This document shows, one piece after another, positions 1 through 64,000 of a stretch of 64,000 nucleotides of DNA. The position numbers and the translations under genes were made by a program. The stretch comes from Betaproteobacteria bacterium (GTDB lineage: Bacteria; Pseudomonadota; Gammaproteobacteria; Burkholderiales; SG8-41), in NCBI GenBank assembly GCA_016868035.1, contig VGID01000017.1, positions 430 to 64,429 on the forward strand, read 5' to 3'. Below the pieces are notes generated by a model. It was not told the origin of the DNA, did not search any database, and saw only the letters and a list, made by a program, of their open reading frames with translations. Every line of letters starts with the position of its first letter. Within the stretch, counting starts at the first letter, position 1.

Positions 1-369
1 ACATTCGAAGCCGCGCGCCTCGACTGGGACCGCATCCGGTCCCCGGCGCACGCGGCGTGGCTCGCGCTCTACCGCGAACTGCTCTCGGTGCGTGCAGGCC
101 GCATCGTGCCGCTCCTGGCGGCTCTCGTGCCGGGCGCTGCACGCCACGAGGTCCTCGCCGAGCGCGCGCTGCGCGTGGAGTGGCCCCGCGCCGACGGAAC
201 CCGGCTTGCGCTCGCCGCGAACCTCGGGCCCGAGGCGTTCGGCACCGGGGCGTCCGCCCCGGGCGAGATCATCCATGCGCTGCCCGCCGCCGCCGCGGCC
301 GAATGGAAGAGCGGCAACTGGCTGCCGTGGTCCGCGGTGTGGTCGCTCCACGCGGAGGCGCGCGCGTGA
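1..369 (+). CDS. treZ: C-terminal fragment of a malto-oligosyltrehalose trehalohydrolase-like glycosidase (gene starts upstream of window)
   Basis: Frame 1 is open from the window edge to TGA 367-369 (..LALYRELLSVRAGRIVPLL..RVEWPRADGTRLALAANLG..). The C-terminal pattern and the malQ/treY neighbours fit a treZ-malQ-treY trehalose cluster. GTGA overlap with the next gene. Confidence 0.5.
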   Translation, partial: TFEAARLDWDRIRSPAHAAWLALYRELLSVRAGRIVPLLAALVPGAARHEVLAERALRVEWPRADGTRLALAANLGPEAFGTGASAPGEIIHALPAAAAAEWKSGNWLPWSAVWSLHAEARA

Positions 370-2615
370 ACCTCACCCTGCTCGAGCGCGCGTGCGCGGC
401 CTGCGGCATCTCGACCGAGTACCGGGACGTATGGGGCAAGACGCACCGCGTGCCCGCGGACACGTGCCGCGCGCTGCTCGCCGCGATGGGGGTGGCCGCA
501 GGCTCCGACGCCGAGCTCGAGCAGGCGCTGGCCGCCCGTGAAGCGCGCGATTGGCGCCGGGTGTTGGCGCCGGTGCTCGTCGTGCGCGCGGACGCGCCGG
601 AGCTCGCCGTGCCGGTGACGTTGCCCGCTCCCGCTCTCGGACGGCGGCATTCCTGGTCGCTCGTCGAGGAGCAGGGCGCGCGCCACGGCGGGGAGTTCGA
701 GCCGGCGGGATTGCCCGCCATCGGCGAGCGCCGCATCTCCGGCGCGGGCTTCGTCCGCTTTGCGCTGCGCCTGCCCGCGGTTCCGCCTCCCGGATACCAC
801 CGCCTGGAGATCGGGGCACTCGACGCTCCGGGGGAGGCCCGCGCCGCCGCGCCGCTGATCGTCGTTCCCGCGCGCTGCTACCTCCCGCCGGGGATGGCCA
901 ACGGGCGGGTGTGGGGCCCGATGGTCAATCTCTACGCGTTGCGCTCGGAACGCAACTGGGGCATCGGCGACTACACGGACTTGCGCGGAGTCATGGAGCT
1001 TGCCGCGCGCTGCGGGGCGGCGGTCGTGGGCGTGAACCCGCTGCACGCGCTCTTTCCCCACGATCCGGAGCATGCAAGCCCGTACAGCCCGGCGAGCCGG
1101 CAGCTGTTGAACGTGCTCTACCTCGATCCGGAGGGCGTGCCCGACTTCGCCGAGTGCGAGCCGGCGCGCGAGCGCCTCGCGAGCGCGGAGTTCCAGGCGC
1201 GGCTGCGCGCGGTGCGCGGCGCGGAACGGCTGGAATACCGCGCCGTCGCCGAGTTGAAGTTCGAGATCCTGGAGCGCATCTACACGCACTTTCGCGACCG
1301 GCACCTCGCGCGGGGCACGGAGCGCGCCGCTGCGTTCCGCGCGTTCCAGCAGGCCGGCGGCGAGTCGCTGCGCCTTGCCTCGCTCTTCTACGCGCTGCAG
1401 GAGCATCTCGGTGCGAGCGACGCCCGCGTGTGGGGCTGGCGCTCGTGGCCCGAGCCCTACCGCGACCCGCGCACGCCCGAGGTCGCGCAATACGCGCGCG
1501 AGCACGTGGAGCGCACCGAATATCACGATTATCTGCAGTGGAACGCCGAGCTGCAGCTCGACGCCGTCGGCAAGCGCTCGCTCGAGCTCGGGCTGCGCGT
1601 GGGCCTCTACCAGGACCTCGCGGTGGGGGTGGACCCCGGCGGAGCCGAGGCGTGGGGAGCGCAGTCGCTGTACGCAGGCGCGGTTTCCATCGGCTGCCCG
1701 CCCGACGATTTCAACCTGAAGGGGCAGAGCTGGGGCCTGCCGCCGCTGCTGCCCGATCAGCTCACTGCGGCCGCCTACGCCCCGATCGTCGCGCTGCTGC
1801 GCGAGAACATGCGCGATGCGGGCGCGCTGCGCATCGACCACGTGATGGGCCTCATGCGGCTCTTCTGGGTGCCGGCGGGCGAGCTGCCCGCGCGGGGCGC
1901 CTATGTGTCGTACCCGTTCGAGGACCTGCTGGGGATCGTCGCGCTGGAGAGCCAGCGCAACCTCTGCATCGTGATCGGCGAGGATCTCGGCACGCTCCCG
2001 GACGGGCTCGCGGAGCGGCTGCGCGCGGCGGGCGTGCTCTCCTACCGCCTGCTCTATTTCGAGCGCGAGCCCGACGGGGCGTTCCGCGCGCCGCAGCGCT
2101 ACCCGGCGCAGGCGCTGGCAGCGGTGAGCACGCACGACCTGCCCACGCTGCGCGGCTTCTGGCAGGGGCGCGACCTCGACCTGCGCAGCGCGCTGAAGCT
2201 CTTCCCGAGCGAGGAGCTGCGCCAGCGCCAGATCGTGGAGCGCGCGCAGGACCGCGCGCGGCTGCTCGTCGCGCTGGAGGCGGAGAAGCTGCTGCCGCCC
2301 GGCGCGAGCGTGCACGCGATCCCGGGGCCGGAGGTGACGCACGATTTCATGGTCGCGGTGCACCGGTTCCTCGCCCGCACCCCGTGCCGGCTGCTCATGG
2401 TCCAGCCCGAGGACCTCTTCGGCCAGCTCGACCAGGTGAACCTTCCCGCGACCACGGCGGTTGAGCACCCGAACTGGCGGCACCGGCTGCCGCTCGAGCT
2501 CGAGCAGTGGGAGATGGATGAGCGCTGGCGCTCGTTTTGCTCGGCGCTCAACGCCGAGCGCGGGCCGCTCGCGGCGCCCGCGCCCGCTCCCGTGCGCGCA
2601 CCGGACGCGACCTAG
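366..2615 (+). CDS. malQ: 4-alpha-glucanotransferase (amylomaltase, GH77)
   Basis: In-frame GTG at 366 overlaps the upstream stop. Motifs NPLHALFPHDPEHASPYSPASR, GLYQDLAVGVDPGGAEAW, LRIDHVMGLMRLFW and VSTHDLPTLRGFW are typical of MalQ. The 57-365 extension of the ORF overlaps treZ and is Arg/Ala-rich. Confidence 0.85.
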   Translation: MNLTLLERACAACGISTEYRDVWGKTHRVPADTCRALLAAMGVAAGSDAELEQALAAREARDWRRVLAPVLVVRADAPELAVPVTLPAPALGRRHSWSLVEEQGARHGGEFEPAGLPAIGERRISGAGFVRFALRLPAVPPPGYHRLEIGALDAPGEARAAAPLIVVPARCYLPPGMANGRVWGPMVNLYALRSERNWGIGDYTDLRGVMELAARCGAAVVGVNPLHALFPHDPEHASPYSPASRQLLNVLYLDPEGVPDFAECEPARERLASAEFQARLRAVRGAERLEYRAVAELKFEILERIYTHFRDRHLARGTERAAAFRAFQQAGGESLRLASLFYALQEHLGASDARVWGWRSWPEPYRDPRTPEVAQYAREHVERTEYHDYLQWNAELQLDAVGKRSLELGLRVGLYQDLAVGVDPGGAEAWGAQSLYAGAVSIGCPPDDFNLKGQSWGLPPLLPDQLTAAAYAPIVALLRENMRDAGALRIDHVMGLMRLFWVPAGELPARGAYVSYPFEDLLGIVALESQRNLCIVIGEDLGTLPDGLAERLRAAGVLSYRLLYFEREPDGAFRAPQRYPAQALAAVSTHDLPTLRGFWQGRDLDLRSALKLFPSEELRQRQIVERAQDRARLLVALEAEKLLPPGASVHAIPGPEVTHDFMVAVHRFLARTPCRLLMVQPEDLFGQLDQVNLPATTAVEHPNWRHRLPLELEQWEMDERWRSFCSALNAERGPLAAPAPAPVRAPDAT

Positions 2616-2648
2616 GAGTTTGTCGGACTTTAGCCCGACAAACTCCTA
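2613..2648. repeat. Perfect 14-bp-stem palindrome at the malQ/treY junction
   Basis: TAGGAGTTTGTCGG-ACTTTAGC-CCGACAAACTCCTA. It contains the malQ TAG stop (2613-2615). No T-run follows, so it is not a canonical terminator. It sits where the first codons of treY would be expected. Confidence 0.8.
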
Positions 2649-3305
2649 TTGCAGTTCAACAGCGCCTTCACTTTCGCGCACGCGGCCGAGCTCGTGCCCT
2701 ACCTCCACGAGCTGGGGGTGTCGCACTGCTACGCATCGCCGTACTTCCACGCGCGCCCCGGCAGCACCCACGGCTACGACATCGTGGACCACGGCGCCTT
2801 CAACCCCGAGATCGGGGACGAGCCCGCGCTCGAGCGCTTCGCCGCGGAACTCGCGCGGCGGGGCATGGGGCAGGTGCTCGACATGGTCCCGAACGAGCGC
2901 ATGGAGGACGGCCGGGCAAAACGTTTCACGACCTGGAAGGGCCTCGCGGCGCGGCGGGAGCATTCCACGCTGTTCGCGAAGGGCGAGTACGTGCCCCTCG
3001 AGACGGCGGGCGAGCACGCGGAGCGCCTGTGCGTGTTCGCGCGCGTCGCCAGCGATCGCGCGGCGATCGCGGTTGCGCCGCGCCTCGTCGGCGGTCTCGT
3101 CGAGGCGCACGGCGCGCCGCTCGGGCGCGCCGCGTGGGCGGACACCCGCATCGTGCTGCCGGCGCGGGTCGCCGGCGGCCTTCGCAACCCGTACACCGCC
3201 GAGGAGCTCGCGCCGGACGGCGCGGGCACGTTGCGTGCGGCGGAGGTGCTGCGCGCGTATCCTGTGGCGTTGTTGTTGTGTAACATGGACGCAGCGGAGC
3301 GGTGA
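2649..3305 (+). pseudogene. treY: In-frame internal-deletion remnant of malto-oligosyltrehalose synthase
   Basis: The 218-aa ORF joins a TreY-like N-terminus (LQFNSAFTFAHAAELVPYLHELGVSHCYASPYFHARPGSTHGYDIVDH...LDMVPN) directly to a TreY-like C-terminus (EDGRAKRFTTWKGLAARREHSTLFAKGEYVPLE...LRAYPVALL). Intact TreY is several hundred residues longer in my recollection. It has only a TTG start and the usual first residues before LQFN are missing. Confidence 0.65.
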
Positions 3306-3594
3306 GGAGCGCACGGGCCCCGGGGCCCGCGCCGAGGGAACTTTTCGACCGCCCGCGGTCGAAGATTACGTAAGCAGAAACAACGCGTTCGGGCACACGG
3401 CGGGCAGCAACGCCAGGCCCGGGGCTTCATCGAACTGCGGTCGCGCCCGGTGGCGCGGCGCAATCAGACGAACGAACAGCGGGGTTCGGTGCGGCGTCTC
3501 TTTTCTCTGTTTCTCGTTTCCGCAGCAGCGCCGCGGCAGCGCGCAGCGTGGAGCGGCGCACGCGCAACCGGGCGCGAGGGAGTAGGAACGGCTC

Positions 3595-4668
3595 ATGAGG
3601 GTATGGCAGGACCTCTTGCTGGCGAATGATTTCGCCGCCTGGCTGCTCGCCGCCACGATCGGCGGGGGCGTGCTCGCGGTGCTGGCGCTCGTCAAGTACG
3701 CCGGCGCGCGCGTGCTGGGCGCGATCGCGCGCCGCACCGAGGCCGGCTGGGACAACGCCGCGGCGGAGGCGCTGCGCGCGACGAGCGTTTTTCTCGGCGT
3801 GGTGTTCGCGCTCTACGCGGGCGCGACCGCGCTCACGGTCCCGGCAAGGCTCGGCGAGCTGCTCTCGATCGTCGCGGTGCTGGCGCTGCTGCTGCAGGTC
3901 GCGCTGTGGGCAAACCGCTTCATCGTCTCGTGGTTCGCGGTGCAGATACCGCGCCGGCGCGCGGTCGATCCGGAAGGAGCCACCGCCTACAACCTGCTCG
4001 GCGTGGGCGCCCGGATCTTCGTGTGGTCGCTCATCCTGCTCGTGGCGCTCGACCACCTCGGCTTCAACATCACGGGGCTCGTGGCGGGGCTCGGCATCGG
4101 CGGCATCGCGGTCGCGCTCGCGGTGCAGAACATCCTGGGCGACCTCTTCGCCTCGCTCTCGATCGTGCTCGACAAGCCGTTCGTCGTGGGCGACTTCATC
4201 GTGGTGGACAGCCTGCGGGGCACGGTCGAGCGCGTGGGCATCAAGACGACCCACGTGCGCAGCCTCGACGGGGAGATGCTGGTGTTCTCGAACGCCGATC
4301 TCCTGAAGAGCCGCATCCGCAATTTCAAGCGCATGCTGGAGCGGCGCGTGCTGTTCCGCATCGGAGTCATCTACCAGACGCCGGCGGAGAAGGTGAAGTC
4401 GATTCCGCAGTGGCTGCGCGAGGCGGTCGAAGCGCAGCAGAACGCGCGATTCGACCGCGCGCACTTCCTCGAATACGGAGATTCCGCGCTCGTCTTCGAG
4501 ATCGTCTATTACGTGCGGAGTCCGGACTACAACGTCTACATGGATACGCAGCAGGCGATCAACCTCGCGATCCTCGACCGCTTCGCCCGCGAGGGAGTGG
4601 AGTTCGCCTACCCGACCCGCACGCTGCACATCAGCTCGATGGTGCAGGCGGCCGGCGCGACCGCTTGA
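3595..4668 (+). CDS. Small-conductance mechanosensitive channel (MscS family)
   Basis: N-terminal TM helices followed by GIGGIAVALAVQNILGDLFASLSIVLDKPFVVGDFIVVDSLRGTVERVGIKTTHVRSLDGEMLVFSNADL, the typical MscS pore and beta-domain signature. GGAG-like RBS (gggagtagga) upstream. Confidence 0.85.
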   Translation: MRVWQDLLLANDFAAWLLAATIGGGVLAVLALVKYAGARVLGAIARRTEAGWDNAAAEALRATSVFLGVVFALYAGATALTVPARLGELLSIVAVLALLLQVALWANRFIVSWFAVQIPRRRAVDPEGATAYNLLGVGARIFVWSLILLVALDHLGFNITGLVAGLGIGGIAVALAVQNILGDLFASLSIVLDKPFVVGDFIVVDSLRGTVERVGIKTTHVRSLDGEMLVFSNADLLKSRIRNFKRMLERRVLFRIGVIYQTPAEKVKSIPQWLREAVEAQQNARFDRAHFLEYGDSALVFEIVYYVRSPDYNVYMDTQQAINLAILDRFAREGVEFAYPTRTLHISSMVQAAGATA

Positions 4669-4685
4669 CGAGGGGGGAACGCGTT

Positions 4686-6185
4686 ATGGCCAGAGCCCGG
4701 GAACGCCTGATCGTCGTATCGAACCGGCTGCCGTTCGTGTTCCGGCGCGGCGCCAGGGGGGAGTGGGAGGTCGAGCCCGGAACGGGGGGGCTGGTGACCG
4801 CGCTGCTGCCGGTGCTGCGGCACAGGGGCGGCACCTGGATCGGCTGGCCGGGGCTTGCCGAGGTCTCGCGCGAGCTCGCGGCGAAGCTCGAGGCCGTCGG
4901 CGAGGGCTCGGGATACCGGCTGCGCGGGGTGCAGTTGACGGCGGAGGAGGTGCGCGACTTCTACGAGGGCTTCTCCAACCAGATCATCTGGCCGCTGTTC
5001 CACGATCTCACCTCGCTGTGCAACTTCGACCCGCCCTACTGGCGCATCTACTGCGCCGTCAACCGCAAGTTCGCCAAGGTGGTGCGGGAGGCGAGCGAGG
5101 CGGGGGACTTCATCTGGGTGCACGACTACCACCTCATGAACGTCGCAGCGGACCTGCGCACGCTGGGCTCGAAGGCGCGCACCGGCTTCTTCCTGCACAT
5201 CCCGTTCCCGCCGATCGACATCTTCCTCAAGCTGCCGTGGCGCCTCGAGCTGCTGGAAGCGCTGCTGCAGTTCGACCTCATCGGCCTGCAGACGCCGCGC
5301 GACCGGAGAAACTTCGTGCAGTGCGCGCGCGCGCTCGTGAAGGATTTCGAGGTCGAGGGCCGCGGGCAGGTGGTGGTCGCGCGGGCGGGCAGCCGCAAGC
5401 TGCGCATCGGGAGCGTTCCGATCAGCATCGACTACAACGCCTTCATGCGCCAGGCGTCCACCGCCGAGGTCGCCGGGAAGTGCGAGGAGCTGCACGCGCT
5501 GCTGCCCAAGCGCAAGCTCATCCTCGGGCTCGACCGGCTCGACTACACCAAGGGCATTCCCCAGCGGCTGAAGGCCTTCCACAGCCTGTTCGCGCGCTAC
5601 CCCGACATGCGCGAGCGCGTCTCGCTGATCCAGGTGGTGGTGCCGAGCCGCGAGGACATCGCGGAATACAGGGGCCTGAAGCTCGAGATCGAGCAGCTCG
5701 CGGGCAAGATCAACGGCAGCTTCGTGCGCCCGGGCGGCTGGGTGCCGGTATGGTACGTCTACCGCAGCCTCACCCGCACCGAGCTGCTCTCCTATTACCG
5801 CGCCGCGGACATCGCGCTCATCACGCCGCTCAAGGACGGGATGAACCTGGTGGCGAAGGAATACTGCGCCTGCAACATCGAGGAGGAAGGCGTGCTGATC
5901 CTGTCCTCGTTCGCGGGCGCCGCAGCGGAGCTCGGGAGGGACGCGCTGCTCGTCAATCCCTACGACATCGAAGGGGTGGCCGATGCGGTGCGGCGCGCGT
6001 TCCGCATGGAGAAGGCGGAGCGCCAGGCGCGCATGCGCCGGATGCGCAGGCACATCCGCGAGTACGACGTATTCTGGTGGGTGGACGCCTTCCTGCGCGC
6101 GGCGATCACCAAGGATCTGAGCGCGTTTCCCCAGCCCGAGGACCGCGCGCTGGAGAAAGGAACCGGCGAGCTCGTGTCGCTGTAG
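4686..6185 (+). CDS. otsA: Alpha,alpha-trehalose-phosphate synthase (GT20)
   Basis: ATG 4686 within ORF 3906-6185. RLIVVSNRLPFVF..GGLVTALLPVL..GTWIGWPG, DFIWVHDYHLM and LITPLKDGMNLVAKEY are OtsA hallmarks. The upstream part of the ORF overlaps mscS. Confidence 0.85.
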   Translation: MARARERLIVVSNRLPFVFRRGARGEWEVEPGTGGLVTALLPVLRHRGGTWIGWPGLAEVSRELAAKLEAVGEGSGYRLRGVQLTAEEVRDFYEGFSNQIIWPLFHDLTSLCNFDPPYWRIYCAVNRKFAKVVREASEAGDFIWVHDYHLMNVAADLRTLGSKARTGFFLHIPFPPIDIFLKLPWRLELLEALLQFDLIGLQTPRDRRNFVQCARALVKDFEVEGRGQVVVARAGSRKLRIGSVPISIDYNAFMRQASTAEVAGKCEELHALLPKRKLILGLDRLDYTKGIPQRLKAFHSLFARYPDMRERVSLIQVVVPSREDIAEYRGLKLEIEQLAGKINGSFVRPGGWVPVWYVYRSLTRTELLSYYRAADIALITPLKDGMNLVAKEYCACNIEEEGVLILSSFAGAAAELGRDALLVNPYDIEGVADAVRRAFRMEKAERQARMRRMRRHIREYDVFWWVDAFLRAAITKDLSAFPQPEDRALEKGTGELVSL

Positions 6186-6337
6186 CGCGCCGCGAAAACT
6201 TGTGGCGTGAGGCGGGTTCTGCAATGATGGGGCCCGGTTCCGGCGCGCCCCCTTGACCGGGGGCGTGCGGCGCGGCGTGCCCGTCGGCGAGCGCACGGGC
6301 ACGCCCGGTTGCACCGGAAGACCGGCGACCCGCAGCG

Positions 6338-7546
6338 ATGGCGACTTTCCTGCCCCAATATCCTTTCGCCGCCAACCCGCTCCTGCTTTTCGGGTTGCTG
6401 CTGCTCGCCGGCTACGCCGGCGGCGAGCTCGTGCAGCGCCTGCTCGGCGTGCCGCGCATCGTGGGCTATGCGCTCGTCGGTCTCGCCCTCGGCGCGAGCG
6501 GGCTCGGTGTGCTCGATGCCCGGCTCGTGGGCGAGGCCTGGATCTTCGTGGACATCGCGCTGGGGCTGATCCTCTTCGAGCTCGGCTGCCGGCTCGATCT
6601 CGCGTGGCTCAGGCGCGACCGGTGGCTCGCGGCGACCGGCGTGCTGGAGAGCGCGCTCGCCTTCGTCTTCGTCTACGGCGCGCTCGTCATTTTCGGGGTT
6701 GAGCCGCTCGTGGCCGCGATGGCGGCCGCGATCGGCATGGCGACCTCGCCGGCGGTCGTGATCGTGGTGGCGCAGGAGCTGCGCGCGGAAGGGCAGGTCA
6801 CCGAGCGCGCGCTGAATCTGGTCGCCATGAACAGCGTGATCGCATTCGTCACCGCCACGATGCTGCTCTCCTGGATCCATCACGAGTACCAGGCGGGCGT
6901 GGTGATGGCGCTGCTGCATCCGCTGTACCTGCTCGCCGGCTCGCTGCTGCTCGGCTATGGCGCCGCGATTGCCGCGCTCGCGCTCGGACGCTGGCTCGGC
7001 AAGAGCGAGCGCGGCCAGTACGTGCTCGCGCTCGCGCTCGTCGTGGTCGTGGTCGGATCCGCCCGCATGCTCGAGGTCTCCGCGGTGCTCGGCGTGCTCG
7101 CGTTCGGGGTCCTGTCGAGGAACCTCGATGCGCGCCACGATCTCATGCCGTTCGACGTCGGAAGGCTCGGGCAGCTGTTCGTGGTGGTGCTGTTCGTGGT
7201 GACGAGCGCGACGCTCAAGGTGGGCGAACTCGTCTCCGGCGCCGCGCTCGCGCTCGCGTTCGTGCTCGCGCGCTTTGCGGGCAAGTCGCTCGGGGTGCTC
7301 GCGCTGACGTATCTGAGCGGGGTGCGCCGCGGGGCGGCGGGCCTGCTGTGCCTCGCGCTGACGCCCATGTCGGTGCTCGCGGTCGCGATGGTGCGCGGCG
7401 CGGGTGAGATGTACCCCGAGTTCGGCGCCAGGCTCGCCGCGATCGTGCTCTCGGCGGTGATCATCCTCGATCTCGTCGGTCCGGTGGCGGTGCAATTCGC
7501 CCTCAAGCGGGCCGGCGAGGCCGCTCCGGAGGAGACCGCGCGGTGA
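6338..7546 (+). CDS. Cation:proton antiporter (Na+/H+ exchanger / CPA2-like membrane protein)
   Basis: 402-aa polytopic membrane protein. The N-terminus LLLFGLLLLAGYAGGELVQRLLGVPRIVGYALVGLALG is typical of the Kef/CPA2 exchanger family. No C-terminal TrkA-N domain. Confidence 0.7.
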   Translation: MATFLPQYPFAANPLLLFGLLLLAGYAGGELVQRLLGVPRIVGYALVGLALGASGLGVLDARLVGEAWIFVDIALGLILFELGCRLDLAWLRRDRWLAATGVLESALAFVFVYGALVIFGVEPLVAAMAAAIGMATSPAVVIVVAQELRAEGQVTERALNLVAMNSVIAFVTATMLLSWIHHEYQAGVVMALLHPLYLLAGSLLLGYGAAIAALALGRWLGKSERGQYVLALALVVVVVGSARMLEVSAVLGVLAFGVLSRNLDARHDLMPFDVGRLGQLFVVVLFVVTSATLKVGELVSGAALALAFVLARFAGKSLGVLALTYLSGVRRGAAGLLCLALTPMSVLAVAMVRGAGEMYPEFGARLAAIVLSAVIILDLVGPVAVQFALKRAGEAAPEETAR

Positions 7547-8676
7547 GCGACACCGATTTCACGGCCTCGCCGGGCCACACGGTCGGCGTGGAGCTGGAAC
7601 TGCAGATCCTCAATGCACGCGACTTCAACCTCGCGCGCGACGCGGCCGACGTGATCGCGCTGGTGGAGAGATCGGGCCGCCCCGGGGAGGCGAAGCCGGA
7701 GATCACGGAGAGCATGCTCGAGCTCAATACCTCGGTGCACCCGGGCTACGAGCCGCTCGCGCGCGAGCTCCTCGAGCTGCGCGACCGCGTATCCGCGGCG
7801 GGGGAGCGCCTCAACGTGCGCATCGCGGGCGGCGGCTCGCACCCCTTTCACAGCTGGAGCGACCGGCGCATCTATCCCTCGGAGCGCTTCAGGAGCCTCA
7901 TGGAGCGCTACGGATACCTCGCCAAGCAGTTCACCGTGTTCGGCCAGCACGTGCACGTGGGCTGCGCGGACGGGGACGAGGCGATCTATCTTACGCACGT
8001 GCTCGCGCGCTTCGTTCCGCACTTCATCGCGCTCTCCGCGTCCTCGCCGTTCCAGGAGGGCGCCGACACCCTCTACCAGTCCTCGCGCCTGAACGCAGTC
8101 GCGGCCTTCCCGCTCTCCGGCCACGCGCCCTTCGTGCAGTCCTGGGAGGAGTTCCTCGGCTACTTCAACCGCATGCGCGGCCACCGGATCGTCGAGAGCA
8201 TGAAGGACTTCTACTGGGACGTGCGGCCCAAGCCCGAGTACGGCACCGTCGAGGTGCGCGTGTTCGACACGCCGCTCACCGTGGAGCGCGCCGCGCGGCT
8301 CGCCGCCTACGTCCAGGCGCTCGCGAGCTACGCGCTTGCCGAAAGGCCGCTGGCGCCCACGGCCGAGGTCTACACGTTCTACAATTACAACCGCTACCAG
8401 GCGTGCCGCTACGGACTGGAAGGCGTCCTCATCGATCCCTACCGCGAAGCGCGGGTGCCGTTGCGCGAGGACATCGCGGATGCGCTGGCGGCGGTCGCGC
8501 CGCACGCGGCGGAGCTCGGGGGCGCCGCCGCGGTGGAGGAGCTCGCGGCGGGGGTCCGGGAAGGCTGGAGCGACGCCGCGTGGCTGCGCAAGGTACACCG
8601 CGCGCGCGGATCGCTGAGCGACGTTGCGCGCATGCAGAGCGAGGTCTGGATGGGAAAGAGCGGGCTCGGGATTTGA
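7543..8676 (+). CDS. ybdK: Carboxylate-amine ligase (glutamate-cysteine ligase family 2, YbdK-like)
   Basis: GTG start overlapping the upstream stop. TVGVELELQILN..., SMLELNTSV, GGGSHPFHSW, FGQHVHVGC and VEVRVFDTP match the GCS2/YbdK family. Confidence 0.8.
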   Translation: MSDTDFTASPGHTVGVELELQILNARDFNLARDAADVIALVERSGRPGEAKPEITESMLELNTSVHPGYEPLARELLELRDRVSAAGERLNVRIAGGGSHPFHSWSDRRIYPSERFRSLMERYGYLAKQFTVFGQHVHVGCADGDEAIYLTHVLARFVPHFIALSASSPFQEGADTLYQSSRLNAVAAFPLSGHAPFVQSWEEFLGYFNRMRGHRIVESMKDFYWDVRPKPEYGTVEVRVFDTPLTVERAARLAAYVQALASYALAERPLAPTAEVYTFYNYNRYQACRYGLEGVLIDPYREARVPLREDIADALAAVAPHAAELGGAAAVEELAAGVREGWSDAAWLRKVHRARGSLSDVARMQSEVWMGKSGLGI

Positions 8677-8710
8677 ACGCTATGCTCCTCGCACGGTCTG
8701 TCAGTCAACA

Positions 8711-9532
8711 ATGAGAAAACCGCTCAAGATCGGGCTCTCGGCCCGCTTCCTGCACCGCGTTCCGCGCGAGATGGGCTTCCGGGGCAAGAAGCTGCAGTAC
8801 CTGGAGCAGACGATCGCCCACTGGCTCATGACGGCCTCCGCCCTGGTGTTCATGGTCCCGTCGATCGCGGGCGGCGGCCTGCTGCGGCGGGGCAACGTGC
8901 GCGTGGCCGATTACGTCGCCGAGCTCGACGCGCTGGTGCTGCAGGGCGGCGCGGACGTGAGCCCGCTCACCTACGGCGACCAGGCGCTCAAGCCGGAGTG
9001 GGAGGGGGACCGCGTGCGCGACATGTACGAGATGGATCTCGTGCAGGAGTTCATCGCCGCCGGCAAGCCCGTGCTCGGCATCTGCCGCGGGCTGCAGCTC
9101 ATCAACGTCGCGTTCGGCGGGACGCTCTACCAGGACCTTTCCCTGCGTCACGCGCAAGCGGGCGGGCACCACGACAGGGAGGCGTACGACCAGAATTTCC
9201 ACGAGATCGCGCTGGTGCCCGGCTCGGGGCTCGCGCGCCTCTACCCGGGGCTCGCGCGTGCCCACGTGAGCAGCATCCACCACCAGGGCATCAAGGACCT
9301 CGGCATGGACCTCGCGGTGGAGGCGTTGTCGCTGCCCGACAAGGTGATCGAGGCGATCCGCTGGAAGGGCGAGGGCTACGTGGTCGGCGTGCAGTGGCAT
9401 CCGGAGTTTCACGACCCGGAGCGTCCCGATCTTCTCGACGGCACGCCGCTGCTGCGCGAGTTCCTCGACCGGGCCGAGACGGTGCGCGACGGGAAGTCGA
9501 AGGCGACGGTGCCTGCGGGTGCCGGCGCGTGA
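8711..9532 (+). CDS. Class I glutamine amidotransferase-like / peptidase C26 gamma-glutamyl hydrolase family protein
   Basis: ATG 8711. GICRGLQLINVAFGGTLYQDL (nucleophile elbow), HHQGIKDLG and VQWHPEF are typical of the PuuD/C26 family. Confidence 0.8.
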   Translation: MRKPLKIGLSARFLHRVPREMGFRGKKLQYLEQTIAHWLMTASALVFMVPSIAGGGLLRRGNVRVADYVAELDALVLQGGADVSPLTYGDQALKPEWEGDRVRDMYEMDLVQEFIAAGKPVLGICRGLQLINVAFGGTLYQDLSLRHAQAGGHHDREAYDQNFHEIALVPGSGLARLYPGLARAHVSSIHHQGIKDLGMDLAVEALSLPDKVIEAIRWKGEGYVVGVQWHPEFHDPERPDLLDGTPLLREFLDRAETVRDGKSKATVPAGAGA

Positions 9533-9594
9533 ACCGGCGCGCCGGCGCGCGGTCAAAAAAGCTAGACGCACTTCCCTCGAGAAAGGAGCAACCG

Positions 9595-10455
9595 ATGATG
9601 CGATCTCTGTCGCGGATCGGGTGGTCGGCTGTGTGCCTGGCGGCGCTCATTGCCGGTGCGGCCGGGGCCGCATATGCCAGGCACGAGACCATACCCTACG
9701 TATCCGGCGGGATCGGAGAGAAGGCGCAGGAGGCGCTGAAGGCGCGCGAGAGTGAGTTCAATTTGAAGCTCGTGTTCACGCTGGTCGAAGGCAACTACGT
9801 GGCCGACGTGAACGTGGTGCTCACCGACGCCAAGGGGCACAGGCTGGTCGAGCACCGCGCCGAGGGGCCCTTCTTCATGGCGCGCCTGCCCGCGGGCCAG
9901 TACACCGTCGCGGCCACCTACAACGGCGCGACCGTGACGCGCAAGGTGCCCGTCCGCGACAAGCGGCTGCGCACCGAGTACCTGCGCTGGCCGGCGAACC
10001 CGAAGGTGGACGTCGTGCTGCCGCCCGGGGACGGGATGGCGGCCGCTCCGCCAGCGCCCGCGGCGCCGGTCGCGCCGACCCTCAAGCCGGCCGCCGCGCC
10101 CGGCGGCTTGTCGTACGTCTCCGGCGGAATCGGCGAGGCCGAGCAGCAGGAGCTCAAGGCGCGCGAGGGCGAGTTCAACCTGAAGCTCGTGTTCACGCTC
10201 GTCGAGGGCAACTACGTCACCGACGTCAGCGTGGTGGTGAGCGCGAAGGGAAAGAGAATCATCGAGCACGTTGCCCAGGGACCGTTCTTCATGGCGCGCC
10301 TGCCCGCCGGTGAGTACACTGTGTCGGCTGCCTACGAGGGCAGGACCGTGACGCGCAAGGTGTCGGTCGCCGAGAAGCGGCTGCGCACGGAGTATCTGCG
10401 CTGGCCGGCCAATTCCAAGACGGACCTGCCCGTTTCGCGCTGGATCACGAAGTAA
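9595..10455 (+). CDS. Secreted protein with two tandem carboxypeptidase-regulatory-like domains (internal duplication)
   Basis: RBS gaaaggag then ATG 9595. Signal peptide MMRSLSRIGWSAVCLAALIAGAAGAAYA. Two ~100-aa copies (aa 35-135 and 174-273) share YVSGGIGE..LKARE.EFNLKLVFTLVEGNYV.DV.VV...GPFFMARLPAG.YTV...TVTRKV.V..KRLRTEYLRWPAN, joined by a Pro/Ala linker. Confidence 0.6.
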   Translation: MMRSLSRIGWSAVCLAALIAGAAGAAYARHETIPYVSGGIGEKAQEALKARESEFNLKLVFTLVEGNYVADVNVVLTDAKGHRLVEHRAEGPFFMARLPAGQYTVAATYNGATVTRKVPVRDKRLRTEYLRWPANPKVDVVLPPGDGMAAAPPAPAAPVAPTLKPAAAPGGLSYVSGGIGEAEQQELKAREGEFNLKLVFTLVEGNYVTDVSVVVSAKGKRIIEHVAQGPFFMARLPAGEYTVSAAYEGRTVTRKVSVAEKRLRTEYLRWPANSKTDLPVSRWITK

Positions 10456-10549
10456 GGCCGCGCGCCGGTGCCGGTAGCCGCGCCCGGCGCCACCGCGGCG
10501 CAGACGCGGGCGGGAGTGGCGCTTGCGCGCCGGCGGAAGGGAGGAATGA

Positions 10550-10993
10550 ATGTTCAAGCATCTGCTGTTGCCCACGGACGGGTCGCGCCTCTCGGCGAAG
10601 GCCGCCGCCAAGGCGGTGCGGCTCGCGAAGGCGCTGGGAGCGCGCATCACCGCCGTCCATGTCGTGCCGAAATTCCAGGCGGTATACGTCGAGGACACCT
10701 ACTTCATGCTGCCGGTCTCGGAAGCGCGGTTCCGGCGCGAGACGAAGCGCCGGGCCGCGCGCTATCTGCAGCAGGTCGCGGCCGCGGCGCGCAAGGCGGG
10801 CGTGCGCTGCGAAGGGGTGACGGTGGAGGCCTCACAGCCCTATCGCGGGATCATCCGCACGGCCAAGGCGAGAAAATGCGACTGCATCGTGATGGCCTCG
10901 CACGGGCGCAGGGGAATCTCGGCGCTGCTGCTCGGCAGCGAGGCGAGCAAGGTGCTCACGCACTCGGCGGTCCCGGTGGTGGTGTTCCGATGA
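10550..10993 (+). CDS. Universal stress protein (UspA family)
   Basis: MFKHLLLPTDGSRLSAKAAAKAVRLAKALGARITAVHV ... IVMASHGRRGISALLLGSEASKVLTHSAVPVVVFR. Strong RBS gggagg. Confidence 0.85.
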   Translation: MFKHLLLPTDGSRLSAKAAAKAVRLAKALGARITAVHVVPKFQAVYVEDTYFMLPVSEARFRRETKRRAARYLQQVAAAARKAGVRCEGVTVEASQPYRGIIRTAKARKCDCIVMASHGRRGISALLLGSEASKVLTHSAVPVVVFR

Positions 10994-11051
10994 GGCGCGA
11001 GGAAGCCGCAGCGCGCTTCGCCCCGGGGCCGGCGCCCCGCGGAGGGGCGCG

Positions 11052-12011
11052 ATGAGCGGGATTTTGTTCGTCGAGCGCTGGGGGACGGGGGCGCGCGTGC
11101 TCGCGGCCTTCGTCTTCTTCGCGCTCGTGGCGGCCGTGGGGGCAGCCTTGCCCCATTACCTGAGCCTCACGCCGCTCTATCTCGTCGTGGTCCTGTTCGC
11201 CGTCTGGAACCTGGGACTGGCGTGGGGGGGCGTATTCCTCGTCGCCGCGCTCGCGGTCTCGACCGCAAACGGGCTCGTGTTCGGGCATCCGTTCCTCTCG
11301 CAGGAATGGTTCTACTACGACATGGCGAGCCGGTTTTTCGTCTACGTCCTCGTGCTGCTCGTGGCGGGCGCGGCGCGGGCGGCGTACGGGAGGGAGCAGA
11401 AGCGCGCGCGCTCCGACAGCCTGACGGGGCTCGCGAACCGCGCCGCCCTGTACGAGCGCATCGAAATCGAGATCGAGCGCCAGAAGCGCAACGGCGGGCC
11501 GATGGCGCTTGCGTACACCGATTGCGACGACTTCAAGCGCATCAACGACCGCCACGGCCACGCGGCCGGGGACCGGCTGCTGCGTAGCGTCGCGCAGACA
11601 CTCGCCGGTAGCGTGCGCAAAACGGACCTCGTGGCCCGGGTCGGTGGCGACGAATTCGCGGTGCTGCTGCCGGAGACCGCCGAGCACGAGGCTACGCTGG
11701 TCATCGAGAAGCTCCATCGCAGGCTCGGGCAGCTGCCGGAGGTCAGTGCTGGAACGATCGGTTTCAGTATCGGGGTCGCGGTGGCCCGCGCGGCCCCGGA
11801 GTCCGCCGCGTGGCTGGTGGACCAGGCCGACCACCTGATGTTCGAGGTGAAGCGCTCCGGGAAGAACGCGGTGCGGCAGCGGGTAGTGGTCGAGGAGGGC
11901 GAGCGGGCCCACGCTGGCGGCCAGCGGGCGGAGGTCCGGGCCTTGCGGGCGGCGGGCCGGGCCGAGGCGGCGGCGTCTCGTGGGCCCAGCGCCGAAAGGA
12001 AGGGATTTTGA
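11052..12011 (+). CDS. Membrane-anchored diguanylate cyclase (GGDEF domain)
   Basis: Four predicted TM helices, then SDSLTGLANRAALYERIE...DDFKRINDRHGHAAGDRLL...RVGGDEFAVLLPE. The C-terminal tail is low complexity. Confidence 0.8.
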   Translation: MSGILFVERWGTGARVLAAFVFFALVAAVGAALPHYLSLTPLYLVVVLFAVWNLGLAWGGVFLVAALAVSTANGLVFGHPFLSQEWFYYDMASRFFVYVLVLLVAGAARAAYGREQKRARSDSLTGLANRAALYERIEIEIERQKRNGGPMALAYTDCDDFKRINDRHGHAAGDRLLRSVAQTLAGSVRKTDLVARVGGDEFAVLLPETAEHEATLVIEKLHRRLGQLPEVSAGTIGFSIGVAVARAAPESAAWLVDQADHLMFEVKRSGKNAVRQRVVVEEGERAHAGGQRAEVRALRAAGRAEAAASRGPSAERKGF

Positions 12012-12105
12012 GCGCGCCGGAAGCCGGTGCCCGAACGGGATTGCGGCGCGGGGAACCTGCGGGCTTGCTATCATTGGTGAAGATGCTGGCGACGAGGGGC
12101 GACGC

Positions 12106-13542
12106 TTGAGCACGAACGTCCGGATTTCTGGCTGGCCGGCGGCGTGGGCGCGCGGTTTCGCGCTTGCTGCCGCGCTCGCCCTGCCGGTGAGCGCGCAGGC
12201 GGCCGAGGCCGAGGCACCCGTCGTGCTGCTGAAGCTCGAAGGGGCCGTCAGCCCGGCGACCGCGGACTATATGGTGCGCGGCATCCGGCAGGCGGCCGAG
12301 CGGCGCGCGTCCCTGGTGATCCTGCAGATCGACACGCCGGGCGGGCTCGACACTTCGATGCGCATGGTGATCAAGGAAATTCTCTCCTCGCCGGTGCCGG
12401 TGGTCACGTTCGTGGCCCCGGGCGGGGCGCGTGCGGCGAGTGCCGGCACCTTCATCGTGTACGCGAGCCACGTCGCGGCGATGGCGCCTGCGACCAACCT
12501 TGGCGCCGCCACGCCCGTGCCGATCGGGGTCGCGCCCGGCGGGCCGCCGTCGCAGCCTTCGGGAGCCGACAAGGATGGCAAGGCCAAGGGCAAGGACAAG
12601 GACAAGAAGGCCGCCGAAGAGCCCGCACCCAAGGACAGCCTGACCAAGAAGCAGGTCCATGACGCCGCGGCCTACATCCGCAGCCTCGCGCAATTGCGCG
12701 GGCGCAACGCCGAGTGGGGCGAGAGGGCGGTGCGCGAGGCGGTGAGCCTGTCGGCGGAGGAGGCGAGAAAGATCAAGGTGATCGACCTCGTGGCGCGCGA
12801 CGTGCCGGACCTGCTGAAGCAGCTGAACGGGCGCAAGGTGACGGTGCTCGGCGTGGAGCGCGCGCTCGAGACCACCGGCGCGGCGGTGGTGGCGATCGAG
12901 CCCGACTGGCGCAGCCGCCTGCTCGCGGTGATCGCCGATCCGAGCATCGCGCTGATACTGATGATGATCGGCCTCTACGGGCTGTTGTTCGAGTTCGCCA
13001 ACCCGGGCTTCGTGCTGCCCGGCGTCGTCGGCGCCATCTGCCTGATCCTCGCTCTCTTCGCGTTCCAGCTGCTGCCGATCAACTACACGGGGCTCGGGCT
13101 GATCCTGCTCGGCATCGCGTTCATCGTGGCCGAGGCGTTCATGCCGAGTTTCGGCGCGCTCGGCATCGGCGGCGTGGTGGCGCTGGTGGTCGGCTCGGTG
13201 ATCCTGTTCGACCCGGCGGAAGCGGCGGGATACGAGCTCCCGACGTCGTTCGTGGTGACGCTTGCGCTCATGAGCGGGGCGATCGTGTTTCTCACCGTCA
13301 CGCTGGCGCTGAAAGCGCGCGGGCGGCCGGTGGTGAGCGGGCGCGAGCAATTCGTCGGAATGGAGGGCGAGGTGCTGGAGGACTGCGAGCGCGAAGGCTG
13401 GGCGCGGGTGCGCAGCGAACGCTGGCGCATCATCGGGGCGCGCCCGATGCGGCGCGGCGAGAAGGTGAAGGTCGTCGGGGTGGAAGGGCTGCGGTTGCGG
13501 GTCGAGCCGGAAACGGGGGACAACAAGGAGAAGCAAACATGA
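12106..13542 (+). CDS. NfeD-family membrane-bound ClpP-class serine protease
   Basis: ORF 11980-13542. A likely in-frame TTG at 12106 precedes the signal peptide (..[14 protein letters not shown]). ClpP-like domain ([27 protein letters not shown]), TM block and C-terminal NfeD OB domain. Start codon uncertain. Confidence 0.75.
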
Positions 13543-14309
13543 TCTGGGATATTGGAGCGGGCGGATTCATCACGCTAATCGTCATACTCATCGTCGTTTC
13601 AGCGCTGAGGATCCTGCGCGAGTACGAGCGCGGCGTGATCTTCCAGCTGGGGCGGTTCTGGAAGGTGAAAGGCCCCGGTCTGATCATCGTGATTCCGGGG
13701 ATCCAGCAAATGGTTCGCGTGGACCTGCGCACGATCGTGATGGACGTGCCGACCCAGGACGTGATCTCGCGCGACAACGTGTCGGTGAAGGTGAACGCCG
13801 TGATCTACTTTCGCGTGATCGACGCCCAGAACGCGATCATCCAGGTCGAAAACTACCTCGAGGCGACCAGCCAGCTCGCGCAGACCACGCTGCGCGCGGT
13901 GCTCGGCCAGCACGAGCTCGACGAGATGCTCGCCGAGCGCGAAAAGCTCAACAAGGACATCCAGCAGAACCTGGATCGCGAGACCGACGCGTGGGGCATC
14001 AAGGTCTCCAACGTCGAGATCAAGCACGTGGACATCGACGAGTCCATGGTGCGGGCGATCGCGCAGCAGGCGGAAGCCGAGCGCGCGCGGCGCGCGAAGG
14101 TAATCCACGCCGAAGGAGAGCTGCAGGCGGCGGAGAAGCTGCTCGCTGCCGCGCAGCTCCTCGCGCAGCAGCCGCAGGCAATGCAGCTACGTTATCTGCA
14201 GACGCTGGGCAGCATCGCCACCGACAAGAGCAACACCATCGTATTCCCGGTCCCGATGGACGTGCTCGCGCCGCTGCTCGGACAGAAGGGCGGCCAGGGC
14301 GGCTCCTAA
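13539..14309 (+). CDS. SPFH/band-7 (stomatin-like) protein, partner of NfeD
   Basis: ATGA overlap with nfe[68 protein letters not shown] is the classic stomatin/QmcA signature. Confidence 0.85.
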
Positions 14310-14505
14310 GAGCGCGCCGTGCTTCCGCGGCACGCGCGGGGCGGGCAGGCCGAAGGGTTGATGTAGGTCAACCGCTGCGGCGCGTTTTTCTTCATACTTT
14401 TCCAGGCAGGCGGCGGCTGTCCGCGCATGCTGCGCGTACCGGCTGCGGCGGCCGTCCCCGGTCTCCGCGCGCGCCGCCACGTAAACCCTACAAGCAAAGG
14501 AGAGG

Positions 14506-15978
14506 ATGCTGTCACGCACCCACCCTGGCACGGCCGCTGCCCGTGCGCTGGATCCGCGTATCGCCGTCGGCGCGCTGCTGACCGTATACGTCGCGATCGC
14601 CATCGCGCCGGTCGCGATCGCGTATGCGCTGCCGGTGAAGTCGAGGCCCTTCCTGGACGAACTCTCCTCGGGCATGGCGATGGCGGGGTTCTCCATGCTG
14701 CTCATGGAATTCATCACCTCCGGCCGCTTCCGCGCGGTCTCGGCCCCGGTGGGCATCGATCTCATGATGAGCTTCCACCAGCTGGTGGCGCGGGTGCTGA
14801 CGGTGTTCCTGCTGCTGCATCCCTTTCTCTACACCCTGCCGATGACGGCGGCGCGCGTGCCGTGGGACACGGACGGGGCGCTCGCGCTCGGGATGACGCC
14901 GTGGTCTCTCGCCTCCGGCTTCGCGGCGTGGGGACTGCTCGCCGCATTGTTCGGGCTCGCGTGGTTCCGCGAAGGCTCCGGGATGCGCTACGAAACCTGG
15001 CGCGGGCTGCACGGAGCGGGCGCGGGGCTGATCGCGCTCTTCGGCCTGCACCACACGCTGGACGCCGGCCGCTACGCGGACGCCCCGCATCTCGCCGCGT
15101 TCTGGGCGATGGCGGTCGCGGTCGCGTTCGGGGCGCTCGCCTGGATCCACGTCGTGCGCCCGCTCTACCAGGCGCGCCACGCGTGGCGGCTCTCGCGGAG
15201 CGAGCGGATCGCCGAGCGCACCTGGCTGCTGAGAGTCGAGCCCGCGGGGGCCCCCACCTTCCGTTTCCGGGCGGGGCAGTTCGTGTGGCTGAAATTCCAC
15301 CGCGCCCTCGGGCGCATCACCGAGCACCCGTTTTCCATCAGCTCGGCACCGGGCGCGCTGCCGGCCGTGGAGTTCATGGTCAAGGAATCGGGCGACTTCA
15401 CGCGCACGGTCGGGTCGCTTCCCCTCGGAACGCCCGCCTACCTGCACGGCCCGCACGGGAACTTCACGCTCGAGGGCCGGCGCGGCAAGGGCATCGCGTT
15501 CATCGCGGGTGGCGTCGGCATCGCCCCGGTCATGAGCATGCTGCGCGAGCTTCGTCGCGCGCGCGATCCCCGTCCGCTCATCCTTGTCTACGGCAACCGG
15601 GTGGAGGCGCAGATCGCGTACCGCGACGAGCTGCAGGCCATGCGCGAGGAGCTTCGCCTCGAGCTCTCGTTCGTGCTCGGCGAGCCGCCGCCGGGATGGC
15701 AGGGTCCCCGGGGGCAGCTCGACGCGCAAACGCTGCAGCCGCTGCTGCCGCGAGAGGAGCGGGACGCGTGGCTCTACGTCGTGTGCGGCCCTCCCCCCGT
15801 GATCGACAGCGTCGAGCGCGTGCTGGACGATCGCGGCGTTCCGCTCGGCCAGATCGTCTCCGAGCGCTTCGGCTACGAGCTCGCCGCGCTCACCCGGCGC
15901 GGCCGGCTCGTGCTGGGTGTCTGTGCCGCGGTGGTGGCTGCGATCGCGGCCGGGATCGCGGCCTTCGCCTTGCGCTGA
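14506..15978 (+). CDS. Ferric-reductase-like transmembrane oxidoreductase with FAD/NAD(P)-binding domains
   Basis: RBS aaaggagagg then ATG. N-terminal multi-TM domain with conserved His residues, then RAGQFVWLKF..HPFSISS (FAD binding) and GIAFIAGGVGIAPVMSML (NAD binding). Confidence 0.7.
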   Translation: MLSRTHPGTAAARALDPRIAVGALLTVYVAIAIAPVAIAYALPVKSRPFLDELSSGMAMAGFSMLLMEFITSGRFRAVSAPVGIDLMMSFHQLVARVLTVFLLLHPFLYTLPMTAARVPWDTDGALALGMTPWSLASGFAAWGLLAALFGLAWFREGSGMRYETWRGLHGAGAGLIALFGLHHTLDAGRYADAPHLAAFWAMAVAVAFGALAWIHVVRPLYQARHAWRLSRSERIAERTWLLRVEPAGAPTFRFRAGQFVWLKFHRALGRITEHPFSISSAPGALPAVEFMVKESGDFTRTVGSLPLGTPAYLHGPHGNFTLEGRRGKGIAFIAGGVGIAPVMSMLRELRRARDPRPLILVYGNRVEAQIAYRDELQAMREELRLELSFVLGEPPPGWQGPRGQLDAQTLQPLLPREERDAWLYVVCGPPPVIDSVERVLDDRGVPLGQIVSERFGYELAALTRRGRLVLGVCAAVVAAIAAGIAAFALR

Positions 15979-15994
15979 TCGCGGGGAAGCGGCC

Positions 15995-18727
15995 ATGACG
16001 CCGAGAAACAGCAACGGATCGCGCCCCGCGCACGGCCCGGCCTGGCACGCCCTCGGCGTGGATGCCGTGCTCTCGGAGCTCGGCGCCTCCGCGTCCGGGT
16101 TGACCGAGGAGGAAGCGCAATCGCGCCGCGCGCGCCACGGGCCGAACCGGCTCCCGGATCCCCCGCGGCGCGGGCCGCTCGCGCGCTTCGCGCTCCAGTT
16201 CCACAACGTGCTGATCTACGTGCTGCTCGGCTCGGCCGCGGTCACCGCCGCGCTCGCGCACTGGGTGGACACCGGCGTTATCCTGGGCGTCGTGATCATC
16301 AACGCCATCATCGGATTCGTGCAGGAGGGCAAGGCCGAACGCGCCATCGACGCGATCCGCAGGATGCTCTCGCTGCACGCGCTCGTGCTGCGCGGCGGGC
16401 AGCGGCGCGAGCTCTCCGCCGAGGAGCTCGTGCCCGGAGACATCGTGCTCCTCGCCTCGGGCGACAAGGTGCCCGCGGACCTGCGCCTGATCGAGGTGAG
16501 GAACCTGCGCGCCGACGAGGCGGCGTTGACCGGCGAATCGGTCCCGGTGGAGAAGGCGCGGGATCCGGTGGCGCCGGAAGTCGTGCTGGGCGACCGCACC
16601 TCGATGGCCTACTCGGGCACGCTCGTCACCTATGGCCAGGCGAAGGGGGTGGTAGTCGCGACCGGGGTGCGCACGGAGGTCGGGCGCATCAGCGGCATGC
16701 TGCGCGAGGTGGAGGAGCTCGCCACGCCGCTCACGCGCAAGATGGCGGTCTTCGCGCGCTGGCTGACCGTGGCGATCCTCGCCGGCTCGGCGGTGACGTT
16801 CGTCTTCGGGATGCTCGCGCGCGACTACACCGCGACCGAGATGTTCCTCGCGGTGGTCGCGCTCGCGGTCGCCGCGATCCCGGAAGGGCTGCCGGCGATC
16901 ATGACCATCACGCTCGCGGTGGGCGTGCAGCGCATGGCGCGGCGCAACGCGATCATCCGCCGCCTGCCGGCGGTGGAGACGCTGGGATCGGTGACCGTCA
17001 TCTGCTCGGACAAGACGGGCACCCTCACCCGCAACGAGATGACGGTGAGGAGCGTCGTCACCTCCGACGCGGCGTACGCGGTGAGCGGGGTCGGTTACGC
17101 GCCGCAGGGCGGATTCGCGGTGGAGGGCAAGACGGTGGCGGCTGCGGAGCGCCCCGACTTGATCGAGCTCGCACGCGCGGGGCTGCGGTGCAACGACGCG
17201 GCGCTGCGCGAGGAAGAGGGGGTCTGGCGGCTGCAGGGCGATCCCACCGAAGGCGCGCTGGTGACGCTCGCGCTCAAGGCGGGCCTCGACGCGGGGGACG
17301 AGAATCGCTCGGCGCCGCGCACCGACGAGATCCCGTTCGAGTCCGAGCACCGCTTCATGGCGACGCTGCACCACGACCACGCCGGGCACGCCTATGCCTA
17401 CGTCAAGGGCGCCCCCGAGCGCGTGCTGGAGATGTGCACCCTGGAGCTCAGGGCGGCGCAGACGCGCCCGCTCGATCCGCGCCGCTGGCACCGGCGCGCC
17501 GAGGAGCTGGCGAACGGGGGCGAGCGCGTGCTCGCGATCGCCATGCGCCCGCTCGGGCGCGGGGTGCGCGAGCTCGCATTCGGCGACGTCGAGGAAGGGC
17601 TGGTGCTGCTGGGGCTCGTCGGCATCATCGACCCGCCGCGCGAGGAGGCGGTCGCCGCGGTCGCCGGCTGCCGCGCCGCCGGCATCCGGGTGAAGATGAT
17701 CACCGGCGACCACGTCGCGACCGGCCGCGCGGTGGGACGCGCGCTCGGCATCGGCGACGGCGTCCGGGCGCTCGGAGGCGCGGAGCTCGAGGAGATGGAC
17801 GAGGCGGCGCTGCGCCGCGCGGCGGGGGAGGTGGATGTCTTCGCGCGCGCGAGCCCCGAACACAAGCTGCGGCTGGTGAAGGCGCTGCAGGCCGCGGGCG
17901 AGATCGTCGCCATGACCGGCGACGGGGTGAACGACGCCCCCGCGCTCAAGCGCGCGGACATCGGGGTGGCGATGGGCATCAAGGGCACCGAGGCGTCAAA
18001 GGAGGCCGCGGAGATGGTGCTCGCGGACGACAACTTCGCCTCCATCGCGCACGCGGTCGAGGAAGGCCGCACGGTGTACGACAACCTGAAGAAGGCGATC
18101 CTCTTCATCCTGCCGACGAACGGGGGCGAGTCGGGGGTCATCATCGTCGCGATCCTGCTCGGGATCGCGCTGCCGATTACCGCCGTGCAGATCCTGTGGG
18201 TGAACATGATCACCGCGGTGACGCTCTCGCTCGCGATCGCGTTCGAGCCGGCGGAGCCCGACGCGATGCGCCGCCCGCCGCGCGATCCGTCCGAGCCCTT
18301 GCTCTCCGGCTTCCTGGTGTGGCGCATCGTGCTCGTGTCCGCGCTGCTGGTGGCCGCGTGCTTCGGGCTGTTCGTGTGGGAGCTCGCGCGCAGCGGCTCG
18401 CTCGAGGCGGCGCGCACGGTGGCCGTCAACATGCTGGTGGCGGGCGAGATGTTCTACCTCTTCAACAGCCGCCACATCCACGCTTCGGTGCTCTCGCGCG
18501 AGGGCCTGCTGGGCAACCCCTACGTGCTGCTGGCGGTCGGGTTGCTTGCGGCGGTGCAGCTCGTCTTCACCTATACGCCGGTGCTCAACGGCTGGTTCGG
18601 CACCGCCGGCATCGATCGCACCGCCTGGCTCGCGATCCTCGCCTGCGGGGTGGGCGTCTTCATTCTGGTCGAGCTCGAAAAGGGCATCATGCGCGGCGCG
18701 CAGGGGAGGGTCCCGCGCGCGGCATGA
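15995..18727 (+). CDS. Cation-translocating P-type ATPase (P2-like, E1-E2 family)
   Basis: ATG 15995. N-terminal cation-ATPase domain (WHALGVDAVLSELGASASGLTEEEA), TGESVPVEK, CSDKTGTLTRNEM, MITGDH and MTGDGVNDAPALKRADIGVAMG. Confidence 0.9.
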   Translation: MTPRNSNGSRPAHGPAWHALGVDAVLSELGASASGLTEEEAQSRRARHGPNRLPDPPRRGPLARFALQFHNVLIYVLLGSAAVTAALAHWVDTGVILGVVIINAIIGFVQEGKAERAIDAIRRMLSLHALVLRGGQRRELSAEELVPGDIVLLASGDKVPADLRLIEVRNLRADEAALTGESVPVEKARDPVAPEVVLGDRTSMAYSGTLVTYGQAKGVVVATGVRTEVGRISGMLREVEELATPLTRKMAVFARWLTVAILAGSAVTFVFGMLARDYTATEMFLAVVALAVAAIPEGLPAIMTITLAVGVQRMARRNAIIRRLPAVETLGSVTVICSDKTGTLTRNEMTVRSVVTSDAAYAVSGVGYAPQGGFAVEGKTVAAAERPDLIELARAGLRCNDAALREEEGVWRLQGDPTEGALVTLALKAGLDAGDENRSAPRTDEIPFESEHRFMATLHHDHAGHAYAYVKGAPERVLEMCTLELRAAQTRPLDPRRWHRRAEELANGGERVLAIAMRPLGRGVRELAFGDVEEGLVLLGLVGIIDPPREEAVAAVAGCRAAGIRVKMITGDHVATGRAVGRALGIGDGVRALGGAELEEMDEAALRRAAGEVDVFARASPEHKLRLVKALQAAGEIVAMTGDGVNDAPALKRADIGVAMGIKGTEASKEAAEMVLADDNFASIAHAVEEGRTVYDNLKKAILFILPTNGGESGVIIVAILLGIALPITAVQILWVNMITAVTLSLAIAFEPAEPDAMRRPPRDPSEPLLSGFLVWRIVLVSALLVAACFGLFVWELARSGSLEAARTVAVNMLVAGEMFYLFNSRHIHASVLSREGLLGNPYVLLAVGLLAAVQLVFTYTPVLNGWFGTAGIDRTAWLAILACGVGVFILVELEKGIMRGAQGRVPRAA

Positions 18728-18889
18728 GCGCGCAGGCGCCGCGCCATACGGAGCGTTGTTTGCGGGCCGGCCGAGGAATCTGCTCGCCTTGTTTCCTGCG
18801 TAACGTATCCGTAAAATCCGCCCATTCGGCGGAGACCCGGCGCAAGGCCACGCGGCCGCTCGTGCGCGGATCATAGGAGGAAATACCCG

Positions 18890-19366
18890 GTGCTGCACGC
18901 GCTAAGCTTTGCGCTCATCCTGTTCGTCTTCTGGCTGCTCCTGTCCGGTTTTTTCACGGGGTTCCTGGTGAGCGTCGGCGCGCTCGCGGCGATCGCGATC
19001 GTGGCGCTCGGTCGTCGCATGGACGTGATCGATCAGGAGGGCCATCCGGTGCACCTCTCCTGGCGCGTTTTCGGTTACTGGCCGTGGCTCTTCAAGGAGA
19101 TCGCAAAGAGCGCGTGGGACGTATCGCGCATCATCGTGGATCCCGCTCTTCCCATCCGGCCGACCATGGTCCGCGTCAGGACTTCGCAGAAGACCGTTGT
19201 CGGGGTCGTGACCTACGCCAATTCGATCACCCTCACCCCGGGAACGCTCTCGGTGGACGTGAAGCGCGACGAGATCCTGGTGCACGCGCTCACCCCCGAG
19301 GGCGCCGAGGCGCTGCTCGAGGGAGAGATGGACCGGCGCGTGACGCGCTTCGAAGGGGCGTCCTGA
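18890..19366 (+). CDS. mrpE: Mrp/Mnh-type cation:proton antiporter subunit E
   Basis: FVFWLLLSGFFTGFLVSVG... and ...ANSITLTPGTLSVDV... are typical MnhE motifs. First gene of a tightly overlapping operon. Confidence 0.7.
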   Translation: MLHALSFALILFVFWLLLSGFFTGFLVSVGALAAIAIVALGRRMDVIDQEGHPVHLSWRVFGYWPWLFKEIAKSAWDVSRIIVDPALPIRPTMVRVRTSQKTVVGVVTYANSITLTPGTLSVDVKRDEILVHALTPEGAEALLEGEMDRRVTRFEGAS

Positions 19367-19647
19367 TGTACGAGGTGGCGGTTGCGGCGCTGCTGCTGAC
19401 CATTGCGCTCGCCCTGGTCCGGGGGTTTCTGGGACCGACCGTGTTCGACCGCGCGCTCGCCGTCAACGCGGTCGGCACCATCTCGATGCTGCTGCTCGCG
19501 GTCATCAGCTTCATGGGCGGGCGGCCCGAGTTCCTCGATCTCGCGATCGTCTACGGCTTCTTGAACCTGATCGGGACCGTCGCGGTGCTCAAATACTTCC
19601 GCTACGGCAGCCTGGGCGAGCCCGGGGAAGAGGGCGAACCCCGGTGA
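19366..19647 (+). CDS. mrpF: Mrp/Mnh antiporter subunit F
   Basis: TGATG-type overlap with mrpE. LVRGFLGPTVFDRALAVNAVGT..LDLAIVYGFLNLIGTVAVLKYF matches the MnhF/PhaF family. Confidence 0.7.
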   Translation: MYEVAVAALLLTIALALVRGFLGPTVFDRALAVNAVGTISMLLLAVISFMGGRPEFLDLAIVYGFLNLIGTVAVLKYFRYGSLGEPGEEGEPR

Positions 19648-19979
19648 GCCTCGCCCTCGCCATTGATATCGCAAGCTGGGCGCTGCTCGCCTCCGGCGGC
19701 GCGTTCTGCGTGATCGGCGGGGCGGGGCTGATCCGGATGCCCGATTTCTACACGCGGGCGCACGCGGCGAGCTTGATCGAGACGCTCGGCGCGGGGCTCA
19801 TCCTCATCGGGCTGCTGCTGCAGGCGGGCCCGACCCTTGCGGCCGTGAAGGTGCTGATGATCGGGCTGCTCATCTTCTTCGCGAGCCCGACGGCCACCCA
19901 CGCGCTGACGCGCGCCGCGATGCTGCGCGGCGTGAAGCCCCTGCTCGGCGATGAACGAGGTGCGCCGTCGAAACCGTAA
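19644..19979 (+). CDS. mrpG: Mrp/Mnh antiporter subunit G
   Basis: GGAFCVIGGAGLIRMPDFYTRAHAASLIETLGAG is the MnhG signature. 4-nt overlap with mrpF. Confidence 0.75.
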   Translation: MSLALAIDIASWALLASGGAFCVIGGAGLIRMPDFYTRAHAASLIETLGAGLILIGLLLQAGPTLAAVKVLMIGLLIFFASPTATHALTRAAMLRGVKPLLGDERGAPSKP

Positions 19980-19999
19980 CCGTCAGCGTTCTGCTTACC

Positions 20000-20515
20000 A
20001 TGATGGCGGCGGCGACCGTGGCCATCGCCGTACAGCGCAATCTGTTCTCCGTGGTGATCCTGTTCGGGGTCTACAGCTTTCTGATGGCCACCGTGCTGGT
20101 CGCGCTCGATGCGGTGGACGTCGGAATGACCGAGGCGGCCGTGGGCGCCGGCATCTCGACCGTGCTCCTGCTCGGGACGCTGTACCTCGCCAGGAAGGAG
20201 GAGATGAAGCCGCTGCACCGGCCACTGCTGCCGCTTGCCGTCGCGGTGGCCACCGTCGTCGTGCTCGCCTACGGGACGCTGGGGCTGCCCGCGTTCTCCG
20301 ACCCGGGCGCTCCGATCCACGTCCATGTGGCGCCGCGCTACATCCAGGACGGCCCGCGCGAGACCGGCGTGCCCAACATCGTGACCGCCGTGCTCGCGAG
20401 CTACCGCGGCTACGACACGCTCGGCGAGGTGATGGTGGTGTTCACCGCGGGCGCGGGCATCATCGCGCTGCTGCGGCGGCGTTGGAACGGGAAACAGAAG
20501 GAGAAGGACCGGTGA
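20000..20515 (+). CDS. DUF4040 / MnhB-N-terminal-like membrane subunit (MrpA C-terminal-domain-like)
   Basis: QRNLFSVVILFGVYSFLMATVLVALDAVDVGMTEAAVGAGISTVLLL (DUF4040-like) and PNIVTAVLASYRGYDTLGEVMVVF (MnhB-like). Confidence 0.6.
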   Translation: MMAAATVAIAVQRNLFSVVILFGVYSFLMATVLVALDAVDVGMTEAAVGAGISTVLLLGTLYLARKEEMKPLHRPLLPLAVAVATVVVLAYGTLGLPAFSDPGAPIHVHVAPRYIQDGPRETGVPNIVTAVLASYRGYDTLGEVMVVFTAGAGIIALLRRRWNGKQKEKDR

Positions 20516-20946
20516 GGGACTTCCTCGTGCTGCGCGTGGTGGCGAAGATCATGATGGCCTTCATGCTGCTGTTCGCTCTCTATGTACAGTTCCACGGCGA
20601 TTTCGGACCGGGCGGCGGGTTCCAGGCGGGCGTCATCGCCGCGGCCGCGATCATCTTCTACGCGATCATCTTCGGATTGCCCGCGGCGCGGAAAGTCGTG
20701 CCCGACCGGCTGGTCGAAGCGATGGTCGCGGCCGGCGTCCTGCTCTACGCCTCGGTGGGCGTGGCGGGAATGCTGCTCGGCGGAAACTACCTCGACTACT
20801 TCGTGCTGCACGCCGACCCCGTGGAAGGCCAGCACCGCGGCATCTTCTGGATCGAGGCCGGCGTGCTGATCACCGTGGCCGGCGTGATGCTGAAGGTGTT
20901 CTATCTCTTCGCCGGCCGACCCAGCGAGGACGAGGACGGGCAGTGA
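20512..20946 (+). CDS. mrpB: Mrp/Mnh antiporter subunit B
   Basis: GTGA overlap with the upstream gene. FALYVQFHGDFGPGGGFQAGVIAAAAIIFY is the MnhB core motif. Confidence 0.7.
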   Translation: MRDFLVLRVVAKIMMAFMLLFALYVQFHGDFGPGGGFQAGVIAAAAIIFYAIIFGLPAARKVVPDRLVEAMVAAGVLLYASVGVAGMLLGGNYLDYFVLHADPVEGQHRGIFWIEAGVLITVAGVMLKVFYLFAGRPSEDEDGQ

Positions 20947-21302
20947 ACATCGCGAGCCACTACAGCTACTGGGTCACCATGTTCCTCGTGATCGGGGGCC
21001 TGTACATCGTGATCGCCCGCGGCAACCTGGTGAAGAAGCTGATCGGGGTCGCGATCTTCCAGACCTCGGTCTATCTGCTCTACATCGCGCCGGGAAAGCT
21101 GATCGGCGGCACGGCGCCCATCATCACCGAGCAGTTCCAGGTCTATTCCAACCCGTTGCCGCACGTGCTGATCCTGACCGCGATCGTCGTCGGAATCGCG
21201 ACGCTCGCGCTCGGGCTCGCGCTCGTCGTGCGCATCCGGGAAGCCTACGGCAGCATCGAGGAAGACGAGATCCTCACCCGGGACCGGGACGGCGAACGTT
21301 GA
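20943..21302 (+). CDS. mrpC: Mrp/Mnh antiporter subunit C (NuoK-like)
   Basis: 119-aa three-TM protein, GGLYIVIARGNLVKKLIGVAIFQTSVYLLYI. 4-nt overlap with mrpB. Confidence 0.75.
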   Translation: MNIASHYSYWVTMFLVIGGLYIVIARGNLVKKLIGVAIFQTSVYLLYIAPGKLIGGTAPIITEQFQVYSNPLPHVLILTAIVVGIATLALGLALVVRIREAYGSIEEDEILTRDRDGER

Positions 21303-21321
21303 CCCGGCAGCGATACCCCGC

Positions 21322-22803
21322 GTGATCACCCAACTGCCCATCCTGCAGGTCGTGATTCCGCTGATCGCGGCGCCGCTCATGGTGTTGCTGCGCCATGGCA
21401 CGGCAGCCTGGCTGCTCGCGGTCGGCGTTTCGTGGGCGAGCCTCGCCATCGCGCTCGGGCTGCTCTCGGAAGTCGCGGGCGGGGGGCTGGTGTCGTACGC
21501 GCTGGGGAGCTGGCCCCCGCCCTGGGGCATCGAGTACCGCGTGGACAGCGTGAACGCGTATCTCGCCGTGATCGTGTCGATGGTCGCGGCCGTGGTCGTG
21601 GTTTACATGCGTCGCAGCGTGGCGGAGGAGGTACCGCAGGAGCATCACTACCTGTTCTACTCGATGTACGCGCTGTGTCTCGCGGGCCTGCTCGGCATCG
21701 CGCTCACCGGCGACGGCTTCAACATGTTCGTCTTCTTCGAAATCTCCTCGCTGGCGACCTACGTGCTGATCGCGCTGGGGAGGGACCGGCGCGCCCTGAT
21801 GGCCGCCTATCAGTACCTGATCATGGGCACCATCGGTGCGACCTTCTTCGTGATCGGCGTCGGGCTCCTCTACCTGATGACCGGCACGCTCAATCTCGCC
21901 GACATGGCCGCCCGCCTCCCCGACGTCACCGACCCGCGCCCGGTGCTCGCGGCGCTCGCCTTCATCACGGTGGGCGTCTCGCTGAAGCTCGCTCTCTTCC
22001 CGCTGCACCTGTGGCTGCCCAACGCGTACGCCTACGCGCCCTCGGCGGTGACGGCGTTCCTGGCGGCCACCGCGACCAAGGTGTCGGTGTACGTGCTGCT
22101 GCGCTTCTATTTTTCCGTGTTCGGAGAGACCGCCGTGTTCCGCGCGCTGCCGACGGGGAGCATTCTCCTCGCGCTCTCGCTCGCCGCGGTGTTCGTGGCG
22201 TCCGTGGTCGCGATTTTCCAGGGAAACGTGAAGCGCATGTTCGCGTATTCGAGCGTCGCCCAGATCGGCTACATCACGCTCGGCGTGAGCTTCGATTCCG
22301 CGACCGGCCTCACCGCCGGCATCGTGCATCTTTTCAACCACGCGCTCACCAAGGGCGCGCTGTTCCTGCTGCTCGGAGGCATTGCGCTGCGCGCGGCGGC
22401 AATGCGGTTCGATGACCTGCGCGGCATGGGGCGGTTGATGCCGCTCACCTCGTTCGGCATCGTGCTGGGAGGGCTCTCGTTGATCGGCGTGCCGGGTACG
22501 GTCGGCTTCGTGAGCAAGTGGTACCTGGTGGTCGCGGCACTGGAGCAGGGCGCGTGGTGGATCGCGTTCCTCGTGGTCGCGGGCTCGCTGCTTGCGCTGG
22601 CGTACGTGTGGCGGTTCGTCGAGGCCGCCTATTTCCACGCCCCGGACCCGAAGATGGCAGCGGGCCCGGGCGAGGCGCCGCTCTCGATGCTGGTGCCCGC
22701 CTGGCTGATGATCGCCGCCTGCGTGTATTTCGGGCTCGACACGGGGCTCACGCTCGGCGGCGCGGGTGAAGCGGCGCAGGTCCTGCTCAAGGGGAAATGG
22801 TGA
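21322..22803 (+). CDS. mrpD: Mrp antiporter subunit D-like (NuoN/NuoM-like proton-conducting membrane transporter), copy 1
   Basis: 493-aa polytopic protein. FFEISSLATYVLI, LHLWLPNAYAYAPSAVTAFLAATATKVSVY and AYSSVAQIGYI are typical of the Proton_antipo_M family. Confidence 0.8.
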   Translation: MITQLPILQVVIPLIAAPLMVLLRHGTAAWLLAVGVSWASLAIALGLLSEVAGGGLVSYALGSWPPPWGIEYRVDSVNAYLAVIVSMVAAVVVVYMRRSVAEEVPQEHHYLFYSMYALCLAGLLGIALTGDGFNMFVFFEISSLATYVLIALGRDRRALMAAYQYLIMGTIGATFFVIGVGLLYLMTGTLNLADMAARLPDVTDPRPVLAALAFITVGVSLKLALFPLHLWLPNAYAYAPSAVTAFLAATATKVSVYVLLRFYFSVFGETAVFRALPTGSILLALSLAAVFVASVVAIFQGNVKRMFAYSSVAQIGYITLGVSFDSATGLTAGIVHLFNHALTKGALFLLLGGIALRAAAMRFDDLRGMGRLMPLTSFGIVLGGLSLIGVPGTVGFVSKWYLVVAALEQGAWWIAFLVVAGSLLALAYVWRFVEAAYFHAPDPKMAAGPGEAPLSMLVPAWLMIAACVYFGLDTGLTLGGAGEAAQVLLKGKW

Positions 22804-24269
22804 CGGGCGCCACCGCCATCATCCTCGCGCTCGCGGTGCCCTCGGTGGGCGCGGCGCTGATTGCGTGCGCGCACCGCGCGCCCAACCTGCGCGAGACCGT
22901 CACGCTCGTGACCGCCACGATTCTGTTTGCGGTGGTGGCCTCGATCGCCCCGGAAGTGCTCGCCGGCGCGCGCCCGCAGGCACGGCTACTCGAGGTGATG
23001 CCGGGGCTGGAGATCGCGTTCACGGTCGAGCCGCTCGGCATGCTCTTCGCGCTGGTTGCCACGAGCCTCTGGATCGTCACTTCGCTCTATTCCATCGGCT
23101 ACATGCGGGGGAACCACGAGTCGCACCAGACGCGCTACTACGCCTGTTTCGCGCTCTCGCTCGCGAGCGCGGTGGGCATCGCCTTCGCGGGCAACCTTTT
23201 CACGCTGTTCCTGTTCTACGAGGCGCTGACGCTCATCACCTATCCGCTGGTCACGCACCACGGCACGGACGAGGCGCGCCGGGCCGGACGCCTCTACATC
23301 GGCATGCTGGTCGGCACCTCGATCGTGTTCCTGCTGGTCGCGATCATCTGGACGTGGACGGTCGCGGGCACGATCGAATTCGAGGCGGGCGGCATTCTGC
23401 GCGGCAAGACCTCGAACACCACGATCGGGGGCCTGCTCGCACTCTACATTTTCGGGATCGGCAAGGCGGCGGTGATGCCGATCCACCGCTGGCTGCCGGC
23501 GGCAATGGTGGCGCCCACGCCGGTCTCCGCCCTGCTGCACGCCGTGGCGGTGGTGAAGGCGGGCGTGTTCACGGTTGTGAAGGTCGTGGTCTACGTGTTC
23601 GGGGTGGACGCGATCGCGGGGCTGAAGAGCGTGGACTGGCTGCCCTTCATCGCGGGCTTCACGATCATCGCCGCCTCGATCGTGGCCCTGCGCTCGGACA
23701 ACCTGAAGCGCCGGCTCGCGTACTCCACCATAAGCCAGCTCTCCTACGTCGTATTCGCCGCGGCGCTGCTCACTCCGCTGTCCGTGATGGGTGCCGCGCT
23801 GCACATCGCGGCCCACGCATTCGGCAAGATCACGCTGTTCTTCGCGGCCGGCTCGATCTACACCGCCGCGCACAAGACCCAGGTGAGCGAGCTCGACGGC
23901 ATCGGGCGGCGCATGCCGTGGACCATGGGCGCGTTCGCGGTCGGCTCGCTCTCCATGATCGGGCTGCCGCCTGCAGTGGGATTCGTGAGCAAGTGGTACA
24001 TACTGTCCGGCGCGATGGCGAGCGAGCAGTGGGGGGCGGTTGCCGTCCTTGTGGCGGGCACGCTGCTCAGCGCCGGCTATCTGCTTCCCATCGTCTATCG
24101 CGCGTTCTTCGTGCGGGCTGCGGCCGCAGGAGCCGCTCATGAAGCGCACGGGGAGGCGCCGCTGTCAATCGTCGTGGCGCTTTCGGTTTCGGCGCTCGCG
24201 ACGGTCGCGCTGTTCCTGTTTCCGGACACGCTGCTCGCCCTTTCGCGCCAGTTGGCGGGGACCGGGTGA
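22797..24269 (+). CDS. mrpD: Mrp antiporter subunit D-like, copy 2
   Basis: ATG 22797 overlaps the copy 1 stop. FYEALTLITYPLV, PIHRWLPAAMVAPTPVSALLHAVAVVKAGVF and AYSTISQLSYV. Confidence 0.8.
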   Translation: MVTGATAIILALAVPSVGAALIACAHRAPNLRETVTLVTATILFAVVASIAPEVLAGARPQARLLEVMPGLEIAFTVEPLGMLFALVATSLWIVTSLYSIGYMRGNHESHQTRYYACFALSLASAVGIAFAGNLFTLFLFYEALTLITYPLVTHHGTDEARRAGRLYIGMLVGTSIVFLLVAIIWTWTVAGTIEFEAGGILRGKTSNTTIGGLLALYIFGIGKAAVMPIHRWLPAAMVAPTPVSALLHAVAVVKAGVFTVVKVVVYVFGVDAIAGLKSVDWLPFIAGFTIIAASIVALRSDNLKRRLAYSTISQLSYVVFAAALLTPLSVMGAALHIAAHAFGKITLFFAAGSIYTAAHKTQVSELDGIGRRMPWTMGAFAVGSLSMIGLPPAVGFVSKWYILSGAMASEQWGAVAVLVAGTLLSAGYLLPIVYRAFFVRAAAAGAAHEAHGEAPLSIVVALSVSALATVALFLFPDTLLALSRQLAGTG

Positions 24270-24517
24270 TGCGCCGGCGAGGGCTTGCAGGCGGTGGAAC
24301 GGGCCGGCGATGGTGGATCGCTTTCGCCGCCGTTCTGGCGGCCGCCGTTGCGGCCGAAGCATGGGTCGTGCACGAAGCGCATTTCGATGTCGAGAGCGTG
24401 TTCGGTTTCAATGCCTGGTTCGCCTTGCTTGCCGCCGCCGGCGTGATCGGAATCGCCAGGCTGCTCGGCGGGCTGCTTGCGCGCCCGGACACCTACTACG
24501 AGGACCGGGATGACTAG
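24266..24517 (+). CDS. Small two-TM membrane protein of the Mrp-like operon (hypothetical)
   Basis: GTG 24266 or ATG 24269 overlaps the upstream TGA. It has two hydrophobic segments (WWIAFAAVLAAAVAAEAW, FNAWFALLAAAGVIGIARLLGGLL). Its stop TAG (24515-24517) lies in the CTAG at the MITE boundary. Confidence 0.45.
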   Translation: MMRRRGLAGGGTGRRWWIAFAAVLAAAVAAEAWVVHEAHFDVESVFGFNAWFALLAAAGVIGIARLLGGLLARPDTYYEDRDD

Positions 24518-24785
24518 AACCTATTTCATATATAGGCGCGTGATGCGTTGCGGCCAGGACGGAGCGGATGCAAGGCGCCCGACGAAGGCCATATGTCGAT
24601 ATGGTCCAGGAGGGCAACGACGCAGCCGGCCGTCCTGGCCGCAACCCGCAGGGACGGGGCGATCCGGGCGCATTTCTTCGTCGGGGACCCTCGAAATATC
24701 GACATATTCCTTCGGGCCCTCCCCCCTGAACTGCATCCCACATCGCCGCCGTCGCACACGTGCCTATGTATGAAATAGGTTCTAG
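24514..24785. mobile_element. 272-bp MITE-like non-autonomous element with ~29-bp terminal inverted repeats and CTAG at both ends
   Basis: Left end CTAGAACCTATTTCATATATAGGCGCGTG. The reverse complement of the right end is CTAGAACCTATTTCATACATAGGCACGTG (27 of 29 identical). The interior is an extended imperfect palindrome (for example CGAAGGCCATATGTCGATATGG versus CGAAATATCGACATATTCCTTCG). There is no transposase ORF. Conceptual removal restores an overlapping stop/start junction (see findings). Confidence 0.6.
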
Positions 24786-26463
24786 CCTCGCCCTCCATCC
24801 CGGCGTGTTTCTGATGGCCGGCGCAATCGTGATCGCGCTGACGCGGGGCGCAATCCGGAACGCGCTCGCCCTTCTGGCGCCGCTCGCCACGCTCTACCTC
24901 GTGTGGCAGGTTCCCGACGGGACGGCGGCGACCGTGCGGTTCCTCGACTTCGAGCTGGCGCCCCTTGCCGGCGGCAGGCTCTCGCGCCTGTTCGCCGTCG
25001 TTTTCGCGATCATGGCGGGCGGCGGAGCGCTGTATTCGCTGAAGCAGGAGCATCGGCTCGAACTCGCTGCCGCGCTGTTCTACGCGGGCGCGGCGATCGG
25101 CGTCGTATTCGCCGGGGACCTGATCACCGTCTTCGTGTTCTGGGAGCTGATGGCGATCGGCTCGACGCTCGTGATCTGGAGCGCGGGCACGCCCGCCGCC
25201 TACCGCGCCAGCCTGCGCTATCTGATGATCCACCTTCTGGGAGGCGCGTTGCTGATGGCGGGCATCGCGGGCCACGTCGCTCAAACGGGCTCGATCGCGT
25301 TCGAAGGCTTGAGCACCAACGCGCCCTCGCACTGGCTGATCCTGGCCGGATTCCTGCTCAACGCGGGGGCGCCGCCGCTGTCGGCTTGGCTGCCCGACGC
25401 TTATCCCCGCGCCTCGTGGAGCGGGATGGTGTTCCTTTCGGCGTTCACCACGAAGACCGCCGTCTATGTGCTGCTCCGCGGCTTCCCCGGCACCGAGGTC
25501 CTGGTCTACGTCGGGTTGTTCATGGCGTTCTACGGTATCGTCTATGCGCTGCTCGAAAACGACATGCGGCGCCTCCTCGCCTACTCGATCGTCAACCAGG
25601 CGGGGGTCATGGTGGCGGGCATCGGGCTCGGTACCGAGACCGCGCTGAATGGCGTGGCGGCGCACGCCTTCGCCAGCGTCCCCTACACGGCGCTGCTGCT
25701 GATGGCGGCGGGCGCCGTGCTGTACCGGACCGGCAAGCGTGAATGCGGCAGCCTCGGCGGGCTCGCCCGGAGCATGCCGGTCACCGCGCTGTGCGGGATC
25801 GTTGGCGCGCTCTCGATCTCCGCGTTTCCCTACACGTCCGGCTTCGTCAGCAAGACCATGATCTCGCAGGCCGCGGCCGACGGGCACCTGCTGTGGGTGT
25901 GGCTGCTGCTCGCCGCTGCCTCGGTCGGCGCGGTGCTCACCGCAGGCATGAAGTTCTGCTGGTTCGTGTTTTTCCACCGCGATTCGGGGCTGCGGCCGCC
26001 GGATGCGCCGCGCAGCATGCAGCTCGCGATGATCCTTTTTGCCGCGTCGTGCATCGGGGTCGGGATCTATCCCGATCCGCTGTATGCGGCGCTGCCGTAC
26101 CCCGTGCACTACCAGCCCTACACCGGTGCGCACGTCGTTGCCAAGCTGCAACTGCTGCTGTTCGCAGTACTGGTGTTCTTTCTGCTCCTGGGCTGGCTCA
26201 AGCCGGCGCGCACCATCACGCTCGATGTGGACTGGCTCTACCGGGTGTTCGGGCCCTGGCTGGCAGCCAGCGTATTGCACGGCTTGGCGCTGCTCGGCGG
26301 TCGTGGGGAGCAGAGGCTGCGGCAGGCAATGGATGCGGCGTGGAAAGGTCTGCAGCGGCATCACGGTCCCGAAGGCATCCTGGCGCGCACCTGGCCGACG
26401 GGAAGCATGGCGCTGTGGATGATGCTGTTGCTGCTCGCTTATTTGCTCTTTTACTACCTGTAA
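24760..26463 (+). CDS. Mrp antiporter subunit D/A-like (NuoL/M/N-like), copy 3; 5' end remodelled by the MITE insertion
   Basis: 567-aa polytopic protein with FWELMAIGSTLVIW, LSAWLPDAYPRASWSGMVFLSAFTTKTAVY and AYSIVNQAGVM. Candidate starts are GTG 24760 or ATG 24766 (both inside the MITE right end), GTG 24805 or ATG 24814. The true start is uncertain. Confidence 0.75.
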   Translation: MPMYEIGSSLALHPGVFLMAGAIVIALTRGAIRNALALLAPLATLYLVWQVPDGTAATVRFLDFELAPLAGGRLSRLFAVVFAIMAGGGALYSLKQEHRLELAAALFYAGAAIGVVFAGDLITVFVFWELMAIGSTLVIWSAGTPAAYRASLRYLMIHLLGGALLMAGIAGHVAQTGSIAFEGLSTNAPSHWLILAGFLLNAGAPPLSAWLPDAYPRASWSGMVFLSAFTTKTAVYVLLRGFPGTEVLVYVGLFMAFYGIVYALLENDMRRLLAYSIVNQAGVMVAGIGLGTETALNGVAAHAFASVPYTALLLMAAGAVLYRTGKRECGSLGGLARSMPVTALCGIVGALSISAFPYTSGFVSKTMISQAAADGHLLWVWLLLAAASVGAVLTAGMKFCWFVFFHRDSGLRPPDAPRSMQLAMILFAASCIGVGIYPDPLYAALPYPVHYQPYTGAHVVAKLQLLLFAVLVFFLLLGWLKPARTITLDVDWLYRVFGPWLAASVLHGLALLGGRGEQRLRQAMDAAWKGLQRHHGPEGILARTWPTGSMALWMMLLLLAYLLFYYL

Positions 26464-26727
26464 CCGGGCGCGGGGCCGGCCGCATTGCGAGCCACTTTGG
26501 TGCGCACGCATGGCACCCCTGGCACCGCCCGATTCGCGATCCGTAAGGGGGGATTAATTGTTGATTCGGCAAGGACTAGGGTATACCATTGTCAATACGT
26601 AGCAGGTCATCTCGAATCGTAAAATCCGACGGATATGCGCGAATCGCGGTGGATGTTGCTGCGCAACTTTCAGTATCATTGTCAGTTCGCTTCAGATGCA
26701 TCCCCCCACAACGCCAATGGAGGAACA

Positions 26728-27951
26728 ATGATCAAGAAACCAATCACGGCGGAGCCCGCCGACGTGAAACCGACATCTACGCGCCGCAAGTTTCTGATCG
26801 GGGCGGCGGCCGCTACCACGGTGGCGGCAATCGCGGGTTGCGCCAAGGAAGAGCCGCCCAAGCCGGTGGCGAAGGCACCCGAGCCCGCCAAGCCGGCAGC
26901 AGCGCCCGCGGTCGCCGTGAAGCCTACGGCGGTCGTGCTGAAGATGCAGGGTGCCTGGGGCGCCAAGGACATCTTCAACGAGATGGCCGAGGAGTACGTC
27001 AAGCGCGTCAACGACATGGCCGACGGGCGGTTGCGCATCGACTACCTCGTCGCGGGCGCAGTGGTGAAGCCGTTCGAGGTGATGGACGCGACCAACAAGG
27101 GCGTGATCGACGCTGCCCACAGCGTACCGGTGTACTGGTACGGCAAGAGCAAGGTGGCATCGCTTTTCGGCTCGGGACCGATCAACGGCATGGACGCGCA
27201 CCAGACGCTCGCCTGGATCTGGCGCGGCGGCGGAATTCAGCTCTACAACGAGTTGCTCCCCAAGCTGGGTCTGGACAACGTCGTAGGCTTCTTCGCGATG
27301 CCGATGCCGACGCAGCCGCTCGGCTGGTTCAAGAAGCCGATCAAGACCGCGGCCGATCTGAAGGGCCTCAAGTACCGCACCGTGGGCCTTGCCGCCGACC
27401 TCTTCCAGGAGATGGGCGCAAAGGTCACGCAGCTGCCCGGGGGCGAAATCATCCCGGCGCTCGAGCGCGGCGTGATCGACGCTTTCGAGTTCAACAACCC
27501 GACCTCCGACATGCGCTTCGGCGCGCAGGACGTGATCAAGAACTACATGATGGGCAGCTACCATCAGGCGATGGAGTTCTTCGAGATCGTCATCAACAAG
27601 AAGAAATTCCAGGCGCTGTCCAAGGACCTGCAGGCAGTCCTGCAGTACGCCGCCGAGGCCGCGAACTCGTCGAACTACTGGACCGCGATGGACAATTATT
27701 CTCGCGACCTGCAGGATCTGATCAACAAGCACAAGGTGAACGTGAGCCGCACGCCGCAGAGCATCATGGTCGAGCAGTTGAAGGCGTGGGACGGCCTCAC
27801 CAAGAAGCTCTCGGACGAGGACCCCTTCTTCAAGAAGGTGGTCGAATCGCAGCGCGCGTTTGCCAAGCGCGTTGCCTATTACGTGTGGCTGAACGAGGCG
27901 GACTACAAGCTCGGCTACGAGCACGTGTTCAAGGTCAAGATCCCGAGCTGA
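26728..27951 (+). CDS. TRAP transporter substrate-binding protein (COG4663-like) with Tat-type signal
   Basis: RBS ggagg then ATG 26728. Twin-arginine signal STRRKFLIGAAAATTVAAIAG followed by a Pro/Ala-rich linker, then VLKMQGAWGAKDIFNEMA..YWYGKSKVASLFGSGP. Confidence 0.85.
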   Translation: MIKKPITAEPADVKPTSTRRKFLIGAAAATTVAAIAGCAKEEPPKPVAKAPEPAKPAAAPAVAVKPTAVVLKMQGAWGAKDIFNEMAEEYVKRVNDMADGRLRIDYLVAGAVVKPFEVMDATNKGVIDAAHSVPVYWYGKSKVASLFGSGPINGMDAHQTLAWIWRGGGIQLYNELLPKLGLDNVVGFFAMPMPTQPLGWFKKPIKTAADLKGLKYRTVGLAADLFQEMGAKVTQLPGGEIIPALERGVIDAFEFNNPTSDMRFGAQDVIKNYMMGSYHQAMEFFEIVINKKKFQALSKDLQAVLQYAAEAANSSNYWTAMDNYSRDLQDLINKHKVNVSRTPQSIMVEQLKAWDGLTKKLSDEDPFFKKVVESQRAFAKRVAYYVWLNEADYKLGYEHVFKVKIPS

Positions 27952-27980
27952 GTGGGCCGTCAGTATTGATCGTACTGACC

Positions 27981-28012
27981 GGGGTGGCGCGGTGAGCGCC
28001 GCCCCGTTTTTT
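27981..28012 (+). terminator. Rho-independent terminator/attenuator between the TRAP binding-protein and permease genes
   Basis: GGGGTGGCGC-GGTGA-GCGCCGCCCC (10-bp stem with one G-U pair) followed by GTTTTTT. Confidence 0.6.
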
Positions 28013-28044
28013 CGTGCAGTGCGCTGGGGCGCCAGAGGGGCGAC

Positions 28045-28647
28045 ATGATCAACCGATTCATCTACGGCGTCGACCAGCTGAGCAAGTCGATCGGCCACGC
28101 CTTCGCGTGGTGCATCATGATCCTCACCATGGGCACCTGCTACGAGGTGTTCATGCGCTACGTGCTGAACGCGCCGACCTCCTGGGCGTTCGACATGAGC
28201 TACACGTGGTATGGCGCCATGTTCTTCATGGCGGGGGCATACGCTCTCTCGCGCAACGGCCACGTGCGCTGCGACATGTTCTACCGGCTGTGGCGGCCGC
28301 GCAACCAGGCGGCCGTTGAGCTCGTGCTCTACATCCTCTTTTTCTTTCCCGGCATCCTGGCGCTGGCGTACGCGGGCTGGGGCTACGGCATCGCCTCGAT
28401 GAAGATCCTCGAGGTGAGCGTGAACAGCCCGGCGGGCGTGCCGATCTGGCCGCTCAAGATGCTGATTCCGTTCGGCGCGGGGCTGCTTGCGCTGCAGGGC
28501 GTGGCCGAAGTGCTGCGCTGTCTCCAGTGCCTGCGCGACGATTCCTGGCCGCCGCGCCTGCATGACGTCGAGGAGCTGGAAAAACAGTTGATCGCGGAGC
28601 ACGCGGCGGCCGAGGCGCGGCAAGCGCAGGAAGGGGGTGCGCGATGA
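28045..28647 (+). CDS. TRAP transporter small permease subunit (DctQ-like)
   Basis: 200 aa with four TM helices. GHAFAWCIMILTMGTCYEVFMRYVLNAPTSWAFDMSY is typical of the family. Overlaps the large permease gene by 4 nt. Confidence 0.8.
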   Translation: MINRFIYGVDQLSKSIGHAFAWCIMILTMGTCYEVFMRYVLNAPTSWAFDMSYTWYGAMFFMAGAYALSRNGHVRCDMFYRLWRPRNQAAVELVLYILFFFPGILALAYAGWGYGIASMKILEVSVNSPAGVPIWPLKMLIPFGAGLLALQGVAEVLRCLQCLRDDSWPPRLHDVEELEKQLIAEHAAAEARQAQEGGAR

Positions 28648-29990
28648 GCGACCCTGTGATCGCCCTCATCATGCTCGGGATCCTGGTCTTCACGATCATG
28701 ATCGGGTTCCCCGTCGCCTTCACGCTGATGGCGCTGGGAGTGGGATTCGGCTACTACGCGTACTACGTTCCGGATCAGGCTTTCTTCGACAGCCGCGTGT
28801 TCTACCTGCTCACGCAGAACACCTTCACCGTGCTCAACAGCGACGTGCTGGTGGCGGTGCCGCTGTTTCTCTTCATGGGCTACATGGTCGAGCGCTCGAA
28901 CATCCTCGACAAGTTGTTCTACAGCGTGCAGCTTGCGCTCCGGCGCATTCCCGGCTCGCTCGCCATCGCGACGCTCGTCACCTGCGCGATGTTCGCGACC
29001 GCGACCGGCATCGTCGGCGCGGTGGTAACGCTGATGGGGCTCCTCGCCTTTCCCCAGATGCTCAAGGCCGGCTACGATGTGCGGCTCGCCTCGGGGGTGG
29101 TGTGCGCCGGCGGCTGCCTCGGAATCATGATTCCGCCTTCGATCCTGCTGATCGTGTATGGCGCGATGGCCGGGCTATCGGTGGTCCAGCTCTACGCCGC
29201 GGCGTTATTGCCAGGCTTCCTGCTCGCCGTGATGTATATTGTCTTCGTCATAATCCTGGCGTTATTCAGGCCGAAGCTCGCACCGTCCTTGCCGAAGGAG
29301 GACGCCACGATTCCCGTCGCAAGGGTATTGCTGCTTCTGGTAACTTCGTTCGTTCCGCTGGCGGTGATGATCCTGTGCGTGCTGGGCGCGATCATGTTCG
29401 GGCTGGCGACGCCAACCGAGGCGGCCGCGGTCGGCGCTTTCGGCGCCATCTTGCTCTCGGCGGCCTACGGGGCGTTTCGCTGGGGAAGGCTGAAGGAATC
29501 GGTGTTCCTCACCGCGCGCACTTCCGCGATGGTGTGCTTTCTCTTCGTCGGCTCGGCGACGTTCGCGGGCGTTTTCAGCTACCTCGGCGGCGAGGGCATC
29601 ATCAAGACGTTCGTGCTGAGCCTCGATCTCAATCCGATCACGTTCCTCATTGTCTCGCAGTTCATCATCTTTCTGCTCGGCTGGCCGCTGGAATGGACCG
29701 AGATCATCATCATCTTCGTGCCGATCTTCCTGCCGCTGCTGTCCCACTTCAACATCGACCCCTTGCTCTTCGGCATCCTGGTCGCGTTGAACCTGCAGAC
29801 CGCGTTCCTGTCGCCGCCGATGGCGATGGCGGCCTACTACCTGAAGGGCGTCACGTCGAAGAATATACTGATCACCCAGATCTTCTGGGGCTGCATACCG
29901 TTCCTGTGCATCGTGGTCGTCTCGATGGTGGTGGTCTACGTGTATCCGGATATTGCGCTGTGGCTGCCGCGCGCGATCTACGGCAACTGA
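28644..29990 (+). CDS. TRAP transporter large permease subunit (DctM-like)
   Basis: 448-aa polytopic protein. LVAVPLFLFMGYMVERS, TGIVGAVVTLMGLLAFPQMLKAGY and GIMIPPSILLIVYG are typical. Confidence 0.9.
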   Translation: MSDPVIALIMLGILVFTIMIGFPVAFTLMALGVGFGYYAYYVPDQAFFDSRVFYLLTQNTFTVLNSDVLVAVPLFLFMGYMVERSNILDKLFYSVQLALRRIPGSLAIATLVTCAMFATATGIVGAVVTLMGLLAFPQMLKAGYDVRLASGVVCAGGCLGIMIPPSILLIVYGAMAGLSVVQLYAAALLPGFLLAVMYIVFVIILALFRPKLAPSLPKEDATIPVARVLLLLVTSFVPLAVMILCVLGAIMFGLATPTEAAAVGAFGAILLSAAYGAFRWGRLKESVFLTARTSAMVCFLFVGSATFAGVFSYLGGEGIIKTFVLSLDLNPITFLIVSQFIIFLLGWPLEWTEIIIIFVPIFLPLLSHFNIDPLLFGILVALNLQTAFLSPPMAMAAYYLKGVTSKNILITQIFWGCIPFLCIVVVSMVVVYVYPDIALWLPRAIYGN

Positions 29991-29994
29991 CGGG

Positions 29995-31335
29995 ATGCAA
30001 GTTACGCAACTGAACTGGCTTTCAGCATCGGACGCGGCCCGCGCCCTGCGCGACGGGGCGATCAGCTCGGAGCAACTCGTCGAGGCGTGCCTCGCGCGCG
30101 TGCGCCAGGTGGATGCCAACGTGCAGGCCTGGGCCTTTCTCGATCCCGAGCACGCGCTCGCGCAGGCGCGCGCACTCGACGAGCGGCGCAAGGAGGGCGC
30201 ACCCCAGGGCGCGCTGCACGGGGTGCCGGTCGGGGTGAAGGACATCATCGACACGCACGACATGCCGACCGAGGACGGCACGGTGCTGCACGCGGGCCGC
30301 ATGCCGGCGGACGATGCGACGGTGGTGTCCCGGCTGCGCGCAGCCGGTGCGGTGATCATGGGAAAGACGGTCACGACCGAGCTCGCGACCTACGCCCCGG
30401 GCAAGACGCGCAATCCGCATGATGCCGGGCACACGCCGGGCGGCTCTTCGAGCGGCTCCGCGGCGGCGGTCGCCGCCGGCATGATTCCGGCCGCGCTGGG
30501 ATCGCAGACCAACGGCTCGGTGATCCGCCCCGCCGCCTACTGCGGCGTGTACGGCTTCAAGCCGACGCACGGCCTGATATCGCGGCACGGAGTGCTGCGG
30601 CTGTCGCGCACGCTCGATCAGCTGGGCGTGTTTGCGCGCTCGATCGAGGACCTCGCTCTCGTGTGCGAGCAGGCTGTCGGCTACGACGAGCACGACACGG
30701 ATACGTTCCCGCCACGGGCACGGACCCCGTTTTCCGAGATCGCATCCCAGGAACCGCCGCTTCCGCCGCGCATTGCGTTCGTGAAAACACCGATCTGGGA
30801 TGAGACCGAGCCCGAAACGCGCGAAGCATTCGAGGAGCTCACCGGGCAGCTGGGCGATCGCGTCCAGGAATTCACCCTGCCGGAGAATGCGCGCGAGGCG
30901 CTCGACTGGCACCGTACCATCATGGAGGCCGAAATGGCCGCTGGTCTCGTGGCCGAGTACGAGAAGGGGGCCGACAAGTTGAGCGAATCGCTGCGCGGCC
31001 AGCTCGAGCGCGGCCGCCGGATCACGGCCCTGGAATACCAGATCGCGCTGGCGCGCATTCCACAGCTGATCGCGGGCATGTCACGGTTGTTCGACGGATT
31101 TGACGCGATACTTACGCCGGCTGCGGCGGGAACGGCGCCGCACGGCTTGCAGTCCACCGGCAGCCCGGCGTTCTGCACGCTGTGGACGCTGTGCGGGATG
31201 CCGGCGCTCAACCTGCCGCTGATGCAGGGATCGAACGGCCTGCCGCTCGGCGCGCAGCTCGTTGGCGCGCGCCATGACGACGCGCGATTGTTGCGCACCG
31301 CCCGCTGGCTCGCCGCGCAGATCGAGGCGGACTGA
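29995..31335 (+). CDS. Amidase (amidase-signature family)
   Basis: ATG 29995. GVPVGVKDIIDT and GGSSSGSAAAVAAGMIPAALGSQTNGSVIRPAAYCGVYGFKPT (the AS signature). Confidence 0.85.
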   Translation: MQVTQLNWLSASDAARALRDGAISSEQLVEACLARVRQVDANVQAWAFLDPEHALAQARALDERRKEGAPQGALHGVPVGVKDIIDTHDMPTEDGTVLHAGRMPADDATVVSRLRAAGAVIMGKTVTTELATYAPGKTRNPHDAGHTPGGSSSGSAAAVAAGMIPAALGSQTNGSVIRPAAYCGVYGFKPTHGLISRHGVLRLSRTLDQLGVFARSIEDLALVCEQAVGYDEHDTDTFPPRARTPFSEIASQEPPLPPRIAFVKTPIWDETEPETREAFEELTGQLGDRVQEFTLPENAREALDWHRTIMEAEMAAGLVAEYEKGADKLSESLRGQLERGRRITALEYQIALARIPQLIAGMSRLFDGFDAILTPAAAGTAPHGLQSTGSPAFCTLWTLCGMPALNLPLMQGSNGLPLGAQLVGARHDDARLLRTARWLAAQIEAD

Positions 31336-31362
31336 AATAACGGAAGTGCGAAGGGAGACGAT

Positions 31363-31545
31363 ATGGTCCTCAAGATTGTCACCGGAATCATAGCGGTGCT
31401 CTTGCTGCTCGGTTTCGCGGTTCCGTATGTGCTCAAGATGAAGGACATCGCGCTCAGCATCGTCGTCGTGGCCGGGCTGTGCCTGATGTTGTGGGACCTC
31501 TGGGGGTCCCTGCGCGAGGACGGGGACAGCGACAAGGGCGGTTGA
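31363..31545 (+). CDS. Small hypothetical two-TM membrane protein (60 aa)
   Basis: RBS agggag 7 nt upstream of the ATG. Two hydrophobic helices (IVTGIIAVLLLLGFAVPYVL, IALSIVVVAGLCLMLWDLW). No family recognised. Confidence 0.4.
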   Translation: MVLKIVTGIIAVLLLLGFAVPYVLKMKDIALSIVVVAGLCLMLWDLWGSLREDGDSDKGG

Positions 31546-31554
31546 TCCCGCGGC

Positions 31555-32532
31555 ATGAAGCCCAGGATCCTCATCACGCGCGAGGTGTTCAGGGAGGCCA
31601 TCGAATACGTCTCGCAGCACTGCGAGGTCGAGTCGAACCAGGACGACGGTGCGCTCGCGCCGGACGCGCTGGCCCGGAAGCTCGCCGACAAGGACGGCGT
31701 GATGTGCTGTCTTACCGACCGCATCGACGCCGATCTTCTCGCGCGCTGCACGAAGCTCAAGGCGGTGGCGAACATCGCGGTCGGCTACAACAACATCGAT
31801 CTCCCGGCGTGCACGGCACGCGGCGTCATGGCGACCAACACGCCGGGGGTGCTCGATGACTCGACGGCCGATCTTGCGTTCGCGCTCGTGCTCGCGACCG
31901 CGCGGCGGTTGACGGAGGTGGAAGGCTACATCCGGACCGGCGAGTGGACCGGCTGGCGGCTCAAGCAGTGGCTCGGGGTGGACGTGCATCACGCGACGCT
32001 GGGCATCTTCGGCATGGGTCGCATCGGGCAGGTCATCGCCCGGCGCGCGGCCGGTTTCGATATGAAAGTGCTCTACCACAACCGCAAGCGGGTGGCGCCC
32101 GAGATCGAGCGGCGCCTCAACGCGACCTTCGCGACCAAGGATGCGCTGCTCGGGCAGTCCGACTTCGTGGTGCTGCAGGTCCCGTACTCGAAGGAGACGC
32201 ACCACCTGATCGGGGCCGCGGAGTTGAAGCTCATGAAGCCGACGGCGATCCTCGTCAATTCCACGCGCGGCGGCGTGGTGGATGACGGGGCGCTGGTGGC
32301 GGCGCTGAAGAGCGGAGCGATCCGGGGCGCGGGGCTCGACGTGTTCGAGAACGAGCCCAGGCTCAACCCGGGGTTCCTCGAGCTGAAGAACGTCGTGCTG
32401 GCTCCGCACATCGGGAGCTCGACCGAGGCGACGCGCCTTGCGATGGCGATGACCGCCGCGAAGAACCTCGTCGCCGCGCTCACCGGGGGCGTGCCGCCGA
32501 ACCTGCTCAATCCCGAGGCGCGCCAGAGCTAG
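31555..32532 (+). CDS. D-isomer-specific 2-hydroxyacid dehydrogenase (glyoxylate/hydroxypyruvate reductase-like)
   Basis: GIFGMGRIGQVIARR (NAD fold), LVNSTRGGVVDD and APHIGSSTEATR are typical of the GhrB-like family. Confidence 0.85.
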   Translation: MKPRILITREVFREAIEYVSQHCEVESNQDDGALAPDALARKLADKDGVMCCLTDRIDADLLARCTKLKAVANIAVGYNNIDLPACTARGVMATNTPGVLDDSTADLAFALVLATARRLTEVEGYIRTGEWTGWRLKQWLGVDVHHATLGIFGMGRIGQVIARRAAGFDMKVLYHNRKRVAPEIERRLNATFATKDALLGQSDFVVLQVPYSKETHHLIGAAELKLMKPTAILVNSTRGGVVDDGALVAALKSGAIRGAGLDVFENEPRLNPGFLELKNVVLAPHIGSSTEATRLAMAMTAAKNLVAALTGGVPPNLLNPEARQS

Positions 32533-32558
32533 AACCCGTCTCGAAAACCGGAAACAAG

Positions 32559-32653
32559 TTCATCCGCAGATAAACGCAGATAGACGCGGATGAAATCTTC
32601 CGAGGTGCCCCAGGGGTTTGAACCATCGGCGTGTATCGGCGTTCATCGGCGGT
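32559..32653. repeat. Intergenic repeat: 9-bp-stem hairpin plus a 3 x 10-bp ATCGGCG-type decamer array
   Basis: Hairpin TTCATCCGC-N18-GCGGATGAA at 32559-32594. CATCGGCGTGTATCGGCGTTCATCGGCGGT at 32624-32653 recurs with one mismatch at 58185-58214. The hairpin region read on the minus strand is a diverged copy of the same decamer pattern. Confidence 0.6.
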
Positions 32654-32738
32654 ATTGAGCTGTTCTTGACATGGCTTCTGGTCATGCTCCGGCACGCCGG
32701 TTGCGCGGCGCCGATGGCACGGGCGACTCCTTCCGACG

Positions 32739-33698
32739 ATGAGTTATTCCTCCCAGCTCGCCAACCTCATGATCGAGGTCATGCTGCCCGTGAGCCTGCT
32801 GGTGGCGGTAGGCGGGCTCTGGCCGCGCTTCTTTCGCGACACCCCGGTGGAGGGCGCTCGCTCGCTGCTCAACCGGATGGTGATGTACCTCTTCCTGCCC
32901 TGCATCATGTTCTCCGTGGCTTCCACCACTGCGATATCCGCCGAGCTGCTGTCGGTGCCGCTGCTGGTGGGCATCGGCTCGCTCGCCTCGGGCGGGCTGA
33001 TCTATGTGATGGTCTACCGCACGCCGATCGGGCGCGGGCTACCGGACGCGACGCGCGCGATCCTCGTGGTCGGCGGCATGTTCGGCAACACCTTCAACAT
33101 CGGCGTGCCGGTACTGGTGTTCTTTTACGGCCTGGAGGCCACGCGCTACGCGGTGTTCAACGACATGCTGATGACGATGCCCCTCGTCTGGAGCATCGGC
33201 GTGTGGATCTGCACGAGGCTTGGTACACACGGCAAGGCAGGTGAGCCGTCGGTATGGCGCGTGACGCTTTCGATGCCACCGATCTGGGCCTTCGTGCTGG
33301 GTACGACCTTGCAGCAGACGGGGTTGGCCTTCGCGCCGCTCACGGCCGCAACATGGTTCATCGGGCAGGCCACGATACCGGTCACGCTGTTCGTGCTTGG
33401 GATGACGATACCGTGGCGCGAGCTCACGCCGCGCGTCGAGATCCTGTCGGCGGGGATGGTGAAATTGCTGGCGACGCCCCTGATCGTTTGGGCCGCTGCG
33501 AAAATGCTGTATGGTTCGATGGGCGAGGCGCAGTACGCTTCGGTCGTGGAGGGTACGACGCCGGCGATGATGACGACCCTGCTGCTCGCGGACCGCTTCC
33601 GTCTCGATTCCGGGGCCGCTGCGCTGCTGATCGGCTGGACGACCATACTTTTCTGGCTCACCCTGCCCTTGATCATGGCGCTGGGACTGATACGCTGA
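32739..33698 (+). CDS. AEC-family (auxin efflux carrier-like) membrane transporter
   Basis: 319-aa protein with about 10 TM helices. The N-terminus MIEVMLPVSLLVAVGGLWPRFF and the overall architecture fit the AEC/Mem_trans family. Confidence 0.75.
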   Translation: MSYSSQLANLMIEVMLPVSLLVAVGGLWPRFFRDTPVEGARSLLNRMVMYLFLPCIMFSVASTTAISAELLSVPLLVGIGSLASGGLIYVMVYRTPIGRGLPDATRAILVVGGMFGNTFNIGVPVLVFFYGLEATRYAVFNDMLMTMPLVWSIGVWICTRLGTHGKAGEPSVWRVTLSMPPIWAFVLGTTLQQTGLAFAPLTAATWFIGQATIPVTLFVLGMTIPWRELTPRVEILSAGMVKLLATPLIVWAAAKMLYGSMGEAQYASVVEGTTPAMMTTLLLADRFRLDSGAAALLIGWTTILFWLTLPLIMALGLIR

Positions 33699-33758
33699 TT
33701 CTCGGTCCGGGAACGAGCGGGCCGAGACACGCCTAGGATACGAAGGGAGGCGCACCAC

Positions 33759-34631
33759 GTGAAACTTGGATTTATCGGCCTGGGCGCGATGGGAAGGCCG
33801 ATGGTGCTCAACCTGATGAAGCACGGCCATTCGATGGGCGTCTACGCGAGGCGCGCCGAGTCGGCCGCGCCGCTCACCGCCGCGGGCGCGCGTCTCCATC
33901 CGAGCCCGGCGGCGCTCGCGCGCGAGGCCGAGGTGCTCTTCACCATGGTGACGAACTCGAGCGATGTCGAGGAAATCGCGTTAGGGAAGGAGGGAATCAT
34001 CCACGGCGCGCGCGCGGGCAGCGTGCTGGTGGACATGGAGACGATCGCGCCGGCGGTGGCGCGCGCCGTTGCCCGGGCGTTGGAGAACAAGGGCATCGAC
34101 ATGCTCGATGCCCCGGTGTCGGGCGGGCCGATGGGCGCCGAGCAGGCCTCGCTCTCGATCATGGTCGGCGGTGAGCGCGCGGTTTTCGAGCGCGTGAAGC
34201 CGCTGCTCGAGTGCCTCGGGAAGACGATCGTGCACATGGGCGAGCACGGAGCCGGACAGGTCACCAAGGCGTGCAACCAGCTCGCGCTGCTGGTAACGGC
34301 GCAAGGCGCGGCGGAGGCGCTGGCGCTCGCGGCGCGCTGCGGGTTGGACCCGGCGCGGGTGCGCGAGGTGATGCTGGGCGGGGTGGCCGCGAGCCGGGTG
34401 CTGGAGCTGTTCGGCAAGCGCATGGTTGCGCGCGACTTCGCGGGCGGGATCGAGACCCGGCTCTATCACAAGGACCTGCACATCGTGCTCGATCTCGCGC
34501 ACGAATCCGGACAGGGCGCGCCGGCGGCCGCGCTGGTGATGCAGCATGTCAATGCGATGATGGGCGCGGGCGACGGGAGTAACGACCTGTCGGCCCTGAT
34601 CAAGGTCTTGGAAAAAATGTGTAAGGAGTGA
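33759..34631 (+). CDS. NAD(P)-dependent 3-hydroxyisobutyrate / 2-hydroxy-3-oxopropionate reductase family oxidoreductase
   Basis: GTG start. KLGFIGLGAMGRPMVLNL (Rossmann fold), DAPVSGGPMGAEQASLSIMVGG and GAGQVTKACNQL. Confidence 0.85.
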   Translation: MKLGFIGLGAMGRPMVLNLMKHGHSMGVYARRAESAAPLTAAGARLHPSPAALAREAEVLFTMVTNSSDVEEIALGKEGIIHGARAGSVLVDMETIAPAVARAVARALENKGIDMLDAPVSGGPMGAEQASLSIMVGGERAVFERVKPLLECLGKTIVHMGEHGAGQVTKACNQLALLVTAQGAAEALALAARCGLDPARVREVMLGGVAASRVLELFGKRMVARDFAGGIETRLYHKDLHIVLDLAHESGQGAPAAALVMQHVNAMMGAGDGSNDLSALIKVLEKMCKE

Positions 34632-34853
34632 ACCATATGGATCTGCCGCAAGACGATTTCGGGCGTGCCGCCGTTGCCACCATCAAGCGGGCGCCGTCGC
34701 GCCAGGGCCTGCAGGATGCAGGAATCCGCTCCGGCGGCCATCGACTCGACGCCGAAAGCAGCACCCGGCCCGCTTCAACTTGACACGGGCGTGGCCGCAA
34801 GTCGCATAATCCTGCGGCGTGACCGGAGACCGACGGTCGCCCGAGGTGGCATC

Positions 34854-35816
34854 GTGTTCCGGCTGAAGATCGTTGGCGCGCAGGTCATGGTCGCCATGCT
34901 CGCGGCCGGTTGCGCGGCCATGCAGCAGCCGGTCGCGGAAATCCCGGGCGCGTTGCCCGGCGCGGCGTTCAAGGACTGCGACGAATGCCCGCTCATGGTC
35001 ATCGTGCCGCCTGGCGAGTTCCTGATGGGCTCACCGCCCGGCGCGGGCCCGCGAGGACGCAGCGAGGGGCCGCAGTTCCCGGCCACGATCCCGCGGCCGG
35101 TCGCCGTGGGGCGCTTCGAAATCACGCGCGACGAGTATGCGGCGTTCATGAGGGACAGCGGATACAATCCGGCGCCGGGCAACTGCTTCTACCTGGACCA
35201 GGAGGCGGGCGCTTGGACGAATGACGATGGCGCAAGGAGCCGGCGCGAACCGGACCACGAGCAGTCGGGCGAGCATCCGGTCGTCTGCGTGAGCTGGGAT
35301 GACGTGAAGGCCTACGCCGGATGGCTGTCGCGCAAGACCGAAAGGCAGTACCGCCTGCTGAGCGAGGTCGAGTGGGAGTACGTCGCGCGCGCGGGTAGCT
35401 CGTCGTCCCGGCCGTGGGGCGACGACCCCGACGAGGCTTGCCGGCACGCGAACGTCGGCGACCTCACGCGCGATCGCGTCGTATGGCTGGGGGCGGGGCA
35501 GAAATGGGCGACGACGCACAACTGCGACGACGGTTTCGGCTTCACCGCTCCTGTCGGCCGTTTCGAGGCCAACCGCTTCGGCCTGCACGACCTGCTGGGC
35601 AACGCCGGCGAATGGGTCGAGGACTGCTGGAACGACACCCACGCGGGCGCGCCCGCGGACGGCAGCGCCCGCGTTTCCGGGAACTGCCGGCTGCGCGTGG
35701 TGCGCGGGGGTGCGTGGAGCACGGGCCCAACTGGCGTGCGCTCCGCACTGCGCTCGGGACATCCAACCGAGATCCGCATCAGCTCGCTCGGCTTTCGGGT
35801 CGCGCGAGACCTGTAA
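34854..35816 (+). CDS. Formylglycine-generating-enzyme (SUMF1/FGE-sulfatase) domain lipoprotein
   Basis: In-frame GTG 34854 precedes a lipoprotein-type signal (..VMVAMLAAGC). HPVVCVSWDDVKAYAGWLS, YRLLSEVEWEYVARAG, GLHDLLGNAGEWVEDCW and VVRGGAW. Start uncertain (the ORF opens at 34665). Confidence 0.8.
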   Translation: MFRLKIVGAQVMVAMLAAGCAAMQQPVAEIPGALPGAAFKDCDECPLMVIVPPGEFLMGSPPGAGPRGRSEGPQFPATIPRPVAVGRFEITRDEYAAFMRDSGYNPAPGNCFYLDQEAGAWTNDDGARSRREPDHEQSGEHPVVCVSWDDVKAYAGWLSRKTERQYRLLSEVEWEYVARAGSSSSRPWGDDPDEACRHANVGDLTRDRVVWLGAGQKWATTHNCDDGFGFTAPVGRFEANRFGLHDLLGNAGEWVEDCWNDTHAGAPADGSARVSGNCRLRVVRGGAWSTGPTGVRSALRSGHPTEIRISSLGFRVARDL

Positions 35817-35918
35817 TCCGAGGGGTGAGGGGTGATGTCTGAGCGAGCGCTGAACACCCGCGTCTCGGCGCCCACCGAGGCGTTCCCGTTTCCTGCTCGC
35901 CTTTTTCCCTGAACGCCC

Positions 35919-36923
35919 ATGAGTTTCACGGCTCACGAAGAAGCATTTCCGCGCCTGCACCGCTCCGAGCTGTTCGCGCCGGGGGCGACGCCCGCATTGT
36001 TCGAAAAGACGCTGCGCGGCGCCGCGGACGTGGTCTGCCTCGACCTCGAGGACGCCGTCGCTCCGGACGAGAAGGAGCGCGCGCGGCGCAATGTGGTGGC
36101 CGCGTTGAATGACATCGACTGGGGCGGGAAGACCGTGAGCGTGCGCATCAACGGCCCCGACACGCACTACATGTATCGCGACGTGATCGAGCTGGTCGAG
36201 AATTGCCCGCGGCTCGACCTGCTGATGATCCCGAAGGTGGGTGTCGCCGCAGACGTCTATGCGCTCGACATGCTGGTGACGCAGATCGAGCGCGCGAAGC
36301 GGCGCGAGGCCGCACGCGCCGCGCAGGGGCGCCACCCGCGCGTCGGTTTCGAGCTTCTGATCGAGACCGCGCTGGGCCTGGCCAACGTCGAGGCGATCGC
36401 GCAGGCGAGCCGCCGGACCGAAGCGATGTGCTTCGGCGCGGGGGATTTCGCGGCCACGATGCGCGCGCCGGCGATGGTGATCGGGGGGCTCAGTCCCGAT
36501 TACGGCGTGCTCGCGGCCGCGAACGCCGGCGCAGAGCGCCGGTTCTTTCCCGGCGACCAATGGCATGGAGCGCAGATGCGGATGGCGGTTGCCTGCCGCG
36601 CGTACGGACTGCGCCCGATCGACGGGGCGTACGCCGATTTCAAGGACCCCGAGGGCTATCTTGCGGCGGCGCGGCGCGCGGCGAGCCTCGGCTACGAGGG
36701 AAAGTTCGCGATCCATCCGTCCCAGGTCGAGCTTGCCAACGCGGTGTACAGCCCCTCGGCACAGGATCTCGAGCGCGCGCGGCGCATCGTCGCGGCGATG
36801 GAGCAGGCCGCGCGCGAAGGACGGGCGGCGGTGCAGCTCGACGGACGCATGGTGGACATCGCCAACATCCGCATGGCGCAGAACCTGCTGCGGCGCGCGA
36901 AGCAGGGCGCGGAAACACGTTGA
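35919..36923 (+). CDS. HpcH/HpaI aldolase / citrate-lyase beta family, L-malyl-CoA/beta-methylmalyl-CoA lyase-like
   Basis: LFAPGATPALFEKTLRGAADVVCLDLEDAVAPDEK, SVRINGPDTHYMYRDV, MIPKVGVAADVYALDMLVTQIERAK and GKFAIHPSQVELAN closely resemble malyl-CoA lyases as I recall them. Confidence 0.8.
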   Translation: MSFTAHEEAFPRLHRSELFAPGATPALFEKTLRGAADVVCLDLEDAVAPDEKERARRNVVAALNDIDWGGKTVSVRINGPDTHYMYRDVIELVENCPRLDLLMIPKVGVAADVYALDMLVTQIERAKRREAARAAQGRHPRVGFELLIETALGLANVEAIAQASRRTEAMCFGAGDFAATMRAPAMVIGGLSPDYGVLAAANAGAERRFFPGDQWHGAQMRMAVACRAYGLRPIDGAYADFKDPEGYLAAARRAASLGYEGKFAIHPSQVELANAVYSPSAQDLERARRIVAAMEQAAREGRAAVQLDGRMVDIANIRMAQNLLRRAKQGAETR

Positions 36924-37249
36924 GCAGGAGCACACGTCCGGGCGGATGCGCTCCACTCGCTCAGAGGGCGCTGCTGCCCCGGAGGCGGCAGATGCAAAAC
37001 GCCCCCGCTAACCTCCTGGATGCCCGTGGCGGGTGGTCGCGATGTACCCGACGCGGGAGCCGCGGCACCGAATTTGCAAGCGCATTAGTGGGTTAGGGAG
37101 GCAGTGTGACTTTTTTCCGCTGCGGGCGATCTGCACGCGACGCACGCGACGCTATTGCGCCCGCTCCGGCCCGTGTCACAATCCGCCTTCCACGACGGTA
37201 CCGGGGCCGTCCAAAACTACAACTGGGCTGATCCAGCCCAGGAGCGGCC

Positions 37250-40200
37250 ATGGTGGAGCGCGCTACAGGGGAGCAGATCTACGCTGAGCAAGTGCGGCAA
37301 CTGTACCGGTTGTCGCGCCCGGCGTACGTGGCCGCCCTGATCAATGCCGGGATCATCACATTCGCATTGTGGGACCTGGTTTCGAACGTCCTGCTTGCGG
37401 CTTGGTTCGCCGTAATGCTGGGAGTCACGGGCGCGCGCTATTTCCTCTACCGCGCCTATTCGAGAGCCGCACCGCGCGAGGAACAGGCGCCCGTATGGGG
37501 GGATCGCTTCGTCTATGGGACCGGTGCGATGGGGCTCCTGTGGGGATTCGTCGGCTCCGCCCTCTATCCGGCGGCCTCCATACCGCATCAGTTCCTGGTG
37601 ATATTCCTGATCGGCGGCATGGCGCTTTCCGGCATGGTGGTGCTGGCCCCGGTCCGGCAGGCGTTTCTCGCCTACGCGCTGCCGTCCCTCGCTCTCGTCA
37701 CCGCCACGGTATTCACGCAAGGGACCAACCTGCACCTGTTCATGGGCGTATTGCTCGTCGTGATGCTCGGGGTGCTGCTTGCCACGAGTCCCATCATTTC
37801 GGAGATGATGCGGGAGTCGCTGCGCGCGCAATTCGAGAACGCCGGGCTGGTGGAACAGCTCTCCGCGTCGAACCGCGAGCTTTCCGAACGCGCGATGCGG
37901 GAGTCGCTGCGCGCGAAATTCGAGAACGCCGAGCTGGTGAAACAGCTCTCCGAGGCGAACCGCGAGCTTTCCGAACGCGCGATGCGGGAGTCGCTGCACG
38001 CGAAATTCGAGAACGCCGGACTGGTGGAACAGCTCTCCGCGGCGAACCGCGAGCTTTCCGAACGCATCGTCGCGCAGCAGCACGCCGAAGAAGTTCTAGG
38101 GCAGACTTCAAAGAGGTTGGAAGCGCTGATCGAGGCGTCGCCGCTTGCCATCGTCGTGCGCGACACCGAAGGGCGCGTCGAAAAATGGAATGCCGCCGCA
38201 CAGCGCATGCTCGGCTGGACCGAGCAGGAGGTGCTCGGCAGGCTCGCGCCGCTGCTGCCGCCCGGCCGGGAGCAGGAGGCGCCGTGCAACCGCGAGCGCA
38301 TCCTGCGCGGCGAGGCCTTCTCCGACGTCGAGACGGTGCGCATGCGCAAGGACGGCACCGCTGTGAGCGTGCGCATGTCCGCCGCGCCGGTTTACGACTC
38401 TGCGGGAAAGCCGGTGAGCTATATCACCATGCTCACCGACGTCACCGAGCGCAAGCACACGGAACAGCGCCAGAACCTCGAGAATGCGGTGACATTGCTG
38501 CTGGCCGAGGCGCAAAGCATGGAAGAGGTGATGCCGAGGGTGATCCAGACCCTGTGCGAAGGCCTGGGCTACGTTTACGGCGCGCGCTGGATCCTCGATA
38601 ACAAGGAGCGCGTGCTGCGCTGCGCGGAGAGCTGGTGCGTGCCGGACACGGCGGTGGAGGATTTCCGTCGCGTGAGCGCCGGGCGGGTCGAAGTGCCGGG
38701 GATGCCCGGAGGGCTCAATCGCCGGGTGTGGGCGACCAGCGCGCCGTACTGGATTGCCGACCTCGGGCAGGAGCTGACGCTGCGGCGTGCGCTGGAGGCA
38801 GGCCTGCAGAACGCGTTCGCCCTGCCGATCCTCGCGGGCGGCGAGTTCTACGGCGTGATGGAGTTTTTCGGGCGCGGGACGCGCCCGCGCGACGAGCACG
38901 TGCTGGAGATCGCCAACACGGTGGGCATGCAGATCGGCCAGTTCGTCGGGCGCAAGCAGGCGGAAACCAATCTGCAGTTCTTCGCCAGCTACGATCCTCT
39001 TACGGGGCTATTCAATCGCGGCATTTTCAACCAGCGCCTCCAGCAGGCGCTGGCACAGGCGCAGCGTTTCGCGCGCTCCCTGGCCGTGCTCTTCATCGAT
39101 CTCGACGGCTTCAAGTTCGTGAACGACACGCTCGGACACAGCGCGGGGGATATCGTGCTGACGGAAGTGGCCGCACGGCTGCGCGCGACCCTGCGCGAAG
39201 GCGACATCATTGCCCGGATGGGCGGCGACGAATTCGTCGTGCTGATCGAGGAGTTCGAAGGCGCACCGCAGGTTGCCGAGGTCGCCAAGAAGATCCTGGA
39301 GACCGTCGCCCGGCCGTTCGCATTGCACAATCACGACTATACGCTGACGGCGAGCCTTGGTATCAGCACCTTTCCCGAAGACGGCTCGGACGCGCAGACG
39401 CTGCTCAAGAACGCCGACATCGCGATGTATCGCGCGAAGGACGATGGAAAGAATAACTTCCGTTTTTTTGCGCCGGAGATGAACGTCCACCTGATCGAGC
39501 GCCTGTCGCTGGAAAACGACCTGCGGCGGGCGGTCGAGCGCGGCGAGTTCGTCCTTCTCTATCAGCCCAAGGTCGGTGTTCGCGACGGGCAGGTGAGCGG
39601 CGTGGAGGCGTTGGTGCGCTGGCAGCACCCGGCGCAGGGCATGATCGGCCCGTCCGAGTTCGTGCCCGTGGCGGAGGACGCCGGGCTGATGGCGGTGATC
39701 GGCGAATGGGTGCTGCATACGGCGTGCCGGCAGGTGCAGGCCTGGCGCGAGCAGGGTCTGCCGCTGGTGCGTATGGCGGTCAACCTTTCCCTGCGCCAGC
39801 TCGCGCATGAGAACCTGATCCAGGTGGTGCGCGGAGCGTTGCATCAGTACGCGGTCGATCCGGACCGGCTGGAGCTGGAATTCACCGAAGCCATGGTGAT
39901 GCGCAACCCCGACCGGGCAGAAAAACTGCTGGTGCAGCTGGAGGAACTGGGTGTGCGGCTGGTGATAGACGACTTCGGCACCGGCTTCTCATCGCTCAAC
40001 TACCTCAAGCGGCTGCCCGTGGACGGGGTGAAGATCGACCGCTCGCTTATTCATCATCTCCTGCACGATGCGGGCGCGGTCGCGCTCACGCGCGCGGTGA
40101 TCGCGATGGCCCACAGTCTGGACATTTCGGTCGTCGCCGAAGGCGTGGAGACGCGGGCACAGTGGGAATTCCTCCAGCAGCTAGGCTGCGAGGAGATGCA

Positions 40201-40342
40201 GGGCAATTACTTCAGCACGCCGGTTCCTGCCGGCATGGTATCGAGCATCCTGCGCGAGCCGGGTACCGCAGGCAAGCGCGCCAGCATCCTGGCGTTGCGC
40301 CCGTTGCGTGACGGCGAGCGCGGGCAGGAATTTGAGTCCTGA
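37250..40342 (+). CDS. Multidomain c-di-GMP signalling protein: membrane sensor, triplicated coiled-coil linker, PAS, GAF, GGDEF, EAL
   Basis: About 6 N-terminal TM helices. PAS (LEALIEASPLAIVVRDTEGRVEKWNAAAQRMLGW), GAF (VIQTLCEGLGYVYGARWIL), GGDEF (YDPLTGLFNRG..GGDEFVVLI) and EAL (EFVLLYQPKV..EFTE..DDFGTGFSSLNYLKRLPVDGVKID). Confidence 0.85.
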   Translation: MVERATGEQIYAEQVRQLYRLSRPAYVAALINAGIITFALWDLVSNVLLAAWFAVMLGVTGARYFLYRAYSRAAPREEQAPVWGDRFVYGTGAMGLLWGFVGSALYPAASIPHQFLVIFLIGGMALSGMVVLAPVRQAFLAYALPSLALVTATVFTQGTNLHLFMGVLLVVMLGVLLATSPIISEMMRESLRAQFENAGLVEQLSASNRELSERAMRESLRAKFENAELVKQLSEANRELSERAMRESLHAKFENAGLVEQLSAANRELSERIVAQQHAEEVLGQTSKRLEALIEASPLAIVVRDTEGRVEKWNAAAQRMLGWTEQEVLGRLAPLLPPGREQEAPCNRERILRGEAFSDVETVRMRKDGTAVSVRMSAAPVYDSAGKPVSYITMLTDVTERKHTEQRQNLENAVTLLLAEAQSMEEVMPRVIQTLCEGLGYVYGARWILDNKERVLRCAESWCVPDTAVEDFRRVSAGRVEVPGMPGGLNRRVWATSAPYWIADLGQELTLRRALEAGLQNAFALPILAGGEFYGVMEFFGRGTRPRDEHVLEIANTVGMQIGQFVGRKQAETNLQFFASYDPLTGLFNRGIFNQRLQQALAQAQRFARSLAVLFIDLDGFKFVNDTLGHSAGDIVLTEVAARLRATLREGDIIARMGGDEFVVLIEEFEGAPQVAEVAKKILETVARPFALHNHDYTLTASLGISTFPEDGSDAQTLLKNADIAMYRAKDDGKNNFRFFAPEMNVHLIERLSLENDLRRAVERGEFVLLYQPKVGVRDGQVSGVEALVRWQHPAQGMIGPSEFVPVAEDAGLMAVIGEWVLHTACRQVQAWREQGLPLVRMAVNLSLRQLAHENLIQVVRGALHQYAVDPDRLELEFTEAMVMRNPDRAEKLLVQLEELGVRLVIDDFGTGFSSLNYLKRLPVDGVKIDRSLIHHLLHDAGAVALTRAVIAMAHSLDISVVAEGVETRAQWEFLQQLGCEEMQGNYFSTPVPAGMVSSILREPGTAGKRASILALRPLRDGERGQEFES
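37808..38068 (+). repeat. 3 x 87-bp in-frame tandem repeat (29-aa units) inside the signalling-protein linker
   Basis: Units start at 37808, 37895 and 37982 and are about 90% identical at the nucleotide level. They encode MRESLRAQFENAGLVEQLSASNRELSERA / MRESLRAKFENAELVKQLSEANRELSERA / MRESLHAKFENAGLVEQLSAANRELSERI. Confidence 0.9.
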
Positions 40343-40579
40343 TCGCACCCGGGCCGCGCACGCGCTTCGTGTTCCCCGCCGGAAAGCCGTAGCCCAAGAC
40401 CCGAAACCCGACTGAAGCTCTGGCGCATCGGCTGCTCGTGTCACGCGCGTCCTCACCACGGCGCGCTTTATCCCCGCCGCGAATTTGGCTACACTGCAAA
40501 GAGAACATGGGCGCGGCTCGCCAGGCGGGCGCGGACACCACCATGCCGCAGCACGCGGGCGACGCCGAAGGAGGAAAAG

Positions 40580-41008
40580 ATGAAGACGATAAAACAACTG
40601 CTGCAGGCCAAAGGTAGCGAGATCTATTCCATCGGTCCGGATGAGCGGGTGATCGATGCGCTCCGGATGATGGCCGAGAAGAACGTGGGTGCGCTCATCG
40701 TCACGGAGAACGGCAAGCTCCTGGGCATCATCTCCGAGCGCGACTACGCGCGCAAGGTGATCCTGCAGAAGAAGTCGTCGCACGATATTCCGGTGCGCGA
40801 GATCATGACCGGGAAAGTGTTGACGGTCGACCCCGGCCGGACGGTCGAGGAGTGCATGGCGCTGATGACCAACCAGCGCGTCCGGCATCTTCCGGTGGTC
40901 GACGGAGGGCGGACGATCGGCGTGCTCTCCATCGGGGATATGGTGAAGGAAGTGATCGCCGACCAGGAACAGACCATTCGGCAGCTCGAGTCCTACATCC
41001 ACCGCTGA
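40580..41008 (+). CDS. CBS domain-pair protein
   Basis: RBS aaggagg. Two CBS repeats (VIDALRMMAEKNVGALIVTENGKLLGIISERD; VEECMALMTNQRVRHLPVVDGGRTIGVLSIGD). Confidence 0.85.
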   Translation: MKTIKQLLQAKGSEIYSIGPDERVIDALRMMAEKNVGALIVTENGKLLGIISERDYARKVILQKKSSHDIPVREIMTGKVLTVDPGRTVEECMALMTNQRVRHLPVVDGGRTIGVLSIGDMVKEVIADQEQTIRQLESYIHR

Positions 41009-41010
41009 AC

Positions 41011-41028
41011 TTCGCGCTTCCGCGCGAA
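41011..41028 (+). terminator. Possible weak terminator hairpin after the CBS gene
   Basis: TTCGCGC-TTCC-GCGCGAA followed by TTTC. Short stem and a poor T-run. Confidence 0.3.
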
Positions 41029-41035
41029 TTTCAGC

Positions 41036-41115
41036 GTTCAAGGTTCAAAGTTCCGTTCCAGATTGTGGGTTAACGCGCCCGCTAAACTTTGAACCCGAAC
41101 CCTTGAACTTGGAAC
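41036..41115. repeat. Inverted arrays of GTTCAAR-type heptamers
   Basis: Left arm GTTCAAGGTTCAAAGTTCCGTTCCA (41036-41060). The right arm (41084-41115) reads GTTCCAAGTTCAAGGGTTCGGGTTCAAAGTTT on the minus strand. Spacer is about 23 nt. The repeat ends 8 nt before the next start codon. Confidence 0.6.
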
Positions 41116-41122
41116 TTTCCGA

Positions 41123-41878
41123 ATGAAATTCGGGGCGCTCATCATCGGCGATGAAATCCTGTCCGGGAAGCGGCAGGACAAGCACATGGCGAAGCTCATC
41201 GAGACCCTCGGGGCGCGGGGGCTGCAGCTCGCCTGGTGCGAATATCTCGGCGACGAGGCCGAGCTCATCACCGCAACGCTCGGGCGCACGCTCGCCACCG
41301 GAGACGTCGTGTTCTGTTTCGGCGGCCTCGGGGCCACGCCGGACGATCACACCCGCGCGTGCGCGGCACGCGCGCTGGGCGGGGGCTTGAGGCTGCATTC
41401 GGATGCGGAGGCGGAGATCCGGGCGCGTTTCGGAGACCAGGCGACACCGAAACGGCTCGCCATGGGAGAGTTTCCCGAAGGCGCGACGATCATACCCAAT
41501 CCCTACAACCGGATCCCGGGCTTCAGCATCGGAAGCCACCATTTTTTGCCCGGCTTCCCGGAGATGGCGTGGCCGATGATGGCCGCGGTACTCGATACGC
41601 GGTATACCCATCTTTTTGCGCCGGGTTCGATCGCCGAGAACTCGATCGTCGTGCGGGGAGCGGGCGAGAGCCAGCTGATCGACCTCATGAACGAGTGCCT
41701 CGCACGGCATCCGCGGCTGAGGCTGTTCAGCCTGCCGCGCATGGAACCGGATCGTTACATCGAGTTGGGCGTGCGCGGAGATCCCGGAGAAGTCGCGGTT
41801 GCGATCATGGTATTGAAAGAGGGCGTGACCGCGCTCGGGTTTCTCTGGGCCGAGACGCCGGAGCGCGCGAAGCCGTGA
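41123..41878 (+). CDS. CinA-like / molybdopterin-binding (MoCF_biosynth) domain protein
   Basis: MKFGALIIGDEILSGKRQDKHMAKLIETL..GDVVFCFGGLGATPDDHTR matches the CinA N-terminal / MoaB-like fold signature. Confidence 0.75.
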   Translation: MKFGALIIGDEILSGKRQDKHMAKLIETLGARGLQLAWCEYLGDEAELITATLGRTLATGDVVFCFGGLGATPDDHTRACAARALGGGLRLHSDAEAEIRARFGDQATPKRLAMGEFPEGATIIPNPYNRIPGFSIGSHHFLPGFPEMAWPMMAAVLDTRYTHLFAPGSIAENSIVVRGAGESQLIDLMNECLARHPRLRLFSLPRMEPDRYIELGVRGDPGEVAVAIMVLKEGVTALGFLWAETPERAKP

Positions 41879-41965
41879 AGACCGATACGCGCCGTTTGCT
41901 CCCGTCCGGCGCAGCGCCCCCGGAAAAGGCGAATCCGAGGCCCGCGCCTGCAAGCGTGGTACAAG

Positions 41966-41992
41966 AAAAAGCCCCCGGCGTGGGCCGGGGGC
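41966..41992 (-). terminator. Rho-independent terminator of the phasin gene
   Basis: GCCCCCGGC-GTGG-GCCGGGGGC (9-bp GC stem). On the minus strand it is followed by TTTTT (AAAAA at 41966-41970). It lies 23 nt past the phasin stop. Confidence 0.7.
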
Positions 41993-42014
41993 TATTGCCT
42001 GTTGCGGGAGAGGC

Positions 42015-42557
42015 TTAGGCTTTTCTGGCCTTCTTCGCGCCGTTCGCCGCCTGGTTGGCAACGGCCTCGAAGTTCGACTGGGTCGCTTCCGCGAACTGCT
42101 TCGCAACCTTGGACAGGTTGTCGTAGGCGGAATTGACGGCGGCGATCGCGGACTTGGTCGCGGCGATGCCCATCTCGGAGCCCGCCGGCGCGGTCTTCAC
42201 CATCTTGTCGAGGGTGGACACGATCTGCTTGTTGTAGTCGGCGATCTGTTGCTCCATGATCTTGCTGGCTTCGGCCTGGGTCGAAGCCGCGACGTCGTAG
42301 ACGCCGCGCGCATAGGCGGTCGCCTTCTCGATCGCGGGCTGGGCGACAGTGTCCTTGAGCGCGGTCAGTTGCTGCAAATCCTTCGCGGCGGCAAGCACTT
42401 TGGCGCCTTCGACGGTGTCGGCGAAGGCGGCCTTGGTGGCTTTCACCTGGAGGTCCAGGAGGCGCTCGGCGCCGTTGAATGCCACGCCGGCGAACTTCAC
42501 TGCGATGTCGAGATGGGCCTTGTTCAGGGCCAACAGTTGCTCGGGTACGGTATACAT
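42015..42557 (-). CDS. phaP: Phasin (PHA granule-associated protein, PhaP family)
   Basis: ATG at 42557 is preceded by AAGGAG. MYTVPEQLLALNKAHLDIAVKFAGVAFNGAERLLDLQVKATKAAFADTVEG.. is Ala/Lys-rich and helical, as in betaproteobacterial phasins. The longer ORF to 42593 lacks an RBS. Confidence 0.85.
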   Translation of the reverse strand: MYTVPEQLLALNKAHLDIAVKFAGVAFNGAERLLDLQVKATKAAFADTVEGAKVLAAAKDLQQLTALKDTVAQPAIEKATAYARGVYDVAASTQAEASKIMEQQIADYNKQIVSTLDKMVKTAPAGSEMGIAATKSAIAAVNSAYDNLSKVAKQFAEATQSNFEAVANQAANGAKKARKA

Positions 42558-42816
42558 GAAAGAGCTCCTTTTCAAAGAGTTACTAAATATCAACCAGTTA
42601 CGCTACCGCTATCGTTATGCTGCGATGCACAATTACGATTATATGCTTATAAACCGTGATGTCAAGGTATACCATGATGAAAGTTTTTGCACTGCAATAG
42701 AATAGTGTGCTTTCACGTGCATCTTTGACTTGTCGCAGTCGTCCCCTTAGGATGCAAAAAACGTTTCTCAATCAAACAGCTATAACCCAAATACCCGTCC
42801 GGAGACCCACGCACCC
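42558..42816. promoter_or_regulatory. AT-rich divergent control region between the phasin gene and the ABC transporter operon
   Basis: Markedly lower GC than its surroundings. Contains the palindrome TTGCA-C-TGCAA (42687-42697) and TGC-GAT-GCA (42621-42629). Promoters are inferred from position only. Confidence 0.35.
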
Positions 42817-43959
42817 ATGCCGCAATCCGTTGTCACGTCGGCCGGGGTTCCTCGTGTCGTTGTCGGCGCCGGCGCGGACGGCTCGGCGCAGGTAAAGCTA
42901 TCGGGTCCCTGGAACCTGGCGGGGCTCGAAAAGCATCTGTCCGATATCGCGCCGCTGCTCGCCAAACAGGCGGGCGCGAACCGGCACTGGGATCTCAGCG
43001 GGGTGAGCACGCTCGATCACGCCGGGGCGCTGCTGCTGTGGCGCGCGTGGGGCAGGAAACGTGCGCCGCGGCTCACGTTGAAGCCCGAGCACGAGACGCT
43101 GTTCGTTACGCTTGCCGCGGCGCGGCACGAGCCGCTGCCGGGGCTCCCGCGCGACTGGCGTGCGTCGACGGCCGCCGTGGGCCGGAAGATCCTGGCGCTG
43201 CTCGAACATTTGTTCGCGGCCACGGTGCTGCTCGGCCACGTGGTCATCGACGCGATGATCTTGGTGCGCCATCCGGGCCGCATCCCGTGGCGCGAGATTT
43301 CCGCGAACATCTACCGCACCGGCGCGCAGGCGCTCGGTATCACTGCGCTGGTGGGGTTTCTGGTGGGGATCGTGCTTTCGTACCTTTCCGCGCAGCAGCT
43401 CAAGATTTTCGGCGCCGACGTCTACATCGTGAACCTGCTCGGCGTCTCCATCGTCCGCGAGCTCGGGCCGGTGCTCGCGGCCGTGCTGATCGCGGGACGC
43501 TCGGGATCGGCGATCACCGCGCAGCTCGGAGTGATGCGGGTGACCGAGGAAATCGATGCGATGACGGTGATGGGCATTCCCCACACGGTGCGGCTCATCC
43601 TGCCCAAGATGGTGGCGCTTGCCGTCACGCTGCCGCTGATCGTGCTGTGGACGGGCGCGCTTGCGCTGCTCGGTGGCATGATCGCGGCGAACATCGAGCT
43701 CGACATCAGCTACCACTTTTTCCTGTCACGCCTGCCCGACGTGGTGCCGATCTCCAACCTCTGGCTGGGGTTGGGCAAGAGCGTGGTATTCGGTATCCTG
43801 ATCGCGCTCATCGCCTGCCATTTCGGCCTGCGCATCGAGCCCAACACGGAGAGCCTCGGCGCGGGCACCACGGAGTCCGTGGTCAGCGCGATTACGATGG
43901 TGATCATCGTGGACGCGATATTCGCAGTGATGTTTTCACACATAGGAATTTTCCGGTGA
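42817..43959 (+). CDS. MlaE-family ABC transporter permease with N-terminal STAS-like domain
   Basis: The N-terminal ~110 aa are STAS-like (VKLSGPWNLAGLEKHL..WDLSGVSTLDHAGALLL). Then YLSAQQLKIFGADVYIVNLLGVSIVRELGPVLAAVLIAGRSGSAITAQLGVMRVTEEIDAM. Confidence 0.85.
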   Translation: MPQSVVTSAGVPRVVVGAGADGSAQVKLSGPWNLAGLEKHLSDIAPLLAKQAGANRHWDLSGVSTLDHAGALLLWRAWGRKRAPRLTLKPEHETLFVTLAAARHEPLPGLPRDWRASTAAVGRKILALLEHLFAATVLLGHVVIDAMILVRHPGRIPWREISANIYRTGAQALGITALVGFLVGIVLSYLSAQQLKIFGADVYIVNLLGVSIVRELGPVLAAVLIAGRSGSAITAQLGVMRVTEEIDAMTVMGIPHTVRLILPKMVALAVTLPLIVLWTGALALLGGMIAANIELDISYHFFLSRLPDVVPISNLWLGLGKSVVFGILIALIACHFGLRIEPNTESLGAGTTESVVSAITMVIIVDAIFAVMFSHIGIFR

Positions 43960-44777
43960 CCGAACAGGTCGTTGAAGTGAACGGGCTGTGGACGCGGTTC
44001 GGCAGGCATGCCGTGCATCGTGGCATCGATGTGTCGGTGGCGCGCGGCGACGTGCTGTCGCTGGTCGGCGGTTCGGGCAGCGGCAAGACGACGCTGTTGC
44101 GGCAGATGATGGGGCTCGAGCGGCCCTCGCGGGGATCGGTGCGCGTGCTCGGGGTGGATCTCCACGACTGCGACCCGCTCGTCCTGCGCCAGCTCAGGAA
44201 CCGGTGGGGCGTGCTGTTCCAGGAAGGGGCGCTGTTCTCCGCGCTCACCGTATTCGAGAATGTGGCGCTTCCGCTGGAGGAGCTGCACGCGCTCGACGAG
44301 GAGCTGATCCGCGAGCTCGTGATGATGAAGCTCGACATGGTGGGGATCGAGGCGCGCCACGCCCGCAAGGTCCCGGCCGAGCTTTCGGGCGGGATGGTAA
44401 AGCGCGTGGCGCTCGCGCGCTCGCTCGCGCTCGAGCCGGAGCTCCTGTTTCTAGACGAGCCGACGGCGGGGCTCGACCCCGACCGCAGCGAGAGCTTCGT
44501 GCGGCTGATCGAGCAGCTGCGGCACGAGCTGAACCTCACCGTGGTGATGGTCACGCACGACCTCGACACGCTGGTCGCGCTGTCGAACCGCATCGCGGTG
44601 CTGTTCGACGGAAGACTGGTGGTGGTCGGAACCCTGCGCGAAGTCGTGCACAGCCAGCACCCTTTCATCGTGAACTTCTTCCTGGGCGAGCGCGGCCGCC
44701 GCGCGCTCGAAGCGGTGTGGGATACTCTGGGCATGGGGGAAGCCGGCATGCGGCCCGCAACGCAGGGGGGCGCCTGA
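43956..44777 (+). CDS. ABC transporter ATP-binding protein (MlaF-like)
   Basis: GTGA overlap with the upstream gene. Walker A GGSGSGKTT, signature LSGGMVKRVALARSL, Walker B LLFLDEPTAGLDP. Confidence 0.9.
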   Translation: MTEQVVEVNGLWTRFGRHAVHRGIDVSVARGDVLSLVGGSGSGKTTLLRQMMGLERPSRGSVRVLGVDLHDCDPLVLRQLRNRWGVLFQEGALFSALTVFENVALPLEELHALDEELIRELVMMKLDMVGIEARHARKVPAELSGGMVKRVALARSLALEPELLFLDEPTAGLDPDRSESFVRLIEQLRHELNLTVVMVTHDLDTLVALSNRIAVLFDGRLVVVGTLREVVHSQHPFIVNFFLGERGRRALEAVWDTLGMGEAGMRPATQGGA

Positions 44778-44781
44778 GCGT

Positions 44782-45723
44782 ATGGAAAACAAGGCCTACG
44801 CCTTCGCGGCAGGGGTATTCACGCTGCTGCTCGTCGCCGGCGTGGTGTTCGCGGCGATGTGGCTCACCGGCGAGACCGAGGCGCGCTACCGCTACGTGCT
44901 CGAAACACGCCACCCGGTCACGGGGCTCACCCTGCAGGCGCCTGTACGCTACCGCGGGGTCGACGTGGGCAAGGTCGAGGGAATCGACTTCAACGAAAGG
45001 GATCCGCGTACCATTCTGATCCGCGTGGCGGTGCGCACCGAAACGCCGGTCACGAAGGGCACCTACGCGCAGCTCGCCTCGCAGGGCGTGACTGGATTGG
45101 CTTTCGTGCTGCTGGACGATGACGGGTCGAGCCCCGAGCGCCTCCTTCCCGCACGTGATGCACGCATACCGGTACGACAGTCCTTTTTCGACGAGCTGTC
45201 CGGCGCGGGCACGAGCCTCATGTCCGATGTGAACGAGGCGGTGCGGCGCCTGAACGCGCTGCTCGGGGAGAAGAACCAGGCCCAGCTGCTGCGCACGCTC
45301 GCCACGGTGGACGCGGCGAGCACGCGCATCGGCGAGATCGCGGTCAAGGTGCAGCCCGCCCTGCAGGGCGTGGCGCCGCTCACGGACGACGCGCGCAAGG
45401 CGCTGGCCGCGGCCGAAACGCTGTTCGCGAACATGAACCGGCTCACCCACGAGCTCGCGCAGCGCCTGGACGCGCTCGAGCGCATCGCGAAGAGCGCGGA
45501 AGAGTTCGGGAGCGCGGCGCGTTCCGTTACGGGCGCGATGACGGCCGACACGCTGCCCCGCATCAATGCGGTGGTCGATGAGCTCGCGCGCAGCGCGCGC
45601 AACCTGGACCGCCTGCTCACCGAGTTGAACGAGCACCCGGCGAGTCTCGTATTCGGCAGGCCCCAGGCGCCGCCCGGTCCGGGTGAGGCCGGCTTCGATC
45701 CGAAACGGGGGGGTGGCAAGTGA
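44782..45723 (+). CDS. MCE/MlaD-family substrate-binding membrane protein
   Basis: N-terminal TM helix, then GLTLQAPVRYRGVDVGKVEGIDFN..ILIRVAV...PVTKGTYAQLASQGVTGLAFVLL (MCE domain) and a helical C-terminal extension. Confidence 0.85.
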   Translation: MENKAYAFAAGVFTLLLVAGVVFAAMWLTGETEARYRYVLETRHPVTGLTLQAPVRYRGVDVGKVEGIDFNERDPRTILIRVAVRTETPVTKGTYAQLASQGVTGLAFVLLDDDGSSPERLLPARDARIPVRQSFFDELSGAGTSLMSDVNEAVRRLNALLGEKNQAQLLRTLATVDAASTRIGEIAVKVQPALQGVAPLTDDARKALAAAETLFANMNRLTHELAQRLDALERIAKSAEEFGSAARSVTGAMTADTLPRINAVVDELARSARNLDRLLTELNEHPASLVFGRPQAPPGPGEAGFDPKRGGGK

Positions 45724-46376
45724 ACGCGACACGAACGATCCATATGGCGGGCGCGGGGCTGCTCGCGGGGCTGCTCGCGCTCGCGGGCTGCGCGCTGGGG
45801 CCGCAGGCGCGCGAAGCGCCGGTCGTCTATGACCTCGGCCCGCCACGCGGTTATCCGGCGGTCAATCCGCCGCTTGCGGCGCCTTTGTTGATCCCGGTCG
45901 TGGCCGCGCCCGCCTGGCTGGAAACGAACGGCATCGTGTATCGCCTTGCGTTTCAGGACCCGGCGCGCACCCAGTTCTACTCCGCGGCCCGTTGGGCGGC
46001 GCCGCCCGCGGCTCTGCTCACGCAGCAGTTGCGCGGCCGCTTCGCGGCGGCTTCCGCGAGCGGGGTCGTGACCGGTCACGGCGGCGCCCGCGCCGATTAT
46101 GCCCTGCATGTCGAGCTGGAGGACTTCAGCCAGACGTTCGATACGCCCGGCGCGAGCCGCGTCGTGGTGAGGGCGCGGGCGACTCTGGTGGACCTGGCCA
46201 CCCGCACGCTGGTCGCGCAACGCGGTTTTGGCGTCGAGCGCGCGGCTCCCAGCGCCGATGCGCGCGGCGCGGTCGCCGCGTTCGGGGAAGCGAGCGACGA
46301 ACTTGCGCGGGGCCTGCTCGCCTGGACCGGCGAACAGATTTCCGGCGCGCGCCGCAAGCCCGGGGCGGGCAGATAG
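45720..46376 (+). CDS. ABC-transport auxiliary lipoprotein (PqiC/DUF330-like)
   Basis: GTG start overlapping the upstream stop. Lipobox LLALAGC. Size and position after an MCE gene fit the PqiC-like family. Confidence 0.65.
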   Translation: MNATRTIHMAGAGLLAGLLALAGCALGPQAREAPVVYDLGPPRGYPAVNPPLAAPLLIPVVAAPAWLETNGIVYRLAFQDPARTQFYSAARWAAPPAALLTQQLRGRFAAASASGVVTGHGGARADYALHVELEDFSQTFDTPGASRVVVRARATLVDLATRTLVAQRGFGVERAAPSADARGAVAAFGEASDELARGLLAWTGEQISGARRKPGAGR

Positions 46377-46385
46377 GAGACGAGC

Positions 46386-46724
46386 GTGAGCACTATTTTT
46401 GGCAAGATCATCCGACGCGAAATCCCCGCCGACATCGTCTACGAGGACGAGCAGTGCCTCGCGTTTCGAGACATCAATCCGCAGGCGCCCACGCACGTGC
46501 TGATCATCCCCAGGAAGGAGATCTCCACGCTCGGAGACGCCGGTGTCGGGGACCGCGATCTTCTCGGACACCTCGTGCTCGCGGCCGCGAAAATCGCGTG
46601 CCAGCTCGGGGTGGAAAAAGCGTTCCGGCTGGTCATCAACAACGGCGCGGAGGCGGGACAGAGCGTGTTCCACCTGCACCTGCACCTGCTCGCGGGCCGC
46701 CCCTTCCGCTGGCCGCCGGGCTAG
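46386..46724 (+). CDS. HIT-family (histidine triad, HinT-like) nucleotide hydrolase
   Basis: IFGKIIRREIPADIVYEDEQCLAFRDINPQAPTHVLIIPRK and the triad HLHLHLL. Confidence 0.9.
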   Translation: MSTIFGKIIRREIPADIVYEDEQCLAFRDINPQAPTHVLIIPRKEISTLGDAGVGDRDLLGHLVLAAAKIACQLGVEKAFRLVINNGAEAGQSVFHLHLHLLAGRPFRWPPG

Positions 46725-48847
46725 GCCCTGTCCGATTTCCTGGGGCCTGGCTCGAGCCGGCGCGTCAGTTCGCGCGGGGGCTGCGGCTTCCCGAACAGGT
46801 AGCCCTGCGCTTCGTGGCAGCCTTTCGCCCGGAGAAAGGCGAGCTGTGCGGGCGTCTCCACGCCCTCGGCGACCACTCTCTTGCCCAGGGTATGCCCCAG
46901 GCCGATGATGGCTTCGCAGATCGCATCGGCGTTGGAATCGCGCCCGATGTGGTCGACGAACGACTTGTCGATCTTGATCGAATCCACGTCCAGCTTGCGC
47001 AGGTAGCTCAGGGAGGAATAGCCCGTGCCGAAGTCGTCGATCGAGATTTGCAAGCCGAGCCCGCGCAGCGCGGTGAGTATCGAGATGCTGAGCTCGACAT
47101 CGTCCATCGCCACCGATTCGGTGATCTCGAGCTCGAGCAGCCCGGGCCCGATATCGCTGCGCGCGAGCGCTCCGCGCACGTAATCCAGCAGCCGCGGATC
47201 CCGGAACTGCTGGGCGGAGAGGTTCACCGCCACGCGCGGCGGCGCGTAGCCCTCGTCGGACCACAGCCGGACCTGGCGGCACGCTTCGCGCAGCGCCCAT
47301 TCCCCGATCGGGCTGATCAAGCCCGTCGTTTCGGCCACCGGGATGAAGCGCACGGGTGAGACCTGTCCCCAGTGCGGGTGCGGCCAGCGGATCAGCGCTT
47401 CGCAGCCAGCGAGGGTCTCGCTGCTTCCGGCGATCGCCACCTTCGGCTGGTAGACGAGATGGAACGCGCGCTGCTCGACCGCCGTGCGCAGCTCCTGTTC
47501 GATCTCCTGGCGCTCCCGCGCCTCTTCGGCCATCGCGGGCGAGAAGAACTGGTAGCGCACTCGAGTGTCCCGCCGGATCCGGCTCAGGGCAAGCTCGGCT
47601 TCGTGGAGCATCTGCTGCGGCGTCGAGCATCCGGTGGCGGTGGTCGTGATCCCGATCCGGCCTTTCAACCGGACTTCCTTGTCTTCCACAGTTATCGGCT
47701 CCGCAATGCGCGCGAGCAGGCGCTCGGCCTGGCGTGCCGAATCGACCGCGCTGCGCACCTTGGCCCGCGCTACCCCGAATTCGTCGCCTTCGAGGCGCGC
47801 GACGAATTCCTCGCGGCCCATCGCCTCGCCGAGACGCCGGGCAATCTCCGTGAGGACCTTGTCTCCGGCGGCCTGCCCGAGTCCGTCATTCACGGCACGG
47901 AACCCGGAAAGATTGAGCACGGTGACTTCGATGCTCTCGCCGCGCTCGCAAGTGCCCGACAGGACCTGCTGCAGGTGCTCGAGGAAGAACTTGCGGTTGG
48001 GCAGTCCGGTCAGCGCGTCGTGGTGGGCGAGGAACCGCGCGTGCTCCTCGGCGCGCAGGCGGTCGGTGCGCTTGCTTTCGGCGACCCGCGTGAGCATTTC
48101 GTCGTGGGCGGAGAACAGCTCCCCGAGCTCGTTACCCGGGCGCGACCCGATCCGGTGGCGATCAGCCACGTCGGGGTCGGCGGCCGCCGCGACCATGCTG
48201 CCCCGCAGCCGGAGGATCGGGGCGAGCACCCCGCGGTAGACCACGATCATGGTTCCGGTGGTGACCACGGCGACGATCAACAGCACGAGCCCGGCGATGC
48301 GCAGCACGAACGCCCGCAACTCGGCGCCGACGTGGGAGCTGTCCAGGCGTGCGAGGAGGAGCCGCGGCTCGCCGGACATGTCCGCACGCCATGCAATGTC
48401 GTAGCGGTTCCCGTCGCCGCTGCGGTGTCTGAGCCTATTGCCGGGATCCTGCAACATCCGGTCGAGCCCGACATCGAGCGATGCCAGCTCGCCGGCACTC
48501 ACCAGTTCCGAGCCATCGGGGTGCCGCACCGCGAGTCCCACGAACAGGGGCTGCTCGACCAGCTTCCGCACCTGGTGCGCCAGCAGGTCCGGGCGTTGCG
48601 CATCGTCGAGGGCAAGCGCTGCGCGCACGGCCGCCGTTGCCTTGTCTTCAAGCCGCTGCAGCTCGGTATGCTCGAAGTTGAGCGCCGACGGGACCAGGAT
48701 GATGCTTTCGATGATGAGAATCAGCAGAAATACCGAGTAGGTAACGGACCGGCAGAGGCGGCATGCGAGCAGGCGCTGCCCCAGCGTGCCGTGCCCGGCC
48801 CGCGACGGCTCTTCCGGCCCGATCATCGATTGCGTGCTCTCACTCAA
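46721..48847 (-). CDS. Sensor protein: TM, periplasmic domain, HAMP, GGDEF, EAL
   Basis: Two TM segments flank a ~150-aa loop. HAMP (VYRGVLAPILRLRGSM), GGDEF-like (HDALTGLPNRKFF..LEGDEFGVA) and EAL (AFHLVYQPKV..EITES..DDFGTGYSSLSYLRKLDVDSIKIDKSF). Confidence 0.85.
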   Translation of the reverse strand: MSESTQSMIGPEEPSRAGHGTLGQRLLACRLCRSVTYSVFLLILIIESIILVPSALNFEHTELQRLEDKATAAVRAALALDDAQRPDLLAHQVRKLVEQPLFVGLAVRHPDGSELVSAGELASLDVGLDRMLQDPGNRLRHRSGDGNRYDIAWRADMSGEPRLLLARLDSSHVGAELRAFVLRIAGLVLLIVAVVTTGTMIVVYRGVLAPILRLRGSMVAAAADPDVADRHRIGSRPGNELGELFSAHDEMLTRVAESKRTDRLRAEEHARFLAHHDALTGLPNRKFFLEHLQQVLSGTCERGESIEVTVLNLSGFRAVNDGLGQAAGDKVLTEIARRLGEAMGREEFVARLEGDEFGVARAKVRSAVDSARQAERLLARIAEPITVEDKEVRLKGRIGITTTATGCSTPQQMLHEAELALSRIRRDTRVRYQFFSPAMAEEARERQEIEQELRTAVEQRAFHLVYQPKVAIAGSSETLAGCEALIRWPHPHWGQVSPVRFIPVAETTGLISPIGEWALREACRQVRLWSDEGYAPPRVAVNLSAQQFRDPRLLDYVRGALARSDIGPGLLELEITESVAMDDVELSISILTALRGLGLQISIDDFGTGYSSLSYLRKLDVDSIKIDKSFVDHIGRDSNADAICEAIIGLGHTLGKRVVAEGVETPAQLAFLRAKGCHEAQGYLFGKPQPPRELTRRLEPGPRKSDRA

Positions 48848-49215
48848 ATGAACTCTCGTGGTCCACGTTCTGCCGTGTCCAAAAAAGTATACGCTTTGTC
48901 ACCGGTTGCAGGTATGCCGTATGCCACTATACGAAATGTGTTTGCGCCGATCGCGCGCAAGACGGTTCTGACGATTCGGGATCGCGCGGGCCGCACCTGC
49001 GATGGTCGTGTGAAGAGCTTGTAAGATTATGGGCGATTTGCCGGTCTTATCAATGTGGCGACCGGATCGGCCGAGGAGGCCGCGCGCAGAACGACGTTTC
49101 CGGCGGAGTTTTGCGCGTACGCTTCGGATACCGGGCGCCGGTGCATAGTTCTGCCTGTCGGGCGAAGTCCGGAGAGGAGTCCGCCTGGTTTTTTTCTTCA
49201 ACAAGGAGGTTCCGA

Positions 49216-50007
49216 ATGCAACTTGAACTCAAGCCCGTAGCCCGATCGCTCGCTTCGGCCGGTCTGCTGACGTTGGCACTGGGGATGCCCTTCGCGGCGG
49301 CCGGCGCATGTCGGCCCTGTGCCCCGCGGCCAGCACCGAAATCGAGCGCCAATCCATGCGCTGCGAAGAACCCGTGCGCGCCGCGGAACCCGTGTGCCGC
49401 GAAGCGCAATCCGTGCGCGGCGAAGAATCCCTGTGCGCCCAGGAACCCCTGTGCCGCAAAGGGTGCTTGCGGGGCCGGCAAGGTCGATCGGAAGCTCGCG
49501 ACGCGGCCGAAGGATTACAAGCCCTACAAGGCCGATCGCGCGGTCCTGGTCAAGGAAGGCGAGGTGATGTGGAAGGACACCAAGCTCAGCACCAACGGCC
49601 TGTCCTGCAACAGCTGCCACGTGAACAATGCGGGGTTTGCCGCCACGTTCGCGAAACCGTACCCGCATTACGTGGCGATGGCGCAGCAGCAAGCCGGGGT
49701 GAAGCAGGTGCACCTCGACGAGATGGTGCAGTTCTGCATGATCGTTCCGATGGCGGCCAAGCCTCTGGCGTGGGACTCGCGCCAGCTCGCCGCGCTGACC
49801 GCGTACACCGCGGACGTCCAGAAGAAGTTCAAGCCGAATCCATGTGCGGCGAAGAAGGGCGGCCCGTGCGGCCCGTGCGCTCCGAAACGCAATCCGTGCG
49901 CGGCGAAGAATCCGTGCGCGGCGAAGAACCCGTGCGCGGCGAAGAACCCGTGCGCGGCCAAGCGCAATCCGTGCGCGCCCCGGAATCCTTGCGCCCCGAG
50001 GAAGTAG
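49216..50007 (+). CDS. Secreted monoheme c-type cytochrome flanked by N- and C-terminal (N-P-C-A-A/P-K/R)n Cys-rich repeat tails
   Basis: RBS aaggagg then ATG 49216. Signal peptide MQLELKPVARSLASAGLLTLALGMPFAAAGA. Repeat tails at aa 31-88 and 207-263 (9 Cys each). The core carries CNSCH (nt 49606-49620) in the context WKDTKLSTNGLSCNSCH and a distal MIVPM. Confidence 0.7.
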   Translation: MQLELKPVARSLASAGLLTLALGMPFAAAGACRPCAPRPAPKSSANPCAAKNPCAPRNPCAAKRNPCAAKNPCAPRNPCAAKGACGAGKVDRKLATRPKDYKPYKADRAVLVKEGEVMWKDTKLSTNGLSCNSCHVNNAGFAATFAKPYPHYVAMAQQQAGVKQVHLDEMVQFCMIVPMAAKPLAWDSRQLAALTAYTADVQKKFKPNPCAAKKGGPCGPCAPKRNPCAAKNPCAAKNPCAAKNPCAAKRNPCAPRNPCAPRK

Positions 50008-50370
50008 CGCGATTCGTGATACTGGGCCGCGCGGGAAACGGAGATTCGCGCGATTCCGCGCGGGGAGGAAGATAGATTGCGGCGGCGTGGGCCGCCTTGT
50101 TCCCGTCGGGCATGAAACCAAGGTCCGGCTCGCGGCCACCCGGCGAGCCAGCCGGTGCGCCGAGCCGGGCCGCTTGCGACCGGCAGCGGGGTCGCGTATG
50201 GTGGGGAGCAACCGGATTTTCGGAAGCGCCTGCTTCGTGCGAGACTTTCCGCGCCGCAGCGCGTTTTTGGCAGCCTCGATCTGGGAGCAAACGGAAAGTG
50301 GCTATACGGGCAGTGTGGTTCCGTAACCGGGGCTGCATCGCACCCATCGTCTACAAAACGGAGGATCAAC

Positions 50371-50736
50371 ATGCAGTTCCAACTGAGACCCATGGTTCGT
50401 TCACTGATATCGACCGGCATCGTCACGCTCGCTCTGGGCGTGCCCCACGCGCTGGCACAGGCGCCCTGTCGCCCATGTGCGGCGCGGGCGAAATCGGGGG
50501 CCAATCCGTGCGCGGCGAAAAGCCCGTGCGCGCCGAAGAAGAACCCGTGTGCGGCGAAGAAGGCAAGCCCGTGCGCGGCCAAGAAGAAAGCCCCGTGCGG
50601 TCCGTGCGCGGCGAAGAAGGCAAGCCCGTGCGCAGCCCAGAAGAAAGCGAGCCCGTGCGCGCCGAAGAAGAATCCGTGCGCGGCAAAGAAGCCCAATCCG
50701 TGCGCGGCGAAAAATCCCTGCGCGGCGAAGAAGTAG
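50371..50736 (+). CDS. Secreted 121-aa protein consisting almost only of x-P-C-A-A/P-K(K) repeats (paralog of the cytochrome's tails)
   Basis: RBS ggagg then ATG 50371. The signal peptide MQFQLRPMVRSLISTGIVTLALGVPHALAQA is clearly paralogous to that of 49216. The mature part has 13 Cys, every one preceded by Pro, and is Lys-rich with no His, Met or aromatic residues. Confidence 0.6.
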   Translation: MQFQLRPMVRSLISTGIVTLALGVPHALAQAPCRPCAARAKSGANPCAAKSPCAPKKNPCAAKKASPCAAKKKAPCGPCAAKKASPCAAQKKASPCAPKKNPCAAKKPNPCAAKNPCAAKK

Positions 50737-50740
50737 CCGC

Positions 50741-51673
50741 ATGAGCGCCGTGCCGCCGCGCGCAGGGAGTGGCGCCGGCAGCACGGCGCGCCAGACCCGG
50801 TCCGGGGCCGCATCGAGAGCCCCCGGCGCCGGAAGCCAGGCGCGCGAAACCCGGCGCGCAGCGAAGCTCGCGAATGCAGCGATGAAATCCGCGCCCGCCA
50901 TCCCGGCGCAGCAGGTGGAAGGGCCGGAAGCATTGCTTGCGGCCTCACCGCAGCTCGCCCCTCCCGCGCTCGCCGCGCTGGGCAAGCGGCGGTTGCGTGC
51001 GATGCTCGCCGAAGGCCTCGACATCCTCGAGTGCTTCCGCGTGCTCAAGAAGGGCGGTCTCAACATCGTGGGCGAAGTGCTGCGGGGGCAGGGCACGTTT
51101 TACGAGTACACGCATTACCCGCAGGACGACGTCTACGACCGGGACACCCGCTCGCAGTATTACTATCATGCCCATCGCGGGATGGCTGGAGAAAACGGCC
51201 ATTTCCACACCTTCATCCGGTTGCCGCGCGAGCCGCGTCCGGCCTCCGCAGCGCATGATGCGGCGGACGACCCGGACGCCGCGGACGAGGACGAAGCGGT
51301 TCACCTGGTGGCGATCTCGATGGACGCGTACGGCTGGCCGATCGGACTGTTCGCGACCAACCGCTGGGTGACGGGAGGCGGTTGGCTTGCCGCCGAGGAG
51401 ACCATCGGGCTGCTGCCCGAGTTCTGCGTCGACCACGCGGATCCGTCATGGCCGGTCAACCGCTGCCTGAGCGCCATGTTCGGCTTGTTCCGGCCGCACA
51501 TGGAGATGCTGCTCCGCCACCGCGATGGCGTGATTGCCGCGCGCGCGGCGGCCCTGCCCGGGAGCGACGTGCTCGAGGACCGCGAGCTTGAGATCACCGG
51601 CTATCTGCCGGTCTCGGTCGAAGAGACGGTCGCGGAGTTGCGCGCGCTTCTGGGCAAGGATGGACGCGGATGA
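50741..51673 (+). CDS. Conserved hypothetical protein with a His/Tyr-rich motif (possibly a DUF6969-type family; unverified)
   Basis: ATG 50741 lies 4 nt after the previous stop. The N-terminal region is low complexity with no signal peptide, then LNIVGEVLRGQGTFYEYTHYPQDDVYDRDTRSQYYYHAHRGMAGENGHFHTFIR. Start uncertain (alternatives include MKSAP.. and MLAEG..). Confidence 0.55.
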   Translation: MSAVPPRAGSGAGSTARQTRSGAASRAPGAGSQARETRRAAKLANAAMKSAPAIPAQQVEGPEALLAASPQLAPPALAALGKRRLRAMLAEGLDILECFRVLKKGGLNIVGEVLRGQGTFYEYTHYPQDDVYDRDTRSQYYYHAHRGMAGENGHFHTFIRLPREPRPASAAHDAADDPDAADEDEAVHLVAISMDAYGWPIGLFATNRWVTGGGWLAAEETIGLLPEFCVDHADPSWPVNRCLSAMFGLFRPHMEMLLRHRDGVIAARAAALPGSDVLEDRELEITGYLPVSVEETVAELRALLGKDGRG

Positions 51674-52152
51674 TCGCCTCGCGCCCGCGGACACGATGGG
51701 CATGGCTCGGAGCAGCGTTCGCGCTGTGCGCGCTGCTCCCGGCGCTCGCGCAGGCGCCGCTGCCGGGGACGCGGACGATCGCAACCAAGCACTCCTTCGA
51801 GGCTTTGGTCGCACGCGTGGAGCAGGCGGTCGATAAGCACGGCATGGCGGTGGTTGCCCACGCGAGCGCGAGCTCCGGGGCCGCATCACGCGGCATCAAG
51901 ATCCCCGGCAATGCGGTGATCATGGTGTTCCGCAACGACTACGCCGTGCGCATGCTGCAGGCGAGCGTGCCGGCGGGCATCGAGGCGCCGCTGCGAATCC
52001 ACGTGACCGAAACTCCCGGCGGCCGCGCCACGCTGACCTATCGGGAGCCGAGCGCGGTGTTCGCGCCCTACGCAAGCCCGGCGCTCGATGCCGTGGCAAA
52101 GGAGCTGGATGTCGTATTCCGCAACATCGTCCGCGACGCGGCCGGCGGCTGA
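51670..52152 (+). CDS. DUF302 domain protein with signal peptide
   Basis: ATGA overlap with the upstream gene. Signal peptide ..LCALLPALAQA. FEALVARVEQAVDKHGMAVVAH...GNAVIMVFRNDYAVRML..EAPLRIHV is typical of DUF302. Confidence 0.8.
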   Translation: MIASRPRTRWAWLGAAFALCALLPALAQAPLPGTRTIATKHSFEALVARVEQAVDKHGMAVVAHASASSGAASRGIKIPGNAVIMVFRNDYAVRMLQASVPAGIEAPLRIHVTETPGGRATLTYREPSAVFAPYASPALDAVAKELDVVFRNIVRDAAGG

Positions 52153-52165
52153 GCGCGCCGGTGGT

Positions 52166-53308
52166 ATGGCGCCGGCGCGCGCGCAGCGCGGCGTGCTGGC
52201 GGCGGCGCTCGCGCTCGCGGTCGTGATCCTCGTGCTGATCACGGGCGCGGGCTGGCGCATGCCCGTGTTGTTCGCATTGGGCATCGCGCTCGGACTCACG
52301 CTCTATCTCACCGGGTTCGGTTTTACCTCGTCGTACCGCGAATTGCTTGTGCATCGCAACGTCGCTGCGGTGAAGGCGCAGCTGGTGATGGTGGCGCTCG
52401 CTACCGTGCTGTTTGCGCCGGTGCTCGCGGGCGGCTCGGTCTTCGGGCAACCGGTGGCAGGAGCGCTGGCCCCCGCGGGCGTGCCGGTGGCGATCGGTGC
52501 CTTTCTCTTCGGGCTGGGCATGCAACTCGGCGGCGGCTGCGGCTCGGGAACGCTCTACACCGCGGGCGGGGGCAGTCCGCGCATGCTGGTGGTGCTCGCC
52601 GCGTTCTGCGCGGGCGGCTTCTGGGCGAGCCTGCACATGCAGTGGTGGGACCGCCTGCCCGCAGCGCCCGATGTCGCGCTGTCCGACCTGCTCGGCTGGC
52701 CGGGCGCGGTCGCGCTGCAGCTCGGCGTGCTGGCGGTGTTGTGGCTTGCGCTCGGCCGGGTGGCGCGTCGCGGGGCGCGTTCGACCCAGGACGTGCCCTC
52801 GTTCCTGGCGCAGCGCCATTTCTGGCTGGCGGGCGCGATCGCACTCGCGCTGCTGAACTTTTCCGTGCTGCTTGCCGCGGGCCACCCGTGGACCATCACC
52901 TGGGCGTTCACTCTCTGGGGCGCCAAATCGGCGCGCGGGCTGGGATGGGATCCGGAGTCGGCGCCGTTCTGGAGCGGCGACTTCCAGCGCACGGCGCTCG
53001 AAGGCGGCGTGCTGCAGGACGTCACCTCGGTGATGGACATCGGCATCATGATCGGCGCGCTGGCGGCGGCGGGTCTCGCGGCGCGTTTCCGCCCGCAATT
53101 CACGGTGCCGATGCGATCGCTGCTCGCCGCGGTCGTTGGCGGGCTGCTGATGGGTTATGGGGCGCGCGTCGCCTTCGGATGCAACATCGGCGCGTTTTTC
53201 TCGGGTGTGGCATCCACCAGCCTGCACGGGTGGATGTGGATCTTCGCGGCGCTCGCGGGCACCTGGTTCGGAATAAGGATGAGGCCATGGTTCGGACTGA
53301 AAAATTGA
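52166..53308 (+). CDS. YeeE/YedE-family membrane protein (putative thiosulfate/sulfur-compound transporter)
   Basis: ATG 52166 within ORF 52088-53308. Two half-repeats carry the Cys motifs LGGGCGSGTLY and AFGCNIGAFF that are characteristic of YeeE/YedE. Confidence 0.8.
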   Translation: MAPARAQRGVLAAALALAVVILVLITGAGWRMPVLFALGIALGLTLYLTGFGFTSSYRELLVHRNVAAVKAQLVMVALATVLFAPVLAGGSVFGQPVAGALAPAGVPVAIGAFLFGLGMQLGGGCGSGTLYTAGGGSPRMLVVLAAFCAGGFWASLHMQWWDRLPAAPDVALSDLLGWPGAVALQLGVLAVLWLALGRVARRGARSTQDVPSFLAQRHFWLAGAIALALLNFSVLLAAGHPWTITWAFTLWGAKSARGLGWDPESAPFWSGDFQRTALEGGVLQDVTSVMDIGIMIGALAAAGLAARFRPQFTVPMRSLLAAVVGGLLMGYGARVAFGCNIGAFFSGVASTSLHGWMWIFAALAGTWFGIRMRPWFGLKN

Positions 53309-54432
53309 TCGGCAGGGCACGCGTCGCGATGGCGGCGGCTTTGCTCGCGTTTGCGGCGGATGCGGCTGCGAACCCGCAGTGGCGCGGGGAGTGGCCGCGG
53401 ACGGACTTCTCCAAACGTACCGTTGCGCTCGAGGAGATCCAGTCGGGCGGCCCGCCCAAGGACGGCATACCCGCGGTGGACCAGCCACGTTTCGTGACGC
53501 AGGCCGAGGCGGCGCGCTGGCTCGACCCGCGCGAGCCCGTGATCGTCTTCGAGCACGCAGGCGACGTGCGCGCGTATCCGCTGCAGATCCTGACGTTCCA
53601 CGAGATCGTGAACGACACGGTCGGCGGAATTCCGGTGGCGGTCACGTTCTGCCCGCTCTGCAACGCCTCCATCGTCTTCGACCGGCGGATGCAGGGAGCC
53701 GTGCTCGATTTCGGAACGACGGGCAAGCTGCGCAAGAGCGACCTCGTGATGTACGATCGGCAGACCGAGAGCTGGTGGCAGCAGTTCACCGGCCAGGGCA
53801 TCGTCGGCCGGCATGCCGGCACGGTGCTCACTCAGGTGCCTTCGACCATCGTCGCGTTCGATGAATTTCGCAAGGCCTATCCGAAGGCGCAAGTGCTCTC
53901 GCGGCAGACCGGCTTCAGCCGTCCGTACGGCAGGAATCCCTACCGCGGCTACGACCGCGTGGGCGATCATCCCTTCCTGTTCTTCGATCCGGTGGACCCG
54001 CGCCTGCCCGCGATGGAGCGGGTGCTGGGCGTCACGAGCGGGGGCAAGACGCGCATCTATCCGTTCGCGGTGCTCTCCGGGCAACCGGTGGTGAACGACG
54101 AGGTGGGCGGCGAGCCGATCGCCGTGTTCAGCCAGGAAGGGATGCTCTCCGTGCTCGACGCGGAGGTGATACGGGACTCACGGCGCATCCCCGCGGCGGC
54201 CGCCTACAGCCGCGCGGTGCGCGGCAAGGTGCTCTCCTTCGAGCGCCGCGACCACCGTATCGTGGATCGCGAGACCGGCTCGCAATGGGACATCTTCGGC
54301 CGCGCGACCGCGGGCCCATTGCAGGGCGCGAGGCTCAAACCGGCGGACAGCGGCGTGCATTTCGCGTTCGCATGGCTCGCGTTCCATCCCGGGTCCGAAA
54401 TTTACGGCAGCACGGGGGTGGCGCGACGCTAG
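53287..54432 (+). CDS. DUF3179 domain protein, secreted, with CPLC motif
   Basis: ATG 53287 overlaps yeeE by 22 nt. Signal peptide ..AAALLAFAADAAA. GGPPKDGIPAVDQPRF, AYPLQILTFHEIVND and VAVTFCPLCNASIVFDR are DUF3179 hallmarks. Confidence 0.8.
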   Translation: MVRTEKLIGRARVAMAAALLAFAADAAANPQWRGEWPRTDFSKRTVALEEIQSGGPPKDGIPAVDQPRFVTQAEAARWLDPREPVIVFEHAGDVRAYPLQILTFHEIVNDTVGGIPVAVTFCPLCNASIVFDRRMQGAVLDFGTTGKLRKSDLVMYDRQTESWWQQFTGQGIVGRHAGTVLTQVPSTIVAFDEFRKAYPKAQVLSRQTGFSRPYGRNPYRGYDRVGDHPFLFFDPVDPRLPAMERVLGVTSGGKTRIYPFAVLSGQPVVNDEVGGEPIAVFSQEGMLSVLDAEVIRDSRRIPAAAAYSRAVRGKVLSFERRDHRIVDRETGSQWDIFGRATAGPLQGARLKPADSGVHFAFAWLAFHPGSEIYGSTGVARR

Positions 54433-54444
54433 CGCCGGTAAGTT

Positions 54445-54987
54445 TTGGCCCGCAACGCCGGTCTTACTATTTCGATGCTGCTGGAGAACAAACGCTCGCG
54501 ATTCGAAAGCCTGGTGAAGGCATTCTCGGCGGAGCTGTTTCGCTACGCTCACTGGCTGTGCCGCGACCGTTTCCTTGCAGAGGATCTGGTGCAGGAGACG
54601 TTCATGCGCGCGTGGCACGCCTGGGCAGGGTTGAGGGATGACAAGGCCGCGCGAAGCTGGCTCTACACGATACTGCGCAACGAGCATGCGCGGCTCTACG
54701 AGCGCAAGCGCCTCGATATCGCCGCCGGCTTCGATCTGGATGCCATCGCGGATCGCACCGCGGGACTTGCCGATCAGCGGCTGGAGATGCGCGAGGCCCT
54801 CGAATCCCTGCCCGGCAGCTACCGCGAGCCGTTGATATTGCAGGTGCTCGGCGGTTTCAGTTGCGCTGAGATCGCAGGGATCATGGATTTGAGCATGGGC
54901 GCGGTCATGACGCGCCTCACCCGCGCGCGGCTTGCATTGCGCAGGCTGCCGGGATGGGAACGCACACGCAAGGTTGGGAAGCGATGA
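54445..54987 (+). CDS. ECF-type RNA polymerase sigma-70 family factor
   Basis: Region 2 (AEDLVQETFMRAWHAW..SWLYTILRNE) and region 4 (YREPLILQVLGGFSCAEIAGIMDLSMGAVMTRLTRAR). The start may be ATG 54475. Confidence 0.85.
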   Translation: MARNAGLTISMLLENKRSRFESLVKAFSAELFRYAHWLCRDRFLAEDLVQETFMRAWHAWAGLRDDKAARSWLYTILRNEHARLYERKRLDIAAGFDLDAIADRTAGLADQRLEMREALESLPGSYREPLILQVLGGFSCAEIAGIMDLSMGAVMTRLTRARLALRRLPGWERTRKVGKR

Positions 54988-55694
54988 CTTGTTTCGAATT
55001 TCGAAGGCTGATACTCGCGAGTCCGCGCGAGCGCAGCGCCGCCCAGGAGCAGCACAAGGCGGCGTGTGCCGCGTGCGCCGCGCTCGCGCGCGAGATGGAC
55101 AATTTCGAGTCGCGCATCCATGAGGCCGCGCTCGTGCCGATGCCCGAAGCGCTCGCGGAGCGGGTGCTGCTGCGAGGGCAAGTCGAGCGGCAACGCAGCA
55201 GGCTGCGCGTGTGGGCGTTCGCGGCCACCGTGATGCTCGCGCTGGGTCTCGGGCTCGTGCTGGTGCGCGACGAGACGGCGCCGCCGGATGGCGTGCGGAG
55301 CGCGGCTGCGCTGGGCGAAGCGCATCCCGCCGTGGCGGCGATATCGTACGTGATTGACGAGGAGCCGCGCCTGCTCGCGGAGAACCGATTTTTCGATCCG
55401 GCAGCGATGCGCCAGGCACTGGCGGATCTCGGCCTGAATCTTCCGGCAGAAAACGTGGCGGTGCGCTATCTGGGCAAGTGCCCGGTGCCCGGAGGCAGCG
55501 GAGAGCACGTCGTGCTCACGACGCCGTTCGGCCAGGTCTCGCTCATCCTTGTTCCGGACCTGCCGTTCGGCCCGCGCGTGCTGGTGTGGCACCGCGACCG
55601 GGCGGCGCTCGCGAGAGCGCAGCGCGCCGGCGGTTACATTCTCGTCGGCGATACGGTCGCGACCGTCACGCAGCTCGAAAAGCTGCTGCTGTAG
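54984..55694 (+). CDS. Membrane anti-sigma factor (DUF3379-like) with HxxxCxxC zinc/redox motif
   Basis: ATGA overlap with the sigma gene. N-terminus MTCFEFRRLILASPRERSAAQEQHKAACAACAALAREM contains H-x3-C-x2-C. A single TM helix (VWAFAATVMLALGLGLVLV) is followed by a periplasmic C-terminal domain. Confidence 0.7.
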   Translation: MTCFEFRRLILASPRERSAAQEQHKAACAACAALAREMDNFESRIHEAALVPMPEALAERVLLRGQVERQRSRLRVWAFAATVMLALGLGLVLVRDETAPPDGVRSAAALGEAHPAVAAISYVIDEEPRLLAENRFFDPAAMRQALADLGLNLPAENVAVRYLGKCPVPGGSGEHVVLTTPFGQVSLILVPDLPFGPRVLVWHRDRAALARAQRAGGYILVGDTVATVTQLEKLLL

Positions 55695-55791
55695 GCGGGC
55701 GCGCCCGCTTCAGTGGGCGCTCCAGCGTGCGTGCGCTCCGGGCATCCAGCCGGAGGACGCGAGGCCTCCCGCGCAGTTCGTCCGGCCGGTT

Positions 55792-56880
55792 TCATCCCGT
55801 CTCGAGCGGCAGCCGCACCGCCTGCCCAGTGCGCGCGGAGCGCTCGATCGCGAGCGTCGTTTCCAGGTTGATGCGCGCCTGCTCGGGCGTGGTGTGCGCG
55901 GTGGGCTGTCCGGTCACGAGGTGGTCGAGCCACGCGCGGGTCTCGTTGCCGATCGGGCCCCAGAACTCGCCCACCGCCCAGTCTCCCGCGGTATTGCTTC
56001 CCAGGAACGCCAGGTTGACCTGGTGGTCCGGAACGTAGGGATGGGGAATGCCTTTTTCGCTGTAGAGCAGGTGGTCCATGTGATCGTCGTCGATGATCAT
56101 CGTGCCCTCGGCCCCGAGCAGCTCGACCCGGTCGGACTGGCCGAGGGTCGGGTATTTCTCGGGCAGCGCGTAGCTCACACCCAGGTTGATGACGGCGCCG
56201 TCGGCGAAGGTGACGAGCGCCCAGGTGACGTCCGGAGCGCTGTAGCCCCTGCTCTTGAACAGCCCCGACTGGCCGCGCGCGACCACCTCGACCGGGCGGT
56301 TGCCTTCGAGGAACCAGCACATGAGATCCACGTAGTAGGTGAGCACGTCCATCACCGGGGTCGCGTGGGGATCGCGCTTGAGTATCGCGAACGCCTGCGC
56401 GCGGGTGTTGTAGACGCGCGCGAGCCCGCCCACTACCTTGCCGAGCTGCCCGTGCAGCATCTGCTCCTTGGCACGGAGAAAGCATTCCTTGAAGCGGCGG
56501 CTGTATCCGATCCGCAGGATTCCGTCGGTGCGCCGGAGCGTCGCGAGGATGTCATCGGCGTCCTCGAGCGTGAGCGCCAGCGGCTTTTCCACCAGCACGG
56601 CCTTGCCCAGCTCGAGCGCCCTGCGCACCGGCTCGGCGTGCTGGCCCTCGGGAGTGGAGACGAACACCGCGCTCACTTCCGGGCGTTCGATGACCTCGAG
56701 GTTGTCGCCCGAATGGAGATCGGCGCCCGCCACTTCGGCCAGCGCGCGCGCGCGCCGGGGATCGAGATCGGAGACGGCGAGAAAACCGACCGCCGGGTGC
56801 CTGGCAGCGAGGCGCGCGCGCAACGTGCCGATGCGTCCGGCGCCGACCACCGCGATGCCGAGCCCCTTACGCTCTTTCAT
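55792..56880 (-). CDS. Gfo/Idh/MocA-family oxidoreductase
   Basis: LGIAVVGAGRIGTLRARL (Rossmann fold) and VLVEKPLALTLEDAD are typical of the family. Confidence 0.85.
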   Translation of the reverse strand: MKERKGLGIAVVGAGRIGTLRARLAARHPAVGFLAVSDLDPRRARALAEVAGADLHSGDNLEVIERPEVSAVFVSTPEGQHAEPVRRALELGKAVLVEKPLALTLEDADDILATLRRTDGILRIGYSRRFKECFLRAKEQMLHGQLGKVVGGLARVYNTRAQAFAILKRDPHATPVMDVLTYYVDLMCWFLEGNRPVEVVARGQSGLFKSRGYSAPDVTWALVTFADGAVINLGVSYALPEKYPTLGQSDRVELLGAEGTMIIDDDHMDHLLYSEKGIPHPYVPDHQVNLAFLGSNTAGDWAVGEFWGPIGNETRAWLDHLVTGQPTAHTTPEQARINLETTLAIERSARTGQAVRLPLETG

Positions 56881-57293
56881 TTTTCGCTCCCGGCCCTGTC
56901 AAGAAAAGCGTCAACGCGAGTCGGCGTTTCCTGCGTGCTGCCGCGCGCGACGTCGGCCACCGGAAAGAAGCACAGCAGCATCAGCGGCTCGGCGCCGGTG
57001 TTGCGCGTGACGTGCATTTCGCCCGGCGGGATCAGGATCGCGTCGCCCGCCTTGAGCGCGTATTCGCCGCTGTCGGCGTGCGTCGTGCCCGCGCCCGAGA
57101 GCACGTAGATGCATTCCTCGAAATCGTTGTGCCGGTGCGGCCCGCGCGGGGTGTCGCCCGGCCCGGGCACGGGTATTTCCACCAGCCGCAATGTCACGGC
57201 CCGCGAGCCGCTCTCGCCCGATACGAACTCGAGCGAGGTGCGGCCGGGCAGTCCGAGATTCCGGGCGTCCGCCCGCGTGACCCTGCGCGCCAT
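56877..57293 (-). CDS. Cupin-domain protein
   Basis: The ATG (57293-57291) shares one nt with the stop of the upstream creatininase gene. PHRHNDFEECIYVLSGAGT...GDAILIPPGEMHVTRN is a cupin_2 motif. The longer ORF to 57674 overlaps the neighbouring gene. Confidence 0.75.
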   Translation of the reverse strand: MARRVTRADARNLGLPGRTSLEFVSGESGSRAVTLRLVEIPVPGPGDTPRGPHRHNDFEECIYVLSGAGTTHADSGEYALKAGDAILIPPGEMHVTRNTGAEPLMLLCFFPVADVARGSTQETPTRVDAFLDRAGSEK

Positions 57294-58090
57294 CAGCTCG
57301 CCACTTTCAGGTGCTTCATCTCGGCCGTGCCGCCCTGCTCCTCGTCGAGCAGCCGGAAGATCTCGGTTGCTTCCTTCGCGATGGCGTCGGCGATCGCCTC
57401 GAGCATGCGCCTGCCCTTCTCCACGGTCGCGTGATCGGGGCTGCCGTACCATCCGGTCGGGGCGATCGTCCGGATGTCGCGCAGCACCGGCTGATAGCTG
57501 CGCGTGCGGCGCAGCTTGTCCCACTTGCGCCCGCGCGCCTGGTCCGAGGAGTGCTCGATGCGCTCCAGGTGCACGAGGTCGGGGCGGCAGGCGAGCACCG
57601 CGAGGGCCTCGATCTCGCCGCCGTGCGTGAGCCCGCCGCACTCGTGTCCGAAAAGCTCCGCGGCGACATAGCATGCCTGCACCGTGAGCACCGTCATGCC
57701 GTGCTCGCGGTGGAGCCGCTCGGCGGCGATCGCGAGCGAGGGAATGTTGCCCTCGTGCCAGTTGAGGATAAGCAGGTAGCGCGCGCCGTGCTGGGCGGTC
57801 GAGACGCAGGTCTCGGTCACGACGCGCTGGTAGGTATCGGGCGTGAGCGTGATCGTGCCTTCGAACGGCATGTGCATCGGGGTGACCCCGAGGGGGCCTC
57901 CCGGGAGCACGAGGGCGTCCATGCGCTCGGCCACCGCGTGCGCGATCACGTTGGCCGCGAAGATGTCGGTGCCGGCCGGGAGATGGGGCCCGTGCTGCTC
58001 GACGCTGCCCGCGGGCAGAACCACCAGCGGGTTCTTTTTCAACTGTGCGGCGATCTCCGGCTGCGTGAGATCGACGAAATATCGGCTCAT
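57293..58090 (-). CDS. Creatininase-family (creatinine amidohydrolase-like) protein
   Basis: VVLPAGSVEQHGPHLPAGTDIF, LILNWHEGN and THGGEIEALAVL are typical of the creatininase/FAPy deformylase family. Confidence 0.85.
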   Translation of the reverse strand: MSRYFVDLTQPEIAAQLKKNPLVVLPAGSVEQHGPHLPAGTDIFAANVIAHAVAERMDALVLPGGPLGVTPMHMPFEGTITLTPDTYQRVVTETCVSTAQHGARYLLILNWHEGNIPSLAIAAERLHREHGMTVLTVQACYVAAELFGHECGGLTHGGEIEALAVLACRPDLVHLERIEHSSDQARGRKWDKLRRTRSYQPVLRDIRTIAPTGWYGSPDHATVEKGRRMLEAIADAIAKEATEIFRLLDEEQGGTAEMKHLKVAS

Positions 58091-58097
58091 AAATCCG

Positions 58098-58125
58098 GTG
58101 AATCGTGAATGGTGAATCGTGAATC
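58098..58125. repeat. 4 x 7-bp tandem repeat (GTGAATC/GTGAATG) directly upstream of the creatininase gene start
   Basis: GTGAATC GTGAATG GTGAATC GTGAATC, beginning 8 nt from the start codon of the minus-strand gene. Confidence 0.8.
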
Positions 58126-58178
58126 GAAGAACCTGTCCTGTTTTTCAGCGTTTTGCGGTCCGATTAGTGCTTCTAGTT

Positions 58179-58214
58179 ATCGCTCATCGGCGTTTATCGG
58201 CGTTCATCGGCGGT
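58179..58214. repeat. ATCGGCG-type decamer array, second copy of the 32624-32653 motif
   Basis: ATCGCTC ATCGGCGTTT ATCGGCGTTC ATCGGCGGT. Positions 58185-58214 match 32624-32653 at 29 of 30 nt. Confidence 0.7.
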
Positions 58215-58249
58215 TGCATTGATGCTCGACGATTATCGAGGCGACGAGC

Positions 58250-59341
58250 TCACGCGGCATGGCGCGCGCTCGCGCCGACCCTGCCCGCGGCCTCCTCCAT
58301 GACCTCGGAGAGCTTTACGTACTGGCCGCTGCGCTCGACCGACTTCAGCGCGGCGTAGACCACCGCGACAGCGACGTTGCCGTTGTGCGCGTTCAACTCG
58401 CCCGGCTTGCCGGTGCGGCAGCTCGCGGCGAACATCTCCAGCTCCGCGCGGAACATGTCGCTCTCGGGGATCCTGATCTCCTCGCGCTTGCCGTAGCCGT
58501 CCTTGCCGCGCTGGATGTAGAGCGTGGAGGCCGTGTGCAGCAGGTGGGGGGTGTCCCACGTGCCGAAGTCGATCTCGTAGTGCATGAGGCCCTTCTGGCC
58601 GAACACGCGCACGCAGAACACGCCCGGAGACGTCCAGCACGAGCCGACATATCCCACCTTGCCGTCGGCGAACCTGAGGAGCGTCATGGACTGGTCGTCC
58701 ACCTCGGCGCCCACGGGGGAGAGCTTCGATGCCATCGAGGAGACTTCCCGGATTTCGCCCCCCAGCAGGTGCAGCACGTCGAACTGGTGGATCGCGAGCT
58801 GCGAGAGCGGGCCGCCCGGCGCCCGGTCCTTGTACCAGCGCCAGGTCTGCGGCGTGAGCTCGAGCGCGCGCTCGTTGGAGAAATTCGCTTCCAGAAACGC
58901 GATGCGGCCGAGCTCCCCCTTGTCGATACTCTGCTTGATGAGGCGGATGCCCGCCATCAGCCGCGCGCTGTGGCCGACGGTGACCGTGATGCCGTGCTGC
59001 TTCTCGAGCGCGGCGATCCTGAGGCCGTCCTCGAGCGTCTGGGCAATGGGCTTCTCGGTATAGACGTGCTTCTTCGCCTTCGCCACCTCTTCGGCGAGCG
59101 GGTAGTGCTGCTCGTTGGGCACCGTCAGGATCACGCCCTTCACCTCGGGATCGGCGAGCAGGGTCTTGAGGTCGGGCGCGGCCGGCACTCCGAATTCCTT
59201 CTCGAACGCGGCGCGTTTTTCCTCGGAGCGGCTGTAGGCGGCGACGATCTTCACCTCACCGGACTTCTGCACGGCGCGGGTGAGCACTTTCGCCCACCGA
59301 CCGAGGCCGACGATTCCTACCCTGACGGGGGACTGACTCAC
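58250..59341 (-). CDS. Gfo/Idh/MocA-family oxidoreductase
   Basis: VRVGIVGLGRWAKVLTRAV (Rossmann fold) and VYTEKPIAQTLEDG, plus a C-terminal alpha/beta domain. Confidence 0.85.
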   Translation of the reverse strand: MSQSPVRVGIVGLGRWAKVLTRAVQKSGEVKIVAAYSRSEEKRAAFEKEFGVPAAPDLKTLLADPEVKGVILTVPNEQHYPLAEEVAKAKKHVYTEKPIAQTLEDGLRIAALEKQHGITVTVGHSARLMAGIRLIKQSIDKGELGRIAFLEANFSNERALELTPQTWRWYKDRAPGGPLSQLAIHQFDVLHLLGGEIREVSSMASKLSPVGAEVDDQSMTLLRFADGKVGYVGSCWTSPGVFCVRVFGQKGLMHYEIDFGTWDTPHLLHTASTLYIQRGKDGYGKREEIRIPESDMFRAELEMFAASCRTGKPGELNAHNGNVAVAVVYAALKSVERSGQYVKLSEVMEEAAGRVGASARHAA

Positions 59342-59472
59342 GGGGCGATTCCTGGCTGGTCCTGCAAAAACGGGATTCTACACCGGGCCCGCCCGATCGT
59401 CCGGCTCGGCGTATGCGCTCGTTGGTGATGATCTAGAATGGAACGCGGCAGCGACGACGACAGGAGGTTTTC

Positions 59473-60039
59473 ATGGCACGCATCAGTTATGTGGATCCCG
59501 GGACCATCCGGGATCCCCAGATCCGGAGGTGGCTCGAGGAGGCGATCTCGGCCGGCCGGCCCGGTCCCGAGAATCAGGCGATCCGCGCGCACCAGCCGGA
59601 CGTGATGCGCTCGTTCACGCTTACGCGCGAGATGCTCTTCGACAACGGCGCGGGCGTGGTCGAGCCGGATTTGAAGGAGCTGCTGCGTGCGTACGTTGCC
59701 TTCACCGTCGAGTGCGGCTACTGAAGCAACCAGGGAACCGCGCGGTCCGCGCGGGAAGCCGGCAGCCGCATGGTGGAGCTCATGGGATACGAGAAGTCCG
59801 GGCGTTTCACGCGCCGCGAGAAGGTCGCGCTGCGCTACGCCGACGCGATCATGTACGATCCCGCGCAAGCCGACGACCCGTTGTGGGCGGATCTGCACGC
59901 CGAGTTCACGGAGCCGGAGCTGGTGGAGCTCGGCTACTGGGTCGGCTTCACCTTCGGCGGGCAGCGCTGGCTGAAAACGCTCGCCGCGAAGCAGGGCGAG
60001 CTCGCCGAGTTCCTCGCGCAAAAAAAAGCGGGCGCCTAG
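59473..60039 (+). CDS. Carboxymuconolactone decarboxylase / AhpD-like family protein with in-frame TGA at the CxxC position: candidate selenoprotein (CGYU), alternatively a nonsense pseudogene
   Basis: ORFs 59473-59724 and 59770-60039 are in the same frame, separated only by TGA 59722-59724. Read through, the sequence is ..LKELLRAYVAFTVECGY[TGA]SNQGTARSAREAG..FTRREKVALRYADAIM.., which stays colinear with the family pattern ..CxYCxxxHTxxARxAG..FTxxERAALxxAEA... Strong RBS acaggagg upstream. Confidence 0.6.
59730..59762 (+). promoter_or_regulatory. SECIS-like stem-loop downstream of the in-frame TGA
   Basis: Lower stem CC(A)GG/CCGG and an internal loop. The upper stem is CCGCGC(G)/(C)GCGCGG (59738-59754) with an apical GGUCC loop. 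The G-U of the loop sits at +24/+25 from the U of UGA. Confidence 0.45.
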
Positions 60040-60047
60040 GCGCCCGC
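60020..60047 (-). terminator. Rho-independent terminator for the minus-strand Bug gene, embedded in the last codons of the plus-strand CMD gene
   Basis: GCGGGCGCC-TA-GGCGCCCGC (9-bp arms). On the minus strand it is followed by T8 (A8 at 60020-60027). It lies 56 nt past the Bug gene stop. Confidence 0.65.
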
Positions 60048-60102
60048 CTGCGTCTTCCGGTCCGGACGGAAAGGCGCGATCGCCCTCCCGGTCGCACGGA
60101 GC

Positions 60103-61080
60103 CTATTCAGGCTGCAGGCCGGCGGCTTTCGCGACCTTGCCCGTATCGATGAGTTCCTTCTGCACGTACTTGCGGAACTCCTCCGGCGTGCTCGTCGTGA
60201 TGAGCACGCCCTGTTCCTCCAGTCGCTTCTTCGTTTCCGGCGCATTGACGACCTTGATCGTCGCCGCGCGCAGCTTGGCGAGAATCGGCTTCGGCGTGCC
60301 CTTGGGAGCGAGAAGCCCGAGCCAGCCGCTATAGGTGAATCCGGGTATGGTGTTCACGATCGGCGGGATGCCTTCGACGACAGGCGAGTTGTTCGGCAGG
60401 CTTTGCCCCAGCACGCGCAGCCTCCCGGCCTTGATCTGGGCCATGTTCGCGGGTGCGGGCCCCACCGCCCACGAGGCTTCCCCGGAGATGACCGCAGCGA
60501 CTAGCGGGCCACCGCCCTTGTACGGCACGTGCACGGAGTCGAGCCCCGCCAGCATCGCGAACTTTGCTCCCGCAAAATGGCTCTGCGAACCGGTGCCGGC
60601 GGAACCCATGTTGATCTTGCCGGGATTCGCCTTGATCCAGTCCACAAACTCCCGGACCGTCTTGGCTGGCGTCTTCGGGTTCACGACGAGCACGTTCGGC
60701 GTGATGCCGACGAGCGTGATGAATTCGTAGTCCTTGATCGGATCGTACGGCAGCTTCTTGACGATATGGGGCCGGATGGTCATGGCTGCCGTGGATGCCC
60801 AGATCAGCGTGTACCCGTCCGCAACGGCGAGCTTGCCGATCTCCATGCCGATCGCGCCACCCGCGCCGCCGCGATTGTCCACGACGAGCTGTTGCGCGAC
60901 CGCCTCGCTCATCGCCGTCGCGTAGATGCGCCCCGTGACGTCGACCGACGCGCCCGGCGTGTTGGGGATGATGAAGCGGACGGGCTTGTCGGGGTAGTTT
61001 TTGGCAGGGTCCGCTGCGAGCCCCGGGCCCGCGGACACGAGCAGCGCCAGCGCGCTCAAAAGAAGCTGGTGCGTTTTCAT
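60103..61080 (-). CDS. Tripartite tricarboxylate transporter substrate-binding protein (Bug/TctC family)
   Basis: ATG at 61080. Signal peptide MKTHQLLLSALALLVSAGPGLA. YPDKPVRFIIPNTPGASVDVTGR, VVDNRGGAGGAIG, GSAGTGSQSHFAG and VHVPYKGGGP. Confidence 0.9.
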   Translation of the reverse strand: MKTHQLLLSALALLVSAGPGLAADPAKNYPDKPVRFIIPNTPGASVDVTGRIYATAMSEAVAQQLVVDNRGGAGGAIGMEIGKLAVADGYTLIWASTAAMTIRPHIVKKLPYDPIKDYEFITLVGITPNVLVVNPKTPAKTVREFVDWIKANPGKINMGSAGTGSQSHFAGAKFAMLAGLDSVHVPYKGGGPLVAAVISGEASWAVGPAPANMAQIKAGRLRVLGQSLPNNSPVVEGIPPIVNTIPGFTYSGWLGLLAPKGTPKPILAKLRAATIKVVNAPETKKRLEEQGVLITTSTPEEFRKYVQKELIDTGKVAKAAGLQPE

Positions 61081-61252
61081 GGCTCCTCCGTGGTTTTCTG
61101 TTCTGGGCGCCGATCGACGCGGCGAACGCGGACCATTCTGGACGCAATGCCCGCAGTGCGCAACTGGAAGCCCGGCGCCGCGCTGGCGCCGGCTTCGGGG
61201 ACATCCACGTGCCCCGTCGTAGGCCACGGAAATCTGAATTAGAATCGCGTTC

Positions 61253-62155
61253 ATGCGCAGACTCGTCCTCCTTTCCGCGGCCCTGCTGCTCGGCGCGTGC
61301 GGGCTGCTGCCCGTCGACCACAACGGGACGGGAGCCCCGCGCGAAGCAGCGATCGTGCCGCTCAGGTCGGAGCGCCCGCTCATCGCGCTCGCGCTCGGCG
61401 GCGGCGGCGCGCGCGGCTTCGCCCACGTCGGGGTGATCAAGGCGCTGGAGGAGGCGGGCATCGTGCCCGACATCATCACCGGCTCGAGTTCCGGCGCAGT
61501 GGTCGCCGCGCTGTATGCCGCCGGGCATTCGGCGCCGGCGCTGGAGACCATCGCGCTTTCCACGGAAGAAGGAGACCTGCTCGACTTCGCGTGGTTCGGG
61601 CGCGGCTGGGTGAGAGGAGAGGCGCTGCAGGAGTTCGTCAACCGCATGGTGGATGAGCGGCCGATCGAGCGGCTGCCGCGCGCGTTCGCGGTGGTTGCGA
61701 CGCAAGCGAGAAGCGGGCGCCAGACCGTGTTCAACCGCGGTGACACGGGGCTCGCCGTGCGCGCTTCGGCAAGCGTGCCGAATCTGTTCGTCCCGCCGGT
61801 GATCCACGGAGAGGAGTACGTGGACGGCGGGCTCACGAGCCCCGTTCCGGTCCGGCTCGCCCGCGCGATGGGAGCGGACGTGGTGATCGCGGTGGATGTG
61901 TCGTGGTTCGCCCAGGCGCGCGATGCGAACGCCGCGGCGATGTCCCAGTACGGACGCACCGGCCGCAATGCGCTGCGGGCCGGGGAGCTCGCGTCCGCGG
62001 ACGTCGTGGTGACGCCGCGCACGATGCGCGCGCGCATGCTCGACTTCGACCGCAAGTTCGAGAACATCGGAGCGGGCGAAGCCGCAGGGCGCGAAGCGCT
62101 GCCCGAGATCCGGGAGATCATCGGCCGGGCTGCGGCGCGCAGGGCACAGCGATAA
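61253..62155 (+). CDS. Patatin-like phospholipase lipoprotein
   Basis: Lipobox LLLGAC. LALGGGGARGFAHVGVIKALEEAGI (oxyanion hole), GSSSGAVVAALYA (GxSxG) and VDGGLTSPVP (catalytic Asp). Confidence 0.85.
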   Translation: MRRLVLLSAALLLGACGLLPVDHNGTGAPREAAIVPLRSERPLIALALGGGGARGFAHVGVIKALEEAGIVPDIITGSSSGAVVAALYAAGHSAPALETIALSTEEGDLLDFAWFGRGWVRGEALQEFVNRMVDERPIERLPRAFAVVATQARSGRQTVFNRGDTGLAVRASASVPNLFVPPVIHGEEYVDGGLTSPVPVRLARAMGADVVIAVDVSWFAQARDANAAAMSQYGRTGRNALRAGELASADVVVTPRTMRARMLDFDRKFENIGAGEAAGREALPEIREIIGRAAARRAQR

Positions 62156-62172
62156 GCGATGGATGGCGAACG

Positions 62173-62761
62173 ATGAACGAAAAACAACGGGCACAGGCGA
62201 ATCGGGATCGCAGGCGTATCCGAAGCTTTGTAGCGGCGGTCGGGGCGGCGAGCTTGTGGTGCTGCGCCGCCGCTCTCGCCGCCGAGCAGCGTTCGTACGG
62301 GGGGGGAGGCTCGCGACTGGAACATCGCGCCCACGACGGTGCTGCGCACTTCCGAATACCATGCGCCGACGCCGCGGGAGATTCCGGGCGGGCGGGTCGT
62401 GAGGACGCTCGAGCTCGTCGCCATGCTCGGGAAGGGGCCGCGGCCCTACCTGATCGACGTGCTCGGCGGCGGCGTGCACCGCACGATCGCCGGAGCATTC
62501 TGGCTGGCCGGCGCCGGCGCGGGCGACATGAGCGCGGAGGAGCAGCGGCGCTTCGACCGGGCGCTGGGCAACTTCGCGGCCGGTGACAAGGGCAGGCCGC
62601 TCGTTTTCTTCTGTTCCGACGCTCAGTGCTGGCTTTCGTACAATGCGGCGCTGCGCGCGATCGCGGCCGGCTACACCAACATCATGTGGTACCGCGGCGG
62701 CATCGCCGCCTGGCACCACGCCGATCAACCAATGCAGCAATCGGAACCCTTCGCCTGGTAG
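62173..62761 (+). pseudogene. CXXCW-motif rhodanese-like periplasmic protein (PQQ-catabolism-associated family) split by a frameshift in a G8 tract
   Basis: The signal peptide MNEKQRAQANRDRRRIRSFVAAVGAASLWCCAAALAA is in frame 1 (from ATG 62173). The domain DWNIAPTTVLRTSEYHAPTP...PLVFFCSDAQCWLSYNAALRA..WYRGGIAAW is in frame 2 and ends at 62761. The frames meet at GGGGGGGG (62299-62306). Deleting one G gives one continuous ~195-aa ORF. Confidence 0.6.
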
Positions 62762-62831
62762 TGCGTGCCCGCCGCCGGGGTGCGCTGGAAAAAGGCCGCG
62801 TTTCGGTTAGACTTCGGGCGGGGAGGGAAAC

Positions 62832-63275
62832 ATGTACAAGCACATAGTGATCTACACCGATGGTTCGAGGCTTTCCCGCAAGACGCTCGTCGCGGGCATC
62901 CGGCTCGCCAAGCTGGCGAAGGGGCGTGTGACCGTGCTCTACGGGGTCGAGCGTTTCGATCCGATGATCTACGCTGAAGGATACGTCGCGGAGCCGGCCT
63001 GGGTGGAGGACTACGAGCGCTCGAGCCGCGAGCACGGCAAATCCTACCTGCGCCGCGCCGAGCAGCTGGCGGAGAAATCGGGCGTGTCCTGCACGACGCG
63101 GCTGGTGACCGTAAGCCGGCCGTACCAGGAAATCATCTCCACCGCCCGGTCGCGGGACTGCGATACGATCGTGATGCCCTCGCGCGGGCGCAAGGGCCTG
63201 ACGGCGATGCTGCTCGGCAGCGGGACGCTGGAAGTTCTCAGCCGCTGCAAGCGGCCGGTCCTCGTGGTGCGCTGA
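62832..63275 (+). CDS. Universal stress protein (UspA family)
   Basis: MYKHIVIYTDGSRLSRKTLVAGIRLAKLAKGRVTVLY ... IVMPSRGRKGLTAMLLGSGTLEVLSRCKRPVLVV. RBS gggagg. Confidence 0.85.
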   Translation: MYKHIVIYTDGSRLSRKTLVAGIRLAKLAKGRVTVLYGVERFDPMIYAEGYVAEPAWVEDYERSSREHGKSYLRRAEQLAEKSGVSCTTRLVTVSRPYQEIISTARSRDCDTIVMPSRGRKGLTAMLLGSGTLEVLSRCKRPVLVVR

Positions 63276-63287
63276 GCAGCGGCCGAT

Positions 63288-64000
63288 TCAACCCGGGCGG
63301 GCGCTCGCCGGCACCGCGCCGACCGCGGGAAGACGCGGCACCCGCTCGATCCGCCAGTTCGCGACCGCCCATTGCCAGACGTCGACCGCGCCGGCTCGCG
63401 CAAGCTCCGCCGGTGGGCGCTGGCCGAGAAAGTCCAGCGCCGCGACCAATGCGGAGGCCGGATCGTTCCCGTCCACCGGCGGGGCGAGCGTCTGTTTCGA
63501 GAGCTTCTCGCCTCTTTCGTTCACCGCCACCGGAAGGTGGGCGTAACGCGGCTGCGGCAGTCCGAGCAGCTGTTGCAGGTGGATCTGGCGCGGCGTGGAC
63601 GCGAGGAGATCCGCCCCGCGCACGACATCGCTGATGTCCTGCTCGGCGTCGTCCACCACCACCGCCAGTTGGTAGGCGTACACGCGGTCAGCGCGGTAGA
63701 CCACGAAATCGCCGATCTCCTTCTCCACGTCCTGCGCGATGCGGCCTTGCACCGCGTCATCGAATGCGATCGCGGCGCCGCGGGTGAGCACGCGCAGCGC
63801 CCGCGCGCCCTCGCGCGCAGCCGGGCGCTCGCGGCAGGTGCCCGGATACACGCGGCCTTCGACGCCGGCTACCGCCGAGTCCGCGATCTCGCGCCGGCTG
63901 CATGCGCACGTGTAGACCGCGCCTTGCCCGCGCAGCCGCTCCAGCGCGCCGCGATAGGCATCGGTGCGCGTGCTTTGATAGAGCACCGGCCCGTCCCAGT
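63288..64000 (-). CDS. gluQ: Glutamyl-Q tRNA(Asp) synthetase (C-terminal two thirds; gene continues past the window end)
   Basis: VLYQSTRTDAYRGALERLRGQGAVYTCACSRREI, GDFVVYRADRVYAYQLAVVVDDAEQDISDVVRGADLL and PRYAHLPVAVNERGEKLSKQ. The reading frame is open to position 64000. Confidence 0.85.
   Translation of the reverse strand, partial: WDGPVLYQSTRTDAYRGALERLRGQGAVYTCACSRREIADSAVAGVEGRVYPGTCRERPAAREGARALRVLTRGAAIAFDDAVQGRIAQDVEKEIGDFVVYRADRVYAYQLAVVVDDAEQDISDVVRGADLLASTPRQIHLQQLLGLPQPRYAHLPVAVNERGEKLSKQTLAPPVDGNDPASALVAALDFLGQRPPAELARAGAVDVWQWAVANWRIERVPRLPAVGAVPASARPG

Follow-up and report, generated by a model that had tools for sequence, protein, structure and literature searches.

What is the function of a run of eight same-strand genes that opens with two secreted, cysteine-rich repeat proteins and closes with a sigma/anti-sigma pair? 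We addressed this question in a 64,000-nucleotide stretch of DNA (the window), in which the genes and their control region are:

49020..49049, + strand: ECF-type promoter motif TGTAAG-N16-CGGTCTTA, lying 167 nt before the g1 start codon
49216-50007, + strand: g1, secreted monoheme c-type cytochrome, 263 aa, with a GGAGG ribosome-binding site
50008..50370, + strand: g1-g2 spacer, 363 nt
50371-50736, + strand: g2, secreted repeat-only protein, 121 aa, with a GGAGG ribosome-binding site
50741-51673, + strand: g3, cytoplasmic, His-rich DUF6969 protein, start possibly at 50882
51670-52152, + strand: g4, secreted DUF302 protein (PF03625)
52166-53308, + strand: g5, YeeE/YedE-family (Sulf_transp) membrane protein (PF04143, E 8e-62)
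53287-54432, + strand: g6, DUF3179 protein, secreted or membrane-anchored (PF11376, E 4e-104)
54445-54987, + strand: g7, ECF sigma factor (Sigma70_r2 and r4_2), TTG start
54984-55694, + strand: g8, DUF3379 anti-sigma factor (PF11859, E 4e-25)

A conserved eight-gene operon

The original prediction, made from the sequence alone, had described eight same-strand reading frames at 49216-55694 with operon-like spacing. All eight were found at the claimed positions on the + strand, and the spacing matched exactly: g3 starts after a 4-nt gap from g2, g3 and g4 share an ATGA overlap, 13 nt separate g4 from g5, g5 and g6 overlap by 22 nt, 12 nt separate g6 from g7, and g7 and g8 again share an ATGA overlap. 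Pfam searches agreed with the proposed domains (g2 had no match), and the cysteine motifs were located as described (CNSCH in g1, GGGCGSG and FGCNIG in g5, CPLC in g6, HKAACAAC in g8). The g1-g2 spacer had no Rfam match, no second ECF motif, a fold z-score of just -1.4, and one weak terminator-like hairpin (50250-50263).

The cluster had further been proposed to be a conserved functional unit, and neighbourhood analysis bore this out, the arrangement recurring in dozens of species. Relatives of the g1 cytochrome gave at least 567 matches in species-representative genomes, and 1157 database protein clusters were g1 relatives with the same architecture. Among 89 cytochrome loci, neighbours included DUF6969 (78), YeeE (53), DUF302 (42), repeat-only proteins (at least 34) and DUF3179 (31), together with ECF sigma factors (25), DUF3379 (23) and a second sigma factor (31). 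The operon is real, conserved across hundreds of bacterial species, and previously unstudied; the core of the module is the secreted Lys-rich Cys-repeat proteins, free or as tails of a SoxA-type cytochrome, together with cytoplasmic DUF6969.

Carriers include sulfur and iron oxidisers (tubeworm endosymbionts, Sedimenticolaceae, Gallionella, Sideroxydans), with iron oxidisers and groundwater Betaproteobacteria over-represented. Metal genes were found at a minority of the 89 loci (MerT 7, MerA-like 11, MerR-like 15, CopA oxidase 5), for example MerR-MerF-MerA in Gallionella and CopA/CopB/cupredoxin/CusS-CopR in Zobellella; these neighbours could reflect shared genomic islands. No mer, cop, thioredoxin or CcdA genes lie near the operon within the 64-kb window.

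Cysteine-repeat proteins and the attached heme

Mature g2 has 91 residues, including 13 Cys, 22 Lys or Arg and no Asp or Glu (pI 9.9). It matched neither Pfam nor NCBIfam, and we found no family in either database and no publication that describes or prints the repeat unit, in agreement with the earlier view that these proteins fall outside any characterised family. A search with g2 nonetheless returned 79 cluster representatives at E<=1e-3, its low complexity notwithstanding, and equivalent genes adjoin DUF6969 in other loci. The repeat-coding DNA forms arrays with an 18-nt period. The NPCAAK-type repeat is kept at the protein level across phyla, in Beta-, Gamma- and Alphaproteobacteria and in certain 9-Mb genomes, and the proteins invariably have a signal peptide and a strong ribosome-binding site; the arrays are therefore real coding sequence, not an artefact of repetitive DNA. 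The single cysteines, spaced 6-8 residues apart, might merely form disulfides in the oxidising periplasm.

In g1 such repeats flank a heme domain:

aa 1-29: signal peptide
49303-49479, + strand: N-terminal tail, NPCAAK-type, 9 Cys
49480-49833, + strand: heme core
49606..49620, + strand: heme-attachment motif CNSCH (aa 131-135)
49735..49737, + strand: Cys174, candidate distal heme ligand, invariant among homologues
49834-50004, + strand: C-terminal tail, NPCAAK-type, 9 Cys

Both tails are devoid of acidic residues, and the mature protein contains 21 Cys and 40 Lys or Arg (pI 9.7). The core belongs to PF21342, the SoxA/TsdA cytochrome c domain (E 1e-9, above the Pfam gathering score), and 26 homologues showed no variation at C131, C134 or H135. 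In both a single-sequence search and a profile search (E 7.5e-4), Cys174 lines up with Cys114 of Rhodovulum SoxA (chain 1h31_A), reportedly a heme ligand in the SoxAX structure. Cys174 is the candidate distal ligand in g1, with His151 (invariant) and Met179 (nearly but not fully invariant) as possible alternatives.

Regulation and the remaining envelope proteins

The original prediction had assigned control of the unit to its sigma/anti-sigma pair, and a conserved ECF-type promoter supports this. Its consensus across loci is TGTAAG-N16-18-CGGTCT/CGACYA, and the single match in the window, upstream of g1, compares with 0.01 expected by chance. Across 86 related loci the motif precedes cytochrome genes (36), repeat genes (19), thioredoxin-CcdA genes (8) and ECF sigma genes (10), the last indicating autoregulation; in 2.75 Mb it occurred 151 times, about 36% of them upstream of cytochrome or repeat genes. 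The NCBIfam model closest to g7 is PRK12517. Features of the anti-sigma factor and of the two cysteine-motif proteins preceding the pair are:

55053-55076, + strand: g8 cytoplasmic HxxxCxxC (HKAACAAC)
55209-55265, + strand: g8 single transmembrane helix
55479-55481, + strand: g8 periplasmic Cys166, invariant in 24 homologues
55506-55508, + strand: g8 periplasmic His175, 96% conserved in 24 homologues
52529-52549, + strand: g5 GGGCGSG motif
53174-53191, + strand: g5 FGCNIG motif
53650-53661, + strand: g6 CPLC, with C122 and C125 invariant among homologues

Thioredoxin and DsbD/CcdA genes directly adjoin the cytochrome gene at 10 loci, and a TlpA-like redoxin does so at 2 more. The co-regulated thioredoxin-CcdA pairs and the invariant periplasmic cysteine of the anti-sigma factor reinforce the proposed theme of periplasmic thiol chemistry. 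g5 scored under every NCBIfam equivalog cut-off. The AlphaFold2 model of g6 (pLDDT 82.9) gave no informative structural match, its resemblance to a Rieske-ferredoxin fold being weak.

A tentative envelope thiol buffer

Our best explanation, which we hold tentatively, is that the eight genes may form one ECF-driven stress operon, the local copy of a module widespread in proteobacteria. It would encode a periplasmic poly-thiol buffer or redox relay that is switched on to counter thiophilic stress, whether from soft metals or reactive sulfur. The stressor and all the biochemical steps are inferred. A periplasmic thiol-reactive agent would be sensed by Cys166/His175 of the membrane anti-sigma factor, releasing the sigma factor; the promoter at 49020-49049 would then drive the operon, including feedback on its own sigma/anti-sigma pair. 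The poly-cysteine protein would be exported in large amounts, perhaps after DUF6969 has worked on the repeat proteins, and its many exposed thiolates, flanked by lysines, would bind the agent or react with it; Cu(I), Hg(II), Ag, Cd, thiophilic metalloids, and reactive sulfur or oxidant species are candidates. Thiol redox state might be kept or reset by electron exchange with the attached heme (low-potential and probably His/Cys-ligated), with the CPLC protein of the DUF3179 family and, elsewhere, with the co-regulated thioredoxin-CcdA pair. The YeeE-type channel would let a small sulfur anion cross the inner membrane, for cysteine synthesis or product removal.

As to the target, mer and cop neighbours would favour metals, whereas the SoxA-type heme, YeeE and DUF302 appear to point to sulfur chemistry, which they fit better than metal binding. 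Published precedents for ECF-controlled, Sec-exported Cys-rich metal buffers are the bufferins and oxazolins (PMC11626156; PMC12452194); together with the MrpX system, these are the closest published analogues of the repeat-protein module.

DUF6969 and possible maturation of the repeats

The g3 product (PF22308, Pfam E 5e-73) carries the His-rich motifs HYPxDD, YYYHAHR and GHFHTF. Homologues align only beyond about residue 70, so the true start may be 50882 and not 50741. The family lacks a signal peptide and has six invariant histidines, with HxH pairs in neighbouring predicted beta-strands of the AlphaFold2 model (pLDDT 84.7 for g3); searches of the PDB gave no fold match and no sequence match. 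In 59 of 76 cases the gene immediately upstream of DUF6969 encodes a cytochrome or repeat protein, and several DUF6969 gene calls start within repeat DNA that is read out of frame, indicating tight juxtaposition of the two genes. The pairing persists with different repeat units (NPCAAK, APCAAG, AKCG) in alpha-, beta- and gammaproteobacteria: ANPCAxK in Skermanella, APCAAG on Sinorhizobium pSymA, and AKCG/AKCA on plasmids of Burkholderia thailandensis and B. glumae. The Burkholderia operon also encodes an MTA phosphorylase, two glycosyltransferases and a flavoprotein, and has an rSAM enzyme gene nearby. DUF6969 is the tightest-linked, core partner of secreted Cys-repeat proteins across Proteobacteria and not a bystander, which raises the possibility of a role in pre-export modification or chaperoning.

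The linkage, its persistence with different repeat units, the conserved histidines, the lack of a signal peptide and the Burkholderia setting argue for RiPP-like maturation, in which DUF6969 would be a cytoplasmic metalloenzyme modifying repeat cysteines before Sec export, as MNIO enzymes modify those of bufferins and oxazolins; precursors with Sec signals and Cys repeats have precedent (PMC12452194). The exported product would then be a modified metallophore or redox polymer and not a plain poly-thiol, making the system a counterpart of the bufferins and oxazolins. We consider this rather unlikely, although compatible with a poly-thiol buffer. DUF6969 has no known catalytic activity or fold relative, we found no recognisable leader or recognition element, and the cytochrome, at 263 aa, would be unusually large for a substrate. 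Moreover, Azospirillum has DUF6969 and no nearby repeat gene, 11 of the 89 cytochrome loci lack DUF6969 inside 10 kb, and the linkage would fit a holdase, chaperone or metal-sensing role just as well.

Sulfur loading, electron transfer and chance

A SoxA-type heme could instead oxidatively attach thiosulfate or sulfane sulfur to the many carrier cysteines, both in its own tails and in the repeat-only protein. YeeE would move the sulfur anion and DUF302 and DUF3179 would process the adducts, for detoxification, storage or assimilation of reduced sulfur. The PF21342 match and the alignment of the invariant cysteine with SoxA Cys114 are consistent with such chemistry, as SoxA-family hemes conjugate thiosulfate to a thiolate or catalyse the reverse reaction (PMC4423706); yet the part of SoxA that gives the best structural alignment with the g1 core is the heme-1 domain, which is non-catalytic, and not the catalytic domain, residues 177-282 (PMC4423706). 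YeeE-like proteins are reported to take up sulfur that serves oxidation and signalling (PMC11582611), and YeeE is present at 53 of the 89 loci, adjoined by a rhodanese in Marinobacter; a YeeD/TusA partner, however, is not encoded. DUF302 is found within a sulfide-detoxification module (PMC6305408). Many carriers oxidise sulfur or iron, but the module is also present in non-sulfur-oxidisers (Pseudomonas, Methylotenera, Hahella, rhizobia). The scheme would be analogous to SoxAX-SoxYZ, but SoxX, SoxYZ, SoxB and Dsr families were not recurrent in the 89 neighbourhoods, and ECF control typically goes with envelope stress and not with energy metabolism. We regard sulfur loading as improbable.

The tails also occur flanking a YceI-like core and ahead of an OmpA-like domain, which suggests a possible portable tether. 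The cytochrome might then be a redox shuttle whose basic poly-thiol tails anchor it to an anionic or thiophilic surface, for instance metal sulfides, iron minerals, humics or the outer membrane, and the other genes of the cluster would support that process. Enrichment in iron oxidisers and groundwater Betaproteobacteria would fit, as would a five-heme cytochrome gene at 15 loci, once preceded by the promoter motif. EeuP, another PF21342 cytochrome, was reported to take electrons from humin (PMC12503164), but it has four hemes, a transmembrane helix and no repeats. Electron transfer leaves the repeat-only protein, DUF6969, the YeeE channel and stress-type regulation unexplained and lacks a conserved outer-membrane porin partner, and we judge it very unlikely. 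Chance adjacency or misread tandem-repeat DNA, which the 18-nt arrays and the family-less g2 might suggest, is contradicted by the comparative data and hardly credible: the repeat is conserved as a secreted protein, its neighbourhood recurs, and GC3, at 0.79-0.87, matches that of other genes in the window.

Gene structure and products

The eight genes form a real, conserved, co-regulated and undescribed cluster. An ORF check of the window, which is GC-rich (about 68%), reproduced exactly the eight plus-strand genes and the spacing of the original prediction: g2 and g3 are 4 nt apart, g3 and g4 overlap by ATGA, 13 nt lie between g4 and g5, g5 and g6 overlap by 22 nt, 12 nt lie between g6 and g7, and g7 and g8 share another ATGA. 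Between g1 and g2 there are 363 nt. GGAGG ribosome-binding sites precede both g1 and g2. Pfam agreed with every domain call, and with the view that the repeat proteins belong to no characterised family: neither g2 nor the g1 tails matched Pfam or NCBIfam, and literature searches on DUF3179, DUF6969, DUF3379, the Pfam accessions and the repeat string found no account of this system; papers on DUF302, copper, mercury and YedE made passing mentions only. For five of the eight genes the encoded domain is one of unknown function, and no family takes in either repeat protein.

Features of the cluster
49020-49049: promoter motif ahead of g1
49216-55694, + strand: eight-gene cluster, g1 to g8
50008-50370: GC-rich spacer between g1 and g2

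Products of the eight genes, with Pfam assignments
g1: secreted monoheme cytochrome with NPCAAK tails; SoxA/TsdA cytochrome c domain PF21342 (E 1.2e-9; score 38.4 bits, cut-off 27)
g2: secreted repeat-only protein
g3: DUF6969 (PF22308)
g4: DUF302
g5: membrane protein, Sulf_transp (YeeE/YedE)
g6: DUF3179
g7: ECF sigma factor, Sigma70_r2 and r4_2
g8: anti-sigma factor, DUF3379

Both repeat proteins begin with signal-like sequences and are rich in Cys (21 residues in g1, 13 in g2). Each g1 tail has 9 Cys and zero acidic residues, and the 91 residues of mature g2 include its 13 Cys and 22 Lys plus Arg. Units such as NPCAAK and NPCAPR space the Cys mostly 6-8 residues apart, unlike the CxC/CxxC clusters of metallothioneins: most Cys stand singly, and CxxC occurs only once or twice per protein, right after the signal peptide and mid-protein. 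The first Cys beyond the signal peptide usually follows a Pro, and on this ground we rejected it as a lipoprotein Cys. At the DNA level the repeats are arrays of 18-nt period, and the NPCAAK-type repeat is kept at the protein level in distant taxa. NPC-type Cys repeats also flank a YceI-like core (judged by eye) and stand ahead of an OmpA-like C-terminal domain (our reading) in other proteins (P0376, P0382), which suggests that the repeat is a periplasmic module that can be carried from protein to protein.

The 363-nt spacer is the one loose junction; all later ones are tight. It contains no ECF motif, and a regulatory RNA or terminator there was dropped, as the spacer has no Rfam match and an unremarkable fold z-score.

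Conservation of the module

Relatives of g1 number 1157 among 90% clusters, the closest only 61% identical, and none has a name more specific than 'cytochrome c peroxidase' or 'c-type cytochrome'. The three-part tail-heme-tail architecture is common to the relatives that we read and runs throughout an alignment of 26. A scan of one genome per species gave 567 matches, headed by groundwater Betaproteobacteria MAGs at about 70% identity; further carriers are Gallionella, Sideroxydans, Ferrigenium, Methylotenera, Rhodoferax, Thauera, Pseudomonas/Stutzerimonas, Hahella, tubeworm endosymbionts and one Rokuibacteriota MAG. The module occurs in hundreds of species, spanning groundwater Betaproteobacteria, iron oxidisers, symbionts that oxidise sulfur, Gammaproteobacteria from the sea, and plasmids of rhizobia and Burkholderia. 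Cultured carriers include Stutzerimonas chloritidismutans AW-1, Marinobacter adhaerens and M. antarcticus, Zobellella aerophila, Hahella sp. SMD15-11, Denitromonas iodatirespirans, Pelomicrobium methylotrophicum, Sinorhizobium meliloti (pSymA), and Burkholderia glumae and B. thailandensis (plasmids).

The association of families around the cytochrome recurs across 89 loci, and chance adjacency is excluded. Betaproteobacterial loci usually run (repeat) - cytochrome - DUF6969 - (150-aa protein) - DUF302 - YeeE - DUF3179 - C92 - ECF - DUF3379; judged by this order, the window cluster is a typical, slightly reduced copy of the betaproteobacterial module.

Families within 10 kb of the cytochrome, as number of loci among 89 cytochrome loci annotated using the window's own proteins
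DUF6969: 78
YeeE: 53
DUF302: 42
Repeat-only secreted protein: 34 (12 more in a second cluster)
DUF3179: 31
Unannotated secreted 150-aa protein: 31
Second sigma factor, TIGR02943 family, with small zf-HC2 anti-sigma: 31
C92 peptidase: 28
g7-like ECF sigma factor: 25
DUF3379: 23

The secreted protein of about 150 aa, which is not in the window, lies between DUF6969 and DUF302 in its 31 loci (e.g. 12074-12544 of locus L003 and 12249-12704 of locus L006); it has no Pfam or NCBIfam match and carries the motifs VIELTQxPCQFLE, NKNVPY-LGFWLRGEG and YSCPLNPTPDYKLVV. A gene for a five-CxxCH cytochrome (about 390 aa, weak ExtKL/MtrC-domain similarity) recurs near the module in L006 (11036-12214) and 14 other loci; in L011, from a close betaproteobacterial MAG, the promoter motif lies 97 nt upstream of it.

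Regulation

An unbiased dyad search of the regions upstream of cytochrome and repeat genes returned TGTAAG(G)-N16-18-CGGTCT / CGACYA / CGTCTA, which has the form of an ECF promoter. The window has a single match, 167 nt ahead of the g1 start codon, where 0.01 are expected by chance. No further copy lies upstream of g2 or g7, and there is no convincing terminator within the cluster; most simply, the genes would form a single transcript under positive autoregulation. About a third of the matches in related loci sit upstream of cytochrome or repeat genes, a small fraction of the sequence.

Genes downstream of the promoter motif (86 non-redundant loci, 151 matches in all)
Cytochrome: 36
Repeat protein: 19
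ECF sigma factor: 10
Thioredoxin-CcdA/DsbD: 8
DedA-fused MerA-like flavoprotein: 4
zf-HC2 anti-sigma factor: 4
Second sigma factor: 3

The original prediction that the sigma/anti-sigma pair regulates the unit is supported by this motif, found upstream of the operon here and of sigma genes elsewhere. The pair has the features of an ECF sigma factor and a ZAS anti-sigma factor: sigma2 and sigma4 domains, an ATGA overlap, HxxxCxxC and the ECF-type promoter motif. In the homologue alignment of DUF3379 the cytoplasmic HxxxCxxC is kept (H24, C28 and C31 each at least 96% conserved), and the periplasmic domain has an invariant Cys (Y-G-x-C-P) with a 96%-conserved His nine residues on; on this conservation, the Cys and His are plausible candidate sensor residues. 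With a promoter motif, a sigma/anti-sigma pair with a candidate sensory Cys, defined products and cultured carriers, the system is now directly testable.

In Gammaproteobacteria and Burkholderia a TIGR02943-type sigma factor with a small zf-HC2 anti-sigma goes with the module (loci L001, L005, L036, L046, L048 and L054, and the B. thailandensis and B. glumae plasmids L091 and L095). In gammaproteobacterial loci the same motif also lies upstream of the DedA-fused MerA-like flavoprotein and DUF3047, and in two other loci upstream of a metallophosphoesterase-like gene; the strict motif is absent from the two Burkholderia plasmid loci. An ArsS-like rSAM enzyme, TIGR04282/TIGR04283 glycosyltransferases and MTA phosphorylase adjoin these TIGR02943-sigma-type modules. 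The loci of this type that share the motif look like part of a larger regulon.

A possible poly-thiol buffer

Beyond gene structure, conservation and promoter motif, what we say we infer. The mechanism with the best support is a poly-thiol buffer or redox relay in the periplasm, induced through the ECF factor, a serious possibility that we place slightly short of probable. The repeat lysines could balance charge in metal-thiolate clusters or attract sulfur or metalloid anions, and the heme domain, the CPLC protein and, elsewhere, thioredoxin-CcdA are candidate partners for regenerating the poly-Cys proteins. As the trigger, metals are somewhat favoured over sulfur species. A MerR-MerF-MerA operon stands beside the module in Gallionella and CopA/CopB/cupredoxin/CusS-CopR near it in Zobellella, and metal-related neighbours among the 89 loci comprise MerT (7), MerA-like (11), MerR-like (15) and CopA oxidase (5) genes; no sulfur-oxidation family is recurrent among module neighbours.

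Scs (suppressor of copper sensitivity) and CcdA/DsbD-thioredoxin are periplasmic reducing pathways. Similarly, thioredoxin and CcdA/DsbD genes adjoin the cytochrome gene in 10 related loci and share its promoter motif in 8, implying delivery of reducing power to periplasmic Cys under the same stress; TlpA-like redoxins take their place in two outlying loci. In contrast, the window operon has no thioredoxin-CcdA pair, and the would-be clients in the module are poly-Cys proteins, which the Scs system lacks. MrpX, reportedly described by Melnyk et al. in 2015, is said to scavenge hypochlorite in Azospira with MsrP/YedYZ under SigF-NrsF. The proposed buffer would share its plan, an ECF-controlled, abundant secreted peptide rich in one reactive residue, serving as a sacrificial sink with periplasmic regeneration; the residue is Met in MrpX but Cys in the module, which has no MsrP/MsrQ.

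Bufferins and oxazolins (PMC11626156, PMC12452194) are MNIO/DUF692-modified, Sec-exported, Cys-rich RiPP metallophores that protect the periplasm against copper; their precursors are small or repeat-built, carry a Sec signal, lie beside a cytoplasmic partner and are often under ECF sigma/anti-sigma control. Fusions of bufferin domains to MerC and to cytochrome c domains are known. Oxazolins consist of Lys-Cys repeats (EGKCG) and can contain as many as 58 Cys (PMC12452194). The general idea of the module has precedents in bufferins/oxazolins and MrpX; its protein families and heme-plus-tail architecture are new. If the module is a periplasmic thiol buffer, it would join bufferins and MrpX as the third type of sacrificial or chelating envelope protein under ECF control, and would bear on the tolerance of copper, mercury and sulfide by environmental bacteria.

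DUF6969, key partner of the repeat proteins

DUF6969 has more than 2000 relatives, none of them named, and lacks a signal peptide. Six His are among its invariant residues, lying in HYPxDD, YYYHAHR and GHFHTF, and a confident AF2 model (pLDDT 84.7) places HxH pairs in adjacent predicted beta-strands. The cupin fold suggested by HxH...HxH is unsupported: the model has no significant PDB fold match (best E 0.16), and the sequence has no PDB match.

The gene lies directly 3' of the cytochrome or a repeat gene in 59 of 76 cases, and its pairing with a repeat protein persists in distant lineages with an altered repeat unit. Near DUF6969 on the Burkholderia plasmids are also a thioredoxin, CcdA, a sigma factor with zf-HC2, MTA phosphorylase, two glycosyltransferases and an rSAM enzyme; in Azospirillum DUF6969 is alone.

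DUF6969 neighbourhoods in distant lineages
Skermanella plasmid: DUF6969 - ANPCAxK-repeat protein - DUF302 - ECF sigma - NrsF
Sinorhizobium pSymA: APCAAG-repeat secreted protein directly upstream of DUF6969
Ciceribacter: homologous secreted ORF adjoining DUF6969, preceded by a YeeE-like ORF
B. thailandensis and B. glumae plasmids: AKCG/AKCA-repeat secreted protein directly upstream of DUF6969

From this faithful link of a cytoplasmic protein to exported Cys-repeat proteins, we infer that DUF6969 acts on them before export or senses the same ligand. DUF6969-dependent Cys modification is conceivable, if rather doubtful, and is compatible with both a buffer and a sulfur carrier. The MNIO logic of an enzyme paired with a Sec-signal precursor (PMC12452194) is that proposed here for DUF6969 and the repeat proteins: g1 and g2 are of the Sec-signal, Cys-rich precursor type and adjoin a cytoplasmic partner. 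That partner, however, is DUF6969, with no known fold, and any modification in the module is putative. DUF692, DUF2063 and DoxX are absent from the eight genes and their recurrent neighbours, and the DUF692-DUF2063-DoxX set is only co-located, about 7-8 kb from DUF6969, on the B. thailandensis plasmid. The repeat is NPCAAK rather than EGKCG or DUF2282, and both the Pfam/NCBIfam negatives and the repeat unit set g2 and the tails apart from DUF2282, Buf_6/12Cys and EGKCG signatures. The anti-sigma factor is DUF3379 in the window module but NrsF in bufferin/oxazolin systems; the Skermanella module uses NrsF.

More speculatively, and with doubts as large, DUF6969 might be the founder of a new cytoplasmic metalloenzyme family that modifies Cys of Sec-exported, Lys-rich Cys-repeat proteins and heme-protein tails. 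The products would be a new class of periplasmic poly-thiol-derived, RiPP-like metallophores or redox polymers with their own ECF regulon, parallel to the MNIO-bufferin-oxazolin systems but unrelated in sequence. If DUF6969 is an enzyme, it would bring new cysteine chemistry and a function for PF22308.

The heme domain and possible sulfur handling

A SoxAX-like sulfur-carrier role, which we consider unlikely, draws on the heme type, YeeE, the sulfide-detoxification link of DUF302 and a rhodanese in a Marinobacter locus. Like SoxA/TsdA, g1 scores above the PF21342 cut-off, its CNSCH is invariant, and it keeps a Cys at the position of a SoxA heme ligand. Over its whole length the heme domain of g1 aligns with that at the N terminus of Rhodovulum SoxA (1h31_A), both as a single sequence and as a 26-sequence profile (profile E 7.5e-4); the invariant Cys174 (VQFC) falls on SoxA Cys114, reportedly the distal ligand of SoxA heme 1 in the SoxAX structure paper. 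The heme histidines in the 1h31_A alignment fall at positions 80 and 181, in line with the numbering reportedly used in that paper. By this alignment Cys174 is the candidate distal heme ligand of g1; of the alternatives in the 26-sequence alignment, His151 is invariant and Met179 90% conserved, not invariant. SoxA-family hemes join thiosulfate to thiolate via a Cys ligand or run the reverse reaction (PMC4423706), and His/Cys-ligated hemes have very low potentials (PMC9562282); a low-potential His/Cys heme would suit exchange with thiol/disulfide couples.

SoxA/TsdA proteins join thiosulfate to a protein or small-molecule thiolate, and in g1 the candidate acceptor thiols are part of the same polypeptide. 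Unlike SoxA/TsdA, g1 has one CxxCH only and no second heme, and its alignment covers the heme-1 domain of SoxA; it stands without SoxX, a second heme domain or SoxYZ/SoxB, and its regulation is of stress type. SoxX, the TsdA C-terminal domain, SoxYZ and SoxB are all missing from the recurrent neighbour families of 86 loci, and TsdA was not among the PDB sequence-search matches of the g1 heme domain. The active site of the family has thiosulfate-binding Arg/Arg/Ser around the Cys ligand. EeuP, a recently characterised PF21342 cytochrome, was ruled out as the same family because it has four hemes, a TM helix and no repeats. The reaction has been hard to study in SoxAX, and g1, in which candidate acceptor thiols are fused directly to a SoxA-type heme, would offer a useful minimal model of it.

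The nearest known counterparts of g5 are the YeeE/TsuA thiosulfate importer, the selenium-related YedE and the SoxT sulfur importers (PMC11582611). Like them, g5 belongs to the Sulf_transp fold family, with two conserved Cys-containing loops, and it is YeeE/YedE at the Pfam family level. Unlike TsuA and YedE, it scores far under the NCBIfam cut-offs (134, 79 and 44 bits against 350, 400 and 645), and its operon has no YeeD/TusA-type partner gene by Pfam. The CPLC of DUF3179 is invariant in the homologue alignment, and its position is UxxC/T in selenoprotein forms of the family (PMC9312934); matches of the DUF3179 model to Rieske-type ferredoxins were weak and partial (E about 0.02, target-normalised TM about 0.5), and we did not build on that likeness. 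Among solved structures DUF302 has a single relative, a chain whose deposition names it as a putative CrcB fluoride transporter, and the domain occurs in a sulfide-detoxification module (PMC6305408). An arsenosugar link was noted from the ArsS, TIGR04282 and TIGR04283 genes that neighbour the module in Gammaproteobacteria and Burkholderia, part of which carry the same promoter motif, and was not adopted as the function of the module because none of these genes is in the window.

Genes upstream of the cluster

37250-40342, + strand: PAS-GAF-GGDEF-EAL signalling protein, 1030 aa, 9 kb upstream
42817-46724, + strand: Mla-type ABC transporter (MlaE, MlaD, auxiliary lipoprotein) and HIT protein
46721-48847, - strand: GGDEF-EAL protein, 708 aa, divergent from the operon

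We excluded the GGDEF-EAL gene nearest the cluster and the Mla operon from the module because they are syntenic in the closest relatives only. Only the closest betaproteobacterial MAGs (L011, L017, L028, L034) have full-length orthologues of this GGDEF-EAL protein in that position; other loci have more distant GGDEF-EAL genes close to the module (17 in all). Mla synteny is confined to three of the 89 loci (L010, L014, L015), so this adjacency is probably coincidence. On an Azospirillum B510 plasmid (L090, 4240-8711) an orphan DUF6969 gene directly follows an MlaE-MlaF-MlaD-auxiliary operon. Together the two GGDEF-EAL proteins listed make the region upstream of the cluster rich in c-di-GMP turnover genes.

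Follow-up and report, generated by a model that had tools for sequence, protein, structure and literature searches.

The gene analysed here encodes a small c-type cytochrome whose heme domain carries a cysteine-repeat tail on either side, and it heads a conserved ECF-controlled stress operon. The cytochrome family is widespread, unstudied and publicly misannotated as peroxidase. In the explanation that we favor, which we put forward tentatively, the operon would provide a periplasmic thiol array fused to a His/Cys-ligated heme, produced under the control of an ECF sigma factor in response to thiophilic metal(loid) or sulfur stress, with metal capture as the favored function. Table 1 lists the features of the gene and its operon; the window denotes the whole analysed stretch of 64,000 nucleotides.

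Table 1. Features of the cytochrome gene and its operon in the window; fractions are numbers of related loci with an equivalent gene.
Feature	Position	Strand	Details and evidence
ECF-type promoter-like motif TGTAAG-N16-CGGTCT	49020..49047	+	196 nt upstream of cytochrome start codon
Ribosome-binding site AAGGAGG	49203..49209	+	7 nt 5' of cytochrome start; read from sequence
Cys-tailed monoheme cytochrome c gene	49216..50007	+	263 aa, stop-free ORF
Cytochrome signal peptide, aa 1-30	49216..49305	+	Cleavage probably after AAA or AGA; read from sequence
N-terminal tail, aa 31-88	49306..49479	+	9 Cys, NPCAAK/NPCAPR units, no Asp/Glu, pI 9.7
SoxA/TsdA-type cytochrome c core, aa 89-205	49480..49830	+	PF21342, AlphaFold pLDDT, Foldseek
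Heme attachment motif CNSCH, C131/C134/H135 (aa 131-135)	49606..49620	+	Invariant in 114 homologues
Cys174 codon, predicted distal (sixth) heme ligand	49735..49737	+	Conservation and alignment
C-terminal tail, aa 206-263	49831..50004	+	9 Cys, NPCAAK/NPCAPR units, pI 9.9
Secreted 121-aa protein, xPCAAK repeats only	50371..50736	+	13 Cys, heme-less; GGAGG ribosome-binding site
DUF6969 protein, no signal peptide seen	50741..51673	+	PF22308, E = 1.8e-73; start uncertain, domain from about 50996; 62/85
DUF302 protein with signal peptide	51670..52152	+	Pfam; 37/85
YeeE/YedE-family (Sulf_transp) membrane transporter	52088..53308	+	PF04143, E = 1e-61; 40/85
DUF3179 protein with signal peptide	53287..54432	+	Pfam; 28/85
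ECF sigma factor	54445..54987	+	Pfam, NCBIfam; 28/85
DUF3379 membrane anti-sigma factor	54954..55694	+	N-terminal C-x(n)-H-x3-C-x2-C zinc-finger (ZAS-like) motif

The whole cytochrome contains 21 cysteines: nine in the N-terminal tail (C32, 35, 48, 54, 60, 67, 73, 79 and 85), three in the 117-aa core (C131 and C134, within the sole CxxCH motif, and C174), and nine in the C-terminal tail (C210, 218, 221, 228, 234, 240, 246, 253 and 259). Successive tail cysteines are predominantly 6 residues apart, with spacings of 7, 3, 8 and 13 also present, and the conserved element of every repeat unit is a Cys with Pro at position -1 and Asn at position -2. This cysteine pattern is far beyond chance. The N-terminus displays, by eye, the features of a Sec signal peptide (K6/R10, a hydrophobic stretch and AAAGA) and is 58% identical to the N-terminus of the neighboring NPC-repeat protein; the cytochrome thus reads as Sec-exported to the periplasm, where each tail would display nine free cysteines. 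The sequence-only reading had described a secreted c-type cytochrome with a single heme site, flanked by two tails of about 58 residues with nine cysteines each, and the sequence agrees with this description: signal peptide features and one CNSCH only are present, and both tails measure 58 aa with 9 Cys apiece.

At the DNA level, Tandem Repeats Finder detected 18-bp arrays at 49351-49430 and 49873-50003. Among the 13 NPCA[AP][KR] units, we counted 186 synonymous vs 72 non-synonymous codon differences, the latter being A/P or K/R without exception; the numbers of different codons used in these units are 2 for N, 4 for P, 2 for C, and 3 for A. Because the differences between units are mainly synonymous and the rest only A/P or K/R, the earlier argument that the synonymous variation reflects selection on the tail peptide holds. 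The tails contain no acidic residues, are basic, and are predicted to be disordered (AlphaFold pLDDT of about 45-55 for the N-terminal tail). The same 263-aa protein was found, identical, on 7 contigs from at least three independent samples or assemblies; this recurrence in short-read assemblies argues against an assembly artefact in tail copy number, without excluding it.

The core was assigned by its Pfam score, by structure search and by profile alignment. Residues 114-200 matched the Pfam family PF21342 with 38.4 bits vs a gathering cut-off of 27, and most homologues possess the same precomputed match. The AlphaFold model has a pLDDT above 90 in the core, and its best 11 Foldseek matches are TsdA, TsdBA and SoxA with probabilities of 0.94-1.0; their modest E-values (about 6e-3) stem from the 146 non-core residues of the model, namely the signal peptide and both tails. 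The structure 1h31_A was aligned to the cytochrome model with an rmsd of 3.2 Å over 97 columns. The resemblance to SoxA-type heme domains proposed from the sequence is therefore supported by the PF21342 match above cut-off and by the best Foldseek matches, and the structure comparison of the core that had been suggested along with it placed the model closest to TsdA and SoxA, with peroxidases ranked far lower. The cytochrome shares with SoxA and TsdA the fold class, a single CxxCH on the same helix, a YP.YV segment and a predicted periplasmic location; it differs from them in consisting of one heme domain with Cys-repeat tails and in being encoded in an ECF stress operon rather than a sox locus. 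Against the model of SoxA proper (NCBIfam equivalog TIGR04484) it scored 34.1 bits, well short of the cut-off of 110.

In the profile alignment, C131, C134 and H135 fall on C76, C79 and H80 of SoxA, and C174, located about 39 residues past the proximal His, falls on SoxA C114, which we take to be the heme-1 ligand in the SoxAX structure. Within SoxA, the sequence matches the N-terminal heme-1 domain better than the catalytic heme-2 domain. All 114 close homologues have C174, and among diverse representatives with a complete core the sole replacement tallied at position 174 is Met, which is another heme ligand; positions 155 and 179 are free to vary among the diverse representatives. Judging from these alignments, the heme ligands are most likely His135 and the Cys174 thiolate, and therefore the cytochrome would contain a low-potential, chemically reactive His/Cys heme. 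The potential of such hemes is -185 mV in TsdA and -400 mV or lower in SoxAX (PMC6879331).

Public records name homologues of this protein ‘cytochrome c peroxidase’, and the sequence-only reading had also noted a resemblance to peroxidases. The identity as a bacterial di-heme cytochrome c peroxidase is refuted on defining features, and we assign it a negligible probability. The weak match to PF03150 (aa 115-149) reaches 21.2 bits, below the cut-off of 25.6, and spans 35 residues of the heme-motif helix only; the likeness to the di-heme peroxidase/MauG family is local, residing around the heme-binding helix LSxNGxxSCxxCH. A single CxxCH instead of two is present in 114/114 close homologues, and the core of 117 aa is one third the size of the peroxidases, which have about 300 aa.

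The operon context was compared across 85 related loci. The small repeat gene has an equivalent in 43 of them, usually adjoining the cytochrome gene. The YeeE/YedE transporter yielded family-level NCBIfam matches only. In the homologous anti-sigma ORFs, of which the first 80 residues were scanned, the HxxxCxxC part of the zinc-finger motif was present in 14 of 22 and was missed in the other 8 apparently because the longest-ORF calls add spurious N-terminal extensions. A further periplasmic neighbor of 163 aa has a faint cupredoxin match only. The literature searched contained nothing relevant on DUF3379 or on combinations of DUF302, YeeE, mercury and ECF.

The ECF-type motif upstream of the cytochrome gene has a single match in the 64-kb window vs 0.05 expected by chance, and it occurs upstream of the cytochrome or an NPC-repeat gene in 50 of the 85 loci; it would be read by the operon's own sigma factor. 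In 11 loci a copy also precedes the gene of the ECF sigma factor, which suggests autoregulation. The same motif precedes genes for a periplasmic thioredoxin-CcdA (Trx-CcdA) pathway (17) and arsS/arsM (7) in other genomes. A second promoter ahead of the small repeat gene was considered and rejected: a CGTAAC...CGTCTA pair is present, with a spacing 3 nt too long.

Genes for metal and metalloid resistance are found near many of the related loci. In 19 of 85 loci, true MerA (825 bits vs a cut-off of 600, with the C-terminal SCCAG) is encoded at a distance of up to 7 kb, merR/T/P are found in 7-13 loci and arsS in 16; these counts are not independent events, given the mobility of mer operons and the phylogenetic relatedness of the 85 loci. 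The Zobellella copy adjoins copA/copB/cusRS, and one tail-less relative is located in a mer-Trx-DsbD-redoxin-YHS cluster. The 64-kb window itself contains no mer, ars or ccdA gene. The neighbor families present in at least 7 of the 85 loci, which were named by inspection and by Pfam/NCBIfam scans of some representatives, include no sox-like gene. The gene thus belongs to an ECF-sigma stress operon linked with Trx-CcdA, mer, ars and YeeE rather than to a sulfur-oxidation (sox) locus.

This context bears on a second function for the cytochrome, which goes back to the sequence-only reading and in which a SoxAX/TsdA-like heme would oxidatively join thiosulfate, sulfide or polysulfide to the cysteines of the tails and of the small repeat protein, these would act as SoxY-like multi-site arms, and YeeE would move sulfur species across the inner membrane. 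We consider such a sulfur-carrier role unlikely. In its favor are the SoxA/TsdA fold with an aligned Cys ligand and the chemistry of the SoxA family, whose members are cysteine-ligated cytochromes joining thiosulfate to a thiolate (PMC4423706). The YeeE/YedE transporter belongs to a family known for the import of thiosulfate, sulfur and selenium (PMC11582611), a repertoire that fits the sulfur reading equally well; a rhodanese gene adjoins the Marinobacter copy, and the basic residue next to each Cys would stabilize anionic S-adducts. The lack of sox-like genes among the conserved neighbor families argues against this role, as do the low score against the SoxA equivalog, the match to the heme-1 rather than the catalytic heme-2 domain, and an operon without a second cytochrome or other second heme or a SoxX-like partner. 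In TsdA, thiosulfate is bound by Arg109, Arg119 and Ser127 around the ligand Cys (PMC4423706), whereas residues at equal offsets from C174 (E169-M170...P178), compared by sequence offsets only, include no counterpart, and across the latter half of the core no Arg is invariant in the homologue alignment. ECF/ZAS control and linkage to mer and ars are also unexpected for an energy-yielding sulfur pathway. The resemblance to SoxYZ is limited to an exposed Cys on a flexible peptide that may serve as acceptor for a SoxA-type heme; SoxY possesses one Cys in a C-terminal GGCGG and a folded domain, whereas the cytochrome has 18 Cys in two disordered tails and no GGCGG.

Database clusters with the tailed-cytochrome architecture number 1157, and at least 486 species genomes encode it. 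Its carriers include iron oxidizers (Gallionella, Sideroxydans), nitrifiers, denitrifiers, Rokubacteria and Methylomirabilota from groundwater and lakes. The tails are conserved in presence and variable in copy number, with 3-23 Cys in the N-terminal tail and 0-18 Cys in the C-terminal tail. Other members of the core family have KCGAC or GCGP Cys repeats in place of NPC; therefore, it is the thiol array that is conserved, not the exact sequence. In more distant core relatives the tails are missing or replaced, either by different Cys repeats or by acidic/His repeats, and Cys tails are absent in about 45% of diverse core relatives; the core therefore has its own function. NPC repeats were also seen as stand-alone small secreted proteins and attached to thioredoxin, LysM or small beta domains. 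The fusion of a heme with spaced thiols, which the sequence-only reading had singled out as unusual, is therefore widely conserved as an architecture, whereas the tails are not exclusive to the cytochrome, the adjacent gene consisting of the repeats alone. The small beta domain with NPC tails is named ‘CusF’ in JGI; its CusF_Ec and DUF5666 matches are sub-threshold, and therefore it provides no evidence for copper.

The tails could also be passive, serving as flexible basic spacers or tethering the protein to the cell envelope, mineral surfaces or, via disulfides, partner proteins, with the cytochrome being an ordinary electron carrier. Predicted disorder of the tails, the many core relatives that are tail-less or carry non-Cys repeats, the LysM domain on one repeat protein, the Lys that ends 73% of the small repeat proteins, and the iron oxidizers Gallionella and Sideroxydans among the carriers are all consistent with this role. 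We nevertheless judge it doubtful, since the Cys with its preceding Pro and Asn is conserved in every unit, dense Cys is kept by three different repeat sequences, and the dedicated neighbor DUF6969 together with the co-regulated Trx-CcdA genes points to thiol chemistry. The last residue is K or R in no more than 42% of the cytochromes, so that peptidoglycan anchoring via a C-terminal Lys, a candidate considered separately, is not general. A heme-regulatory ‘Cys-Pro’ motif was likewise ruled out by sequence, as the order in the repeats is Pro-Cys.

The DUF6969 protein is His-rich and appears from its sequence to be cytoplasmic. Its invariant residues are His38, 56, 58, 67, 69 and 145, several Asp/Glu, and Cys11. 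The structure model is confident; there is no PDB sequence match, the best Foldseek probability is 0.13, and no Pfam or NCBIfam family besides its own was matched. The gene lies directly 3' of a Cys-repeat gene in most loci (Table 1). In Gallionella and Sideroxydans loci DUF6969 stays with the small repeat gene, apart from the cytochrome, it also follows cytochromes with KCGAC and GCGP tails, and it is absent beside the three tail-less or acidic-tail relatives that were checkable (3/3, a very small sample). Neither the NPCAAK repeat nor DUF6969 is mentioned in the literature searched.

These associations raise the possibility, compatible with the favored explanation and to our mind a minor one, that DUF6969 acts in the cytoplasm, as a metalloenzyme or as a dedicated chaperone, on Cys repeats still awaiting Sec export, in the way that MNIO enzymes act on bufferins and oxazolins, so that the mature tails would carry modified cysteines. 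The missing signal peptide, the invariant His, Asp/Glu and Cys11, and the association with Cys-repeat genes of every type but not with the three other relatives are in line with such a role, and there is a precedent in Sec-exported Cys-repeat precursors that are modified in the cytoplasm (PMC12452194). On the other hand, DUF6969 resembles no known enzyme, fold or other Pfam family, no recognition-element partner was seen, very few non-Cys relatives were sampled, and the co-location fits a cytoplasmic metal sensor or carrier equally well. In a more specific and similarly improbable version, DUF6969 would be a new His-rich cytoplasmic metalloenzyme that modifies the cysteines prior to export, and the mature cytochrome would be an ECF-controlled, protein-borne metallophore, with modified chelating tails wired to a His/Cys heme, unrelated to the MNIO/bufferin systems.

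Bufferins and oxazolins (Buf_EGKCG), which are copper-binding, Cys-rich RiPPs exported by Sec, are alike in design only, with no homology: they combine a signal peptide with repeated Cys motifs and a periplasmic destination, and are associated with ECF sigma/anti-sigma pairs, with metal stress and with a cytoplasmic protein whose gene is tightly linked (PMC12452194, PMC11626156, PMC13492112). They differ in the repeat, which is EGKCG there and NPCAAK here, in the heme domain fused here, and in DUF6969 as the cytoplasmic partner. Neither MNIO (DUF692) nor DUF2063 or DoxX was found in the window or among the conserved neighbor families examined in the 85 loci, and the operon genes scanned with Pfam all fell in other families (DUF6969, DUF302, Sulf_transp, DUF3179, sigma and anti-sigma). 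Two further candidates for a related system were rejected: the gig/RpoQ operon of Cupriavidus metallidurans is a bufferin operon (DUF2282, MNIO, DUF2063, DoxX), and pearlins, considered as a Cys-repeat RiPP class, are actually C-terminal thia-amino-acid products, not repeats.

In the favored explanation of a stress-induced thiol array, thiol-reactive stress would release the sigma factor, the agent being most likely a soft metal or metalloid, e.g. Hg(II), Cu(I) or As(III), with Se or Te as further possibilities. The periplasm would then be filled with high-capacity thiolate arrays, formed by the tails and the small repeat protein, which would capture ions in a metallothionein-like manner, and in many genomes the thiols would be maintained in reduced form by the co-regulated thioredoxin-CcdA pathway. 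As redox partner of the tails, the His/Cys heme would take up or supply electrons, or form or cleave S-S or S-metal bonds; electron or sulfur transfer may thus occur between heme and tails within one molecule. The analysis itself establishes the sequence features, fold, family, operon, promoter motif and gene associations; in this scheme, we infer the heme ligation, the thiol state, the bound ligand, and the heme-tail chemistry. Metal capture is weakened by the lack of mer, ars and ccdA genes in the window and by the many core relatives that have no Cys tails. In addition, a metal sponge needs no heme, and lone cysteines at a 6-residue spacing form no classical metal site (CxxC, CxC). The tails resemble metallothionein/SmtA, MerP and CusF in being Cys-rich, with small residues, no aromatics, and linkage to mer/cop; in contrast to these proteins, they lack CxC/CxxC clusters save one CxxC per tail, have a regular 6-residue spacing, and are proline-rich, disordered, and fused to a heme, and no homology was detected.

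c-Type hemes with His/Cys ligation are rare, and most of the understood ones (SoxAX, TsdA) do chemistry on the Cys ligand itself. The family described here adds a single-domain member of the SoxA/TsdA type fused to 18 exposed thiols and distributed in hundreds of species. DUF6969, with its confident model, lack of a fold match, six invariant His, and ties to Cys-rich tails of any sequence, is a concrete candidate for novel protein chemistry. These proposals are directly testable thanks to the promoter motif and to cultured carriers, among them Pelomicrobium methylotrophicum, Zobellella aerophila, Marinobacter antarcticus, Sedimenticola hydrogenitrophicus and Denitromonas iodatirespirans. If the heme acts on the tails, SoxA-type catalysis would be extended to a built-in substrate. 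Should periplasmic Hg, Cu, As or Se be buffered by the tails, these would constitute an unrecognized and widespread layer of metal(loid) tolerance, with a bearing on mercury and arsenic cycling in aquifers.

The product of the cytochrome gene has the layout that the sequence-only reading had described: a signal-peptide-like segment (aa 1-30) is followed by a 58-aa tail with 9 Cys, a 117-aa core (aa 89-205) and a second 58-aa tail with 9 Cys. The sole CxxCH motif of the core is CNSCH at aa 131-135, and its one extra cysteine is C174. The tails are composed of 13 NPCA[AP][KR] units and their variants, contain no Asp or Glu and have a pI of 9.7-9.9. The 18-bp periodicity with synonymous variation, previously read as selection on the peptide, was recovered: Tandem Repeats Finder detected the period, and the codon differences between units number 186 synonymous vs 72 non-synonymous, and each of the 72 is an A/P or K/R exchange. 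Thus, the peptide rather than the DNA is conserved in the tails. The identical protein is encoded on seven contigs, and the three of them that were listed come from three independent samples; although all are short-read assemblies, these copies argue against an assembly artefact. The GC-rich 18-bp repeats also yield long stop-free ORFs in alternative frames and on the opposite strand (e.g. 'FFAAHG' and 'RARRR' repeats), which were rejected as genes and attributed to the repeat.

Features of the cytochrome locus (window coordinates)
Feature	Position	Strand	Comment
Mla-type lipid transport operon (MlaE, ABC ATPase, MlaD, auxiliary protein) and HIT-family gene	42817..46376	+	Upstream
GGDEF-EAL protein gene	46721..48847	-	Divergent, upstream of cytochrome gene
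ECF-type promoter motif	49020..49047	+	Single window match, 196 nt 5' of cytochrome start codon
Cytochrome gene	49216..50007	+	Intact 263-codon ORF; AAGGAGG ribosome-binding site in front
Small NPC-repeat gene	50371..50736	+	Directly 3' of cytochrome gene; GGAGG site
Wrong-frame call in public assemblies	50475..50744		89-aa product, over small NPC-repeat gene
DUF6969 gene	50741..51673	+	3' of small NPC-repeat gene, same strand as cytochrome
Spurious repeat ORF	49198..50211	-	Repeat-made
Spurious repeat ORF	49668..50948	-	Repeat-made
Spurious repeat ORF	49308..50075	+	Repeat-made
Spurious repeat ORF	50477..	+	Repeat-made

The heme motif context had been likened to both peroxidases and SoxA, and the second likeness is the one that holds. 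The Pfam domain PF21342 (SoxA/TsdA cytochrome c domain) matches aa 114-200 with 38.4 bits (cut-off 27), whereas the di-heme peroxidase domain PF03150 covers the heme helix only and stays below its cut-off; the SoxA equivalog model fails (34 bits vs 110 needed). With 114 homologues as input, AlphaFold modelled aa 90-205 at pLDDT above 90 and both tails at about 45-55. In the structural comparison that had been proposed, TsdA and SoxA are the top Foldseek matches in the PDB (probability 1.0; 1h31_A with rmsd 3.2 Å over 97 columns), and peroxidases and MauG are placed far below. When a profile of 25 cores was aligned with residues 51-142 of Rhodovulum SoxA, C131, C134 and H135 corresponded to C76, C79 and H80, and C174 to C114, the cysteine that ligates heme 1 in SoxAX. 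No change of C174 occurs in 114/114 close homologues, and when the whole family is represented at 50% identity the sole replacement tallied is Met, another heme ligand; in these representatives M155 and M179 are freely variable and H151 occasionally so. The correspondence with C114 and the conservation of C174 point to His135/Cys174 as the probable heme ligands. The His/Cys hemes of the SoxA/TsdA family are low-potential and reactive (-185 mV in TsdA, at or below -400 mV in SoxAX; PMC6879331), and their chemistry takes place on the ligand cysteine (PMC4423706). The TsdA substrate residues Arg109, Arg119 and Ser127 lack counterparts at equal offsets around C174, and neither a second heme in the protein nor a partner cytochrome in the operon was found. 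Therefore, the protein, for which periplasmic location, a single heme and the SoxA/TsdA fold are well supported, belongs to the fold family without being an orthologue of SoxA or TsdA.

A word-indexed search for the family returned 1157 clusters, and a scan of species genomes at least 486 carriers, mostly Betaproteobacteria (Burkholderiales, Rhodocyclaceae, Gallionella, Sideroxydans, Nitrosomonadales), with further ones in Rokubacteria, Methylomirabilota, several Gammaproteobacteria and Methylocystis. The closest relatives of the core (about 80% identity) come from groundwater betaproteobacterial MAGs, and public labels of homologues are 'cytochrome c peroxidase' or 'c-type cytochrome'. Across the 114 close homologues no N tail has fewer than 3 Cys (median 7, maximum 23), and the C tail, missing in three proteins only, has 0-18 (median 6.5); N-P-C is the constant element (Pro at -1 1691 times, Asn at -2 1612 times), with spacers of 3, 5, 6 or 7 residues. 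An exhaustive profile search for cores yielded 511 clusters at 50% identity, and 109 full-length representatives were classified. PC-repeat tails flank one or both sides in 60 of them, a few carry other Cys repeats (KCGAC in P0362; GCGP in P0371 and P0347) or Cys-free acidic or His-rich repeats (P0365, P0366, P0384), and many are a bare signal peptide and core of 139-167 aa. By this survey, the core is an autonomous module with accessory tails, and dense thiols have been retained or have arisen anew in several sequence forms. In place of Cys tails, P0365, P0366 and P0384 have long acidic repeats of the EGEAEAKGE type that lack Cys, some with HHRRHH runs, which suggests that different ion-binding tails may be swapped onto one heme core. 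NPC tails are not confined to cytochromes: TlpA-type thioredoxins (one from Gloeobacter) and a LysM protein carry them, they stand alone, and they flank on either side a small beta domain whose DUF5666 and CusF matches are sub-threshold; NPCAAK-type examples on non-cytochrome proteins are P0175, P0211 (Gloeobacter morelensis), P0158, P0163, P0181 and P0197. This tail behaves like a mobile module. That the cytochrome tails are selected Cys arrays is well supported.

The 121-aa product of the small NPC-repeat gene has a signal peptide paralogous to that of the cytochrome, the remainder being xPCAAK repeats alone (13 Cys). Its real frame is the one with signal peptide, ribosome-binding site and repeats; given the wrong-frame call in public assemblies, repeat-only NPC proteins are probably under-counted in databases. 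Downstream of the DUF6969 gene, on the same strand, lie genes for DUF302 (signal peptide), a YeeE/YedE transporter, DUF3179 (signal peptide), an ECF sigma factor and a DUF3379 anti-sigma factor. All ORFs of 85 loci were probed with the window proteins and representatives of recurrent neighbours; besides the window, these loci comprise 4 that were looked up and 80 taken from the scan of species genomes. DUF6969 was found in 62 loci (76% among the 51 having enough flank), the small NPC-repeat protein in 43 (mostly adjoining, same strand), YeeE in 40, DUF302 in 37, ECF sigma and DUF3179 in 28 each, a C92-type permuted papain in 25, DUF3379 in 22, CcdA/DsbD_TM in 21, MerA in 19, an AhpD-like protein in 17, ArsS in 16, a MerR-family protein in 13, merT and merP in 7 each, and ArsM in 6. 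The neighbouring MerA is genuine (825 bits vs the NCBIfam cut-off of 600; C-terminal SCCAG); the merT and merP matches are supported by their position beside MerA and MerR. The window itself contains no mer, ars or ccdA. Membership of the cytochrome in a conserved ECF-controlled operon is well supported. The gene of an unnamed 163-aa secreted periplasmic protein with three Cys, whose sole family match is a faint cupredoxin, separates DUF6969 from DUF302 in 24 of the loci (L008, L009, L011-L013 and others; L024 at 9054..9545) and is absent from the window. The gammaproteobacterial loci L004 (Zobellella) and L005 (Marinobacter) encode, near the cytochrome, a 730-aa protein that joins a DedA/VTT membrane domain to a MerA-like pyridine-nucleotide disulfide reductase. 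GGDEF-EAL homologues occur near the cytochrome gene in 16/85 loci, and a link to c-di-GMP signalling is possible; the upstream Mla-type operon and HIT-family gene appear unrelated.

In 50/85 loci a gapped motif, TGTAAG(G/A)WWT-N12-13-CGGTCTAA or CGACTAA, was located 5' of the cytochrome gene or, where a repeat gene comes before the cytochrome, 5' of that repeat gene; for the window and loci L008-L087 the conserved motif was also given as TGTAAGGWWT-N12-13-CG(G)TCTAA or CGACTAA. In the window 0.05 matches are expected by chance vs 1 observed. Autoregulation is usual for ECF sigma factors, and the motif precedes the sigma gene in 11 loci; it also precedes a periplasmic thioredoxin-CcdA pair in 17, arsS or arsM in 7 and a C92-like gene in 3. 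In Gallionella (L038), thioredoxin (WCGTC) and CcdA genes diverge from the cytochrome gene across a common intergenic region. The anti-sigma factor carries a zinc-finger motif, C-x(n)-H-x3-C-x2-C, which was found within the first 80 residues of 14/22 homologous ORFs. In the remaining 8, the choice of the longest ORF seems to have added N-terminal extensions that push it beyond the scanned region. From the motif positions, we infer that the cytochrome would be a regulon member of the operon's ECF sigma/anti-sigma pair and that this regulon may supply the periplasm with reductant. The candidate motif-defined regulon comprises the cytochrome, the repeat protein, thioredoxin-CcdA, the sigma gene and arsS/arsM.

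In the reading that we prefer, the operon would respond through thiols to soft metal(loid)s or to another kind of thiol-reactive stress. The reasons are that an ECF/ZAS pair controls it, that thioredoxin-CcdA is co-regulated, that linkage to mer and ars (and to cop/cus in Zobellella) is repeated and variously arranged, and that a tail-less relative sits within a mer-Trx-DsbD-redoxin-YHS cluster. Bufferins and oxazolins, which bind copper, are secreted with Cys repeats and are linked to ECF pairs (PMC12452194, PMC11626156), offer a further argument by analogy, the likeness being one of design (secreted Cys repeats, ECF linkage). The main weakness of a metal sponge is that the heme would be superfluous for it. 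Heme and YeeE transporter are both accounted for if the heme conjugates sulfur species onto the tail thiols in a Sox-like manner, the transfer originally proposed by analogy with SoxAX; the fold and the transporter fit that proposal, but it is opposed by the lack of substrate residues and partner heme and by the missing sox context, no sox-like genes being recognised among neighbour families common to at least 7 of the 85 loci.

A third explanation, that DUF6969 modifies the tails, could hold alongside either the metal or the Sox-like reading. The 4349 members of the DUF6969 family are all unnamed. By-eye inspection revealed no signal peptide. The model is confident (pLDDT 89.9), yet PDB searches matched neither its fold nor the sequence; the invariant residues are His38, 56, 58, 67, 69 and 145, Cys11 and several acidic ones. 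In Gallionella and Sideroxydans loci where the small repeat protein is apart from the cytochrome, DUF6969 remains with the repeat protein; its gene also lies downstream of cytochrome genes whose products bear KCGAC or GCGP tails, and it is absent beside 3/3 checkable tail-less or acidic-tail relatives (two more contigs end too early). In this small sample, these cases suggest that DUF6969 may be tied to the Cys-rich tails and not to the heme core. The heme domain and the notion of secreted Cys-rich binders are of already known kinds, and no paper found in the literature searches describes the fusion, the module of N-P-C repeats, DUF6969, or the operon and its promoter motif. If DUF6969 is a modifying enzyme, the significance of the system rises.

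Follow-up and report, generated by a model that had tools for sequence, protein, structure and literature searches.

The analysed stretch of DNA (64 kb in length, below called the window) contains two short open reading frames that share one frame, 59473-59724 (83 aa) and 59770-60039 (89 aa). The sole stop codon between them is the TGA at 59722-59724, and all 15 codons from this TGA to the second ATG are open. The frame read through the TGA has 188 codons and ends with the TAG at 60037-60039. That these are two parts of one gene, and that read-through would produce a single protein with the CMD fold, was proposed in the first-pass annotation of this DNA. Both the arrangement of the frames and the fold, the latter by an AlphaFold model and Foldseek, agree with this proposal. 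As anticipated there, gene callers report separate products of 83 aa and of 85 or 89 aa, and the same products are found in NCBI nr. TGA is the ordinary stop codon of 31 of the 43 genes predicted in the window, and thus there is no global reassignment of this codon. The features of the locus are listed in Table 1.

Table 1. Features of the candidate selenoprotein locus (positions in the window)
Feature	Position	Strand	Description
Predicted selenoprotein gene	59473-60039	+	188 codons, predicted Sec at codon 84, then TAG; AhpD/CMD-fold 'alkylhydroperoxidase family enzyme' (COG2128-type)
Shine-Dalgarno-like AGGAGG	59462-59467	+	5 nt 5' of ATG; read from sequence
Redox motif C81-G-Y-U84	59713-59724	+	TGC GGC TAC TGA
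In-frame UGA, putative Sec codon	59722-59724	+	same codon TGA in orthologous loci
Candidate bacterial SECIS core	59738-59754	+	stem of 7 bp (CCGCGCG/CGCGCGG) and loop GUC; alternatively, stem of 6 bp and loop GGUCC
Met100 codon	59770-59772	+	16 codons past the Sec codon; gene callers' start of the second 'ORF'
Intrinsic-terminator-like hairpin and T-run	60026-60049	-	overlaps the last codons and the stop of the selenoprotein gene
TctC/Bug-family periplasmic solute receptor	60103-61080	-	convergent neighbour; Pfam PF03401, 200.7 bits

The same in-frame TGA was found at 113 loci, all of them true orthologs; 71 are on metagenome contigs and 42 in species-representative MAGs. The DNA search pattern carried 44 bits and had the TGA at its end; by our own estimate from the information content, about 0.1 chance matches are expected. 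The hosts of the TGA form belong to the Burkholderiales/Betaproteobacteria and the Acidobacteriota, and the samples containing this clade are of freshwater or soil type.

The AlphaFold2 model of the complete protein (pLDDT 84.8, pTM 0.80) predicts the all-helical AhpD-core fold. The best 36 Foldseek matches in PDB are all AhpD-core or CMD proteins (TM 0.55-0.69), with TM 0.66-0.69 to the AhpD-core structures 2prr, 3c1l, 6ohj and 6k40. Profile searches match Bmp8, PA0269 and Atu0492. The Pfam CMD domain (PF02627) scores 22.0 bits, just under the cut-off of 23 (E 1.6e-4), and covers residues 42-99 only; some of the homologs with Cys in place of the putative Sec carry a precomputed match to this domain. 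The best NCBIfam match is NF053654, 'YciW-related (seleno)protein' (GroundWater_YciW), over residues 1-157 of 188 (E 3.5e-13), a family flagged as having both Sec and Cys forms. However, the scores (49.7 bits for the window protein and 44.9 for the Acidobacteriota type) are far below the cut-off of 310, and the two families are related but distinct. TIGR01926 gives 24.8 bits for the window protein and 33.4 for the Acidobacteriota type against a cut-off of 81.8, which places the window protein outside that curated subfamily. In JGI, the Cys homologs and a C-terminal fragment of the window type are named 'alkylhydroperoxidase family enzyme', which we take to be the COG2128 name.

In an alignment of 26 sequences, the TGA falls, as claimed originally, on the second Cys of the motif C-x-Y-C. 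This column contains Cys in all 120 full-length Cys-form homologs, the common motif being C-x-Y-[C/U]-x-x-Q-G. In 203 sequences (83 Sec and 120 Cys forms), the motif never varies at its first Cys, at its Tyr and at its Gly in position +4. Thus C81-G-Y-U84 has the CxxU form of the AhpD-type motif. On the other hand, the complete AhpD pattern C-x-x-C-x-x-x-H is absent from these 203 sequences: position +4 is Gly in all of them, and position +3 is Gln or Tyr. The C-x-Y-[C/U] pair is retained, whereas the His is not. Because the classical AhpD His after CxxC is replaced by an invariant Gly, we only infer AhpD-like chemistry. The window protein is 55-64% identical to the full-length Cys homologs (185-196 aa), and no Cys form with identity above 64% was found among 5.8 billion clustered proteins. 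Average-linkage clustering into two groups, which is cruder than a real phylogeny, separates the 83 Sec forms from the 120 Cys forms, and the former make a clade of their own.

The mRNA downstream of the UGA can fold into a hairpin of the bacterial SECIS type, with the 5' arm at 59738-59744, the loop GUC at 59745-59747 and the 3' arm at 59748-59754. The hairpin begins 13 nt past the TGA. Counting the U of UGA as +1, the loop G falls on +24 and the loop U on +25, exactly as noted in the first-pass annotation. The published bSECIS consensus has a loop of 3-9 nt, a stem of 4-16 bp and a G in loop positions 1-2 at a spacing of 16-37 nt from the UGA, with MFE <=-7.5 kcal/mol (PMC13188914). The window hairpin conforms to this consensus throughout, with 7 bp, the loop GUC beginning 20 nt past the UGA, and -13.5 kcal/mol. 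So do 76 of the 81 distinct orthologous segments, as judged by our own implementation of the criteria. Four of the five remaining segments contain the conserved hairpin sequence and have an alternative fold as the MFE structure, and the fifth (L104) has a weakened stem with 5 contiguous bp and -5.4 kcal/mol. The loop of the Acidobacteriota type is GGG/AGGGU. Both GGUCC and AGGGU match the pattern N1-G-[G/U]-N-N2.

In the window sequence alone, this hairpin is weak evidence and not clearly better than chance, since comparable hairpins are common at 68% G+C: the 64 kb contain 43 perfect 7-bp hairpins with loops of 3-5 nt. The folding z-scores are between -0.2 and -1.2 in contexts of 33-76 nt, and -2.75 is reached only for the bare 21-mer. 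The significance of the hairpin comes from the comparison with other sequences. Over 58 distinct sequences, 97.8% of the cells of the stem are paired. Compensatory changes occur in four of the seven pairs (23-39, 24-38, 27-35, 29-33), and the two-sided changes are C-G to U-A, A-U, G-C to C-G, and G-C to A-U. With a covariation score of 0.166, the stem stands above shuffles (0.083; none of 500 reaches the observed value) and above slid registers (at most 0.066). Synonymous entropy is 0.13 in codons +5 to +11 against 0.65 elsewhere. The Ala and Arg codons of the stem are fixed (GCG in 57/57 and CGG in 55/55), whereas elsewhere three to four codons are used for the same amino acids. This hairpin is absent from the homologous place in the three Cys-form genes examined. 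Rfam gives no match that overlaps 59722-59760, even with E values of up to 10 allowed.

The extended stem-loop described at first sight is conserved in its upper part only. The lower stem, which begins 6 nt past the TGA (alignment columns 15-19 with 44-47), is present in the MFE fold of the window, but only 63% of cells are paired, and it was rejected. Also rejected was a 3-bp mini-stem including the UGA, suggested by RNAalifold (columns 6-8 with 16-18), as it is too small and confounded by the conserved Gln codon.

The conserved hairpin could also be accounted for by a split protein. Translation would stop at the UGA and restart at the AUG at 59770, the chains of 83 and 89 aa would assemble, and the hairpin would serve termination-reinitiation. 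Indeed, Met100 is invariant in the 57 and 30 distinct Sec forms of the two types, whereas the Cys forms have L, K, M or R at this position. A purine-rich GGGAAG is situated upstream of this AUG. However, the codons between the UGA and the AUG retain the family motif S-N-Q-G-x-A-R, as in the Cys forms, yet they would go untranslated. Further, the catalytic second Cys would be missing, and the hairpin fits the SECIS consensus in both loop sequence and spacing. We consider a split protein improbable.

UGA is the leakiest of the stop codons, and it might be decoded from time to time by a near-cognate tRNA (Trp or Cys), with neither a SECIS element nor selenium involved. No selA, selB, selD or tRNA-Sec gene, and no other selenoprotein gene, was found within the 64-kb window or about 0.8 Mb of related loci. 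The search combined ARAGORN (window and loci), SelA/SelB/SelD motif scans, Pfam and NCBIfam on the 43 window proteins, and ORFs in unannotated gaps. Other candidate in-frame TGA codons, in the window (31543) and in the loci, are only ordinary gene junctions. However, such read-through leaves unexplained why two phyla conserve a hairpin that has compensatory changes, a G in its loop and a constant distance to the UGA. Nor does it explain why the codon is never TGC or TGT in the Sec clade, although Cys would be the functional residue. It therefore deserves as little weight as the split protein. The use of Sec is known from both host lineages (PMC1794560). We infer the presence of selABCD in this genome, the actual insertion of Sec and the catalytic role of the protein.

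A change from TGC to TGA takes a single base, and two short ORFs called by the pipelines are what a recent nonsense mutation in a Cys-type AhpD-like gene would leave, with the downstream part untranslated. Moreover, about five of the 113 loci (L036, L066, L028/L040, L032) have frame disruptions elsewhere in the gene, including frameshifts in L036 and L066; either the assemblies are wrong there or the gene decays occasionally. However, the frame past the TGA is open for about 95-115 codons in nearly all 113 loci. Downstream of the TGA, dN/dS has a median of 0.10-0.12 in the Burkholderiales type (57 distinct genes) and 0.075-0.09 in the Acidobacteriota type (30 genes), similar to the values upstream (0.04-0.06), and downstream dS is about 1.0-1.4 in both types. 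A pseudogene would be expected neither to retain dN/dS near 0.1 over 95 codons nor to share its TGA among loci of two phyla at saturated synonymous divergence. The window gene has no close relative with Cys, and no overlapping gene in another frame or on the other strand was seen that could account for the downstream conservation. The comparison of orthologs proposed in the first-pass annotation thus yields a conserved TGA/Cys column and purifying selection, and no decay, so that a pseudogene is highly improbable. An error in one base of a TGC/TGT codon during sequencing or assembly, for which only the prior that single-base errors happen can be adduced, is practically inconceivable, since four assemblies made independently from different samples (SRR16108675, SRR16108673, SRR7985589, JGI 3300020220) contain the window gene with 100% identity and with the TGA, and 113 further loci have the same TGA.

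Very probably, then, positions 59473-60039 are one gene encoding a 188-residue AhpD/CMD-fold thiol-selenol oxidoreductase, in which the UGA at codon 84 is decoded as Sec. The observations behind this reading are that a single frame is conserved and is under purifying selection past the TGA, that Sec and Cys share one column, that the SECIS-type hairpin is conserved and covaries, and that the fold is that of the AhpD core. By analogy with the established bacterial pathway, a ribosome nearing the UGA would be offered the G-containing apical loop of the mRNA hairpin about 20 nt downstream. SelB.GTP.Sec-tRNA(Sec) would bind this loop and, competing with release factor 2, bring Sec to the A site; after insertion of Sec, translation would run through 104 further codons. 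Homology suggests that Sec84 replaces the nucleophilic Cys, the second of the two in the AhpD-type C-x-x-C. Together with Cys81 it could cycle between a selenol/thiol pair and a selenenylsulfide, reducing a substrate that may be a peroxide, a disulfide or another electrophile.

Selenoproteins of this class are not new, as was recognized from the start. AhpD-like (COG2128) CxxU proteins were described by Zhang, Gladyshev and co-workers in the Sargasso Sea data in 2005 (27 sequences; PMC1088965) and again in the GOS data in 2008 ('AhpD-like 1', 299 sequences; PMC2398784), and a 2026 review lists the AhpD-like family with TIGR01926 (PMC13188914). The window protein resembles them in superfamily, fold, position of Sec, widespread Cys homologs and a SECIS element directly downstream of the UGA. 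However, the known members come mainly from marine metagenomes, Clostridia and Deltaproteobacteria, whereas the present clade belongs to the Burkholderiales and Acidobacteriota.

Solved AhpD-core/CMD structures (2prr, 3c1l, 2gmy, PA0269 2ijc/7xw1, 6k40) share the fold (TM 0.58-0.69, probability 1.00) and have a C-x-x-C-type motif at the equivalent place, but identity is only 14-25%. PA0269 has C-A-Y-C-V-N-M-H, whereas the present family has the invariant Gly instead of the His four residues past the second Cys. Classical AhpD of M. tuberculosis (1gu9) matches weakly (E 3.7, TM 0.40). By sequence profile (E 4e-7), the nearest protein of solved structure is the tetrabromopyrrole debrominase Bmp8 (6ohi/6ohj), a CMD-fold protein of about 190 aa in which the Cys pair serves reductive dehalogenation. 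It has C-x-Y-C and TM 0.68; however, the identity is 15%, and Bmp8 has a His at +3 past the second Cys that the present family does not have. No halogen-related genes are found near the window gene, and a role as a dehalogenase is speculation here.

The candidate SECIS hairpin can be compared with that of E. coli fdhF, the reference for bacterial Sec insertion elements, in which the corresponding bases are G23 and U24. In both cases the hairpin is situated in the coding region just past the UGA, with an apical G followed by U some 23-25 nt on. However, the stem sequences differ, and no bulged U is evident in the window hairpin.

The terminator-like hairpin at the end of the selenoprotein gene, where Rfam also gives weak terminator-like matches, probably ends the convergent TctC gene. 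A convergent TctC homolog is found at a distance of at most 600 nt in 21 of the 45 Burkholderiales-type loci with enough downstream sequence. In Acidobacteriota, the Sec-form gene is translationally coupled to dctA. The neighbourhoods of the Cys forms have no consistent gene partner. For the neighbouring GFO protein, an exact search gave no recorded match.

A broader proposal combines several claims: the Sec clade would be a selenoprotein subfamily outside the curated models and catalogues, would have been horizontally transferred together with its SECIS element between Burkholderiales and Acidobacteriota, and would be tied to carboxylate uptake. The last part is suggested by the dctA coupling in Acidobacteriota and the adjacency of TctC in Burkholderiales. 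Taken jointly, these claims are doubtful. If they hold, they would point away from a peroxide-defence AhpD and towards a selenium-dependent enzyme whose substrate is an imported organic acid or an electrophile of the Bmp8 kind.

At no fewer than 113 public loci, including the 42 species-representative MAGs and the NCBI nr record of the window itself, this gene is annotated either as a pair of short hypothetical ORFs or in fragments. It stays below the cut-off of every NCBIfam and Pfam model, and automatic pipelines relying on such models will therefore keep missing it; a dedicated model would mend the mis-split records. The understanding of Sec decoding itself is unchanged. The locus provides a clean example of a coding-region SECIS element, with the 3' arm placed where the protein has a variable surface loop and the synonymous sites there frozen. 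In 2006, FdhA was the sole selenoprotein family reported for Betaproteobacteria (PMC1794560). By the present reading, UGA is decoded as Sec in this Burkholderiales organism, and the gene would add a selenoprotein of the thiol-oxidoreductase type to the Betaproteobacteria, with the dctA coupling in Acidobacteriota as a functional lead for the family.

The gene at 59473-60039 of the window (plus strand, 188 codons and a TAG stop) is, judging from sequence comparisons, almost certainly a selenoprotein gene, in which TGA 59722-59724 (codon 84) would encode selenocysteine (Sec) with the help of a covarying bacterial SECIS element in an oxidoreductase of the AhpD fold. The first-pass annotation had proposed that two ORFs in one frame are parted by this TGA only. 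The window sequence, the ORF list and the translation agree with that, and reading through gives a single protein of 188 codons, MARISYVDP...TVECGY-TGA-SNQGTARSAREAGSRMVEL...QKKAGA-TAG. TGA is the usual stop codon of the other predicted genes of the window (31 of 43), and thus it is not globally reassigned. The only other in-frame TGA flanked on both sides by coding-like composition, 31543-31545, was rejected as a Sec candidate: it is the ordinary stop of an amidase gene, and a 2-hydroxyacid dehydrogenase gene begins four codons further in the same frame.

Features of the window discussed in the text
Feature	Position	Strand	Remark
Mrp-type multisubunit cation/proton antiporter cluster	18890-26463		
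TRAP (DctPQM) transporter operon	26635-29990		
YeeE/YedE-family membrane protein	52088-53308	+	Pfam Sulf_transp, 209.6 bits
GFO/IDH/MocA oxidoreductase, creatininase-family amidohydrolase, second GFO/IDH/MocA oxidoreductase	55792-59341	-	divergent cluster
Shine-Dalgarno box AGGAGG	59462-59467	+	good; 5' of the ATG of the gene
First ORF, 83 aa	59473-59724	+	ends in TGA 59722-59724
Hairpin, 5' arm CCGCGCG	59738-59744	+	
Hairpin, loop GUC	59745-59747	+	
Hairpin, 3' arm CGCGCGG	59748-59754	+	
Second ORF, 89 aa	59770-60039	+	same frame as first ORF
Terminator-like hairpin, intrinsic type	60026-60049	-	10 pairs and T-run; downstream of the TctC gene
TctC/Bug receptor	60103-61080	-	convergent; followed by a patatin-like lipase
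Rhodanese-domain protein	62339-62761	+	

A sequence error at the TGA is ruled out. The 83-aa product is recorded on 21 contigs, four of which, from four samples, match the window at 99.97-100% identity over 2.9-3.9 kb, and the gene including the TGA is identical in all four. Gene callers split it on each of them into products of 83 aa and 85 aa, and both fragments are present in public protein collections (83-aa and 89-aa versions in NCBI nr), so that the mis-annotation foreseen for standard callers has indeed occurred.

Orthologs with the same TGA were sought with a DNA pattern back-translated from invariant residues, K-E-x-x-R-[AG]-Y-[IV]-5x-C-x-Y-TGA. This pattern carries about 44 bits, so that by our own estimate about 0.1 matches per collection would arise by chance. 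It matched 71 metagenome contigs and 42 species-representative genomes, the latter all MAGs, and all matches are true orthologs. About 27 of the 42 MAGs are labelled Burkholderiales, Betaproteobacteria, Proteobacteria or Bordetella, and 14 Acidobacteriota, Terriglobia, Terriglobales or Acidoferrum. The remaining one, L109 (CAZXNF010000522.1), is a 2.9-kb contig binned as Streptomycetaceae with a gene of the Burkholderiales type, the same as in metagenome locus L007. The MAG labelled "Bordetella parapertussis" (L110, CAMDLH010000074.1) also has a gene of this type, and both labels look unreliable. The Burkholderiales type, to which the window belongs, has the motif ...ECGY-U-SNQGTARSAR..., and the Acidobacteriota type ...SMSC[SG]Y-U-[AS]xQG[TI]AQ[GA]AR.... 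None of the orthologous loci comes from the genome of the window itself: they are at best about 84-86% identical to it in DNA, and one from a Burkholderiales MAG (L080) has the upstream genes in common with it as well. Synteny and similarity place the window in the Burkholderiales.

The TGA had been placed at the second Cys of a C-x-Y-C motif, and the aligned column is indeed Cys in 120 of 120 retrieved full-length homologs of the Cys form. All 203 sequences have the first Cys, the Tyr preceding the Sec position and the Gly at +4, giving the family motif C-x-Y-[C/U]-x-x-[Q/Y]-G. With the TGA recurring in 113 loci, the orthologs show a TGA/Cys column and a downstream frame that is mostly open: in nearly all matching loci it continues for 95-115 highly conserved codons. 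The frame is lost in five of the 113 loci: past the hairpin in L036 and L066, and within the N-terminal part of the gene in L028/L040, L032 and, once more, L066. The TGA and hairpin are intact in all of them, and the losses reflect either indels from metagenome assembly or copies that have occasionally decayed.

Decay of the gene as a whole is ruled out by selection after the TGA. Median pairwise dN/dS (Nei-Gojobori; 57 distinct genes of the Burkholderiales type and 30 of the Acidobacteriota type, respectively) is 0.061 and 0.038 in the 53 codons before the TGA, 0.122 and 0.091 in the 95 codons after it, and 0.104 and 0.075 in codons +20 to +95, past the hairpin. Since synonymous divergence is close to saturation throughout (dS 1.0-1.5), such low values mean that the region after the TGA is translated and exclude a pseudogene.

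The stem-loop described in the first-pass annotation is present, with its GGUCC loop and G and U at +24 and +25 (U of UGA being +1); the 7-bp stem with loop GUC and a 6-bp stem with loop GGUCC are equally possible drawings. Judged from the window alone, it is not compelling. The bare 21-mer has a folding energy of -13.5 kcal/mol (z = -2.75), but in contexts of 33-76 nt z is no better than -0.2 to -1.2, the minimum free energy (MFE) fold of 76 nt is a different one, and the window (68% G+C) contains 43 perfect 7-bp hairpins with loops of 3-5 nt. Rfam gave no match at this place.

Comparison of orthologs argues that the hairpin is a selected RNA structure. In an alignment of 61 segments (58 distinct) the 7-bp upper stem is paired in 97.8% of cells; however, the lower part of the proposed extended stem is not conserved (63%). 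Four stem pairs have changed on both sides: 23-39 (C-G/U-A), 24-38 (C-G/U-A/A-U), 27-35 (G-C/C-G) and 29-33 (G-C/A-U/G-U). The covariation score of a 9-pair version of the stem (columns 21-29 with 33-41) is 0.166, against 0.083 in shuffles (none of 500 as high as observed) and at most 0.066 in slid registers. Further compensated stems occur in genome loci, e.g. ACUGCGC...GCGCAGU (Acidobacteriota) and ACAGCGC...GCGCUGG. As the closing pair is optional, the loop reads GUC/GGG/GGC or GGUCN/AGGGU; its G (alignment column 30) hardly ever varies. Synonymous sites vary little within the stem, with a normalised entropy of 0.13 at codons +5 to +11 compared with 0.65 (Burkholderiales type) and 0.68 (Acidobacteriota type) elsewhere. 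Stem codons are fixed (Ala +6 GCG 57/57, Arg +7 CGG 55/55, Ala +9 GCG 57/57, Arg +10 CGG 49/49); outside the stem, three or four codons are in use for Ala and Arg in the same gene.

The published consensus of bacterial SECIS elements has a stem of 4-16 bp, a loop of 3-9 nt with G in its first two positions, a distance of 16-37 nt from the UGA and an MFE of -7.5 kcal/mol or lower (PMC13188914). In our own implementation of these criteria, the window hairpin (7 bp, GUC, 20 nt, -13.5 kcal/mol) and 76 of 81 distinct orthologous segments pass. Four of the other five retain the conserved hairpin sequence but have another fold as the MFE; the fifth, L104, has a weakened stem (5 contiguous bp, -5.4 kcal/mol). 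Loops GGUCC and AGGGU also fit the pattern N1-G-[G/U]-N-N2 of that model (PMC13188914). The hairpin is absent at the homologous place in the three Cys-form genes examined (L114, L115, L117). Its 5' arm codes for the family-wide G-x-A-R. The 3' arm (S-A-R) falls into a region that is variable among Cys forms and has the lowest structural model confidence (residues 81-100), and thus the element was built into a tolerant loop. The Met codon 59770-59772, 16 codons past the Sec codon, is invariant in 87 of 87 distinct Sec forms, and the aligned residue varies in Cys forms (L/K/M/R). Since the Arg/Lys codon just before it shows synonymous variation, it seems to be the amino acid or the AUG as such that is constrained; the AUG is a possible restart codon.

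Average-linkage clustering of the 203 sequences, Sec column excluded, separates exactly 83 Sec forms from 120 Cys forms, and then the Sec forms into 54 of the Burkholderiales and 29 of the Acidobacteriota type. Median identity is 63% between the two Sec types, 57% between the Burkholderiales type and Cys forms, and 53% between the Acidobacteriota type and Cys forms. Position and core sequence of the hairpin are common to both Sec types. This would fit a Sec form that arose once and later spread over two phyla. No Cys form above 64% identity was found in the collection of 5.8 billion clustered proteins, and thus Sec appears fixed in this clade.

The same collection contains 590 homologs of the protein, the best being full-length (185-196 aa, 55-64% identity); several carry the JGI name "alkylhydroperoxidase family enzyme", and wherever an organism is given it is an Acidimicrobiia MAG. 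Conservation is highest in the C-terminal half. The protein scores below the cut-offs of all curated AhpD/CMD models: 22.0 bits (cut-off 23) with Pfam CMD (PF02627), 24.8 (81.8) with TIGR01926 "peroxidase-related enzyme", and 49.7 (310) with NF053654, the related family "YciW-related (seleno)protein". Its Sec clade is possibly an uncurated subfamily. The AlphaFold2 model is all-helical (pLDDT 84.8, pTM 0.80), and its top 36 PDB matches, including 2prr, 3c1l, 2gmy, PA0269, Bmp8 and 6k40, are all AhpD-core or CMD proteins (TM 0.55-0.69). The solved structure nearest by sequence profile is the Bmp8 debrominase (E 4e-7). By homology, C81 and U84 would most likely undergo a selenol/thiol to selenenylsulfide cycle, reducing a peroxide, disulfide or other electrophile. 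PA0269-type and AhpD proteins have a His after CxxC where this family has an invariant Gly. The missing His, the closeness of Bmp8 and the linked transporter genes leave more than one kind of substrate conceivable.

The neighbourhood differs between types. Of the Burkholderiales-type loci with sufficient downstream sequence, 21 of 45 have a convergent TctC homolog no more than 600 nt away; this is weak evidence, as such receptors are very numerous in Burkholderiales. The terminator-like hairpin and T-run overlap the last codons and TAG of the selenoprotein gene. The Acidobacteriota type has, in about 30 of 40 loci, the C4-dicarboxylate transporter gene dctA directly after the selenoprotein gene, e.g. 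L005:6854-8206 (+) and L097:5597-6853 (-; 540 bits with NF002461, cut-off 513). It starts with a 4-nt overlap with the selenoprotein stop (GTGA) or 2-3 nt past it, which looks like an operon with translational coupling. Cys forms have no constant neighbour. The window also contains a phasin gene, two GGDEF-EAL proteins and two universal stress proteins; no mobile or phage-like elements were seen in it, and its content is that of an ordinary betaproteobacterial chromosome.

Neither the 64-kb window nor the fetched loci contain selA, selB, selD, tRNA-Sec, formate dehydrogenase or a second selenoprotein candidate. Support for Sec use from the literature is indirect: Betaproteobacteria belong to the groups with the most Sec-decoding genomes, and Acidobacteria possess selenoproteins; in 2006, FdhA was the only family reported for Alpha- and Betaproteobacteria (PMC1794560). 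The YeeE/YedE-family protein best matches "selenium metabolism membrane protein YedE/FdhT" among NCBIfam models (139.7 bits, well under the cut-off of 350); it may just as well be a thiosulfate-type transporter and hints at selenium use faintly at most. The rhodanese-domain protein is weakly similar to rhodanese-type selenoprotein families; its best NCBIfam match is "PQQ-dependent catabolism-associated CXXCW motif protein" (119.6 bits, cut-off 128), and its gene has no in-frame TGA. Next to a Cys-form homolog in GCA_900093715.1, gene callers report a GRDB-family gene (PF07355; L114:3557-4623, minus strand) in three pieces. An in-frame TGA makes the first break and lies within a UxxC motif, ...LVPG-TGA-PMCH...; annotation has probably cut up a further selenoprotein gene here.

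CxxU selenoproteins are well known from the AhpD/CMD superfamily (PMC1088965, PMC2398784, PMC13188914), as the first-pass annotation had stated for AhpD-like ones. They include "AhpD-like protein" (COG2128; 27 Sargasso Sea sequences; PMC1088965), "AhpD-like 1" and "AhpD-like 2" (PF02627) with 299 and 70 GOS sequences (PMC2398784), CMD domain-containing or CMD-like protein (PMC1088965, PMC13188914), and the distant AhpD homolog NF041047 and AhpD-related protein NF041238 (PMC13188914). The YciW-related (seleno)protein of NCBIfam, NF053654, is a further one. The gene described here belongs to the same superfamily and would work alike. We found no paper in which a selenoprotein of the AhpD type is linked to Betaproteobacteria, to Burkholderiales or to Acidobacteriota. 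The finding is no surprise for a selenoprotein specialist; its value lies in the repair of annotation, a clean example of a SECIS element, and a modest functional lead for the family, the operon-type link, through dctA, to C4-dicarboxylate uptake.
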